Assembly: GCA_964016885.1 (NCBI GenBank)
Contig: OZ024740.1
Coordinates: 430,466,001-430,530,000 of the forward strand
Source of the DNA: Eledone cirrhosa
Taxonomy: Eukaryota
Direction: 5' to 3'
DNA: 64,000 bases
Numbering within the stretch: position 1 is the stretch's first letter; every line of letters starts with the position of its first letter. The position numbers were made by a program, and so were the translations under genes. Shown here one piece after another: positions 1 through 64,000 of the stretch. Under the pieces are notes generated by a model. The model was not told the origin of the DNA, did no database searches, and worked only from the letters and a program-made list of their open reading frames with translations.

Positions 1-2145
1 GCCTCAAGTGGGAAACCTCCCGTCCAAACCCATGCAAGCGTGGAAGATGTGGAACTGGGAGGTTTTTACTGTGTTACCTACACGGCCACATTACAGCGTG
101 GGTGTGTTTTTTTGTCGTGACACCTACACGACCTCATTTGTTTCAGGCTGGATGTTGTGGTACCAACATAACTTTACATTGAAAGGGGTGGGGGTGGTGG
201 GACGGGGGTGTATTTTGTTAGAGGTGCCTACTGACTGTAGTAGGTTTCACTTTGTACTTAGGTAAGGCGGGTCTTCTCTATTACTCTGTAGCGCCAAAGG
301 TCTCGGTCCAGTGACATTGTCTTGGAGAGGTGTAAGTGTGTGAGGTCGGAATTTATCAAGTCGTCCCAGGTTTTTCTGGGTCTGCCTACTCCGTGACTTC
401 CGTCTATTTTTATTGCCCTGCACTTTTTTATACAGCTGTCGTCTTTCATGCGCATCACGTGACCATACCAACGTAGTCTTCTCTCGAGTAAACAACATCT
501 GATCCCTCTTATTTCTAATTTTTCCCTTAGTTCGTTTCTGCTTTGCCGTTCACGTATATTACTATTGCACATCCAGTGGAGCATGCAAGCTTCGTTCCTC
601 TCCAGTCTGCATATATCCTCTGCACACAATGCCCAGGTCTCACTGCCATGCAACATTGCTGTTCGTATGCAGGCATCATACAGCCTGCCTTTCATTTTTA
701 GGGAGAACCCTTTAGCGGCTAATAGTGGTATAAGCTCTCTGAACTTTTTCCATCCAGTTCTGACTCTAGCTACTGTACTTTCAGAGCACCCTCCCCCACT
801 GCTGATTTTGTCACCCAGGTAATGGAAGCTGTCCACTATTTCTATAGAACCATCTGTGCAATGGAATGAGCTAGTATTCTGTGGGCACGTGCTGCTACTT
901 ATTGCACCAGAGCACCGGCCACATATAAAATCTATGTTCTTAGTTAGCTTACCTGTGATTCCACTACATTTTTTATGCACCCATACTTTGCATTTGGGAC
1001 ATAAAATGGAGTTTCTACCTACTCCATTCCTACACACTGAGCATGGCCATTTCCAGGATGGGACCGGCGCCCTATTTTCTTTCCTACAAACTAGAACTTT
1101 AGTCTTAGACAGGTTAATTTTAAGGCCTTTTGATTCTAGGCCATGCTTCCATGTTTGGAATTTCTTCTCTAGTTCGGCCATTGATTCAGCTATGAGCGTT
1201 AGATCATCTGCGTATAGGAGTTCCCATGAGCAGCCGGTCTTGAACTCCACTGTTATAGCCTGAAGGACAATAATAAATAGTAGAGGGCTAAGAATGGAGC
1301 CCTGATGAACACCAACTTTTACGCTAAACTCTTCACTATATTCGTTGTTAATTCTAACCTTACTGACTGTTTCTCTATACATGGCTTGTATAGCTCTCAC
1401 AAGCCATTCATCAACACCTAGTTTTCTAAGAGCCCACTAGATAATGGAACGGGGGACTCTGTCGAAGGCTTTCTCCAAGTCGACAAAAGCTAAGTATAGG
1501 GGTTTACTTTTAGCTAGGTACTTCTCCTGTAGTTGTCGTACAATGAAAAGAGCCTCTGTGGTACTTTTACCTGACACAAACCCGAACTGCATTTCATCTA
1601 GATCAATTCGCTCTCTGATTAGTTGCGCTATTACTTTTTCTGTGACCTTCATGACCTGGTCGATTAATTTAATGCCTCTATAGTTACTCCTATCTAGGGC
1701 ATCTCCTTTACCCTTGTAGGAGTTAATGATGATGCTGCTACACCAGTCCTTCGGAACAACCCCATTCTGTATGACTTGGTTTACTATCCAGGTGACCATG
1801 GTGTGTCCCACTGTTCCAGAAGCTTTCAGCATTTCAGCAACTATTTCCAACGGCCCAGCCGCCTTACCTGTCTTCATATCTTTTATTGCCTTACTTATTA
1901 TACTACCTTCGACTAACACTGCTGGTCCCTCTATTGGGTCGATGTGGAGGAGACTGTCTTTCTCCCATTTATTCTCCTCATTTAGTAGCCTTTAGTAGTG
2001 ACACTTCCAAGCTACCTTCTTATCAGCGTCAGTGATAGCAAGTACACCATCATCATTAAGGACACACTTCTCCCCGACAATATCACGGTTTTCCTTGACA
2101 CATTGCCTAGCAATCCTGAAGACCTCACGTTTTTGGTCCTCGCGT
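1..2145 (-). mobile_element. RTE-clade LINE, family B, 5'-truncated and inactivated; 3' tail lies outside the window
   Basis: ORFs 258-1400 and 1437-1919 encode RT (AFVDLEKAFD, HQGS, LLYADD), split by a Trp>stop near 1438 with another stop near 1992. The 3' UTR matches the copies at 34.2 kb and 42 kb. Confidence 0.93.
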
Positions 2146-3388
2146 ATATATGTAAAGATGGCTGACAAGTAATAACAAGTTGAGGGGGAGATGTGATCAT
2201 ATATATATGTAAAGATGGCTGACAAGTAATAACAAGTTGAGGGGAGATGTGATCATATATATATATGTAAAGATAGCTGACAAGTAATTACAAGTTGAGG
2301 GGAGATGTGATCATATATGTATATAAAGATGGCTGAAAAGTAATAACAAGTTGAGGGGAGATGTGATCATATATATATGTAAAGATGGCTGACAAGTAAT
2401 AACAAGTTGAGGGGAGATGTGATCATATATGTATATAAAGATGGCTGACAAGTAATAACAAGTTGAGGGGAGATGTGATCATATATATATATGTAAAGAT
2501 GGCTGACAAGTAATAACAAGTTGAGGGGAGATGTGATCATATATATATGTAAAGATGGCTGACAAGTAATTACAAGTTGAGGGGAGATGTGATCATATAT
2601 GTATATAAAGATGGCTGACAAGTAATAAGTTGAGGGGAGATGTGATCATATATATATATGTAAAGATGGCTGACAAGTAATAACAAGTTGAGGGGAGATG
2701 TGATCATATATATATGTAAAGATGGCTGACAAGTAATAACAAGTTGAGGGGAGATGTGATCATATATATATGTAAAGATGGCTGACAAGTAATAACAAGT
2801 TGAGGGGAGATGTGATCATATATATATGTAAAGATAGCTGACAAGTAATAACAAGTGGAGGGGAGATGTGATCATATATATATGTAAAGATGGCTGAAAA
2901 GTAATAACAAGTTGAGGGGAGATGTGATCATATATATATGTAAAGATGGCTGACAAGTAATTACAAGTTGAGGGGAGATGTGATCATATATATATATGTA
3001 AAGATGGCTGACAAGTAATAACAAGTTGAGGGGAGATGTGATCATATATATATGTAAAGATGGCTGACAAGTAATTACAAGTTGAGGGGAGATGTGATCA
3101 TATATATATATGTAAAGATGGCTGACAAGTAATAACAAGTTGAGGGGAGATGTGATCATATATATATGTAAAGATGGCTGACAAGTAATTACAAGTTGAG
3201 GGGAGATGTGATCATATATATATATGTAAAGATGGCTGACAAGTAATAACAAGTTGAGGGGAGATGTGATCATATATATATGTAAAGATGGCTGACAAGT
3301 AATTACAAGTTGAAGGGAGATCATATCTCCCCTCAACTTGTAATTACTTGTCAGCCATCTTTACATATATATATGATCACATTTCCTC
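2146..3388. repeat. Minisatellite, ~56-58 bp unit, ~20 copies, ending in one inverted unit
   Basis: Unit (AT)nGTAAAGATGGCTGACAAGTAATAACAAGTTGAGGGGAGATGTGATC; reverse-complement unit at ~3325-3388. Confidence 0.95.
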
Positions 3389-3422
3389 CTTAGCTAAATT
3401 GGTATTTTATATTCTTGTATAG

Positions 3423-4003
<581 letters not shown>

Positions 4004-4034
4004 ACAATTATGTCAGATTCAATTTGTATATATG

Positions 4035-4475
4035 TGTAGATGAGAGACAGGAGGTGTTCTGCATTACAAGACAGTGGATCAGGGTGTTGGGGGAAAAGTG
4101 TGTTAGAAATGACTCCAGTGCACTTAACATCACTTGTTCTCAAAAGAAAGAGGCTTGGAAATGTTACTATGAGAGATTGATGAATGGGGGGAAGAGAGAC
4201 TACCGCCAACTTACCAGACAGAAGGACCGACCAACTATTGAAGTTGACAGTCTTAAGGTCAAAGAAGCAATCAAGGATATGAAGAATGGTAAAGCCACAA
4301 GAGCATCAGAGATAGTTGCCGAGATGCTAAAAGTGTTGGGAAAAGTAAAACGTGAACTGCATTGTCAATCAAGTAATACAAAATAGAGTCTACCGAATGA
4401 CTGGCGCAGGAGTACAATAATAAATTACTCTAAGAAGGAGCAACTGAAAACGAATAAAACTACTGGACCAAGTTG
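4035..4475 (+). mobile_element. Old degenerate RTE fragment
   Basis: Translates to RQEVFCITRQ...GEKCVRND...AWKCYYERLMN...AIKDMKNGKA...EIVAEMLK, homologous to the RTE ORF. Confidence 0.8.
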
Positions 4476-4884
4476 TTACTAAACATTTTAGTTCAATATC
4501 TCCCCAACCACTTATCCTGCCCATTTCTTCCTATAACCATAGAGTGCCTCACTTAACTTTTAGAATCCTCTAATGATATAGCAGAAAATGTCTAAAAACA
4601 GATTAGTTAATTCTAATGTTTATAGTATCTTTACTAATGGACAGAACCTTGTGAAAATTTACAGTAAACTAATAACTTTAATTTACAAGAATGTCTTGCT
4701 AATGCTGTTTCAAGTGGTACAGGATATCAAGAGTTAAACACAATTTTACGTGCTCCTATAATTGTATTCCCCTGTGACTCATTCCTTTCCAGTGTTTTCC
4801 TAAAGTAGACTGCTAAAGGTACCCAATCACCTAAATTCGTTGGACAAATGCTAAGCAACATTTGTTTCAACTCTTTATATCCTA

Positions 4885-5015
4885 CTGAGGTCAACTTTGC
4901 CTATTGTCCTTCTGAGATTGATAAAATGAAGTACCAGTGATGCACTGGGATTGATGTAATCAGCTGTCTCCTCCCCGAAAAATTGCTGGCCTTGTCCCTA
5001 AATCAGAAACCATTA
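4885..5015. mobile_element. Fragment of a second SINE-like family
   Basis: GAGGTCAACTTTGCC...GATAAAATGAAGTACCAGT...TGCTGGCCTTGT is the reverse complement of copies at 60010, 61620 and 61860; another copy lies at ~46810-46935. Confidence 0.6.
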
Positions 5016-5084
5016 TAATCCCTTTTAATGTCTGCTTTCCATCTAAATGGGTCAAATGATTTTGTTTTGTTCCAACATTTTCCT

Positions 5085-5250
5085 ATGTGACATAATCTAC
5101 CGCCACCACCTTAATACAACTCAGTCCAACTCTATCCTATGTAACATCACCTGCCACCCCACCTCAGTCCAACTCTGTGACATCACTTGCCACCCCACCT
5201 CAGTCCAACTCTATGTGACATCACCTGCCACCCCACCTCAGTCCAACTCT
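5085..5250. repeat. Short tandem repeat, ~36-40 bp x4
   Basis: TGTGACATCACCTGCCACCCCACCTCAGTCCAACTC repeated. Confidence 0.8.
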
Positions 5251-5294
5251 ACCAATATAAAATGAGGGATTAGTGTTTGTTGTATTTGTAAATG

Positions 5295-8200
5295 TTAACT
5301 ATTAGTCTTAATCTATGACACTTCATTAACTATTAGTCTTAATCTATGACACTTCATTAACTATTAGTCTTAATCTATGACACTTCATTAACTAGTAGTC
5401 TTAATCTATGACACTTCATTAACTATTAGTCTTAATCTATGACACTTCATTAACTATTAGTCTTAATCTATGACACTTCATTAACTAGTAGTCTTAATCT
5501 ATGACACTTCATTAACTATTAGTCTTAATCTATGACACTTCATTAACTAGTAGTCTTAATCTATGACATTTCATTAACTATTAGTCTTAATCTATGACAC
5601 TTCATTAACTATTAGTCTTAATCTATGACACTTCATTAACTATTAGTCTTAATCTATGACACTTCATTAACTATTAGTCTTAATCTATGACACTTCATTA
5701 ACTAGTAGTCTTAATCTATGACACTTCATTAACTAAGTCTTAATCTATGACACTTCATTAACTATTCGTCTTAATCTATGACACTTCATTAACTATTCGT
5801 CTTAATCTATGACACTTCATTAACTATTAGTCTTAATCTATGACACTTCATTAACTATTAGTCTTAATCTATGACACTTCATTAACTATTAGTCTTAATC
5901 TATGACACTTCATTAACTATTAGTCTTAATCTATGACACTTCATTAACTATTAGTCTTAATCTATGACACTTCATTAACTATTAGTCTTAATCTATGACA
6001 CTTCATTAACTAGTAGTCTTAATCTATGACACTTCATTAACTATTAGTCTTAATCTATGACACTTCATAAACTAGTAGTCTTAATCTATGACACTTCATT
6101 AACTAGTAGTCTTAATCTATGACACTTCATTAACTATTAGTCTTAATCTATGACACTTCATTAACTAGTAGTCTTAATCTATGACATTTCATTAACTAGT
6201 AGTCTTAATCTATGACACTTCATTAACTGGTAGTCTTAATCTATGACACTTCATTAACTAGTAGTCTTAATCTATGACACTTCATTAACTATTCGTCTTA
6301 ATCTATGACACTTCATTAACTATTAGTCTTAATCTATGACACTTCATTAACTATTCGTCTTAATCTATGACACTTCATTAACTATTAGTCTTAATCTATG
6401 ACACTTCATTAACTATTAGTCTTAATCTATGACACTTCATTAACTATTAGTCTTAATCTATGACACTTCATTAACTATTAGTCTTAATCTATGACACTTC
6501 ATTAACTATTAGTCTTAATCTATGACACTTCATTAACTATTAGTCTTAATCTATGACACTTCATTAACTAGTAGTCTTAATCTATGACACTTCATTAACT
6601 ATTAGTCTTAATCTATGACACTTCATTAACTATTAGTCTTAATCTATGACACTTCATTAACTATTAGTCTTAATCTATGACACTTCATTAACTAGTAGTC
6701 TTAATCTATGACACTTCATTAACTATTAGTCTTAATCTATGACACTTCATAAACTAGTAGTCTTAATCTATGACACTTCATTAACTAGTAGTCTTAATCT
6801 ATGACACATCATTAACTATTAGTCTTAATCTATGACACTTCATTAACTAGTAGTCTTAATCTATGACATTTCATTAACTAGTAGTCTTAATCTGACACTT
6901 CATTAACTAGTAGTCTTAATCTATGACACTTCATTAACTAGTAGTCTTAATCTATGACACTTCATTAACTATTCGTCTTAATCTATGACACTTCATTAAC
7001 TATTAGTCTTAATCTATGACACTTCATTAACTATTAGTCTTAATCTATGACACTTCATTAACTAGTAGTCTTAATCTATGACACTTCATTAACTATTAGT
7101 CTTAATCTATGACACTTCATTAACTATTAGTCTTAATCTATGACACTTCATTAACTATTAGTCTTAATCTATGACACTTCATTAACTAGTAGTCTTAATC
7201 TATGACACTTCATTAACTATTAGTCTTAATCTATGACACTTCATTAAATAGTAGTCTTAATCTATGACACTTCATTAACTATTAGTCTTAATCTATGACA
7301 CTTCATTAACTATTAGTCTTAATCTATGACACTTCATTAACTAGTAGTCTTAATCTATGACACTTCATTAACTATTCGTCTTAATCTATGACACTTCATT
7401 AACTATTAGTCTTAATCTATGACACTTCATTAACTATTAGTCTTAATCTATGACACTTCATTAACTATTAGTCTTAATCTATGACACTTTATTAACTAGT
7501 AGTCTTAATCTATGACACTTCATTGACTATTAGTCTTAATCTATGACACTTCATTAACTATTAGTCTTAATCTGACACTTCATTAACTATTAGTCTTAAT
7601 CTATGACACTTCATTAACTAGTAGTCTTAATCTATGACACTTCATTAACTAGTAGTCTTAATCTATGACATTTCATTAACTATTAGTCTTAATCTATGAC
7701 ACTTCATTAACTAGTAGTTTTAATCTATGACACTTCATTAACTATTAGTCTTAATCTATGACACTTCATTAACTATTAGTCTTAATCTATGACACTTCAT
7801 TAACTATTAGTCTTAATCTATGACACTTCATTAACTAGTAGTCTTAATCTATGACACTTCATTAACTATTAGTCTTAATCTATGACACTTCATTAACTAT
7901 TAGTCTTAATCTATGACACTTCATTAACTAGTAGTCTTAATCTATGACATTTCATTAACTATTAGTCTTAATCTATGACACTTCATTAACTAGTAGTTTT
8001 AATCTATGACACTTCATTAACTATTAGTCTTAATCTATGACACTTCATTAACTATTAGTCTTAATCTATGACACTTCATTAACTAGTAGTCTTAATCTAT
8101 GACATTTCATTAACTAGTAGTCTTAATCTATGACACTTCATTAACTATTAGTCTTAATCTATGACACTTCATTAACTATTAGTCTTAATCTATGACACTT

Positions 8201-11200
8201 CATTAACTAGTAGTCTTAATCTATGACATTTCATTAACTATTAGTCTTAATCTATGACACTTCATTAACTATTAGTCTTAATCTATGACACTTCATTAAC
8301 TATTAGTCTTAATCTATGACACTTCATTAACTAGTAGTCTTAATCTATGACATTTCATTAACTATTAGTCTTAATCTATGACACTTCATTAACTAGTAGT
8401 TTTAATCTATGACACTTCATTAACTATTAGTCTTAATCTATGACACTTCATTAACTATTAGTCTTAATCTATGACACTTCATTAACTAGTAGTCTTAATC
8501 TATGACATTTCATTAACTAGTAGTCTTAATCTATGACACTTCATTAACTATTAGTCTTAATCTATGACACTTCATTAACTAGTAGTCTTAATCTATGACA
8601 CTTCATTAACTATTAGTCTTAATCTATGACACTTCATTAACTAGTAGTCTTAATCTATGACACTTCATTAACTATTAGTCTTAATCTATGACACTTCATA
8701 AACTAGTAGTCTTAATCTATGACACTTCATTAACTAGTAGTCTTAATCTATGACACATCATTAACTATTAGTCTTAATCTATGACACTTCATTAACTAGT
8801 AGTCTTAATCTATGACATTTCATTAACTAGTAGTCTTAATCTGACACTTCATTAACTAGTAGTCTTAATCTATGACACTTCATTAACTAGTAGTCTTAAT
8901 CTATGACACTTCATTAACTATTCGTCTTAATCTATGACACTTCATTAACTATTAGTCTTAATCTATGACACTTCATTAACTATTAGTCTTAATCTATGAC
9001 ACTTCATTAACTAGTAGTCTTAATCTATGACACTTCATTAACTATTAGTCTTAATCTATGACACTTCATTAACTATTAGTCTTAATCTATGACACTTCAT
9101 TAACTATTAGTCTTAATCTATGACACTTCATTAACTAGTAGTCTTAATCTATGACACTTCATTAACTATTAGTCTTAATCTATGACACTTCATTAAATAG
9201 TAGTCTTAATCTATGACACTTCATTAACTATTAGTCTTAATCTATGACACTTCATTAACTATTAGTCTTAATCTATGACACTTCATTAACTAGTAGTCTT
9301 AATCTATGACACTTCATTAACTATTCGTCTCAATCTATGACACTTCATTAACTATTAGTCTTAATCTATGACACTTCATTAACTATTAGTCTTAATCTAT
9401 GACACTTCATTAACTATTAGTCTTAATCTATGACACTTTATTAACTAGTAGTCTTAATCTATGACACTTCATTGACTATTAGTCTTAATCTATGACACTT
9501 CATTAACTATTAGTCTTAATCTGACACTTCATTAACTATTAGTCTTAATCTATGACACTTCATTAACTAGTAGTCTTAATCTATGACACTTCATTAACTA
9601 GTAGTCTTAATCTATGACATTTCATTAACTATTAGTCTTAATCTATGACACTTCATTAACTAGTAGTTTTAATCTATGACACTTCATTAACTATTAGTCT
9701 TAATCTATGACACTTCATTAACTATTAGTCTTAATCTATGACACTTCATTAACTATTAGTCTTAATCTATGACACTTCATTAACTAGTAGTCTTAATCTA
9801 TGACACTTCATTAACTATTAGTCTTAATCTATGACACTTCATTAACTATTAGTCTTAATCTATGACACTTCATTAACTAGTAGTCTTAATCTATGACATT
9901 TCATTAACTATTAGTCTTAATCTATGACACTTCATTAACTAGTAGTTTTAATCTATGACACTTCATTAACTATTAGTCTTAATCTATGACACTTCATTAA
10001 CTATTAGTCTTAATCTATGACACTTCATTAACTAGTAGTCTTAATCTATGACATTTCATTAACTAGTAGTCTTAATCTATGACACTTCATTAACTATTAG
10101 TCTTAATCTATGACACTTCATTAACTATTAGTCTTAATCTATGACACTTCATTAACTAGTAGTCTTAATCTATGACATTTCATTAACTATTAGTCTTAAT
10201 CTATGACACTTCATTAACTATTAGTCTTAATCTATGACACTTCATTAACTATTAGTCTTAATCTATGACACTTCATTAACTAGTAGTCTTAATCTATGAC
10301 ATTTCATTAACTATTAGTCTTAATCTATGACACTTCATTAACTAGTAGTTTTAATCTATGACACTTCATTAACTATTAGTCTTAATCTATGACACTTCAT
10401 TAACTATTAGTCTTAATCTATGACACTTCATTAACTAGTAGTCTTAATCTATGACATTTCATTAACTAGTAGTCTTAATCTATGACACTTCATTAACTAT
10501 TAGTCTTAATCTATGACACTTCATTAACTAGTAGTCTTAATCTATGACACTTCATTAACTAGTAGTCTTAATCTATGACACTTCATTAACTAGTAGTCTT
10601 AATCTATGACACTTCATTAACTAGTAGTCTTAATCTATGACATTTCATTAACTATTAGTCTTAATCTATGACACTTCATTAACTAGTAGTCTTAATCTAT
10701 GACACTTCATTAACTAGTAGTCTTAATCTATGACACTTCATTAACTATTAGTCGTAATCTATGACACTTCATTAACTAGTAGTCTTAATCTATGACACTT
10801 CATTAACTATTAGTCTTAATCTATGACACTTCATTAACTAGTAGTTTTAATCTATGACACTTCATTAACTATTAGTCTTAATCTATGACACTTCATTAAC
10901 TATTAGTCTTAATCTATGACACTTCATTAACTAGTAGTCTTAATCTATGACATTTCATTAACTAGTAGTCTTAATCTATGACACTTCATTAACTATTAGT
11001 CTTAATCTATGACACTTCATTAACTAGTAGTCTTAATCTATGACACTTCATTAACTAGTAGTCTTAATCTGACACTTCATTAACTAGTAGTCTTAATCTA
11101 TGACATTTCATTAACTATTAGTCTTAATCTATGACACTTCATTAACTAGTAGTCTTAATCTATGACACTTCATAAACTAGTAGTCTTAATCTATGACATT

Positions 11201-13035
11201 TCATTAACTATTAGTCTTAATCTATGACACTTCATTAACTATTAGTCTTAATCTATGACACTTCATAAACTAGTAGTCTTAATCTATGACATTTCATTAA
11301 CTATTAGTCTTAATCTATGACACTTCATTAACTAGTAGTCTTAATCTATGACACTTCATTAACTAGTAGTCTTAATCTATGACATTTCATTAACTATTAG
11401 TCTTAATCTATGACACTTCATTAACTAGTAGTCTTAATCTATGACACTTCATAAACTAGTAGTCTTAATCTATGACATTTCATTAACTATTAGTCTTAAT
11501 CTATGACACTTCATTAACTATTAGTCTTAATCTATGACACTTCATTAACTAGTAGTCTTAATCTATGACACTTCATTAACTAGTAGTCTTAATCTATGAC
11601 ACTTCATTAACTATTAGTCTTAATCTATGACACTTCATTAACTATTAGTCTTAATCTATGACACTTCATTAACTAGTAGTCTTAATCTATGACATTTCAT
11701 TAACTATTAGTCTTAATCTATGACACTTCATTAACTAGTAGTTTTAATCTATGACACTTCATTAACTATTAGTCTTAATCTATGACACTTCATTAACTAT
11801 TAATCTTAATCTATGACACTTCATTAACTAGTAGTCTTAATCTATCACATTTCATTAACTAGTAGTCTTAATCTATGACACTTCATTAACTATTAGTCTT
11901 AATCTATGACACTTCATTAACTATTAGTCTTAATCTATGACACTTCATTAACTAGTAGTCTTAATCTATGACATTTCATTAACTATTAGTCTTAATCTAT
12001 GACACTTCATTAACTATTAGTCTTAATCTATGACACTTCATTAACTAGTAGTCTTAATCTATGACACTTCATTAACTATTAGTCTTAATCTATGACACTT
12101 CATTAACTATTAGTCTTAATCTATGACACTTCATTAACTATTAGTCTTAATCTATGACACTTCATTAACTAGTAGTCTTAATCTATGACATTTCATTAAC
12201 TATTAGTCTTAATCTATGACACTTCATTAACTAGTAGTTTTAATCTATGACACTTCATTAACTATTAGTCTTAATCTATGACACTTCATTAACTATTAGT
12301 CTTAATCTATGACACTTCATTAACTAGTAGTCTTAATCTATGACATTTCATTAACTAGTAGTCTTAATCTATGACACTTCATTAACTATTAGTCTTAATC
12401 TATGACACTTCATTAACTAGTAGTCTTAATCTATGACACTTCATTAACTAGTAGTCTTAATCTATGACACTTCATTAACTAGTAGTCTTAATCTATGACA
12501 CTTCATTAACTAGTAGTCTTAATCTATGACATTTCATTAACTATTAGTCTTAATCTATGACACTTCATTAACTAGTAGTCTTAATCTATGACACTTCATT
12601 AACTAGTAGTCTTAATCTATGACACTTCATTAACTATTAGTCTTAATCTATGACACTTCATTAACTATTAGTCTTAATCTATGACACTTCATTAACTAGT
12701 AGTCTTAATCTATGACATTTCATTAACTATTAGTCTTAATCTATGACACTTCATTAACTAGTAGTTTTAATCTATGACACTTCATTAACTATTAGTCTTA
12801 ATCTATGACACTTCATTAACTAGTAGTCTTAATCTATGACACTTCATAAACTAGTAGTCTTAATCTATGACATTTCATTAACTATTAGTCTTAATCTATG
12901 ACACTTCATTAACTATTAGTCTTAATCTATGACACTTCATAAACTAGTAGTCTTAATCTATGACATTTCATTAACTATTAGTCTTAATCTATGACACTTC
13001 ATTAACTAGTAGTCTTAATCTATGACACTTCATTA
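5295..13035. repeat. 31-bp satellite, ~250 copies, abutting the exon B acceptor
   Basis: Unit TTAACTA(T/G)TAGTCTTAATCTATGACACTTCA, highly homogeneous. Confidence 0.99.
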
Positions 13036-13038
13036 CAG

Positions 13039-13196
13039 GTTATGGCAAGACAGTGAGTCATGTGATAATTGGTCTAAAAACTGCAAAAGGAACAAAACAA
13101 CTAAAATTAGATCCATCCATCTTTGAGAGTTTACAAAAAGAAAAGGTTGAAGTCGGTGATGTGATCTACATTGAATCAAACAGTGGCGCTGTAAAA
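13039..13196 (+). CDS. RUVBL1: RUVBL1 exon B
   Basis: cattacAG|GT TAT GGC AAG. Encodes (G)[52 protein letters not shown]; donor GTAAG at 13197; phase fits exon A. Confidence 0.97.
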
Positions 13197-13211
13197 GTAA
13201 GCTGAATTTAA

Positions 13212-14667
13212 CCCTTTAGCATTCACATTGAATTGTCAAATGTCATGTTCATCTATTTGCATTATTTTCACTTAATTATACTCAAGAGGGTTATCAATTT
13301 TATTTGTTTGTAATTACTTTAATTTTCTATGTGCACACTTGAAATTTTGTCAGTAGATGTTTAAATAACTATAATTTACAATTATATATTTTTACCTGAT
13401 TTTTTTTGTTAAATTTGACTTTTATGGGCAAGTGAAATTAATTAACAGGTGTAAAAGTAATAACTTTATGGATAAACACAAAAATTTAAACTTTATCTGC
13501 CTTACCTGTTAGATTTGTTGCAAAAAAATCCAATAATGACCTAGATGCTGATTTCCATCAATTCTAGCAGTTTTCTGAACAGGTGAATTAATTAAAAATG
13601 CAGGTGTAATCAGTACACGGTTTTAGTCTTTCTCTACATTCCAGGCAAATATTTTCATTGAAAAAAATGTATAAAACCTTTTCACCGGTCAAAATAATAT
13701 TGGCAATGTACTCTGTAAAATTACGTAATAGAAAGTTCCCAATATATAAGTTTATACACACTTTTAAATTTTTCTGACAATATTTTAATTAATGGTCGTA
13801 CTTTGTACAGTGGGTCGTAATTTGATTCATTTCTACCAGGGGCATTTGAAGTATCAACCAGATGCAAATACTGGTTTAATTTAATGAATCTCGTTTTTGC
13901 CATAATACTAGATATATAAGGGTCACCAAACCTTATATCAGTACTCCAATAATTCCACAGTCGTGGAAATTGTTTAATACCAAACATAATATTTATGGTA
14001 AAAAACGCTTTCATTTCGGCAGAATCTGTCGGACAACATAACAGATCGGGTTTTCCGATATTAGAAATTTGTTGTTGTGCATAGCGATTTGCCACAACTT
14101 CGAAGAAAGATTGTGGTAAAAATAAAAAATAATAATCCAGTGCTTTAGCATCGGGTGGTAATGTGTGTTGTGGTCCAATATTTTCAGTAAAATCCGAAAC
14201 ATGTATCGATGTTGTTTCTTTCAACCACGTTGCTATTTTTTCAATGGTGTCAGTCAAATCTTCTCTTTCACTTTCAAAGTAACTATCATCATTATCAGAT
14301 ATATCAGAAATAAATATATCTGATTCGTTTGAAGATAAATCACTGATATTATCTTCTGTTTCCTTTTGATCTCGAATGTCGTCGGACGTAAAACCTTCAA
14401 ATTCGTTGTCGCTACTTTCGGAAGCCATGTTACACTTTCAACGTTAAAAACACGTGTTATCGCAAGTTCTTTAACTATACTAAGAGTTAATTTTCGCGCG
14501 TAAGGGCTTTATCTCGCAGTAATCTCGAATTGACGAGATTTCGATGATGTCAATGTTTATTTTTAGAAGGAAATCTCCGTGTGGTATTAAATGTCGGTTT
14601 TTGTCGGTTTGAATAAATGAAAGGGGACATAATTTTGTCGGTTTTTGTCGCTTTGAACGCTAAAGGG
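13212..14667 (-). mobile_element. Non-autonomous, internally deleted piggyBac element
   Basis: TTAA at 13208-13211 and 14668-14671; TIR CCCTTTAGC(A/G)TTCA; 235-aa ORF (13721-14428) is the N-terminal part of the 558-aa transposase. Confidence 0.95.
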
Positions 14668-14689
14668 TTAATATCAAATATGTGTTTAT

Positions 14690-14885
14690 GTGTGTACTGG
14701 TGTAAACCTTCTATTGAGGTGTAGCCCTTAATGTTGTGTGTGTGTGTGTGTACTGGTGTAAGGCTTCCATTGAGGTGTAGCTCTTAATGTGTGTGTGTGA
14801 GTACTGGTGTAAACCTTCTATTGAGGTGTAGCCCTTAATGTGTGTGTGTACTAGTGTAAGGCTTCCATTGAGGTGTAGCCCTTAA
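14690..14885. repeat. ~45-55 bp tandem repeat x4 with (GT)n
   Basis: GTACTGGTGTAA(ACC/GGC)TTC(T/C)ATTGAGGTGTAGCCCTTAATG in two alternating variants. Confidence 0.8.
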
Positions 14886-15816
14886 TCTCACATGGGTTGG
14901 CATCTGGCTGAAGAAAAACATGTTTCAAAAAGTCTTGACCAATTCATGCCAATTTTAAAAAACAATGATGATGCAAATTTACTAATTTCCTTATTGTATT
15001 TTCTGATGTTACGATAAAAAAAGATAAACAACCTAATTTCACTTTTTTATTGAAAAGCTAAAATTAAAAATACAAAAATAAAGAATATTTAACAAGTAAT
15101 GAAAAATCACTTCAGAAAAAAAATAAAAATTCAAATATTTAACTGTTTTGATACCAACACATCTGAAACAATTTATTTTAAAGTATTTATATTTAAATTT
15201 AAACCTTCTTATATAATTTGATTCACAATCTTGAAGTTGAGAGTTCGATTCCTGGACCGGGCGATGCGTTATGTCCTTGAGCAAGACACTTTATTTCATG
15301 TTGCTCCTTCTACCTGGAGTTGTGACCGATAGATCGTATTAGTAATTGGAAAGACCAATGGAAACATTGTTTCCTCAGTCTAATTTGACAAAAGTCGATC
15401 GATCCTTTTTATATAATTTTTTGTTACAACCTTTCCTCAAGTTATATTCTAAACACATAACAATGGAAATGTTATATTATTAAGTTGTTGCAATAAAGTT
15501 AGTTTCTTCGTAGTGCAATGTAAGTTGTTTTAGTGCAGTTTACATGTCTATCATTTTATGGTTTTGTATTCTACAACCAATTCTTTCCCACTCTTTGTTT
15601 GGTAAACCTTCACATCTTGTGTCAGATGTTAAATATAATGGGAAAAGTGTTTGATGGCCAGGGTTTCACTCTTAAACAGCACTGAAATGTCCCCACACTG
15701 CCTGACTCTTTCAATGTGCTTTATGTCAGACATTATGACTTTCAGAATTTGTTAAATCCCTCTAGTTTTTATTTTATTTTAAAAATTAATAGAAAATCTT
15801 AGGCATTGTATTAAAT

Positions 15817-16136
15817 TAACCTTTTTACTACTATATTTCTAATGAAAGATCTCATCATCATCATCATTTAGTGTCTATCTTCCATGTCTAAGGTTTTTAG
15901 ATATTTTTGAAAACGATCAAGAATTTTGAGGGATTTAGTGAAAACTTTTGTATTATTAAGCTGGTGTTTGACTTAACATAACTTAAAAAAGGTTCTTAGA
16001 TAAATATATACACATTAGAATAAGGTTTTGTATTATAAAACCAGGGGTGGTTCAGGTGTTTTCCTGGTTTTATAATACAAAACCTTATTTTGTGTATATA
16101 TTTATCTAAGAACCTTTTTAACCCCAAAAGGGTTAA
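15817..16136. mobile_element. Putative TTAA-flanked piggyBac-like MITE with an internal hairpin
   Basis: Starts TTAACCTTTTTACTAC and ends AAAAGGGTTAA; related degenerate copies at ~53160-53390 and ~59312-59538. Confidence 0.5.
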
Positions 16137-16191
16137 AACTATGGCAATAAAAGACTTAATGGACTATTTCTTTCTAAATTTCTTGTTGTAG

Positions 16192-16341
16192 AGACAAGGA
16201 AGATCTGATAGTTATGCAACAGAGTTTGATCTTGAAGCTGAAGAATATGTCCCTTTACCTAAAGGAGATGTACACAAGAAGAAAGAGGTGATTCAGGATG
16301 TAACACTGCATGATTTAGACACAGCTAATGCACGGCCACAG
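16192..16341 (+). CDS. RUVBL1: RUVBL1 exon C
   Basis: ttgttgtAG|AGACAAGGA. Encodes [50 protein letters not shown]; donor GTAAG; 150 nt. Confidence 0.97.
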
Positions 16342-16526
16342 GTAAGTCTTTCAATTATTCAGATATATTTATAGTGTTTAGAAAACATTTTAGATTACTG
16401 TAAAATCAGTGATGACGACAATGTATATATGTCACATCTTTTGCATGAAAACCCAGCAAACTTTCAATTCAAAATATATGTTATATTGTATATGAAATGG
16501 AATTATGACTTCTATACAGGTATGTA

Positions 16527-16724
16527 CAAGGGTGGGCTGAGATGTTCATAGGTTGACTAGGAAGGAGTGATGCTAGAGCTGTGAAATCTTATATGCAGTA
16601 ATTTCAACTCTTTTTATTAATAACTGCATTGTTTCTTTCTTGGGACTATGTTGACAAATAAACCTCATTTGGTAATTCCATGAGAGTGTCTTGGTCAGCC
16701 TATGAAGTTTTCAGCTAACCCTCG
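16527..16724. mobile_element. Tc1/mariner-type MITE
   Basis: TA|CAAGGGTGGGCTGAGATGTTCATAGGTTGAC ... GTCAGCCTATGAAGTTTTCAGCTAACCCTCG|TA: imperfect ~30-bp TIRs with a TA target duplication. Confidence 0.75.
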
Positions 16725-17250
16725 TATGGTAGTTGAACTTTATGGTTGCGTAGTTAGTGTTTGAAAAATAAGCTAGCTTCTAAAACACAAAAATTATCAA
16801 AATGTCTCTTGAAAAAAAACAAAAATATCTTATCGTAGTTTTTTTGAAAAATAATTATCAGAAAGAAATTTTTAAAAAATATGTTTTTAAAATTGCTCCA
16901 TAAATATTATTTAATGTCACTTATAAATACTGTATACATTTATTTATGTCACATTCTTACCAAATTTTTAACAATTGATATCTTTTCCTAATGATACTCT
17001 TCTTAAGCTATTTTTTAGATTTATATATATTTTTTTTAGATTGATACTTTTTAATTGATATTCTGAAAGATATCCTCTTTACGATAGTTCTTCTAAATGC
17101 ACTCTTGACTTATCTAATAATACATTTTTCCTCTCTTTAATCTTCAAACTTTTCACACATCTTTCGACGTAGATAATATATAATTGAAATTCTCATCCTT
17201 GAAAACATGTAATATAATACATTATAATCTCATTATAATATATAACTTTC

Positions 17251-20200
17251 CCTGCTGTATTAGCGATAAATTTTCGAGGGTTTCTCTTAGTAGTTTTTTT
17301 CATGACGTTATTATTGTTAATTTTACTGATGTAGTATTAACTTATTAACTTGGATATTTACCATGCGGTATTCTAATCCTATTGTATCTCTCTCAGTTAT
17401 TTACCATGCGACCCTCAGTTCCTACCCCCCCCCCCTCTCTATGCACTTCTTTAAGGCTTACTACCCTGTCTTTAACCTAATTCATTCAATCTGAAAATAT
17501 TGAAGAGATAAGATACTTTCCCATTCTTCTCTGCTAAAATGTATCACTAGAGCTGATTCCAATTATTCCAGCCATCCATCTAATCTACGAAGGTATTTTA
17601 GCCTACATATTGTCGTTAATATTATGATGTTCCCTGCTGTATTAGCGTTAAATTTTCCCTGCTGTATTAGCGATAAATTTTCGAGGGTTTCTCTTAGTAG
17701 TTTTTTCATGACGTTATTATTGTTAATTTTACTGATGTAGTATTAACTTGGATATTTACCATGCGACCCTCTTAGTAGTTTTTTCATGACGTTATTATTG
17801 TTAATTTTACTGATGTAGTATTAACTTGGATATTTACCATGCGACCCTCTTAGTAGTTTTTTCATGACGTTATTATTGTTAATTTTACTGATGTAGTATT
17901 AACTTGGATATTTACCATGCGACCCTCAGTTCCTACCTCACAGTTTCCCTCCCCCCCCCACCCCCACACACCACCATAGTCTATTCGACCAATCAAACCT
18001 AGCATGCCATTTCCACTGCTGCTGCTACTACCTGCCTAACTAACTCTCTCCTCCTCTGGCGCATCCCAACACACCCTGCCATTACCCCACCACCACTGTT
18101 CTTCTAGCCCTCAATTTTCCCACCGTTATGGATGGATGAGCTGGGAATACACGAGCAACTCTGAATCAATAGATGAAATATGAATCTGCGAGCTACCAAG
18201 CACCCACGTGAAGCGCCAACCCAGAGACCCTCCCCTACGAGTGTCGACAAATGCCCAAAACTCCGAGTTGGTACCATCAATGTAGGCTCAATGAAAGGAA
18301 GAGCAGGAGAAATCGTAGAAATGCTAGAGCGAAAGGAAGTTGATGTATGCTGTGTGCAAGAGACTAGATGGAGAGGAGGGTCTGCTAGAGTCCTTGTAGG
18401 AAAAAGCCAGTGCTACAAATTTTTCTGGGTGGGAAAAGACGATGGGATGGGTGGTGTAGGTATACTATTAGCTGACAAGTGGGTAGATAAAGTAATCTCA
18501 GTGTACAGGGTAAATGCAAGAATCATTAAACTCAGACTAGTCCTGAATAAGACAATTACCACAATAATATCAGCTTACGCACCCCAATCGGGGCTGCCAG
18601 ACGAACTTAAGGATAGGTTTTACGAGTCCCTAATACACACTACTGCTCTAACAGACGACAAGGACTTCCTAATCATTGCAGGAGATTTTAACGGACACGT
18701 AGGTAAACACTGCGACGGCTTCAATAGAGTACATGGAGGCCATGGAGTTGGCACAAGGAATGAGGAAGGATTCAGACTTCTAGAATTCTGCGACGCCAAT
18801 GACATGTCGATATGTAACACAAACTTTAAAAAACCCGACAACCACCTGATCACCTATAGATCAGGGGAGCACTCTAGTCAGTTAGATTTTATCCTCATCA
18901 GAGGACGTGACAGATGGACGGTCGTAAACACAAAAGCCTTCCCTAGTGAGGAATGTACATCCCAACATAGCTTAGTTGTCAGCGACCTCACAGTCAGAAC
19001 TAGACGAGCCCTGAAACAGAGGCCAACCTGGAGAAGAAAGATCTGGAAGCTGAAAGTCCCCTCAACCAGTAACAGATTTAAAGATATTTTACTCAACGCC
19101 TACGACAGTAAAGAAGAACAGATAGAGACATTTAACGTAGAAGAGAACTGGGAGTTCCTAAAAAATAACTTACTAGAGGCGACGGATGAGGTTTGTGGCT
19201 GGAGTAAGACCTCAAGCAGGAGGAGAGTGACTTGGTGGTGGAACAATAAGGTAGATGAAGCAGTCAAGGCCAAGAGACAGGCATGGAAAGAATGGAAGAA
19301 CGGGGGGAGCAGGGTACATTACATAGAGACCAAGAGGGAAGCTAGGCGACGAGTATACTTAGCTAGGAGGGAAGCAGAGGATAGAAAATTCAAGCATGTT
19401 TTACAACGTGAGGACCAGAAACAGGAGGTATTCAAGATTGCGAGGCAGTGTGTCAGAGATAGTTGTGATGTCATTGGAGAGAAGTGTATCCGGAATGATA
19501 AAGGTGAGCTTGCCCTCACAAGTGCTGAGAAGAAAGATGCATGGAAGAGTCATTATGATAGATTACTAAATGAGGAGAATGCATGGGAAGAAGAGACCCT
19601 ACCCCACTTAGACCCTATAGAGGGACCAGCAGTACAAGTCAGCGGCAGCGTAGTAAGTAAGGCAATCAGAGATATGAAGATAGGGAAGGCAACCGGTCCA
19701 TCGGGTATAGCTGCCGAGATGCTGAAGGCATCTGGGTCTGTAGGTCACACTATAACCACACGTATCGTTAACCAGGTAATACTAGAGGGGGCCATACCAA
19801 AAGATTGGTGCAGTAGCATCATTGTCAACTGCTACAAAGGTAAAGGCGATGCACTAGATAGAGGAAACTATAGAGGTATAAAGTTGATGGACCAGGTCAT
19901 GAAAGTAACAGAAAGAGTTATAGCACAGCTGATTAGGGACCGGGTGAATATAGACGAGATGCAATTTGGGTTTGTACCAGGGAAAGGCACCACTGATGCC
20001 CTCTTCCTTGTGAGGCAATTACAGGAAAAGTACCTAGCTAAAAGTAAGCCACTCTACTTGGCATTTGTCGACCTTGAGAAAGCCTTTGACAGAGTTCCAC
20101 GTGCAGTAATCTGGTGGGCTCTTAGAAAACTAGGAGTAGATGAATGGCTTGTGAAAGCGGTACAAGCCATGTATAGGGGAGCAGTCAGCAAAGTTAGGAT

Positions 20201-21610
20201 TGGCAATGAGTATAGCGAGGAATTTAGCGTACAGGTTGGGGTCCACCAGGTCTCTGTTCTTAGCCCTCTCCTGTTCATCATAGTCCTGCAGGCAATAACG
20301 GAGGAGTTTAAGACCGGATGCCCATGGGAACTCCTGTATGCTGATGACCTCGCACTCATAGCTGAATCTATGGTAGAACTAGAGAATAAATTCCAAACCT
20401 GGAAGCAGGGACTAGAGAGAAAGGGCCTCAAAGTCAACATGACAAAGACTAAGGTCCTTGTAAGTAGACGAGAAAACAGAACCCAGATCCCCTCAGGGAA
20501 ATGGCCTTGCTCAGTATGTAGGAAAGGTGTAGGTAGGAACTCCATTCTCTGCCCCAAATGCAAACAATGGGTACACAAGAGATGTAGCGGGATCTCAGGA
20601 AGCTTAATTAAGAATGTAGGATTCACATGCAGCAGCTGTGCTGAAACAGCAAGCAAACAGCCACAGGAAACAAGTACCACCAATCTCTGGGAGGGCCCTG
20701 TAGAAACAGTAGACAGCTTCTGCTACCTAGGTGACCGAATTAGCAACGGAGGTGGGTGCTCAGAAAGTACAATAACTAGGGTAAGAACGGGATGGAAGAA
20801 GTTTAGGGAACTACTACCACTGCTAGCTGCAAAAGGCTTCTCCCTCAGAATGAAAGGCAGACTGTATGATGCGTGTATCCGAACAGCGATGTTGCATGGT
20901 AGTGAGACCTGGGCGCTGAAGGTGGAAGACTTACGTAGATTAGAGAGAAACGAAGCCTGCATGCTCCGATGGATGTGTAACAGTAATATACGTGAACGAC
21001 AAAGCATAAAGGAATTGAGAGAGAGACTGAGCATAAGAGGAATCAAATGCTGCGTGCAGGAGAGGCGGTTACGCTGGTATGGACATGTGATGCGTATGAA
21101 GGATGACAGCTGCATAAAAAGGTGCAGAGCACGAGAAGTTGATGGAAACCGCGGAGTGGGGAGACCCAAGATGACTTGGGATGAGGTGATAAAAGCCGAC
21201 CTTACCCAACTACACCTCTCAAAGTCAATGACACACGACCGTGACTTCTGGCGTCACACAGTAATACAGGGTACCCGACCTCCCATGGGTACATGCTGAA
21301 GCATATAAACAATATGCCCCCCCCCCCCCACCCCACCGCAAGGTGGCCGTGGAGGTGCCACGGCAAAAAAGCACCCAGCCCACACTGTAAAGTGGACGTG
21401 TAGGCGCCACGAAAAAGCACCCAGCACTCACTGTAAATGTGGTTGGTGTTAGGAAGGGCATCCAGCTGTAGAAATCAAGCCAGATCAGTTCCTGTATGAG
21501 CAAGGCATGGTCAGCCGACCAGACACTGCCCACAACAGGACAACCCGTCTAACCCATGCTAGCGTGGAAGAACGGACGTAAAACGGTGATGATGATGATG
21601 ATGATGATGA
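17251..21610 (+). mobile_element. Apparently full-length RTE-clade LINE, family A
   Basis: 1039-aa ORF, 3' UTR and (GAT)n tail ending ~21610. Candidate TSD AACTTTC at 17244-17250 and 21610-21616; the 5' boundary is uncertain and could be ~17935. Confidence 0.85.
18180..21299 (+). CDS. RTE LINE polyprotein: APE endonuclease + reverse transcriptase with a PHD-like insert
   Basis: APE motifs GTINVG, CCVQETRW, SAYAPQ, AGDFNGH, QLDFIL, SQHSLV; RT motifs NYRGIKL, QFGF, AFVDLEKAFD, LLYADD, FCYLG; RTE C-terminus RLRWYGHV..GRPK.TW. Uninterrupted. Confidence 0.95.
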   Translation: MNLRATKHPREAPTQRPSPTSVDKCPKLRVGTINVGSMKGRAGEIVEMLERKEVDVCCVQETRWRGGSARVLVGKSQCYKFFWVGKDDGMGGVGILLADKWVDKVISVYRVNARIIKLRLVLNKTITTIISAYAPQSGLPDELKDRFYESLIHTTALTDDKDFLIIAGDFNGHVGKHCDGFNRVHGGHGVGTRNEEGFRLLEFCDANDMSICNTNFKKPDNHLITYRSGEHSSQLDFILIRGRDRWTVVNTKAFPSEECTSQHSLVVSDLTVRTRRALKQRPTWRRKIWKLKVPSTSNRFKDILLNAYDSKEEQIETFNVEENWEFLKNNLLEATDEVCGWSKTSSRRRVTWWWNNKVDEAVKAKRQAWKEWKNGGSRVHYIETKREARRRVYLARREAEDRKFKHVLQREDQKQEVFKIARQCVRDSCDVIGEKCIRNDKGELALTSAEKKDAWKSHYDRLLNEENAWEEETLPHLDPIEGPAVQVSGSVVSKAIRDMKIGKATGPSGIAAEMLKASGSVGHTITTRIVNQVILEGAIPKDWCSSIIVNCYKGKGDALDRGNYRGIKLMDQVMKVTERVIAQLIRDRVNIDEMQFGFVPGKGTTDALFLVRQLQEKYLAKSKPLYLAFVDLEKAFDRVPRAVIWWALRKLGVDEWLVKAVQAMYRGAVSKVRIGNEYSEEFSVQVGVHQVSVLSPLLFIIVLQAITEEFKTGCPWELLYADDLALIAESMVELENKFQTWKQGLERKGLKVNMTKTKVLVSRRENRTQIPSGKWPCSVCRKGVGRNSILCPKCKQWVHKRCSGISGSLIKNVGFTCSSCAETASKQPQETSTTNLWEGPVETVDSFCYLGDRISNGGGCSESTITRVRTGWKKFRELLPLLAAKGFSLRMKGRLYDACIRTAMLHGSETWALKVEDLRRLERNEACMLRWMCNSNIRERQSIKELRERLSIRGIKCCVQERRLRWYGHVMRMKDDSCIKRCRAREVDGNRGVGRPKMTWDEVIKADLTQLHLSKSMTHDRDFWRHTVIQGTRPPMGTC

Positions 21611-22082
21611 ACTTTCTCTACATACTTTCCGCATTTTCTAAGAAAATTATTCATCAAATCTAATTTTAATAGTTTATCAAATAATATTGGAGTTATCTTT
21701 TCCTTTACAATTGAGCAAACATAGACATAACTTGTATGATAAATTATGTAATTTCGCTAAATTAACAATGTTCTGTAAATATTTTCAATGTTGGATGAAA
21801 ATATTTGAATCTACAAATTGTTCTTCTCTTACAATTTGAACTACGTCTTTTTCTTAAATATTTATGTAAAATGAACATCCTTCATAACTCATATTAGAAA
21901 TGTTAACAAATTATTACGTGTGTTTTATATCTATATAATCACCAATAATACTTATATTTATACACTTATTAATCTATATAGATATTTATATACTTACAAC
22001 CTGTTGCAATATAATAAGATAAAATGTACTTACAACCATAATTCTTCATATAATCTTATTGATTATATATATATATATAATA

Positions 22083-22668
22083 CTAGGCGTTGCACAGGAT
22101 AAGCTATTTTGGAACGCGGGCCGCCAACAGACCTAATCGTGGAAAAACTCCATGCCTGGACAATATATAAAGAAAATAAACCCAATACTCTGATGGCTGG
22201 ATAATCTTTAAGATTTTTCCTCGATGAAGCAGGAAAAATGCAGGTTTTCACCTAATGCAGGCCCTAGGGGATCAAGAAAATGATTTTTTTTTCATGTGCA
22301 TAATATGCCTTGAAATTTCAGGAAAATTGGCTAGACGTAACGCCTCAAAAAAGCCCTAAAAAGCTGAAAAAATGGAGTTTTTCACCTAATGCGGACCCTA
22401 GGCCATAAAAAAGTTGGATTTGCTCACGGTATGAAGAAGAGACTAACTAATACATAGTTACAATTTCAAGGAAATCGGTCTGACGTAACGCCTCAAAAAA
22501 CCCCTAAAAAGGCTGAAAAGAACGGTTTTTCACCTAATGCGGGCCTTAGGGGATCAAAAAGTTAAATTTTTTATGTGCATAACACTCCTTGAAACATAAG
22601 TAATACACATGTAAAGTTTGAAAAAAATCGGTTGGGTACTTCTCGAGCTTTAGGGATTCAAACTCATA

Positions 22669-22703
<35 letters not shown>

Positions 22704-22724
22704 CCTCAGTTTTATATATATAGA
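22083..22724 (-). mobile_element. Non-autonomous Helitron-like element
   Basis: On the - strand it begins A|TCTATATATA, has (TG)n near the 5' end and ends GTGCAACGCCTAG|T (TC...CTAG termini in an AT target, no TSD). Three internal ~135-150 bp repeats start TTTTCACCTAATGC. Confidence 0.7.
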
Positions 22725-23261
22725 TTATAACTCATAATTTAATTAAATATATTTTAAATTCTGGAATCATATTCCACCACTCCAACAAACTGTTAATTCT
22801 TAACGTTTCAATCTTTTTAAATTCACGTAAATACAAGCTTTTCTTTCTTTCTTCTTCCTATACATACATATATATATATATCCTAATAATTATTTAAATC
22901 TACCTAGTGTCTAAAAATGTTTTTTTCAGCCCTATGCCTCAACCTCATTTGCATATTCATCTTAATAATTTGAAATATTTGTTTTTTCCTTTTACTATCC
23001 AGGTAAAACTTGAACCGTTAAGGTCTCATTCCTGGATATGTCAATATTTATAAAACAAGCTCTGTATTTTATCTGATGAGAGCGTACCAAAGTTTTGGTA
23101 CCCTTGAGATATATATAATAGAATAAATATGGGTTTTATAAATATAGTTTCCATTTATTAATATCTTTGATATATATATATATATTTCCTTATTTGTCAG
23201 TTTAGTTATTTTCTAAGATGTTATTTCATTTTCTATTAATATTGTTACCTAAATTATTTAG

Positions 23262-23325
23262 GGTGGACAAGATATAATGTCAATGATGAGTACTTTAATG
23301 AAACCAAAGAAAACTGAAATCACTG
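23262..23325 (+). CDS. RUVBL1: RUVBL1 exon D
   Basis: tatttAG|GGTGGACAA. Encodes GGQDIMSMMSTLMKPKKTEIT; donor GTAAG at 23326; 64 nt, ends phase 1. Confidence 0.95.
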
Positions 23326-23362
23326 GTAAGATATTGTTATATCCCTCTCTTTATATGTTATA

Positions 23363-23692
23363 TCATAATCATCATCATCACCGTTTTACGTCCGTTCTTC
23401 CACGCTGGCATGGGTTAGACGGGTTCTCCTGTTGTGGGCAGTGTCCAGTCGGCTGACCATGCTTTGCTCATACAGGAACTGATTCTGGCTTGATTTCTAC
23501 AGCTGGATGCCCATCCTAACATCAACCTCATTTACAGTGTGGGCTTGGTGCTTTTTTGCTGTGGCAACTCCACGACCACTTTGCAGTGGCAGGGTGCAGG
23601 GAGCATATTGGCTATATGCTTCGGCTTTGGCTTGTACCCGTGGGAAGTTGGGTCTTCTGTATTACGGTGTGACGCCAGAGGTCACGGTCGTG
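23363..23692 (-). mobile_element. RTE family A-like 3' end fragment
   Basis: Reverse complement of ~21232-21600, with (CAT)n on the + strand. Confidence 0.85.
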
Positions 23693-24034
23693 TATATATA
23701 TATAAAGAGTTGGGACCCAGACAGCCGAGATCTTCCCGTTTCAACAGTTCTGGATTGAGATATTGTTATATATCTCTTTTATGGGGTTGGTGATAGGAAG
23801 GGCATCCAGCTGTAATATACCCAACCAAATTTACAATCCTTGCCGGAACAAGGTGCAACATTGCTAGACGTGCCACCTGGCATGGACAACCTGTCTAACC
23901 CATGCAAACATGGAAGAATTGATGCTAAATGGAAATGATGATGATATGTTGTTACATATATCTTTTACTTGTTGCAGACTCAAAGCTGGGGCACATTCTT
24001 TTTTTTTTCTAATTGGTATCGCATTTAGTTGTGG

Positions 24035-27000
24035 AGTTATTATGGATGTAGAGTATTGTAAAGTTATACTAGATGTAGACTATTGTAAAGTTATTATAGA
24101 TGTAGAGTATTGTAAAGTTATAATAGATGTAGAGTATTGTAAAGTTATATTAGATGTAGACTATTGTAAAGTTATACTAGATGTAGACTATTGTAAAGTT
24201 ATTCTAGATGTAGAGTATTGTAAAGTTATTCTAGATGTAGAGTATTGTAAAGTTATATTAGATGTAGACTATTGTAAAGTTATACTAGATGTAGACTATT
24301 GTAAAGTTATTCTAGATGTAGAGTATTGTAAAGTTATTCTAGATGTAGAGTATTGTAAAGTTATTCTAGATGTAGAGTATTGTCAAGTTATTATAGATGT
24401 AGAGTATTGTAAAGTTATTCTAGATGTAGAGTATTGTCAAGTTATTATAGATGTAGAGTATTGTAAAGTTATTCTAGATGTAGAGTATTGTCAAGTTATT
24501 ATAGATGTAGAGTATTGTAAAGTTATTATAGATGTAGAGTATTGTAAAGTTATTATAGATGTAGAGTATTGTAAAGTTATTATAGATGTAGAGTATTGTA
24601 AAGTTATTCTAGATGTAGAGTATTGTAAAGTTATTCTAGATGTAGAGTATTGTAAAGTTATTCTAGATGTAGAGTATTGTAAAGTTATTCTAGATGTAGA
24701 GTATTGTCAAGTTATCATAGATGTAGAGTATTGTAAAGTTATACTAGATGTAGAGTATTGTAAAGTTATTCTAGATGTAGAGTATTGTCAAGTTATTATA
24801 GATGTAGAGTATTGTAAAGTTATTCTAGATGTAGAGTATTGTCAAGTTATTATAGATGTAGAGTATTGTAGAGTTATTCTAGATGTAGAGTATTGTAAAG
24901 TTATACTAGATGTAGAGTATTGTAAAGTTATTCTAGATGTAGAGTATTGTAAAGTTATTCTAGATGTAGAGTATTGTAAAGTTATTCTAGATGTAGAATA
25001 TTGTAAAGTTATTATAGATGTAGAGTATTGTAAAGTTATTATAGATGTAGAGTAGTGTAAAGTTATTCTAGATGTAGAGTATTGTAAAGTTATTCTAGAT
25101 GTAGAGTATTGTAAAGTTATTCTAGATGTAGAGTATTGTAAAGTTATACTAGATGTAGAGTATTGTAGTTATTCTAGATGTAGAGTATTGTAAAGTTATT
25201 ATAGATGTAGACTATTGTAGTTATACTAGATGTAGAGTATTGTAAAGTTATACTAGATGTAGAGTATTGTAGTTATTCTAGATGTAGAGTATTGTAGTTA
25301 TTCTAGATGTAGAGTATTGTAAAGTTATACTCGATGTAGAGTATTGTAAAGTTATTATAGATGTAGAGTATTGTAAAGTTATTCTAGATGTAGAGTATTG
25401 TAAAGTTATTCTAGATGTAGAGTATTGTCAAGTTATCATAGATGTAGAGTATTGTAAAGTTATACTAGATGTAGAGTATTGTAAAGTTATTCTAGATGTA
25501 GAGTATTGTAAAGTTATTATAGATGTAGAGTATTGTAAAGTTATACTAGATGTAGAGTATTGTAAAGTTATTCTAGATGTAGAGTATTGTCAAGTTATTA
25601 TAGATGTAGAGTATTGTAAAGTTATTCTAGATGTAGAGTATTGTCAAGTTATTATAGATGTAGAGTATTGTCAAGTTATTCTAGATGTAGAGTATTGTAA
25701 AGTTATACTAGATGTAGAGTATTGTAAAGTTATTCTAGATGTAGAATATTGTAAAGTTATTCTAGATGTAGAATATTGTAAAGTTATTATAGATGTAGAG
25801 TATTGTAAAGTTATTATAGATGTAGAGTATTGTAAAGTTATTCTAGATGTAGAGTATTGTAAAGTTATACTAGATGTAGAGTATTGTAAAGTTATTCTAG
25901 ATGTAGAGTATTGTAAAGTTATTCTAGATGTAGAGTATTGTAAAGTTATTCTAGATATAGAGTATTGTAAAGTTATTATAGATGTAGACTATTGTAGTTA
26001 TACTAGATGTAGAGTATTGTAAAGTTATACTAGATGTAGAGTATTGTAGTTATTCTAGATGTAGAGTATTGTAAAGTTATTATAGATGTAGACTATTGTA
26101 GTTATACTAGATGTAGAGTATTGTAAAGTTATACTAGATGTAGAGTATTGTAGTTATTCTAGATGTAGAGTATTGTAAAGTTATTATAGATGTAGACTAT
26201 TGTAGTTATACTAGATGTAGAGTATTGTAGTTATTCTAGATGTAGAGTATTGTAAAGTTATACTAGATGTAGAGTATTGTAGTTATTCTAGATGTAGAGT
26301 ATTGTAGTTATTCTAGATGTAGAGTATTGTAAAGTTATTCTAGATGTAGAGTATTGTAAAGTTATACTCGATGTAGAGTATTGTAAAGTTATTATAGATG
26401 TAGAGTATTGTAAAGTTATTCTAGATGTAGAGTATTGTAAAGTTATTCTAGATGTAGAGTATTGTCAAGTTATCATAGATGTAGAGTATTGTAAAGTTAT
26501 ACTAGATGTAGAGTATTGTAAAGTTATTCTAGATGTAGAGTATTGTCAAGTTATTATAGATGTAGAGTATTGTCAAGTTATTCTAGATGTAGAGTATTGT
26601 CAAGTTATTCTAGATGTAGAGTATTGTCAAGTTATTCTAGATGTAGAGTATTGTAAAGTTATTCTAGATGTAGAATATTGTAAAGTTATACTAGATGTAG
26701 AGTATTGTAAAGTTATTATAGATGTAGACTATTGTAGTTATACTAGATGTAGAGTATTGTAAAGTTATACTAGATGTAGAGTATTGTAGTTATTCTAGAT
26801 GTAGAGTATTGTAAAGTTATTATAGATGTAGACTATTGTAGTTATACTAGATGTAGAGTATTGTAAAGTTATACTAGATGTAGAGTATTGTAGTTATTCT
26901 AGATGTAGAGTATTGTAGTTATTCTAGATGTAGAGTATTGTAAAGTTATTCTAGATGTAGAGTATTGTAAAGTTATACTAGATGTAGAGTATTGTAAAGT

Positions 27001-30000
27001 TATTATAGATGTAGAGTATTGTAAAGTTATTCTAGATGTAGAGTATTGTAAAGTTATAATAGATGTAGAGTATTGTAAAGTTATATTAGATGTAGACTAT
27101 TGTAAAGTTATACTAGATGTAGAGTATTGTAAAGTTATTCTAGATGTAGAGTATTGTAAAGTTATTCTAGATGTAGAGTATTGTCAAGTTATTATAGATG
27201 TAGAGTATTGTAAAGTTATTCTAGATGTAGAGTATTGTAGTTATACTAGATGTAGAGTATTGTAGTTATACTAGATGTAGAGTATTGTAGTTATTCTAGA
27301 TGTAGAGTATTGTAAAGTTATTCTAGATGTAGACTAGTGTAAAGTTATACTAGATGTAGAGTATTGTCAAGTTATACTAGATGAAGAGTATTGTAAAGTT
27401 ATTCTAGATGTAGACTAGTGTAAAGTTATTCTAGATGTAGACTAGTGTAAAGTTATTCTAGATGTAGACTAGTGTAAAGTTATTCTAGATGTAGAGTATT
27501 GTAAAGTTATTCTAGATGTAGACTATTGTAGTTATACTAGATGTAGAGTATTGTAAAGTTATTCTAGATGTAGAGTAGTGTAAAGTTATTCTAGATGTAG
27601 AGTATTGTAAAGTTATTATAGATGTAGACTAGTGTAAAGTTATTCTAGATGTAGAGTATTGTAAAGTTATTCTAGATGTAGAGTATTGTAAAGTTATTCT
27701 AGATGCAGAGTATTGTAAAGTTATTATAGATGTAGACTATTGTAGTTATACTAGATGTAGAGTATTGTAAATTTATTATAGATGTAGACTATTGTAGTTA
27801 TTCTAGATGTAGAGTATTGTAGTTATTCTAGATGTAGAGTATTGTAAAGTTATTATAGATATAGACTATTGTAGTTATACTAGATGTAGAGTATTGTAAA
27901 GTTATACTAGATGTAGAGTATTGTAGTTATTCTAGATGTAGAGTATTGTAGTTATTCTAGATGTAGAGTATTGTAAAGTTATTCTAGATGTAGAGTATTG
28001 TAAAGTTATTCTAGATGTAGAGTATTGTAAAGTTATTCTAGATGTAGAGTATTGTCAAGTTATTATAGATGTAGAGTATTGTAAAGTTATTCTAGATGTA
28101 GAGTATTGTCAAGTTATTCTAGATGTAGAGTATTGTAAAGTTATTCTAGATGTAGAGTATTGTAAAGTTATTCTAGATGTAGAGTATTGTAAAGTTATTC
28201 TAGATGTAGAGTATTGTAAAGTTATTCTAGATGTAGAGTATTGTCAAGTTATCATAGATGTAGAGTATTGTAAAGTTATTCTAGATGTAGAGTATTGTAA
28301 AGTTATTCTAGATGTAGAGTATTGTCAAGTTATTATAGATGTAGAGTATTGTCAAGTTATTATAGATGTAGAGTATTGTCAAGTTATTATAGATGTAGAG
28401 TATTGTAAAGTTATTCTAGATGTAGAGTATTGTAAAGTTATTCTAGATGTAGAGTATTGTAAAGTTATACTAGATGTAGAGTATTGTAAAGTTATTATAG
28501 ATGTAGAGTATTGTAAAGTTATACTAGATGTAGAGTATTGTAAAGTTATTATAGATGTAGAGTATTGTAAAGTTGTACTAGATGTAGAGTATTGTAAAGT
28601 TATTCTAGATGTAGAATATTGTAAAGTTATACTAGATGTAGAGTATTGTAAAGTTATTCTAGATGTAGAGTATTGTAAAGTTATTCTAGATGTAGAGTAG
28701 TGTAAAGTTATTCTAGATGTAGAGTATTGTAAAGTTATTATAGGTGTAGACTAGTGTAAAGTTATTCTAGATGTAGAGTATTGTAAAGTTATACTAGATG
28801 TAGAGTATTGTAAAGTTATTCTAGATGTAGAGTATTGTAAAGTTATTCTAGATGTAGAGTATTGTAAAGTTATTCTAGATGTAGAGTATTGTAAAGTTAT
28901 TCTAGATGTAGAGTATTGTAAAGTTATACTAGATGTAGAGTATTGTAAAGTTATTCTAGATGTAGAGTATTGTAAAGTTATTCTAGATGTAGAGTATTGT
29001 AAAGTTATTCTAGATGTAGAGTATTGTAAAGTTATTCTAGATGTAGAGTATTATAAAGTTATTATAGATGTAGACTATTGTAGTTATACTAGATGTAGAG
29101 TATTGTAAAGTTAGACTAGATGTAGAGTATTGTAGTTATTCTAGATGTAGAGTATTGTAAAGTTATTATAGATGTAGACTATTGTAGTTATACTAGATGT
29201 AGAGTATTGTAGTTATTCTAGATGTAGAGTATTGTAAAGTTATTATAGATATAGACTATTGTAGTTATACTAGATGTAGAGTATTGTAAAGTTATACTAG
29301 ATGTAGAGTATTGTAGTTATTCTAGATGTAGAGTATTGTAGTTATTCTAGATGTAGAGTATTGTAGTTATTCTAGATGTAGAGTATTGTAAAGTTATTCT
29401 AGATGTAGAGTATTGTAAAGTTATACTAGATGTAGAGTATTGTCAAGTTATCATAGATGTAGAGTATTGTCAAGTTATCATAGATGTAGAGTATTGTAAA
29501 GTTATACTAGATGTAGAGTATTATAAAGTTATTCTAGATGTAGAGTATTGTCAAGTTATTATAGATGTAGAGTATTGTCAAGTTATTATAGATGTAGAGT
29601 ATTGTAACGTTATTATAGATGTAGAGTATTGTAAAGTTATTCTAGATGTAGAGTATTGTAAAGTTATTATAGATGTAGAGTATTGTAAAGTTATTCTAGA
29701 TGTAGAGTATTGTAAAGTTATTCTAGATGTAGAGTATTGTCAAGTTATCATAGATGTAGAGTATTGTCAAGTTATCATAGATGTAGAGTATTGTAAAGTT
29801 ACACTAGATGTAGAGTACTATAAAGTTATTCTAGATGTAGAGTATTGTCAAGTTATTATAGATGTAGAGTATTGTCAAGTTATTATAGATGTAGAGTATT
29901 GTAAAGTTATTCTAGATGTAGAGTATTGTAAAGTTATACTAGATGTAGAGTATTGTAAAGTTATTCTAGATGTAGAATATTGTAAAGTTATACTAGATGT

Positions 30001-33000
30001 AGAGTATTGTAAAGTTATTATAGATGTAGAGTATTGTAAAGTTATACTAGATGTAGAGTATTGTAAAGTTATTCTAGATGTAGAATATTGTAAAGTTATA
30101 CTAGACGTAGAGTATTGTAAAGTTATTCTAGATGTAGAGTATTGTAAAGTTATTCTAGATGTAGAGTATTGTAAAGTTATTACAGATGTAGACTATTGTA
30201 GTTATACTAGATGTAGAGTATTGTAAAGTTATTATAGATGTAGAGTATTGTAGTTATTCTAGATGTAGAGTATTGTAAAGTTATTATAGATGTAGACTAT
30301 TGTAAAGTTATACTAGATGTAGAGTATTGTAAAGTTATTATAGATGTAGAGTATTGTAAAGTTATTCTAGATGTAGAGTATTGTAAAGTTATTCTAGATG
30401 TAGAGTATTGTAAAGTTATTCTAGATGTAGAGTATTGTAAAGTTATAATAGATGTAGAGTATTGTAAAGTTATATTAGATGTAGACTATTGTAAAGTTAT
30501 ACTAGATGTAGAGTATTGTAAAGTTATTCTAGATGTAGAGTATTGTAAAGTTATTCTAGATGTAGAGTATTGTCAAGTTATCGATGTAGAGTATTGTAAA
30601 GTTATACTAGATGTAGAGTATTGTAAAGTTATTCTAGATGTAGAGTATTGTAAAGTTATTCTAGATGTAGAGTATTGTAAAGTTTTTCTAGATGTAGAGT
30701 ATTGTAAAGTTATTCTAGATGTAGAGTATTGTAAAGTTATTCTAGATGTAGAGTATTGTAAAGTTATTCTAGATGTAGATTATTGTAAAGTTATTCTAGA
30801 TGTAGAGTATTGTAGTTTTATTAGATGTAGAGTATTGTAAAGTTATTCTAGATGTAGAGTATTGTAAAGTTATTATAGATGTAGACTATTGTAGTTTTAT
30901 TAGATGTAGAGTATTGTAAAGTTATTCTAGATGTAGAGTATTGTAAAGTTATTCTAGATGTAGAGTATTGTAAAGTTATTATAGATGTAGAGTAGTGTAA
31001 AGTTATTCTAGATGTAGAGTATTGTAAAGTTATTCTAGATGTAGAGTATTGTAAAGTTATTCTAGATGTAGATTATTGTAAAGTTATTCTAGATGTAGAG
31101 TATTGTAGTTTTATTAGATGTAGAGTATTGTAAAGTTATTCTAGATGTAGAGTATTGTAAAGTTATTATAGATGTAGACTATTGTAGTTTTATTAGATGT
31201 AGAGTATTGTAAAGTTATTCTAGATGTAGAGTATTGTAAAGTTATTCTAGATGTAGAGTATTGTAAAGTTATTCTAGATGTAGAGTATTGTAAAGTTATT
31301 ATAGATGTAGAGTAGTGTAAAGTTATTCTAGATGTAGAGTATTGTAAAGTTATTCTAGATGTAGAGTATTGTAAAGTTATTCTAGATGTAGACTATTGTA
31401 GTTTTATTAGATGTAGACTATTGTAAAGTTATACTAGATGTAGAGTATTGTAAAGTTATTCTAGATGTAGAGTATTGTAAAGTTATTCTAGATGTAGAGT
31501 ATTGTAAAGTTATTATAGATGTAGAGTATTGTAAAGTTATTCTAGATGTAGACTATTGTAGTTTTATTAGATGTAGAGTATTGTAAAGTTATACTAGATG
31601 TAGAGTATTGTAAAGTTATTCTAGATGTAGAGTATTGTAGTTATACTAGACGTAGAGTAGTGTAAAGTTATACTAGATGTAGAGTATTGTAGTTATACTA
31701 GATGTAGAGTATTGTAAAGTTATTCTAGATGTAGAGTATTGTAAAGTTATTCTAGATGTAGAGTATTGTAAAGTTATTCTAGATGTAGAGTATTGTAAAG
31801 TTATTATAGATGTAGAGTATTGTAAAGTTATACTAGATGTAGACTATTGTAAAGTTATTCTAGATGTAGAGTATTGTAAAGTTATACTAGATGTAGAGTA
31901 TTGTAAAGTTATACTAGATGTAGAGTATTGTAAAGTTATACTATATGTAGAGTATTGTAAAGTTATTCTAGATGTAGAGTATTGTAAAGTTATACTATAT
32001 GTAGAGTATTGTAAAGTTATTCTAGATGTAGAGTATTGTAAAGTTATTCTAGACGTAGACTATTGTAAAGTTATACTAGATGTAGAGTATTGTAAAGTTA
32101 TACTATATGTAGAGTATTGTAAAGTTATACTAGATGTAGAGTATTGTAAAGTTATTCTAGATGTAGAGTATTGTAAAGTTATACTATATGTAGAGTATTG
32201 TAAAGTTATACTAGATGTAGAGTATTGTAAAGTTATTCTAGATGTAGAGTATTGTAAAGTTATTCTAGATGTAGAGTATTGTAAAGTTATTCTAGACGTA
32301 GACTATTGTAAAGTTATACTATATGTAGAGTATTGTAAAGTTATTCTAGATGTAGAGTATTGTAAAGTTATACTAGATGTAGAGTATTGTAAAGTTATTC
32401 TAGATGTAGAGCATTGTAAAGTTATTCTAGATGTAGAGTATTGTAAAGTTATACTATATGTAGAGTATTGTAAAGTTATACTAGATGTAGAGTATTGTAA
32501 AGTTATTCTAGATGTAGAGTATTGTAAAGTTATTCTAGATGTAGAGTATTGTAAAGTTATACTAGATGTAGAGTATTGTAAAGTTATACTAGATGTAGAG
32601 TATTGTAAAGTTATACTAGATGTAGAGTATTCTAAATTTATTCTAGATGTAGAGTATTGTAAAGTTATTCTAGATGTAGAGTATTGTAAAGTTATTATAG
32701 ATGTAGAGTATCGTAAAGTTATACTAGATGTAGACTATCGTAAAGTTATTCTAGATGTAGAGTATTGTAAAGTTATACTATATGTAGAGTATTGTAAAGT
32801 TATACTAGATGTAGAGTATTGTAAAGTTATACTATATGTAGAGTATTGTAAAGTTATTCTAGATGTAGAGTATTGTAAAGTTATACTAGATGTAGAGTAT
32901 TGTAAAGTTATACTAGATGTAGAGTATTGTAAAGTTATACTATATGTAGAGTATTGTAAAGTTATACTAGATGTAGAGTATTGTAAAGTTATTCTAGATG

Positions 33001-33346
33001 TAGACTATTGTAAAGTTATTCTAGATGTAGAGTATTGTAAAGTTATACTAGATGTAGAGTATTGTAAAGTTATTATAGATGTAGAGCAAAGGTTCTCAAC
33101 GGAGGGCGTTTGGGAGCAAGGTCCCGTTCGGGGAGTGCTTGAAGGCTCTTTACTTTGGTAAGTAAAGTTATACTAGGTGTAGAGTATTGTAAAGTTATTC
33201 TAGATGTAGAGTATTGTAAAGTTATTATAGACGTAGACTATTGTAAAGTTATACTAGATGTAGAGTATTGTAAAGTTATACTAGATGTAGAGTATTGTAA
33301 AGTTATTCTAGATGTAGAGTATTGTAAAGTTATTATAAATGTAGAA
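24035..33346. repeat. 27-bp satellite, ~340 copies (left arm)
   Basis: Unit GATGTAGA(G/C)TATTGTAAAGTTAT(T/A)(C/A)TA with 25-bp deletion variants; interrupted at 33087-33163 by a captured hAT end. Confidence 0.99.
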
Positions 33347-33702
33347 AAAAGGTTCCCAACGGGGGGCGTTTGGGAGCAAGGTCCCGTAAGAGGGGTGCTT
33401 GAAGGCTCTTTACTTTGGTAAGTTTTATATGCCATATTTGTATGTCTTTGAGACAGCCAGTGTGAATGCATTTCAATGAGCTTGCAGACAGCATAACTAT
33501 AGTCTGACCGCAGGTGTGCAGGCGTGTCCGGTAATTGATACATTAACCAGTTATTGAGATCCTAAAAATGGAAAATCCCACAGTCAACTGGGTCAAGGAT
33601 ACGTTGAGTGCAGTCAGTTAGAATCTTATCTTTCCTTCACCGATAATGTATTTCATGTCTGATATTATTGACTCGACCGTAATGAGTTAACATTATGTAG
33701 AT

Positions 33703-34547
33703 CTAAAGGGTTCTCCCTAAAAATGAAAGGCAGGTTGTATGATGCCTGCATACGAACAGCAATGTTGCATGGCAGTGAGACCTGGGCATTGTGCGCAGAG
33801 GATATACGCAGACTAGAGAGGAACGAAGCTTGCATGCTCCGCTGGATGTGTAATAGTAATATACGTGAACGGCAAAGCATAAACGAACTAAGGAAAAAAT
33901 TAGAAATAAGAGGGATCAGATGTTGTTTACTCGAGAGAAGGCTACGTTGGTACGGACACGTGATGCGCATGAAAGTCGATAGCTGTATAACAAAGTGCAG
34001 GGCAATAAAGATAGACGGTAGCCATGGAATAGGCAGACCTAGAAAATCCTGGGACGAGCTGATAAATTCCGACCTCACACACTTACACCTCTCCAAGACA
34101 ATGTCACTGGACCGAGACCTTTGGCGGTACTCAGTAATAGAGAAGACCCGCCTTACCTAAATACATAGTAAAACCTACTACAGCCAGTAGGCATCTCTAA
34201 CAAAATACACCCCCGTCCCACCACCCACACCCCCATCCACACCACCCCCTCCTATGTAAAGTTATGTTGGTGCCACAACATCCAGGCCGAAACAAATGAG
34301 ATCGTGTAGGTGTCACGACAAAAAAACACACAGTCCACGCTGTAAATGTGGCCGTGTAGGCAACACGGTAAAAACCTCCCAGTCCCACACTGTAAATGTG
34401 GTTGGTGTTAGGAAGGGCATCCAACTGTAGAAAACCTGCCAGACAGTCCTATGCGAGCAAGACAATCACTCTTGCCTCAAGTGGGAATGCCCCCGTCCAA
34501 ACCCATGCAAGCGTGGAACACGGACGTTAAACGTTGATGATGATGAT
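33703..34547 (+). mobile_element. RTE family B 3' fragment inside the hAT element
   Basis: ORF 33723-34160 (MKGRLYDAC...IEKTRLT), 3' UTR and (GAT)n tail. Confidence 0.92.
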
Positions 34548-34614
34548 TTCATTCCCTATTGTATAAATAATATTTCAAATAAAAAAAAAGAAAAGAAAAA
34601 CAGAAGTGGGTAGC

Positions 34615-34908
34615 ACACACATCTAGGACCACATACATCATATAAGCAGGTAATACATACATCTAGGATCACATACAACACATAAGCAGGTAATATACAC
34701 ATCTAGGATCACATACAACACATAATCAGGTAATACACACATCTAGGACCACATACAACACATAAGCACGTAATACATGCAACACATAATGAGGTAATAC
34801 AAACATCTAGGACCATATACAACACATAATCAGGTAATACAAACATCTAGGCCCACATACAACACATAAGCAGGTATTACACACATCTAGGACCACATAC
34901 AATACACA
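34615..34908. repeat. ~37-39 bp tandem repeat, ~8 copies
   Basis: ACACATCTAGGACCACATACAACACATAAGCAGGTAAT repeated. Confidence 0.88.
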
Positions 34909-36690
34909 TTGTATCATGTGCTACAGACGATGCAAGAGCAATGGTCAGCCAATACAAGGCCTTCGTCACTCTTCTGAAGAGAGAAAATCTATCTGTATTT
35001 GCTGTTCATTGTGTCATTCATCGACAACACTTGGCTGCGAATAAACTCGGGAAGCCGCTAAGCAAGTCCTTGCAGGTGGCAATTGATGTCATCAATTTTA
35101 TCAAACGGCATTCCCTCAATGTACAAATTTTCCGGCAACTGTGCCAAGATAATGACGAAGAATTCGTCAAGTTGCTCCTTCATACTAAGGTGGCTTTCAA
35201 AGGGCAAGTGCTTTACTCACTTCTTTGAACTCTTCGGCTGTATCATTGAGTTTCTGCGAGGATGCAACACAGAACTGTACAAGAAAACCCTCGATGTGAG
35301 GCAAGATTGCGCCGACCTCACCAACATCTTCGACAAATGCAACAGCGTCATTTTGGCTTTGCAGGGGAAGAAGATCACCTTGCTTAACCCTTTAGCATTC
35401 AAACCGATAAAAACCGACAAGATTATGTCCCCTTTCATTTATTCAAACCGACATTTAATACCACACGGAGATCTCCTTCTAAAAATAAACATTGACATCA
35501 TCGAAATCTCGTCAATTCGAGATTACTGCGAGATAAAGCCCTTACGCGCGAAAATTAACTCTTAGTATAGTTAAAGAACTTGCGATAACACGTGTTTTTA
35601 ACGTTGAAAGTGTAACATGGCTTCCGAAAGTAGCGACAACGAATTTGAAGGTTTTACGTCCGACGACATTCGAGATCAAAAGGAAACAGAAGATAATATC
35701 AGTGATTTATCTTCAAACGAATCAGATATATTTATTTCTGATATATCTGATAGTCACTTTGAAAGTGAAAGAGAAGATTTGACTGACACCATTGAAAAAA
35801 CACCAACGTGGTTGAAAGAAACAACATCGATACATGTTTCGGATTTTACTGAAAATATTGGACCACAACACACATTACCACCCGATGCTAAAGCACTGGA
35901 TTATTATTTTTTTATTTTTACCACAAACTTTCTTCGAAGTTGTGGCAAATCGCTATGCACAACAACAAATTTCTAATATTGGAAAACCCGATCTGTTATG
36001 GCGTCCGACAGATTCTGCCGAAATGAAAGCGTTTTTTACCATAAATATTATGTTTGGTATTAAACAATATCCACGACTGGAATTATTGGAGTACTGATAT
36101 AAGGTTTGTTGACCCTTATATATCTAGTATTATGGCAAAAACGAGATTCATTAAATTAAACCAGTATTTGCATCTGGTTGATACTTCAAATGCCCCTGGT
36201 AGAAATGAATCGAATTACGACCCACTGTACAAAGTACGACCATTAATTGAAATATTGTCAGAAAAATTTAAAAGTGTGTATAAACTTATATATTGGCAAC
36301 ATTCTGTTACGTAAATTTACACCGTACATTTACAGAGTACATTGCCAATATTATTTTGACTGGTGAAAAGGTTTTATACATTTTTTTCAATGAAAATATT
36401 TGCCTGGAATGTAGAGAAAGACTAAAACCTTGTACTGATTACACCTGCATTTTTAATTAATTCACCTGTTCGGAAAACTGCTAGAATTGATGGAAATCAG
36501 CATCTAGGTCATTATTGGATTTTTTTTGCAACAAATCTAACAGATAAGGCAGATAAAGTTTAAATTTTTGTGTTTATCCATAAAGTTATTACTTTTACAC
36601 CTGTTAATTAATTTCACCTGCCCATAAAAGTCAAATTTAACAAAAAAAAAATCAGGTAAAAATATATAATTGTAAATTATAGTTATTTAA

Positions 36691-39253
36691 CCCTTTAGCA
36701 TTCACATTGAATTGTCAAATGTCATGTTCATCTATTTGCATTATTTTCACTTAATTATACTCAAGAGGGTTATCGATTTTATTTGTTTGTAATTACTTTA
36801 ATTTTCTATGTGCAGACTTGAAATTTTGTCAGTAGATGTTTAAAGAACTATAATTTACAATTATATATTTTTACCTGATTTTTTTTGTTAAATTTGACTT
36901 TTATGGGCAGGTGAAATTAATTAACAGGTGTAAAAGTAATAACTTTATGGATAAACACAAAAATTTAAACTTTATCTGCCTTACCTGTTAGATTTGTTGC
37001 AAAAAAATCCAATAATGATCTAGATGCTGATTTCCATCAATTCTAGCAGTTTTCCGAACAGGTGAATTAATTAAAAATGCAGGTGTAATCAGTACAAGGT
37101 TTTAGTCTTTCTCTACATTTCAGGCAAATATTTTCATTGAAAAAAATGTATAAAACCTTTTCACCAGTCAAAATAATATTGGCAATGTACTCTTACACAA
37201 TGTACGGTGTAAAATTACGTAACAGAATGTTCCCAATATATAAGTTCATTAACAGGTGTGATGCAGGTGTGTCACAGGTGAATGCAGGTGTTTTTGTATA
37301 TGTGTGCTAATATATTTTTAAAATATTGTTTTCAATATTGTCAGACAATATTTCTATCGTGATACTGCCCAAAGCACCCTTTACATAATGGCACTTTGCA
37401 AAAGGAACACATAAATAGGGTTTGGATTGCGTAACCTTTAACAGTTTTTCTCTTTTGCAAAGAGCACAATCGGCAAACCTTCCTCCTACCATCAATTCTC
37501 TCCACTTTATGAAAATCAATATTTTCTTTGTGGACCACTGCTAATTTTGATTTTTTCCCAGCTTTGTGTTTGCGAGAAGTATATCCCCCACGTAGCTGGG
37601 ATGCAATGTCCACGCGAAATTTCATGTGGCAGTAGTCCTTTGGTGGTGGCGGATCCTTGTGGCTTTTAGTAAATACAATAAAAGAATTCACAATGGTTAA
37701 ATTCACTAAAAACCACAAGATGTATCTCCACCATTTCTTTCCAGGGCGTCCAACTGGGTAATACGCGCAATATTGGTCGGATTTGTCAACCCCACCCATA
37801 TATTTATTGTAGGAGAGGTTAACTAAAGGTCTACCCTCAGCCCCAACACCTGGTTGTTGGTTAGAACTCAGGAACAAAATTTGCCGTTTGTCTTTGAACA
37901 CTGTGGCTAACATGTTCTCTTTTTGCATTTGGAGAATGTCTCCTCTGTTTTTTAGTTTCGTAACTTTTATTTCTTGGGGTAGCCCTTTCCGATTGCTCAT
38001 TATTGTGCCGCAGGTGTATGTATTTACAAGGGCAAGATCCTCTGCTAAAAGCACCGAAGAAAAAAAACGGTCAAAATAAATATGTCTGTGTTGAGAGTGG
38101 AAGGGTTGAGTCAGCGACCACACAACATCGTAACCCAACCCGTGCTTTCTCTCTCCGTTAAGTTTTTTTCCTGTGTAAACATCAAAGTTTACACAGTATC
38201 CCGTGTCCGATTCACACAGTTCCCACACTTTGATGCCCCATTTGGTGGGTTTAGCTGGCATATACTGTCTGAAATGAACCCTACCCTTATACCCAATCAT
38301 AGCTTCATCAACACTAAGATTTTTTCCAGGTATATACATACTTTTAAATTTTTCTGTCAACATTTCAATTAATGGTCGTACTTTGTACAGTGGGTCGTAA
38401 TTCGATTCATTTCTACCAGGGGCATTTGTGGTATCAACCAGATGCAAATACTGGTTTAATTTTATAAATCTCGTTTTTGCCATAATACTAGATATATAAG
38501 GGTCACCAAACCTTATATCAGTACTCCAATAATTCCACAGTCGTGGATATTGTTTAATACCAAACATAATGTTTATGGTAAAAAACGCTTTCATTTCGGC
38601 AGAATCTGTCGGACGCCATAACAGATCAGGTTTTCCTCGGTTAGAAATTTGTTGCTGTGCATAGCGATTTGTCTCTTCTGCCACAACTTCGAAGAAAGTT
38701 GGGGGTAAAAATAAAAAAAAATAATCCAGTGCTTTAGCATCGGGTGGTAATGTGTGTTGTGGTCCAGTATTTTCATTAAAATCCGAAACATGTATCAGTG
38801 TTGTTTCTTTCAACCACGTTGGTGTTTTTTCAATGGTGTCAGATATATCTTCGCTTTCACTTTCAAAGTGACTATCATCATCATCAGATATATCAGAAAT
38901 AAATATATCTGATTCGTTTGAAGATAAATCACTGATATTATCTTCTGTTTCCTTTTGATCTCGAATGTCGTCGGACGTAAAACCTTCAAATTCGTTGTCG
39001 CTACTTTCGGAAGCCATGTTACAATTTCAAAGTTAAAAACACGTGTTATCGCAAGGTCTTTAACTATACTAAGAGTTCATTTTCGTGCGTAAGGGCTTTA
39101 TCTCGCTGTAATCTCGAATTGAGATTTCGATGATGTCAATGTTTATTTTTAGAAGGAGATCTACGTGTGGTCTGAAATGTCGGTTTTTGTCGGTTTGAAT
39201 AAATGAAAGGGGACATAATCTTGTCGGATTTTGTCGCTTTGAACGCTAAAGGG
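36691..39253 (-). mobile_element. Full-length, potentially autonomous piggyBac element (2563 bp)
   Basis: TTAA at 36687-36690 and 39254-39257; TIRs CCCTTTAGCATTCA / CCCTTTAGCGTTCA; intact ORF. Confidence 0.95.
37341..39017 (-). CDS. piggyBac transposase (PGBD4-like), 558 aa
   Basis: Acidic N-terminus; YDPLYKVRP; DDD triad in SVDEAM, YFDRFF and MGGVDKSD; KPTKWGIK; C-terminal Cys-rich CRLC...CSFCKVPLCKGCFGQYH. Confidence 0.95.
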   Translation of the reverse strand: MASESSDNEFEGFTSDDIRDQKETEDNISDLSSNESDIFISDISDDDDSHFESESEDISDTIEKTPTWLKETTLIHVSDFNENTGPQHTLPPDAKALDYFFLFLPPTFFEVVAEETNRYAQQQISNRGKPDLLWRPTDSAEMKAFFTINIMFGIKQYPRLWNYWSTDIRFGDPYISSIMAKTRFIKLNQYLHLVDTTNAPGRNESNYDPLYKVRPLIEMLTEKFKSMYIPGKNLSVDEAMIGYKGRVHFRQYMPAKPTKWGIKVWELCESDTGYCVNFDVYTGKKLNGERKHGLGYDVVWSLTQPFHSQHRHIYFDRFFSSVLLAEDLALVNTYTCGTIMSNRKGLPQEIKVTKLKNRGDILQMQKENMLATVFKDKRQILFLSSNQQPGVGAEGRPLVNLSYNKYMGGVDKSDQYCAYYPVGRPGKKWWRYILWFLVNLTIVNSFIVFTKSHKDPPPPKDYCHMKFRVDIASQLRGGYTSRKHKAGKKSKLAVVHKENIDFHKVERIDGRRKVCRLCSLQKRKTVKGYAIQTLFMCSFCKVPLCKGCFGQYHDRNIV

Positions 39254-40625
39254 TTAAACATCTACTGACAAAATTTCAAGTCTGCACATAGAAAATTAAA
39301 GTAATTACAAACAAATAAAATTGATAACCCTCTTGAGTATAATTAAGTGAAAATAATGCGAATAGATGAACATGACATTTGACAATTCAATGTGAATGCT
39401 AAAGGGTTAAAGCAAGGAATGCTGTGAAAACATTCCTGGCCAAATTGAATGTCAACGAAAGGAATCTTTGTTGACGGGAATTCTATAATTTTCCTAGTGT
39501 CGCCAATGTTCAAAACATTGTAAGCGATGACCAACTCCAAATTTATACCGCTCACCTCCGTGCACTACAAGACAACATGAGAGAACGGTTTGTCAACCTT
39601 TTGCCGATGGACATCCCAATGTGGATAGCAGATCCCTTCATAGCTAACGTCGACGATTTGGACGTTAAATTTCAAGAAGAATTCATTGAACTCAAGCAGA
39701 TGACATGATCAAAATTAGATTTCCCAAAATGGGTGAACTCCTTTTTGGGATGCAAGAGGAAATTCAGCGTTAATTTCCACACCTACATGCAGAGGCTAAG
39801 AGATTTGCTCTGCCTTTTCCAAGTTCATACTTAGTCGAGAGGAGGTTTGGTGCTGTTTCCAGACTGCACAGTAAGTCTCGCAACCGCTACAATGTAATTA
39901 CACATGGAGATCTCTGGCTACATCTTAAGAAAATTCAGCCTCACATCAAAGAGTTAGCTAGACTCCATGAAGTTCAAGGGTCCCATTGAAATGAGGTCAG
40001 AGTTAAAGTAAGTTAATTTATCCGAAAACTTGGATATGCTATTGTTACAAAGCAAACTAACAATTTTTTTATTTGTAGTTACAGTCTGACTGGACTGGAA
40101 ACCATCTACTACAATTCACTTACTCATTTGTTGTATATATTTTACCATTTACTAATAAATATAAGTCCTACGTGGTCATGAAAACTCTCTTCCGTGGTCT
40201 CTAAGCTCACAAAGCAGAGGGGACATCAAGTTAGATATAAATATTTATTCTGTCCATTTCATTAAAGGGAAAATTGAAAGCCTTGAAATGATATAATTGC
40301 CACTTTCTTCCAGATAAGAGCACTCTTGGGATAGACAGAATTGCTCTTGTATAAATGTTCAAAATAGCTGGTATCACCTGGTGGTAATATATCAAATTCA
40401 ACTGGTCCTTATTCATAAAAAAGAACATTTATGTTCCTTTTTTTTTAAATTTATATATTTCCCTTCAAGGAATGTATTTATACTCGCAGCTGCCTACAAT
40501 GGTATCTTTTGAATATTGTTAATCAATTTTTTAATAATCTACTGATATCAAAATCAGTAGTATATTGAAAAATGGAAAAATGGGGGGGGGGGGGGCGTTT
40601 GGCCTAAATGGGTTGAGAACCTGTG

Positions 40626-41344
40626 ATGTAGAGTATTGTAAAGTTATACTAGATGTAGACTATAGTAAAGTTATATTAGATGTAGAGTATTGTAAAGTTA
40701 TTCTAGATGTAGACTATTATAAAGTTATACTAGATGTAGACTATTGTAAAGTTATATTAGATGTAGACTATTGTAAAGTTATTCTAGATGTAGACTATTG
40801 TAAAGTTATTCTAGATGTAGACTATTGTAAAGTTATATTAGATGTAGACTATTGTAAAGTTATTCTAGATGTAGACTATTGTAAAGTTATATTAGATGTA
40901 GACTATTGTAAAGTTATTCTAGATGTAGACTATTGTAAAGTTATTCTAGATGTAGACTATTGTAAAGTTATATTAGATGTAGACTATTGTAAAGTTATTC
41001 TAGATGTAGACTATTGTAAAGTTATTCTAGATGTAGACTATTGTAAAGTTATACTAGATGTAGACTATTGTAAAGTTATATTAGATGTAGACTATTGTAA
41101 AGTTATTCTAGATGTAGACTATTGTAAAGTTATTCTAGATGTAGACTATTGTAAAGTTATACTAGATGTAGACTATTGTAAAGTTATATTAGATGTAGAC
41201 TATTGTAAAGTTATTCTAGATGTAGACTATTGTAAAGTTATTCTAGATGTAGACTATTGTAAAGTTATTCTAGATGTAGACTATTGTAAAGTTATTCTAG
41301 ATGTAGAGTATTGTAAAGTTATATTAGATGTAGAGTATTGTAAA
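40626..41344. repeat. 27-bp satellite right arm, ~27 copies
   Basis: Same unit as 24035-33346 but dominated by the GACTAT variant; ends ~34 nt before the exon E acceptor. Confidence 0.98.
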
Positions 41345-41356
41345 GATGGACATTAA

Positions 41357-41578
<222 letters not shown>

Positions 41579-41604
41579 TAAATTCTTTAATAATATCTAA
41601 CTTT

Positions 41605-41770
41605 ATCATCACCACCATCACCATCACCACTACTGCTTCCATCACCACCACCATCACTACTACTGCTACCATCATTACCACCATCACCACCACCACTACC
41701 ATCGCCACTATTACCTTACCACCACCACCATCACTGCTACTGCTATCATCGTCACCTCTACCATCACCAT
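41605..41770. repeat. (ACC/ATC/ACT)n low-complexity tract
   Basis: Degenerate trinucleotide repeat just after the exon E donor; possibly the decayed tail of the adjacent old RTE. Confidence 0.8.
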
Positions 41771-41943
41771 ATATCCATGTTTTCATGAGTCAGACAAGTC
41801 CTCTTCAACATGGCCTCTTTCCACTTACTGCATTACTTTATCTCCTTTCTGAATGTCAACATTTTGAGTTGTTCTTTCACTTATGTCTGAGTCTTCCTTG
41901 GTGTACCTCTATCAGATCTTCATACCACTTCTATCCCCAGCAC

Positions 41944-44900
41944 TCATCATCATCATCATCGTTTAACGTCCATGTTCCACGCTTGCATGGGTTTGGACGG
42001 GAGTTTTCCCACTTGAGGCAAGAGTGGTTGTCTTGCTCGCATAGGACTGTCTGGCGGGTTTTCTACAGCTGGATGCCCTTCCTAACACCAACCACATTTA
42101 CAGTGTGGGGCTAGGAGGTTTTTACTGTGTTGCCCACACGGCCACATTACAGCGTGGACTGCCTGGCGTGTTTTCTACAGCTGGATGCCCTTCCTAACAC
42201 CAACCACATTTACAGTGTGGGGCTGGGAGGTTTTTACTGTGTTGCCCACACGGCCACATTACAGCGTGGACTGCCTGGCGTGTTTTCTACAGCTGGATGC
42301 CCTTCCTAACACCAACCACATTTACAGTGTGGGACTGGGAGGTTTTTACTGTGTTGCCTACACGGCCACATTACAGCGTGGACTGTCTGGCGTGTTTTCT
42401 ACAGCTGGATGCCCTTCCTAACACCAACCACATTTACAGTGTGGGACTGGGAGGTTTTTACCGTGTTGCCTACACGGCCACATTACAGCGTGGACTGTTT
42501 TTTTTTTGTCGTGACACCTACACGAACTCATTTGTTTCGGCCTGGATGTTGTGGCACCAACATAACTTTACATTGAAAGGGGTGGGGGATGGTGGGACGG
42601 GGGGGTGTTTTGTTAGAGATGCCTACTGACTGTAGTAGGTTTTACTTTGTATTTCAGGTAAGGCGGGTTTTCTCTATTACTGAGTACCGCCAAAGGTCTC
42701 GGTCCAGTGACATTGTCTTGGAGAGGTGTAAGTGTGTGAGGTCGGAATTTATCAGCTCGTCCCAGGTTTTTTCTGGGTCTGCCTACTCCGTGACTACCAA
42801 CTATCTTTATTGCCCTGCACTTTGCTATACAGCTGTTGTCTTTCATGCGCATCACGTGACCATACCAATGTAGCCTTCTCTCGAGTAAACAACATCTGAT
42901 CCCTCTTATTTCTAATTTTTTCCTTAGTTCGTTTATGCTTTGCCGTTCACGTATATTACTATTACACATCCAGCGGAGCATGCAAGCTTCGTTCCTCTCT
43001 AGTCTGCGTATATCCTCTGCACACAATGCCCAGGTCTCACTGCCATGCAACATTGCTGTTCGTATGCAGGCATCATACAACCTGCCTTTCATTTTTAGGG
43101 AGAACCCTTTAGCGGCTAATAGTGGTATAAGCTCTCTGAACTTTTTCCATCCAGTTCTGACTCTAGCTACTGTACTTTCAGAGCACCCTCCCCCACAGCT
43201 GATTCTTTTACCCAGGTAACGGAAGCTGACCACTATTTCTATACAACTCTCTGCGCAATTGAAGGAGCTAGTATTTTGTGGGCACTTGCTGCTACTTATT
43301 GCACCAGACCACCGGCCACATGTAAAATCTGTGTTCTTAGTTAGCTTACCTGTGATCCCACTACATCTTTTATGCACCCATACTTTCCATTTGGGACATA
43401 AAATGGAGTTTCTACCTACGCCTTTCCTACACACTGAGCATGGCCATTTCCCGGAAGGGACCGCCGCCTTATTTTCTTTCCTACAAACTAGAACTTTAGT
43501 CTTAGCCAGGTTAATTTTAAGGCCTTTTGATTCTAGGCCGTGCTTCCATGTTTGGTATTTCTTCTCTAGCTCGGCCATTGATTCAGCTATGAGCGTTAGA
43601 TCATCTGCGTATAGGAGTTCCCATGGGCAGCCGGTCTTGAACTCCTCTGTTATAGCCTGAAGGGCAATAATAAATAGTAGGGGGCTAAGAACAGAGCCCT
43701 GATGGACACCAACTTTTACGCTAAGCTCTTCACTATATTCGTTGTTAATTCTAACCTTGCTGACTGTTTCTTTATACATGGCTTGTATAGCTCTCACAAG
43801 CCATTCGTCAACACCTAGTTTTCTAAGAGCCCACCAGATAATGGAACGGGGGACTCTGTCGAAGGCTTTCTCCAAGTCGACAAAGGCTAAGTATAGGGGT
43901 TTACTTTTAGCTAGGTACTTCTCCTGTAGTTGTCGTACAATGAAAAGAGCGTCTGTGGTACTTTTGCCTGACACAAACCCGAACTGCATTTCATCTAGAT
44001 CGATTCTCTCTCTGATTAGTTGCACTATTACTTTTTCCGTGACCTTCATGACCTGGTCGATTAATTTAATGCCTCTATAGTTACTCCTATCTAGGGCATC
44101 TCCTTTACCCTTGTAACAGTTAATGATGATGCTGCTACGCCAGTCCTTCGGAACAACCCCATTCTGTATGACTTGGTTTACTATCCGGGTGACCATGGTA
44201 TGTCCCACCGTTCCAGAGGCCCTCAGCATCTCAGCAACTATTTCCGAAGGCCCAGCCGCCTTACCCGTCTTCATATCTTTGATTGCCTTACTTATTATAC
44301 TACCTTCAACTAACACTGCTGGTTCCTCTATTGGATCGATCTGGGGGAGACTATCCTTCTCCCATTTTTTCTCCTCATTTAGTAGCCTCTCGTAGTGACA
44401 CTTCCAAGCGACCTTCTTATCAGCGTCAGTGATGGCGAGTACGCCGTCATCATTTAGTACACCATCATCATTTAGTACACACTTCTCCCCGACAATATCA
44501 CGGTTTTCCTTGACACATTGCCTAGCAATCTTGAACACTTCACGTTTTTGGTCCTCGCGTTGTAGAACATGCTTGAACTTTCTTTCCTCTGCTTCCCTTC
44601 TTGCGAAGTACACTTGTCTCCTAGCTTCCCTCCTGGCCACTTGATAGTCTTCTCTACTTCCCCCATCCCGCCATACTTTCCAAGCCTGCTTTTTGGCCTT
44701 AATCGACTCCTCCACCTTACTGTTCCACCACCATGTTACTCTCCTCCTGCCTATAGGCCTGCTCCGGCCACAGACTTCGTCTGCTGCCATCAGCAGGTTT
44801 GCTTTCAGGAATTCCCACTGTTCCTCTATATTGTACGACTCTAAATGCTCTTCCTTACTGTCGAAAGCATCAAGTAATATGCTTTGAAATTTATTTCTGG

Positions 44901-45003
44901 CTGTGGGGTCCTTTAGCTTCCATATTTTTCTCCTGAGGATAGTCCTCTTCTGCTGTCGAGTACGTCTCGTCCTGACTATGAGGTCGCTAATTATCAGTCT
45001 ATG
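41944..45003 (-). mobile_element. RTE family B, 5'-truncated, with a 112-bp 3' UTR unit repeated four times
   Basis: 725-aa ORF 42613-44790 (RT, frameshift near the C-terminus); (CAT)n at 41944; 3' UTR units start ~42061, 42173, 42285 and 42397. Confidence 0.93.
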
Positions 45004-45600
45004 TCATCATCCATATATAATATGTATCCATACCAGTAAAATGTTCTCTCTTAGACACTGCATTTCATTACTCTCTAGTTTTTTTCTCAATTCATTTTTA
45101 CTTTGTCTTTTAGGCACACTAACATTACACATCCAACAGAGCATGCTCACTTCATTTCTTTCTAACCCTTGTACAACTTCTACATTCAAGGCTTATGTCT
45201 CACCACTATACATTACATATTGGAGGCACATGGCTTAGTGGTTAGAGCATTGGCCTTGCAATCGAAAGGTTGTGAGTTCAATTCTCAGACCGGGTGATGT
45301 GTTGTTTCCTTGAGCAAGACACTTTATTTCACATTGCTCCAGTTTACTCAGCTGTAGAAATGAGATGATACGGACTGGGGTCCCTATCATTCCACTTCAA
45401 AGTGGTCGTGGAAGTGCCACGGCAAAAAAGCACCCAGTACTCTGTAAATGAGGTTGGTGTTAGGAAGGGCATCCAGCTGTAGAAATCAAGCCAGAATCGG
45501 TTCCCGTCCTACCCTTGCAAGCAGGGAAAAGTGGACGTAAAATGATGATGATGATGATATTGTATAAAAGTGTCAAACAATCTATCTTTTGATTGGAGAG
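45004..45600 (-). mobile_element. Old RTE remnant (continues ~41770-41943), interrupted by a SINE
   Basis: The - strand reads LERNEVSMLCWMCN...ELRKKL and RLFDTFIQYVMYSGET; the 41890-41910 part reads RGTPRKT (cf. GRPRKTW). Confidence 0.7.
45222..45558 (+). mobile_element. tRNA-derived CORE-type SINE with RTE-like tail
   Basis: A box TGGCTTAGTGG, B-box-like GAGTTCAATTC, core CCTTGAGCAAGACACTT, tail GGAAGGGCATCCAGCTGTAGAAA...GGACGTAAAA(TGA)n; TSD ATATT(G). Confidence 0.85.
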
Positions 45601-46400
45601 AGATAGTAGCTCCCTGAACTTCTCTCTGGACTCTTCTTCTATATTTTACTTGGAGAGAGAATCCCTTCATTATCAGCAGAGATAGTAGCTCCCTGAACTT
45701 CTCTCTGGACTCTTCTTCTATATTTTACTTGGAGAGAGAATCCCTTCATTATCAGCAGAGATAGTAGCTCCCTGAACTTCTCTCTGGTCTCTTCTTCTAT
45801 ATTTTACTTGGAGAGAGAATCCCTGAACTTCTCTCTGGTCTCTTCTTCTATATTTTACTTGGAGAGAGAATCCCTTCATTATCAGCAGAGATAGTAGCTC
45901 CCTGAACTTCTCTCTGGTCTCTTCTTCTATATTTTACTTGGAGAGAGAATCCCTTCATTATCAGCAGCGATAGTAGCTCCCTGAACTTCTCTCTGGTCTC
46001 TTCTTCTATATTTTACTTGGAGAGAGAATCCCTTCATTATCAGCAGCGATAGTAGCTCCCTGAACTTCTCTCTGGTCTCTTCTTCTATATTTTACTTGGA
46101 GAGAGAATCCCTTCATTGCCAGCAGAGATAGTAGCTCCCTGAACTTCTCTCTGGACTCTTCTTCTATATTTTACTTGGAGAGAGAATCTCTTCATTATCA
46201 GCAGAGATAGTAGCTCCCTGAACTTCTTTCTGGACTCTTCTTCTATATTTTACTTGGAGAGAGAATCTCTTCATTATCAGCAGAGATAGTAGCTCCCTGA
46301 ACTTCTCTCTGGACTCTTCTTCTATATTTTACTTGGAGAGAGAATCCCTTCATTGCCAGCAGAGATAGTAGCTCCCTGAACTTCTCTCTGGACTCTTCTT
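45598..46400. repeat. 79-bp minisatellite, ~10 copies, RTE-derived
   Basis: Unit AGAGATAGTAGCTCCCTGAACTTCTCTCTGGACTCTTCTTCTATATTTTACTTGGAGAGAGAATCCCTTCATTATCAGC. Confidence 0.93.
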
Positions 46401-46957
46401 ATTCCTATTTTAAATTGAATTCATAAAAAGAAGAATCTATTATTTCTTTTGGTGTTGAGACTGCACCCTAGTTTCAATTCCTTGTTGCTATTTTTTTCTA
46501 AGTATTTTCACTACTACCTTTGAGAAATAGGGCTCCCTCTTTACATGAGATAGAAATAGTGATACCTACAGGTTGTCTGTGGGCATGAGACAGTAACTAA
46601 TTGTTAAACACAAACCTTATCTTCCAGGCTGCTATGTTGGGTTTAAGAGTCTAACAGTCTTGCATCAGAAAAATATTTGTTACTGCAAAAACATCAACAG
46701 AAATGAAAAGAAACCTGGCTGTTTGCTTTAGTGACTGATTGGGATCTTTTGGTTAAAACCCTTCTGTTTTAAGTATGGGAGGCTGTTGGATTCAGTGACT
46801 GATGGGGTCTTTTAGTTAAACTTTGCCTGTCATCCATTCAGGATTGATAAAATAAAGTACCAGTCATGTACTAGGGTCAATGTAATCAACTTCGTTCTAC
46901 CCCCAAATTACTGGCCTTCTACCAATGTTAGAATTATTACAATATAAAATATTTTGA

Positions 46958-47218
<261 letters not shown>

Positions 47219-47299
47219 TAACTGGGGGGAGAAGAGATAACACATTCGTCACATTAGTATTGATAAACCTAAGACAATGAACAAATAATAATTTTTTAA

Positions 47300-47484
47300 G
47301 GGGAAACAATGAATTATTTTTTAAAAATAAAAATACAAACGGACACAGAACTCCATAGTTCTTGGCCGTTGAAGTGGACTTTAGGGGTCGAGACTGCCAA
47401 AGTCTACCTCAACAACTGATGACCCTGGAGTTCTGTGTCCATACGTATTTTTATTTTTTTTAAATAACTTTTTACGATTTCCCC
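47300..47484. mobile_element. Fold-back MITE flanked by TTAA (Kolobok-like termini)
   Basis: TTAA|GGGGAAA...AAAAATAAAAATAC..GGACACAGAACTCCA pairs with TGGAGTTCTGTGTCC..GTATTTTTATTTTTT...TTTCCCC|TTAA. Confidence 0.65.
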
Positions 47485-47606
47485 TTAAAAACTTGTTTAG
47501 TCCTCTCTTTATTATTCTACAGCTAGATGTCTTTCTTGATGTCAACTCTGGTTCTACTGCAATAAGGGACTAGTTCCATCAAAAATTCCACACAACAAAC
47601 CACTTT

Positions 47607-50588
47607 CATCATCATCATCACCGTTTTACGTCCGTTCTTCCATGCTAGCATGGGTTAGACGGGTGTCCTGTTGTGGGCAGTGTCTGGTCGGCTGACCATG
47701 CCTTGCTCATACAGGAACTGATCTGGCTTGATTTCTACAGCTGGATGCCCTTCCTAACACCATCTTCATTTACAGTGAGTGCTGGGTGCTTTTTCGTGGC
47801 GCCTACACGTCCACTTTACAGTGTGGGCTGGGTGCTTTTTTGCGGTGGGGTGTGTGGGGGCATACTGTTTATATGCTTCAGCTTGTACCCATGGGAGGTC
47901 GGGTACTCTGTATTACTGCATGACGCCAGAAGTCACGGTCGTGTGTCATTGTCTTTGAGAGGTGTAATTGGATAAGATCGGCTTTTATCACCTCATCCCA
48001 GGTCATCTTGGGTCTCCCCACTCCGCGGTTTCCATCAACTTCTAGTGCTCTGCACCTTTTTATGCAGCTGTCATCCTTCATACGCATCACATGTCCATAC
48101 CAGCGCAACCGCCTCTCCTGCACACAGCATTTGATTCCTCTTATGCTCAGTCTCTCTCTCAATTCATTTATGCTTTGTCGTTCACGTATATTACTGTTAC
48201 ACATCCATCAGAGCATGCAGGCTTCGTTTCTCTCTAATCTACGTAAGTCTTCCACCTTCAACGCCCAGGTCTCACTACCATGCAACATCGCTGTTCGGAT
48301 ACACGCATCATACAGTCTGCCTTTCATTCTGAGGGAAAAGCCTTTTGCAGCTAGCAGTGGTAGTAGTTCCCTAAACTTCTTCCATCCCGTTCTTACCCTA
48401 GTTATTGTACTTTCTGAGCACCCACCTCCGTTGCTAATTCGGTCACCTAGGTAGCAGAAGCTGTCTACTGTTTCTACAGGGCCCTCCCAGAGATTGGTGG
48501 TACTTGTTTCCTGTGGCTGTTTGCTGCTTGCTGTTTCAGCACAGCTGCTGCATGTGAATCCTACATTCTTAATTAAGCTTCCTGAGATCCCGCTACATCT
48601 CTTGTGTACCCATTGTTTGCATTTGGGGCAGAGAATGGAGTTCCTACCTACACCTTTCCTACATACTGAGCAAGGCCATTTCCCTGAGGGGATCTGGGTT
48701 CTGTTTTCTCGTCTACTTACAAGGACCTTAGTCTTTGTCATGTTGACTTTGAGACCCTTTCTTTCTAGTCCCTGCTTCCAGGTTTGGAATTTATTCTCTA
48801 GTTCTACCATAGATTCAGCTATGAGTGCGAGGTCATCAGCATACAGGAGTTCCCATGGGCATCCGGTCTTAAACTCCTCCGTTATTGCCTGCAGGACTAT
48901 GATGAACAGGAGAGGGCTAAGAACAGAGCCCTGGTGGACCCCAACCTGTACGCTAAATTCCTCGCTATACTCATTGCTAATCCTAACTTTGCTAACTGCT
49001 CCCCCTATACATGGCTTGTACCGCTTTCACAAACCATTCATCTACTCCTAGTTTTCTAAGAGCCCACCAGATTACAACACGTGGAACTCTGTCAAAGGCT
49101 TTCTCAAGGTCGACAAATGCCAAGTAGAGTGGCTTACTTTTAGCTAGGTACTTTTCCTGTAATTGCCTCACAAGGAAGAGGGCATCAGTGGTGCCTCTTC
49201 CTGGTACAAACCCAAATTGCATCTCGTCTATTTTCACCCGGTCCCTAATCAGCTGTGCTATAACTCTTTCTGTTACTTTCATGACCTGGTCCATCAACTT
49301 TATACCTCTATAGTTTCCTCTATCTAGTGCATCGCCTTTACCTTTGTAGCAGTTGACAATGATGCTACTGCACCAATCTTTTGGTATGGCTCCTTCTAGT
49401 ATTACCTGGTTAACGATACGTGTGGTTATAGTGTGACCTACAGACCCAGATGCCTTCAGCATCTCGGCAGCTATACCCGATGGACCGGTTGCCTTCCCCA
49501 TCTTCATATCTTTGATTGCCTTACTTACTACGCTGCTGCTCACTTGTACTGCTGGTCCCTCTATAGGGTCTACTTGGGGTAGGGTCTCTTCTTCCCATGC
49601 ATTCTCCTCATTTAGTAATCTATCATAATGACTCTTCCATGCATCTTTCTTCTCAGCACTTGTGAGGGCAAGCTCACCTTTATCATTCCGGATACACTTC
49701 TCTCCAATGACATCACAACTATCTCTGACACACTGCCTCGCAATCTTGAATACCTCCTGTTTCTGGTCCTCACGTTGTAAAACATGCTTGAATCTTCTAT
49801 CCTCTGCTTCCCTCCTAGCTAAGTATACTTGTCGCCTAGCTTCCCTCTTGGTCTCTATGTAATGTACCCTGCTCCCGCCGTTCTTCCATTCTTTCCATGC
49901 CTGTCTCTTGGCCTTAACTGCTTCATCTACCTTATTGTTCCACCACCAAGTCACTCTCCTCCTGCTTGAGGTCTTACTCCAGCCACAGACCTCATCCGTC
50001 GCCTCTAGTAAATTATTTTTTAGGAACTGCCAGTTCTCTTCTACGTTAAATGTCTCTATCTGTTCTTCTTTACTGTCGTAGGCGTTGAGTAAAGTATCTT
50101 TAAATCTGTTACTGGTTGAGGGGACTTTCAGCTTCCAGATCTTTCTTCTCCAGGTTGGCCTCTGTTTCCGGGTTCGTCTAGTTCTGACCGTGAGGTCGCT
50201 GACAACTAAGCTATGTTGGGATGTACATTCCTCACTAGGGAAGGCTTTTGTGTTTACGACCGTCCATCTGTCACGTCCTCTGATGAGGATAAAATCTAAC
50301 TGACTAGAGTGCTCCCCTGATCTATAGGTGATCAGGTGGTTGTCGGGTTTTTTAAAGTTTGTGTTACATATCGACATGTCATTGGCGTCGCAGAATTCTA
50401 GAAGTCTGAATCCTTCCTCATTCCTTGTGCCAACCCCATGGCCTCCATGTACTCTATTGAAGACGTCGCAGTGTTTACCTACGTGTCCGTTAAAATCTCC
50501 TGCGAGGATTAGGAAGTCCTTGTCGTCTGTTAGAGCAGTAGTGTGTATTAGGGACTCGTAAAACCTATCCTTAAGTTCGTCTGGCAGC
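47607..50588 (-). mobile_element. RTE family A, 5'-truncated, disrupted
   Basis: Near-identical reverse complement of ~18593-21600; frameshift near 49000, stop near 48208; (CAT)n tail; possible short TSD (C)TTT. Confidence 0.95.
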
Positions 50589-50749
50589 TTTGTGACACAT
50601 AATAACTACCTACTACATAAACTGTAACAATGGAATAATAAACACACACACATACATACACACACTCACATACATATAGATACATAAATCAATATATACT
50701 TACATGCTGTTGGTTACAATGAAGACTGGTTCAGTTGATTCAAACAACG

Positions 50750-51010
50750 AAACAGCCAGCTTGTGAAATTAATGTAAAAGTGGCTGAGCATTCCACAAAA
50801 GAGTACCCTTAATGTAATTCTCAGGGAGATTCAGTGTGACAGAATGTGACAAGGCTGGCTCTTCAAATTACAGGTACAACCCACTTTTGCCAGCTGAGTA
50901 GACTGGAACCATGTGAAATAAAGTGTCTTGCTCAAGAACACAACATGCCGCCAGGAATCGAACTCGTGACCTTACAATCATGAGCCAAATACCTTAACCA
51001 CTAGGCTACA
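50750..51010 (-). mobile_element. Degenerate tRNA/CORE SINE, with a second head-to-head + copy at ~51043-51180
   Basis: AAAGTGTCTTGCTCAAG core and GGAATCGAACTC...TAACCACTAGGC tRNA head on the - strand. Confidence 0.65.
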
Positions 51011-51203
51011 CACATACACATATATATACACATATACATAAGCATGTGGCTTGGTGATTAGGGTGTTAGGCTGACAATTGTATGGTCAGGAGATTGATTC
51101 CCAGGGTGGGTGGTGTGTTGTGTCTTTAAGACATTTATTGTCATGTTGCACTAGTTGACTGAACTGAAAACAATGAGTATTAGTCTTTGTCTTTCACACC
51201 ATT

Positions 51204-52876
51204 TGGTACCATAGAGAAGTGAGACAGTGTCACTGGTACCATAGAGAAGTGAGACGGTGTCACTGGTACCATAGAGAAGTGAGACAGTGTCACTGGTACC
51301 ATAGAGAAGTGAGACGGTGTCACTGGTACCATAGAGAAGTGAGACAGTGTCACTGGTACCATAGAGAAGTGAGACGGTGTCACTGGTGCCATAGAGAAAT
51401 GAGACGGTGTCAGTGGTGCCATAGAGAAGTGAGACGGTGTCAGTGGTGCCATAGAGAAGTGAGACTGTCACTGGTACCATAGAGAAGTGAGACGGTGTCA
51501 GTGGTGCCATAGAGAAGTGAGACAGTGTCACTGGTACCATAGAGAAGTGAGACAGTGTCACTGGTACCATAGAGAAGTGAGACAGTGTCACTGGTACCAT
51601 AGAGAAGTGAGACGGTGTCAGTGGTGCCATAGAGAAGTGAGACAGTGTCACTGGTACCATAGAGAAGTGAGACGGTGTCAGTGGTGCCATAGAGAAGTGA
51701 GACAGTGTCAGTGGTGCCATAGAGAAGTGAGACAGTGTCACTGGTGCCATAGAGAAGTGAGACAGTGTCACTGGTACCATAGAGAAGTGAGACAGTGTCA
51801 CTGGTACCATAGAGAAGTGAGACGGTGTCAGTGGTGCCATAGAGAAGTGAGACAGTGTCACTGGTGCCATAGAGAAGTGAGACAGTGTCACTGGTGCCAT
51901 AGAGAAGTGAGACAGTGTCACTGGTGCCATAGAGAAGTGAGACAGTGTCACTGGTGCCATAGAGAAGTGAGACAGTGTCACTGGTGCCATAGAGAAGTGA
52001 GACAGTGTCACTGGTGCCATAGAGAAGTGAGACAGTGTCATTGGTACCATAGAGAAGTGAAACGGTGTTACTGGTGCCATAGAGAAGTGAGACAGTGTCA
52101 CTGGTACCATAGAGAAGTGAGACGGTGTCACTGGTGCCATAGAGAAGTGAGACGGTGTCACTGGTGCCATAGAGAAGTGAGACAGTGTCACTGGTACCAT
52201 AGAGAAGTGAGACGGTGTTAGTGGTGCCATAGAGAAGTGAGACAGTGTCACTGGTACCATAGAGAAGTGAGACGGTGTCACTGGTGCCATAGAGAAGTGA
52301 GACAGTGTCACTGGTACCATAGAGAAGTGAGACAGTGTCACTGGTACCATAGAGAAGTGAGACAGTGTCACTGGTACCATAGAGAAGTGAGACGGTGTCA
52401 GTGGTGCCATAGAGAAGTGAGACAGTGTCACTGGTACCATAGAGAAGTGAGACGGTGTCAGTGGTGCCATAGAGAAGTGAGACGGTGTCACTGGTGCCAT
52501 AGAGAAGTGAGACAGTGTCACTGGTACCATAGAGAAGTGAGACGGTGTCAGTGGTGCCATAGAGAAGTGAGACAGTGTCACTGGTACCATAGAGAAGTGA
52601 GACTGTCACTGGTGCCATAGAGAAGTGAGACAGTGTCACTGGTACCATAGAGAAGTGAGACGGTGTCACTGGTGCCATAGAGAAGTGAGACGGTGTCACT
52701 GGTGCCATAGAGAAGTGAGACGGTGTCACTGGTACCATAGAGATGTGAGACGGTGTCAGTGGTGCCATAGAGAAGTGAGACAGTGTCACTGGTACCATAG
52801 AGAAGTGAGACGGTGTCAGTGGTGCCATAGAGAAGTGAGACAGTGTCACTGGTGCCATACCAAAGTGAGACAGTCA
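51204..52876. repeat. 30-bp satellite, ~55 copies
   Basis: Unit CATAGAGAAGTGAGAC(A/G)GTGTCA(C/G)TGGT(A/G)C. Confidence 0.98.
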
Positions 52877-53046
52877 TACATGGGTGATTACTGGGCTTCT
52901 ATTCAGTCATGCTGCATCCTTCGCTATCAAAGTTATTAAAACTTCATTTTTATTATCATCAATAGTTTCTTAAAATATTTGAAATGTGCAGTTTTTTTAA
53001 AAGAAGTGTTAATAATTTTTGTCTTGACTCTTCTTCTCCTCAACAG

Positions 53047-53138
53047 ATCCTTGGTATTCGGTCGCAGACAGAATCTATTCACATCAGTGATGAATCGCTA
53101 CAGTTACTCAGTATGACTGGAACCAATACCACACTCAG
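53047..53138 (+). CDS. RUVBL1: RUVBL1 exon G
   Basis: ttctcctcaacAG|ATC. Encodes ILGIRSQTESIHISDESLQLLSMTGTNTTL(R), collinear with RUVBL1 IIKIRAQTEG...GTKTTLR; donor GTAAT at 53139. Confidence 0.93.
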
Positions 53139-53735
53139 GTAATATATTAGTAATCTTGTTACATTTTATTAGTACTTCTTCCGAAATACACTCTATTTTA
53201 ATTAATTAATTGAGAATGTTGAAGGATTCCCTAAAATTATTATTTCATGACTAAGATAGTAACTTAATGTAAGGTTCTTATATAAAATTATGTTGGAAGA
53301 TTTTAATTTAAATTGGAAACCTTTATAATGGGTGGTTTTATTTCATAGATTCAGAGCTGGATTTGGTTGGATTGGTAACTAAAGGGTTAATCTTCAGCCA
53401 GTATTATAAAGCTGGATGTTGTTATTGTTTAACCCTATGTCACTCCTGTTTATTAAATGCCTTCCAGCCATGACCATCCTGTCTCTTTATTTCAAAGATT
53501 AAAATGTCCCATTGTTTGCTGTTTACTTTTCTTTTTTAATTTAAGATGGTAGGATATGTTTTGAGGGAAATTTGGTGCTGTTTTTAGCAGGTCAACTAAC
53601 CATATAGAAGCTCCATTATCAGCTCAGTAATTTTTCTTTTTTTAACTGCTTATTTAAGGAGAAAGGGGCTCAGTATCTAGGGTGTCCTTGACTGGTAAGT
53701 GGGAAAAGGGGACGTTATCCTCAAACTGGAGATCA

Positions 53736-53962
53736 GGAGTGAAAATCTGCTAATGGCACCCAAGGGGCAGGTGGTGGGTTCTCCCTACCACCCATATATT
53801 GATGTTCTTGGAGTGAAACTCTGCTAATGGTACCCAAGGGCCAGGTGATGGTGATGGAGTATACCTACCACTCATATAGTAAAGGTATTCTGGGGCTGAA
53901 ACTCTACTAATGGTGCCCCAGGTTCAGGTGGTGGTAAGTTATGTCTACCACCCATATATTGA
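53736..53962. repeat. Degenerate ~75-85 bp tandem repeat x3
   Basis: GGAGTGAAA(A/C)TCTGCTAATGG..CCAAGGG.CAGGTGGTGG...CTACCACCCATATA repeated. Confidence 0.7.
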
Positions 53963-54654
53963 AGATATTAACAAATTAACAACAATTTTCCTTTTTAGGT
54001 TTGTCGCCAGTAGTCTGAGACATCATCATCATCATTGTTTTAACAGCCCTGTCCCTTCTAGCAAGGGTTGGACAGGTTCACAATGACCAAGTCAGTACTG
54101 AAGTAGGGCTACTGATCTCTCAGACAAACTGAGAGATTTGCTTTTCATTCTATTGCGTGTACAGGGGAGGTTGTCTTGTCTCTGACACAACTGAAAAATC
54201 CTCCCAACCCTTCGTTTAGCAGGCTTTCTATGGCAGGATGCCCTTCCTATTACCACCATTAGAGAGGCTGTCATGTCCTTAACATGACTATGGGGTCCTA
54301 CTAACCCTTTGTTTGACAAGTTTACAGCTAGATGCCCTTCCTATCCCCAACCACTTTATAGCATGTACTGAGTGTGTTTATCATGTAGATCACCAACATT
54401 AGGGAATGTATGACGGAAATATATGAATGTTTATTTAAACGATCGCTAACCGGAAGTGTTGACATTTGAAAATTTTAAAGAAGTGAATCTTTAAATAAAC
54501 AAAATATATTTAATCAACAGCTACGAAAATTAGTAGATAAATTATGTAATATTCATTCATTATTTATTCAAAGTAATCCTACTTATTTTACAAACGGGAT
54601 AAAAAAATATATTCTGAGCGCAGTCCTGCACTCCTTACTTTGTTATAGTTTAGA

Positions 54655-54788
54655 TTAGTCCAAAAAAGACCTATATTTTAATTATACTAAATTAGTCCAA
54701 AAAAGACATATTTTAATTATACTAAATTAGTCCAGTAAAGACTTATATTTTAATTATATCAAATTAGTCCAGTGAAGACTTATATTTT
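54655..54788. repeat. ~35-37 bp tandem repeat x4 just upstream of the exon H acceptor
   Basis: TTAGTCCA(AAA/GTA)AAGAC(C/T)TATATTTTAATTATACTAAA repeated. Confidence 0.85.
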
Positions 54789-54803
54789 CTTCTTATTTCT
54801 TAA

Positions 54804-54968
<165 letters not shown>

Positions 54969-55153
54969 TAGAAATAAAACCTTATCTCAAGACATCATCA
55001 TCTCTAAAATAGAACATTTTTTTATTTTGGTTTCCTTTTAATATTGAAATTAATACAATTTATTTGGAAATTTTCCTGAAATGTTGGAATGATAAATGCT
55101 TTATAAACATGTTAAAATCACATTTATGATTCCTCCACCTCACATTTCTGCAA

Positions 55154-55159
55154 AATAAA
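55154..55159 (+). terminator. Probable RUVBL1 polyadenylation signal
   Basis: AATAAA ~185 nt after the stop, followed by a GT/T-rich tract (55186-55230). A second AATAAA lies at 54973. Confidence 0.55.
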
Positions 55160-57159
55160 AGCAATTTCATGTTTACATATTTACATCTCTTGTTGTTTAC
55201 ATTCTTTTATGGGTTTTTGTTGTTTTGTTTTAATTTCAAACTGGTCAGTTATTTGTTTGGTGAGTTTAATTGATGATTAGCTGACAGTTTCTGAACTAAA
55301 GCATGTTTGGTTTGTATCTTGTCACCAGTGCTTCACTTAGGGCCATTCAGAGGGTTGGACTCAAGCTACACTAGGCCAATGACTATGATTTGACCCAAGC
55401 TGGCCTCTGCAGAGTCCTGTGTTCAAGCTTTGGATGTCATCATTTCTTCAACATCTCTTTGTCAAAAGAGTTTCTATAGATCTTGTTTCACTGCTCTACG
55501 AGACATCTGCAATCTTCCTCCACCCATTGTAACTTTATCAGTTGGATTTCAATACCAAGATGGAATTTGAACTCAGTCTACAAAGTGCCATAACAAATAC
55601 TGCAAGGTATTTCATCCAAACTGAAATGAGTTGAGAGGTCGTCTTTAATACTAGTGTTGATGCACTCGGTAAAGCATTTCATTCAAGGTTTTAACAAGTC
55701 CACTAATCAGCCCCCAAAAAATAAAGGACAAAGGTAACCTTGGGCAGGATTTAAACTCAGAACACAGCTGGAACAATTACCATGAAATATTCTGATACTT
55801 AAACAGTTGGGCAGTGTTGTCAATAGGGTAACATATCCATGCTGTGGCTGTACCAGAGTCCCTCATGGGATGGCATTAATTTCAAGGTGGGCAGTTGAAA
55901 ATTTGGATTAGTATGATTTAAATTGGATCTTCAATTGGTGCTAGTGCGTCAGAGAGTTGACTAAAGGAGGTTCAAGCAGGTCTTCCTCTACTGTATCTCC
56001 CATGAGTTCCCACAATAGATAAGATATATTATCATCATCATAACCACAGTCAAACATTCCTGACAAAGTCTCTCCATAATTCACAATTTTCCATTTCTCC
56101 TTACTGAGGTTTGTATCATCTGAGAGTTGATCAATGAAGGTTTAAACAGGTCTTCCTCTACTGTGTCTCCCATGAGTTGATTCCCACAATAGTAACTTGT
56201 GTATAACTTCCTGCTTATTTCTCCAATAATGACCTGCAAATCGTAACCATCTTTGAGCAATTGTAGTTGTTATCTTGGGCAAGTTTCTCTATAAACTTTC
56301 ATTTGTAATACATTGGTGTCAGTTTATAATGGATAACACTAGTGAAAACAGAAAGTGGATGTCATAAATTTCAGTCGAAACCAAATGAAAATGTTTTCAT
56401 GCAATTTACTTAAAACAATAATAATCTCTGTCTCATTAAAACAGTTTCATGATATTGACATAGTAACAAGCTACAGAATTTTGTTTTAAAATCATTTGAA
56501 AAGACAAAAATGTTTTATAGTCCGAGATGAAATTGAGTGTGCAAGAATTGACTAAACAGTTCTACGACCATCTTGGAATAAGACTGCTCCTAACCCATAT
56601 TGGCTGTCACATTGTACGACCAGGTCTTTAAATGTATTATAATAAACAAACACAGGTGCTTCAGTAATAAAGGTTTTGATTCTTTCTCATGTTTGGAAGT
56701 CCAGACCCAGGGTACGCCACTTTGTAGGAGGATATTAGGTTGGGAAGAAACCTTTGTCAAGGTTGCAAGGTCTGGTGAGCTACCAAACTTACATCTGTCG
56801 TATTGCTCACACTTTCTCTAGGTCTACTTTTATTTTATTGTTTTTATTTCCATCATTAGACTACAATCATGCTAGGGCACCGTCTTTAACAGTTTAGTTG
56901 ATCATATCAGCTACAGTACTTTTTTTTTAATTACTTAGTGTCTATTTGTCAAATTGCTAAGTCATATGGCATAATTGGCTGTTCAGCTGTGTAGGCATAA
57001 CATATAAGGATAAACACTCATGCACACATGCACTACACACACAAACACACCAATCTACTAATGATGTGTTAGGCAGTTCTGTTGATTGAATCAATTGGAG
57101 CACTCATCATCAGAAATGGGCTTCCATGTATCTGTGTATCTATCTATATACATATATAT

Positions 57160-57868
57160 GAAAGTAGAGTAACCAAGGTAAGAACAAGATGGAAGAAGTT
57201 CAGTGAGCTATTGCCACTGTTAGCTGCAAAAGGTATTTCCCTCAAAATGAAAAGCAGACCATATGATGCATGCATATGAACAACGTTACATGGTAGTGAG
57301 ACCTGGGCGTTGTGTGCAGAAGACTTGTGTAATAGTAATATACGCAAACGACAAACCATAGACGAACTGAGAGAGAAACTAGACATAAGAGGAATGAAAT
57401 ACTGTGTGCAGGAGAGGAGATTATGTTGGTATGGACATGATGTGCATGAAGGATGACGACTGCATAAAAAGGTGTAGAGCACTAGAAGTCGATGGAAGCC
57501 GTAGAATGGGGAGACCTGGGATGAGGTGATAAAAGCAGACCTTGCCTAATTGCACCTCTCAACAGCAATGACACATGACCGTGACCTCTGGCGTTACGCA
57601 GTAATAAAGAAGACCCGATTTCCCACGAAACTGAAGCATATAGGCCGTATTCCCCCACTTCCCTCCCACTGTAAAGTGGTCGTTTGGGTGTCATGACAAA
57701 AAGTACCCAGACCTCACTGGTGTTAGGAAGGGCATCCAGCTGTAGGTACCAAGCCAAAATCAGTTCTGTATGAGCAAGACATGGTCACCTGACCTGGCAT
57801 TGCCCCCAACAGGACAACCCGTCTAACCCATGCTAGTGTAGAAGAATGGATGTAAAACGGTGATGATA
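57160..57868 (+). mobile_element. Old degenerate RTE 3' fragment
   Basis: VTKVRTRWKKFSELLPLLAAKGISLKMK..., 3' UTR and GGTGATGAT tail. Confidence 0.85.
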
Positions 57869-58286
57869 TATGTATGTAAATGTGTAAATATCTATCTATC
57901 TATCTATCTATCTCTCTATATATATATGTATATATAACCCATGCTAACGTGGAACGATGATGATGATGGTATATATATATATATATTTAATGGTGATGAT
58001 GATGATGATGATACAACATGTGGCTAATTTTGATTGGTTGAAATGTAAGAAGTTACCGACACATCAGCTTAGTTTGAAATGTTCAAACAGGTTGCATCAT
58101 AATTGAAAATGTAGCAACTTAATCACAGTGAAGAATACAATAGAAAATTCTAGAAAGTATTAAAGCTGTTGCCTATTTATCTATTAGTAGGATATTGGTT
58201 TTATTTATATAAGATTTCTAAGTGAATGTATTTTGTTAATGGAAACACTGGAAATGTTTAAAGGAATGATGGGTATTTTTTTATTC

Positions 58287-58990
58287 TAATAATAATAATG
58301 AAATTATTGTGTACAGTGCTCAGGTGCACTACAACTCATCAAAGGTGCATGTATAGTACATAGAATAATGTACAAATGTCAGGAAAATGAACAGTGTACG
58401 AGTCATGATATAATAACAATAACAATAATGAAATATTGTGTACAGTGCCCAGGTGTACTACAACTCATCAAAGGTGCATGTATAGTACATAGAATAATGC
58501 ACAAACATCAGTAAAATGAACAGTGCACGAGTCATGATACACACGTGTGCATGTGTATGGAAGGGGTACATCAGGTGTAGTTTTGGCGTATTTCGGGAAG
58601 CATGGTGTCTTAAAGGATGCAGTGTCTCGGCAGCTAACAATTGACGCAGGCAGTTTGTTCCATGCTTCAGCAACTCTGAGCGTGAAAAAATGTCTACGAA
58701 AGTCATGGGAGCTGTGCTGTTTTCTGATCTTGTAGGCATGTCCACGTGTGTTAGACACATGGAGATCAAAGAGGCGCTCGGTTGCAATTGGCAAGATGGT
58801 TAAAAACTTTGTGGGTATTCACCAAGTCCATTGCCAGACGTCGGAGCTTCAATGAATCCATGCCCAGGGAAGCAAGGCGTTCAGAGTATGGTAGGTGTCT
58901 GATGGAGGGTATGCACTTGGTTGCACGTCTCTGAACAGTTTCCAGGAGGTCAATGTTCTGAGCAAGATAGGGGTTCCAGACTGATGATGC
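58287..58990 (-). mobile_element. CR1-clade LINE 3' fragment with a tandemly duplicated 3' end
   Basis: TRGHAYKIRK...RRHFFTLRVAEAWNKLP is a CR1 ORF2 C-terminal signature; upstream VWNPYLAQNIDLLETVQRRATK; (ATT)n tail; ~130-bp 3' UTR present twice. Confidence 0.8.
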
Positions 58991-60118
58991 GAGTCAGTGA
59001 GGGAAGGACAATGTTCCTGAGCCTTTTTAGGGCCTCTGAAACTGGTGGGAGGTATTCTCAACCTAGAGACATGCTCTAAATGCTTGCAACTAAATGAACC
59101 CTGCTAAAGGCAAACAAAGGCTATGTGGTAGTGTTAAACTGGACAACAGATTAAGGGTACCAATCAAATAGGCCATGATGGGATTTTAACTTAGAACTCA
59201 AAAAACCAGAATTTATCTGGTCTAACATCATAACAATTTAACCAGGCCACCATCTGGACTAATTCTTATTAACCCTGAAAAGATGAAAGACAAAGTTGTC
59301 CTTGGCAGATCTTAACCTTGTTAATACCCTTAATTCTGTTTATTTTAAAACATTTATCTTAAAACTTTCTTTCGTAATTTTATGTAAGGATCTTTTTTTA
59401 AATTATGTTTCTGACACCAGCTTAATAATGTGGAAGTTGGTTAATTTACTAAATCCCTTCAAAGTATTGATTATTTTCAAAATCATTAGAAATTCATAGG
59501 CAAAATTTTTCATTAGAAATATAGTAATGAAAGGTTTAAAAGAAAAAGCAGTGTATTAGACTACACCTTATTCTGCCAGCTCATCAGTAACAGACTGAAT
59601 GTAGACAGAAAGAAGAGAAGGAAGGACTTAATATGTTGGGGACAGTGTTTAGATATATCACACTACAACACAAGATTGAATATGATCCAGTTGTGGTTTT
59701 TTTTTTTTATAAATTACTGTTCCTTGTTCCTACACACATAAGGAAATAAACAATGGCATCACCGTTAAGGTTTGGACCTAAGTGGGAAGGTAATTGAACA
59801 AGGATCAGTAATTTATAAATTTCTATTTCAACACAATGAAGCACAATAAACTGTTGAACTGTAGAACTTTTAGAAGTATTTAAATGATATTGACGAGAGT
59901 GATAATATTTGTATTTGTGTATTTTGTATCAACAGAAGTCACCAGTGAAGTGAAGCAGTTTATAACATAAGAGGATTATGTATTATGTTATCAGTATAGC
60001 AGCATATAATTGTTTCTACGTTTGGCACAAGGCCAGCAATTATCCAGTGCATTACTGGTACTTTATTTTATCGACCCCGTAAGGATGAAAGGCAAAGTTA
60101 ACCTCAACGGGATTTGAA

Positions 60119-61087
60119 CTGTGCTGAAACAGCAAGCATACAGCCACAGGAAACAAGTACCACCAATCTCTGGGAGGGCCCTGTAGAAACAGTAGACAGC
60201 TTCTGCTACCTAGGTGACCGAATTAGCAACGGAGGTGGGTGCTCAGAAAGTACAATAACTAGGGTAAGAAAGGGATGGAAGAAGTTTAGGGAACTACTAC
60301 CACTGCTAGCTGCAAAAGGCTTCTCCCTCAGAATGAAAGGCAGACTGTATGATGCGTGTATCCGAACAGCGATGTTGCATGGTAGTGAGACCTGGGCGCT
60401 GAAGGTGGAAGACTTACGTAGATTAGAGAGAAACGAAGCCTGCATGCTCCGATGGATGTGTAACAGTAATATACGTGAACGACAAAGCATAAAGGAATTG
60501 AGAGAGAGACTGAGCATAAGAGGAATCAAATGCTGCGTGCAGGAGAGGCGGTTACGCTGGTATGGACATGTGATGCGTATGAAGGATGACAGCTGCATAA
60601 AAAGGTGCAGAGCACTAGAAGTTGATGGAAACCGCGGAGTGGGGAGACCCAAGATGACTTGGGATGAGGTGATAAAAGCCGACCTTACCCAACTACACCT
60701 CTCAAAGTCAATGACACACGACCGTGACTTCTGGCGTCATGCAGTAATACAGGGTACCCGACCTCCCATGGGTACATGCTGAAGCATATAAACAATATGC
60801 CTCCACTCCCCCCACCGCAAGGTGGTCGTGGAGGTGCCACAGCAAAAAAAGCACCCAGCCCACACTGTAAAGTGGACGTGTAGGCGCCACGAAAAAGCAC
60901 CCAGCACTCACTGTAAATGTGGTTGGTGTTAGGAAGGGCATCCAGCTGTAGAAATCAAGCCAAATCAGTTCCTGTATGAGCAAGGCATGGTCAGCCGACC
61001 AGACACTGCCCACAACAGGACAACCCGTCTAACCCATGCTAGCGTGGAAGAACGGACGTAAAACGGTGATGATGATGATGATGATGA
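60119..61087 (+). mobile_element. RTE family A 3' fragment inserted into a SINE
   Basis: Near-identical to 20636-21610; (GAT)n tail; SINE halves at 60010-60120 and 61088-61150. Confidence 0.93.
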
Positions 61088-61619
61088 TCGTAAAGGGACG
61101 TAACTATGCTGAAAAGCATGGTGTCCGACCTTCTACCGATACTGCCAAATCACATATAATAGTAACCAGTTTAGAAGTAAGATAAAATAATGTTGACGAT
61201 AATTTGTAGTTCGTTGTAACTGAATTTATTAACAATGTTTAAGGTTAGAAGAGCTGTATTAAGCTTGGTTGGCATGCCAAAAGAAATGAACAAACAAATT
61301 AAGATCTGTAAGAGAAGACACGGTCCAGTGGCTGAAGTGAGAAGCCAGGCCACGGTAATGTTTCATAGTCACACATTGGAATGATGTTTGCAGAGCAAAA
61401 GCAAATGGTTTTTTACCTTAGCAAGGTCAAGCAGCAAGAGAATTAGTTTATTAAAAGAAACGGGAATTTCTCGGTTTGGGCGGAAGTTGACAATACATAT
61501 CCCTACACAGATAGCGATTGGCTCAACTCAGCCAAACAACATACGGAAAGGGTATCAATGTGCCAAAGGAAAGTAGCTTGCTACAAACTGTAGAACTGTT
61601 GAACTGAAGCTAGCCTATA

Positions 61620-62035
61620 ATAAGGGTTTCTTATATAGGCACAAGCCCAGCAACTTTGGGGGAGGGGAAAGTCGATTAAATCAATCCCAATGCATTACTG
61701 GTACTTTATTTTATCAACCCCCATAAGGATCAAAGGCAAAGCTAACCTTGGCGGAATTTGAACTCAGAACGCAAAGAGCCATAACTCTATACCATTAGCA
61801 TGTTGTCTGATGCTCTACCAATACGGCCAATCCACCACCCTCAAGCGAGCATATAATAATAATTGTTTCTACTTTTGGCACAAGGCCAGCAATTATCCCA
61901 GTGTATTACTGGTACTTTATTTTATCGACCCCGTAAGGATGAAAGGCAAAGTTAACCTCGGCAGGATTTGAACTCATACCATAAAAGGCCGTAACTCTTT
62001 GCTAAAAAGCATGTAGTCCGACGCTCTACCGAGCA
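61620..62035 (-). mobile_element. Two tandem copies of the second SINE-like family
   Basis: GGCACAAG.CCAGCAA...TTACTGGTACTTTATTTTATC.ACCCC.TAAGGAT.AAAGGCAAAG.TAACCT.GGC.G.ATTTGAACTC; the - strand has a B-box-like GAGTTCAAAT. Confidence 0.65.
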
Positions 62036-62452
62036 TATAATAATAATAATACTAAACATGATTCCATAGCGACAGAAAGAATTGTGTACTCCCAAAAACA
62101 TTAGACTGTATTTTGAACCTTTTGGATAGAAATTTGCAAACTAGAGTTCCTTGTTCAATGACCTCCACAGGTAAGGAAATAAACAAGATATGACAGTTTT
62201 GTCATCTATTTGAGGTCAACCAAATAGATACCAGTGACACTGAGGCTCTACTTCATAGAACTACAACACTATAGTAGCTACAGAGATGACAATTCCACTA
62301 AAGCAACTAGATGTCAGAAAGTCATTAGCTGTCTAATTAATTATCCAATTTTAAAATCCTACGCTGAAGGAAAGGAAAGTAGATCTGAAAACTAAAACAG
62401 TAGAAATTTTAACTAAATACTAATACAAAAGTGAACTCTTTAATTCTGCTAG

Positions 62453-64000
62453 ATATAATATATTACAGCCAGTATATATAATATATTACAGCCAGTATAT
62501 AATATATTACAGCCAGTATATATAATATATTACAGCCAGTATATATAATATATTACAGCCAGTATATATAATATATTACAGCCAGTATATATAATATATT
62601 ACAGCCAGTATATATAATATATTACAGCCAGTATATAATATATTACAGCCAGTATATATAATATATTACAGCCAATATATAATATATTACAGCCAGTAAA
62701 TAATATATTACAGCCAGTATATATAATATATTACAGCCATATATATATTAAAGCCAGTATATATAATATATTAAAGCCAGTATATATAATATATTACAGC
62801 CAGTATATAATATATTAAAGCCAGTATATATAATATATTACAGCCAGTATATAATATATTACAGCCAGTATATATAATATATTACAGCCATATATATATT
62901 AAAGCCAGTATATATAATATATTAAAGCCAGTATATATAATATATTACAGCCAGTATATAATATATTACAGCCAGTATATATAATATATTACAGCCATAT
63001 ATATAATATATTACAGCCAGTATATATAATATATTACAGCCAGTATATAAAATATTACAGCCAGTATATATAATATATTACAGCCAGTATATATAATATA
63101 TTACAGCCAGTATATATAATATATTACAGCCAGTATATATAATATATTACAGCCAGTATATATAATATATTACAGCCAGTATATAATATATTACTGCCAG
63201 TATATATAATATATTACAGCCAGTATATATAATATATTACAGCCAGTATATATAATATATTACAGCCAGTATATAATATATTACAGCCAGTATATATAAT
63301 ATATTACAGCCAGTATATATAATATATTACAGCCAGTATATATAATATATTACAGCCAGTATATATAATATATACAGCCAGTATATAATATATTCCTGCC
63401 AGTATATATAATAAATTACAGCCAGTATATATAATATATTACAGCCAGTATATATAATATATTACAGCCAGTATATAATATATTACAGCCAGTATATATA
63501 ATATATTACAGCCAGTATATAATATATTACAGCCAGTATATAATATATTACAGCCAGTATATAATATATTACAGCCAGTATATATAATATATTACAGCCA
63601 GTATATATAATATATTACAGCCATATATATAATATATTAAAGCCAGTATATATAATATATTAAAGCCAGTATATATAATAGATTACAGACAGTATATATA
63701 ATATATTACAGCCAGTCTATATAATATATTACAGCCAGTATATAATATATTACAGCCAGTATATAATATATTACTGCCAGTATATATAATAAATTACAGC
63801 CAGTATATATAATAAATTACAGCCAGTATATATAATATATTACAGCCAGTATATATAATATATTACAGCCAGTATATAATATATTACAGCCAGTATATAT
63901 AATATATTACAGCCAGTATATAATATATTACAGCCAGTATATATAATCTATTACAGCCAGTATATATAATATATTACAGCCAGTATATATAATATATTAC
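62453..64000. repeat. 21-23 bp AT-rich satellite running off the window end
   Basis: Unit TATA(TA)ATATATTACAGCCAGTA. Confidence 0.98.

Follow-up and report, generated by a model that had tools for sequence, protein, structure and literature searches.

The window, by which we mean the whole stretch of 64,000 nt that was analysed (assembly positions 430466001-430530000, in an assembly totalling 2,995,841,428 bases, or 3.0 Gb), contains eight of the ten coding exons of a conserved gene. The frame at 3423-3639 encodes a protein sequence that matches ruvB-like 1 of Octopus bimaculoides, O. sinensis and Argonauta hians at 100% identity, and the octopod ruvB-like 1 proteins that match this exon at 100% bear PF06068, the TIP49 domain. 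A tblastn search with the O. bimaculoides protein (P0003) placed ten coding exons, two upstream of the window and eight within it, and the encoded protein is 95-96% identical overall to octopod RUVBL1 proteins, which places the organism among octopod-like cephalopods. By these protein matches and the ten mapped exons the gene is RUVBL1 (pontin, TIP49 family), which bears out the initial annotation of a conserved housekeeping gene. When the genome was searched with exon 3, the matches were the gene itself (100%) and, on a different contig, a paralogue at 47%; there was no retrocopy. A protein search with exon 7 gave no 100% match; a 98% Logan fragment (P0122) begins past the junction.

Intron 3 of RUVBL1 is 9.4 kb long and separates exon 3 from exon 4 (Table 1). 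The amino acid sequence across this junction, PMGG/YGKT (slashes mark boundaries throughout), is identical in O. bimaculoides (P0003), O. sinensis (P0004), Argonauta (P0005) and Acanthosepion (P0041). The end of exon 4 had originally been placed one base off; the exon ends at 13196, its donor GT starts at 13197, and this donor, GTAAGC, follows the intron 3 acceptor at a distance of 158 nt.

Table 1. Features of RUVBL1 intron 3 and its flanking exons, in window coordinates.
Feature	Position	Strand	Basis
RUVBL1 coding exon 3, aa 77-149, ends ...ATGGGAG	3423..3639	+	tblastn of P0003, 100% identity
Intron 3 donor GTAAAT	3640..3645	+	sequence; 3639-13039 junction in mRNA contig
5' portion of intron 3, unique sequence with TE-like fragments; 36-38-bp repeat at 5137-5251	3640..5294	+	
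31-bp minisatellite, 250 units, locus-specific	5295..13035	+	TRF, segmentation, genome-wide pattern scan
Candidate branch site ATTAAC, A13005, 33 nt from G13038 (TTAAC at -34)	13001..13006	+	motif scan; AG-bypass rule (PMC1431707)
Last full unit (13002-13032) and in-phase TTA (13033-13035); repeat copy abutting the acceptor	13002..13035	+	sequence, segmentation
Last decoy AGs of the array, ctAGtAG	13008..13012	+	motif scan
AG-free zone, 24 nt; pyrimidine tract weak, with 60% Y and 40% T at -4..-23	13013..13036	+	motif scan
Candidate branch site TTAAT, A13018, 20 nt from G13038 (TTAAT at -21)	13015..13019	+	motif scan
Acceptor CAG of intron 3	13036..13038	+	sequence; used in mRNA contig
RUVBL1 coding exon 4, aa 149-201	13039..13196	+	tblastn 100%; 1680-nt contig, 0 differences

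Use of the intron 3 acceptor was seen in a sequencing run of unrecorded kind from another sample of the same organism (run X4), which comprises only 88 million letters. A contig of 1680 nt assembled from this run, with a depth of 71.5, aligns to positions 13037-13196 with 0 differences. Its letters before 13037 are those of window positions 3608-3637, at the end of exon 3, and its letters after 13196 are those of positions 16192-16221, at the start of exon 5. The alignment begins at 13037 because the last two bases of exon 3 (AG) are the same as the last two of intron 3, and the junction 3639/13039 is exact in the contig. As a run of 88 million letters cannot give 71-fold cover of a 3-Gb genome, the contig is spliced RNA. 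The acceptor at 13036-13038 is therefore used in mRNA, as observed in this one assembled contig, and the claim that splicing uses the acceptor behind the array is correct in that the contig joins 3639 to 13039. Assembled contigs drop rare forms, and hence the contig shows use of this site and says nothing on the silence of the decoy sites described below. Intron 3 thus ends in a YAG that is used in mRNA, as a U2-type 3' splice site does.

The tandem repeat upstream of this acceptor was analysed by TRF, which describes it as a single array (5295-13035) with a period of 31, 250.1 copies, 96% matches and 0% indels. Segmentation yielded 250 units belonging to 21 variants, the spacing being 31 nt in 243 cases and 29 nt in six. 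Two main variants, TAACTATTAG.. and TAACTAGTAG.., account for 126 and 52 units, respectively. At the boundary with exon 4 the sequence reads ...ctagtagtcttaatctatgacacttcatta/cag/GTTATGG, and the CAG at 13036-13038 provides the only non-repeat letters between array and exon. In agreement with the initial annotation, the intron thus contains a 7.7-kb array of about 250 copies of a 31-bp unit that runs up to the CAG in front of an exon. Each copy had also been said to hold a decoy TAG, and indeed TAG is present in each unit, with 347 AGs in the array as a whole. CAG does not occur in the array (0 matches), and the sole CAGG is the one at 13036, at the acceptor. Open reading frames of at least 35 aa are absent from the array on either strand, and when the last five units were folded as RNA the predicted structure was unexceptional (z -0.58). 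The array contains, at window positions of about 7214-11050, two copies of a block of some 63 units (1949 bp), which indicates that the array grew by multi-unit steps (unequal exchange).

Long arrays are difficult to assemble, and the copy number given here is that of the assembly, not of long reads. The flush junction with the acceptor, or the length of the array, could in principle be an assembly artefact. However, short-read contigs of the organism on positions 12950-13065 have a summed depth of 730, compared with about 8-17 for single-copy sequence (depth does not equal copy number), and a contig from a relative, described below, spans the last 29 nt of the intron into exon 4. We therefore consider an artefact highly improbable.

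The signals for splicing normally lie no more than about 40 nt from the exon. According to the available text of PMC1431707, the AG that first follows the branch point serves as the 3' splice site, and AGs located less than 12-15 nt from the branch are bypassed; the typical branch distance is 19-37 nt in the part of PMC10078293 that is available. As the 7.7 kb upstream of the CAG are all repeat, the first-AG rule together with the requirement for a branch point 18-40 nt upstream would imply that both the branch site and the pyrimidine tract are repeat-derived. The statement that no unique sequence is left for 3' splice signals agrees with the finding that only the CAG is non-repeat; that branch and tract lie in the last unit or units is what we infer from the two rules.

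Two candidate branch sites are present in this region. The first is the one proposed initially, a YTNAY motif whose A (13018) is 20 nt away from the AG, inside an AG-free zone estimated at about 25 nt: the motif scan found TTAAT at 13015-13019 and an AG-free zone of 24 nt. A yUnAy motif is thus present 18-40 nt upstream of the acceptor with no usable AG between the two, as in U2-type introns. The second candidate is ATTAAC, and the nearest AGs upstream of the acceptor, which start at 13008 and 13011, lie 3-7 nt past its A13005. When paired by hand with the conserved branch-binding sequence of U2, ATTAAC pairs slightly better. A13005 is a candidate that would fit as the branch at least as well as A13018. 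The tract itself has 60% Y and 40% T, and the seven other acceptors scored in the window range from 45 to 85% Y, acceptor strength being judged here from base counts.

The occurrence of a YTNAY motif is by itself unsurprising, because the introns of this locus have 0.025 such motifs per nt, and of 27-nt intron stretches taken at random 43% contain one. The specific motif TTAAT, with its second A at -18..-40, precedes four of the nine RUVBL1 acceptors (13039, 16192, 23262 and 53047), whereas 5% would be expected from the background of 0.0023/nt (P 0.0007). When the acceptor of intron 3 is set aside, TTAAT is found at -18..-40 before three of the other eight, again versus 5% expected (P 0.006). 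These counts suggest that TTAAT is a favoured branch motif in the RUVBL1 gene of this organism, and they lend the TTAAT candidate of intron 3 some independent support.

The distribution of the repeat was determined over the whole assembly. Allowing up to 2 mismatches, a 24-mer of the unit gave 245 forward matches in 2,995,841,428 bases, all of them (245/245) inside this array, and 0 reverse-strand matches in the whole assembly. A query of four units identified one candidate region in the genome, and all 72 matches were within this array. The repeat hence consists of head-to-tail units of 31 bp, within the 10-100 bp class, at one locus only, and is a locus-specific minisatellite. Since it is absent elsewhere in the assembly it was most likely born in place, and the array most likely constitutes a young, locally born minisatellite.

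Mobile-element reading frames and tandem arrays are abundant in the window, and it could be supposed that the array was inserted beside the acceptor, either as a dispersed satellite or as a mobile element's tandem tail. We regard such an insertion as most improbable: there is no copy elsewhere in 3.0 Gb, reverse-strand copies are lacking, and the left flank has no likeness to the unit, its score being reached by 125 of 300 shuffles. No decayed units were detected in the flanks of the array. Nor did the unit resemble exon 4, intron 4 or the 36-38-bp repeat at 5137-5251 more closely than shuffled sequences did.

Sequence from a relative provides information on the age of the intron's 3' end. A contig from run X5 (organism B) covers about 13010-13201; this range was derived from bin depth (8.56 versus 17.7) and from-end values, and the contig was seen in one of two mappings. 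In that mapping X5 gave no cover on 12950-13009, and runs X6 and X7 gave none on exon 4; in the other, where filtering means that missing cover is no proof of absence, X5, X6 and X7 all lacked cover on 12950-13205. Compared with exon 4 it has seven differences, all of them synonymous (7/52 third positions). For the last 29 nt of intron 3 no difference is listed, with the proviso that differences near contig ends may go unlisted, and the chance of no change is P 0.015 for 29 nt and 0.07 for 18 nt. The contig is weakly consistent with a unit-like 3' end that is older than the split of the two lineages and conserved. It also fits the prediction that the unit corresponds to the ancestral 3' splice region, at the same P of 0.015-0.07. 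A metagenome pattern scan with the start of exon 4 identified seven contigs of distant eukaryotes (L019-L025), all of which have an intron at the same codon position. Their identity to exon 4 is 82-128/159, in one case 105/135, and their acceptors have ordinary pyrimidine tracts. None of the seven is close enough to be a sister species. Judged from these contigs, the position of intron 3 is old. Mapping of run contigs over intron 4 was dominated by copies of mobile elements.

Other repeats and mobile elements are present at the locus. Long frames of mobile elements lie in introns at 18177-21299 (+), 258-1991 (-) and 13721-14437 (-); a 1040-aa frame and several fragments resemble reverse transcriptases by eye, and a frame of 238 aa is located in intron 4. 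A 27-bp minisatellite occupies two blocks of RUVBL1 intron 6, 24035-33345 (349 copies) and 40625-41345 (27 copies). It is locus-specific, with 304/304 genome matches in the window, and 32 nt separate the end of its second block from the acceptor of exon 7. At 54654-54788, 3.7 copies of a 37-bp repeat stop 20 nt short of the last exon's acceptor; the last, partial copy contains CTTAT at -27 and may supply a branch site too. Intron 2 contains 21 copies of a 56-bp repeat (2145-3321), which are followed by an inverted partial copy and stop 101 nt short of the exon 3 acceptor. Some 3.2-3.8 kb further upstream in this intron, at -1632 to -1039, there is a related array with a 56-bp unit. Downstream of RUVBL1, about 70 copies of a 23-bp repeat (62453-64000) continue past the end of the window.

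The positions of arrays relative to acceptors were compared with random placement, over the whole gene (window coordinates -7000 to 55000). Arrays end within 32 nt of the acceptor in three of the nine RUVBL1 introns, against 0.19-0.26 expected (P about 0.001-0.002, with thresholds chosen post hoc). They end within 175 nt of it in five of the nine, against 1.0-1.3 expected, again with post hoc thresholds.

Together, these results make the following reading of the locus likely. The final 7.7 kb of RUVBL1 intron 3, to within 3 nt of the acceptor that is used, consist of a locus-unique 31-bp array. Its last copy or last two copies likely carry the branch site and the tract, and tandem duplication of this segment likely gave rise to the array in place; the segment would be the ancestral 3' segment of the intron. 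U2 and SF1 would bind TTAAT (A13018) or ATTAAC (A13005) of the final unit, the next usable AG after the branch would be the CAG/G at 13038, and the 249 upstream copies would be passengers. The TAG/T decoys would lose to the sole CAG/G. No other AG would have a real exon behind it, here one with its GTAAGC donor 158 nt downstream, and exon definition would decide. The weak tract would probably make the intron AG-dependent, so that AG quality would count early. The geometry from branch to AG (about 22 nt) is in every unit that of the true site, and the presumed loss of the decoys 27-30 nt and 58 nt upstream is argued solely from CAG/G versus TAG/T. The array is best seen as a young VNTR that would be near-neutral or slightly costly; it would be tolerated since every copy restores identical 3' signals at the exon's edge.

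Compatible with this main reading is the view that the decoy TAGs are used appreciably. Splicing from 3639 into the array would then lead to premature stops and decay, and so to a lower or tuned output of RUVBL1, and the array would be a costly or regulatory VNTR. Every unit provides a branch motif, a spacer of about 22 nt and a YAG. The exons starting at the last decoys would measure just 185-216 nt, so that their size is no bar, and the lack of an open reading frame of at least 35 aa on either strand means that any inclusion of array sequence would stop translation. However, the sole spliced contig uses 13039, the decoys read TAG/T and the true site CAG/G, and RUVBL1 is essential in organisms wherever it has been tested. 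On balance we consider appreciable decoy use unlikely.

The array had also been thought to consist of some 250 functional branch-point modules acting as a U2/SF1 binding array. It could then be a binding platform for SF1 and U2 snRNP, as a sponge or a local concentrator, in the manner of the UACUAAC repeats of Gomafu, which in the available text of PMC3116199 bind SF1 when in tandem and slow splicing in vitro. A single pre-mRNA would indeed present 249 TTAAT and 238 TTAAC motifs. These are weak YTNAY motifs, however: the array has 0 TACTAAC and 0 ACTAAC, and its five CTRAY motifs correspond to 0.65/kb, below the 4.4/kb of ordinary intron. The absence of UACUAAC and the small number of CTRAY make a strong SF1 sponge unlikely. 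Moreover, the array lies in an intron that is removed and not in a stable nuclear RNA, it is present at one locus only, and its fold is unexceptional. A role as a binding platform is therefore very unlikely.

A further suggestion was that the intron is removed stepwise by recursive splicing inside the array, and both the length of the intron (9.4 kb) and the 347 AGs would offer room for this. Ratchet points consist of juxtaposed acceptor and donor sites, as stated in the available parts of PMC8605326 and 10.1101/006163. None of the 347 AGs (5295-13036) has GT directly after it (0 AGGT), which refutes recursive splicing at zero-length ratchet sites. In addition, the contexts of GT in the array, TAGTCTTA and TAGTAGTC, are poor donors. 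We hold stepwise removal within the array to be extremely improbable.

A broader reading takes the 250-fold iteration of a full 3' splice module (branch motif, spacer and YAG), of which the last one is picked, together with the three of nine introns that have acceptor-attached locus-specific arrays. On this view, minisatellites in octopod introns would be seeded by a process tied to the 3' splice region, or selection would favour branch sites in many copies, and the choice among hundreds of equivalent acceptors would be strict and anchored to the exon. We consider this quite unlikely.

If our main reading holds, the locus constitutes a natural experiment on the choice of 3' splice sites, in which 347 decoy AGs with identical upstream signals compete with one CAG/G in an essential gene. 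RUVBL1 intron 3 could then show how far exon definition and the bases at -3 and +1 suffice. The locus also calls for caution in gene prediction and repeat masking, as masking the array would delete every 3' splice signal of a real intron.

Introns often contain tandem repeats, and F7 and NARS2 provide known examples of repeats at splice sites. The Y-linked introns of Drosophila hold megabase arrays of simple satellites in testis genes, and these satellites are not known to supply 3' splice signals. Gigantic introns that contain satellite DNA are described for Drosophila Y-linked genes in the available part of 10.1101/493254, and the RUVBL1 array resembles them in that satellite arrays are transcribed within introns. 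As far as the available text of PMC3116199 goes, Gomafu/MIAT is similar in having many branch-point-like motifs in series on one RNA; it differs in that it carries the optimal UACUAAC in a stable nuclear RNA, whereas the RUVBL1 array is intronic and devoid of UACUAAC. The AG-exclusion and first-AG rules, as given in the available part of PMC1431707, are followed at RUVBL1, where a 24-nt AG-free zone is present and the AGs 3-7 nt after ATTAAC would be bypassed. The cases of AG exclusion described there have long AG-free zones and distant branch points, unlike RUVBL1, whose zone is short because each unit has an AG.

Two known repeats at splice sites may be compared with the arrangement found here. 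A search of the literature available as open full text gave no kilobase-scale minisatellite that lies flush to an acceptor and itself provides the branch point, and no 3' counterpart of F7. In NARS2, a tandem repeat (spl-TR) between the branch site and the 3' splice site alters splicing in cis (PMC10078293, available part). As at RUVBL1, the repeat lies in the zone from branch point to acceptor. According to that text, however, NARS2 has a short repeat that shifts the branch site further away, whereas the units of RUVBL1 each bring a branch-like motif, and the spacing is therefore constant at any copy number.

In human F7, the first element of an intron 7 VNTR with 37-bp units extends across the donor of exon 7 (PMC1557585, available part). 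As in RUVBL1, a minisatellite lies right at a splice site of a protein-coding gene, and look-alikes in a row adjoin the authentic site; those of F7 are silent according to the text available. The two loci differ in that F7 involves the 5' splice site and a small number of copies, its pseudo-sites matching the true one exactly, and RUVBL1 the intron's 3' end and 250 copies. Furthermore, the RUVBL1 array does not span the exon boundary as the F7 element does in that text, but stops 3 nt short of the exon, and its decoys read TAG/T against the CAG/G of the true site. By this comparison, the F7 intron 7 VNTR is the nearest described case, and the RUVBL1 locus would be a far larger variant of it on the 3' side, related in arrangement but not identical.
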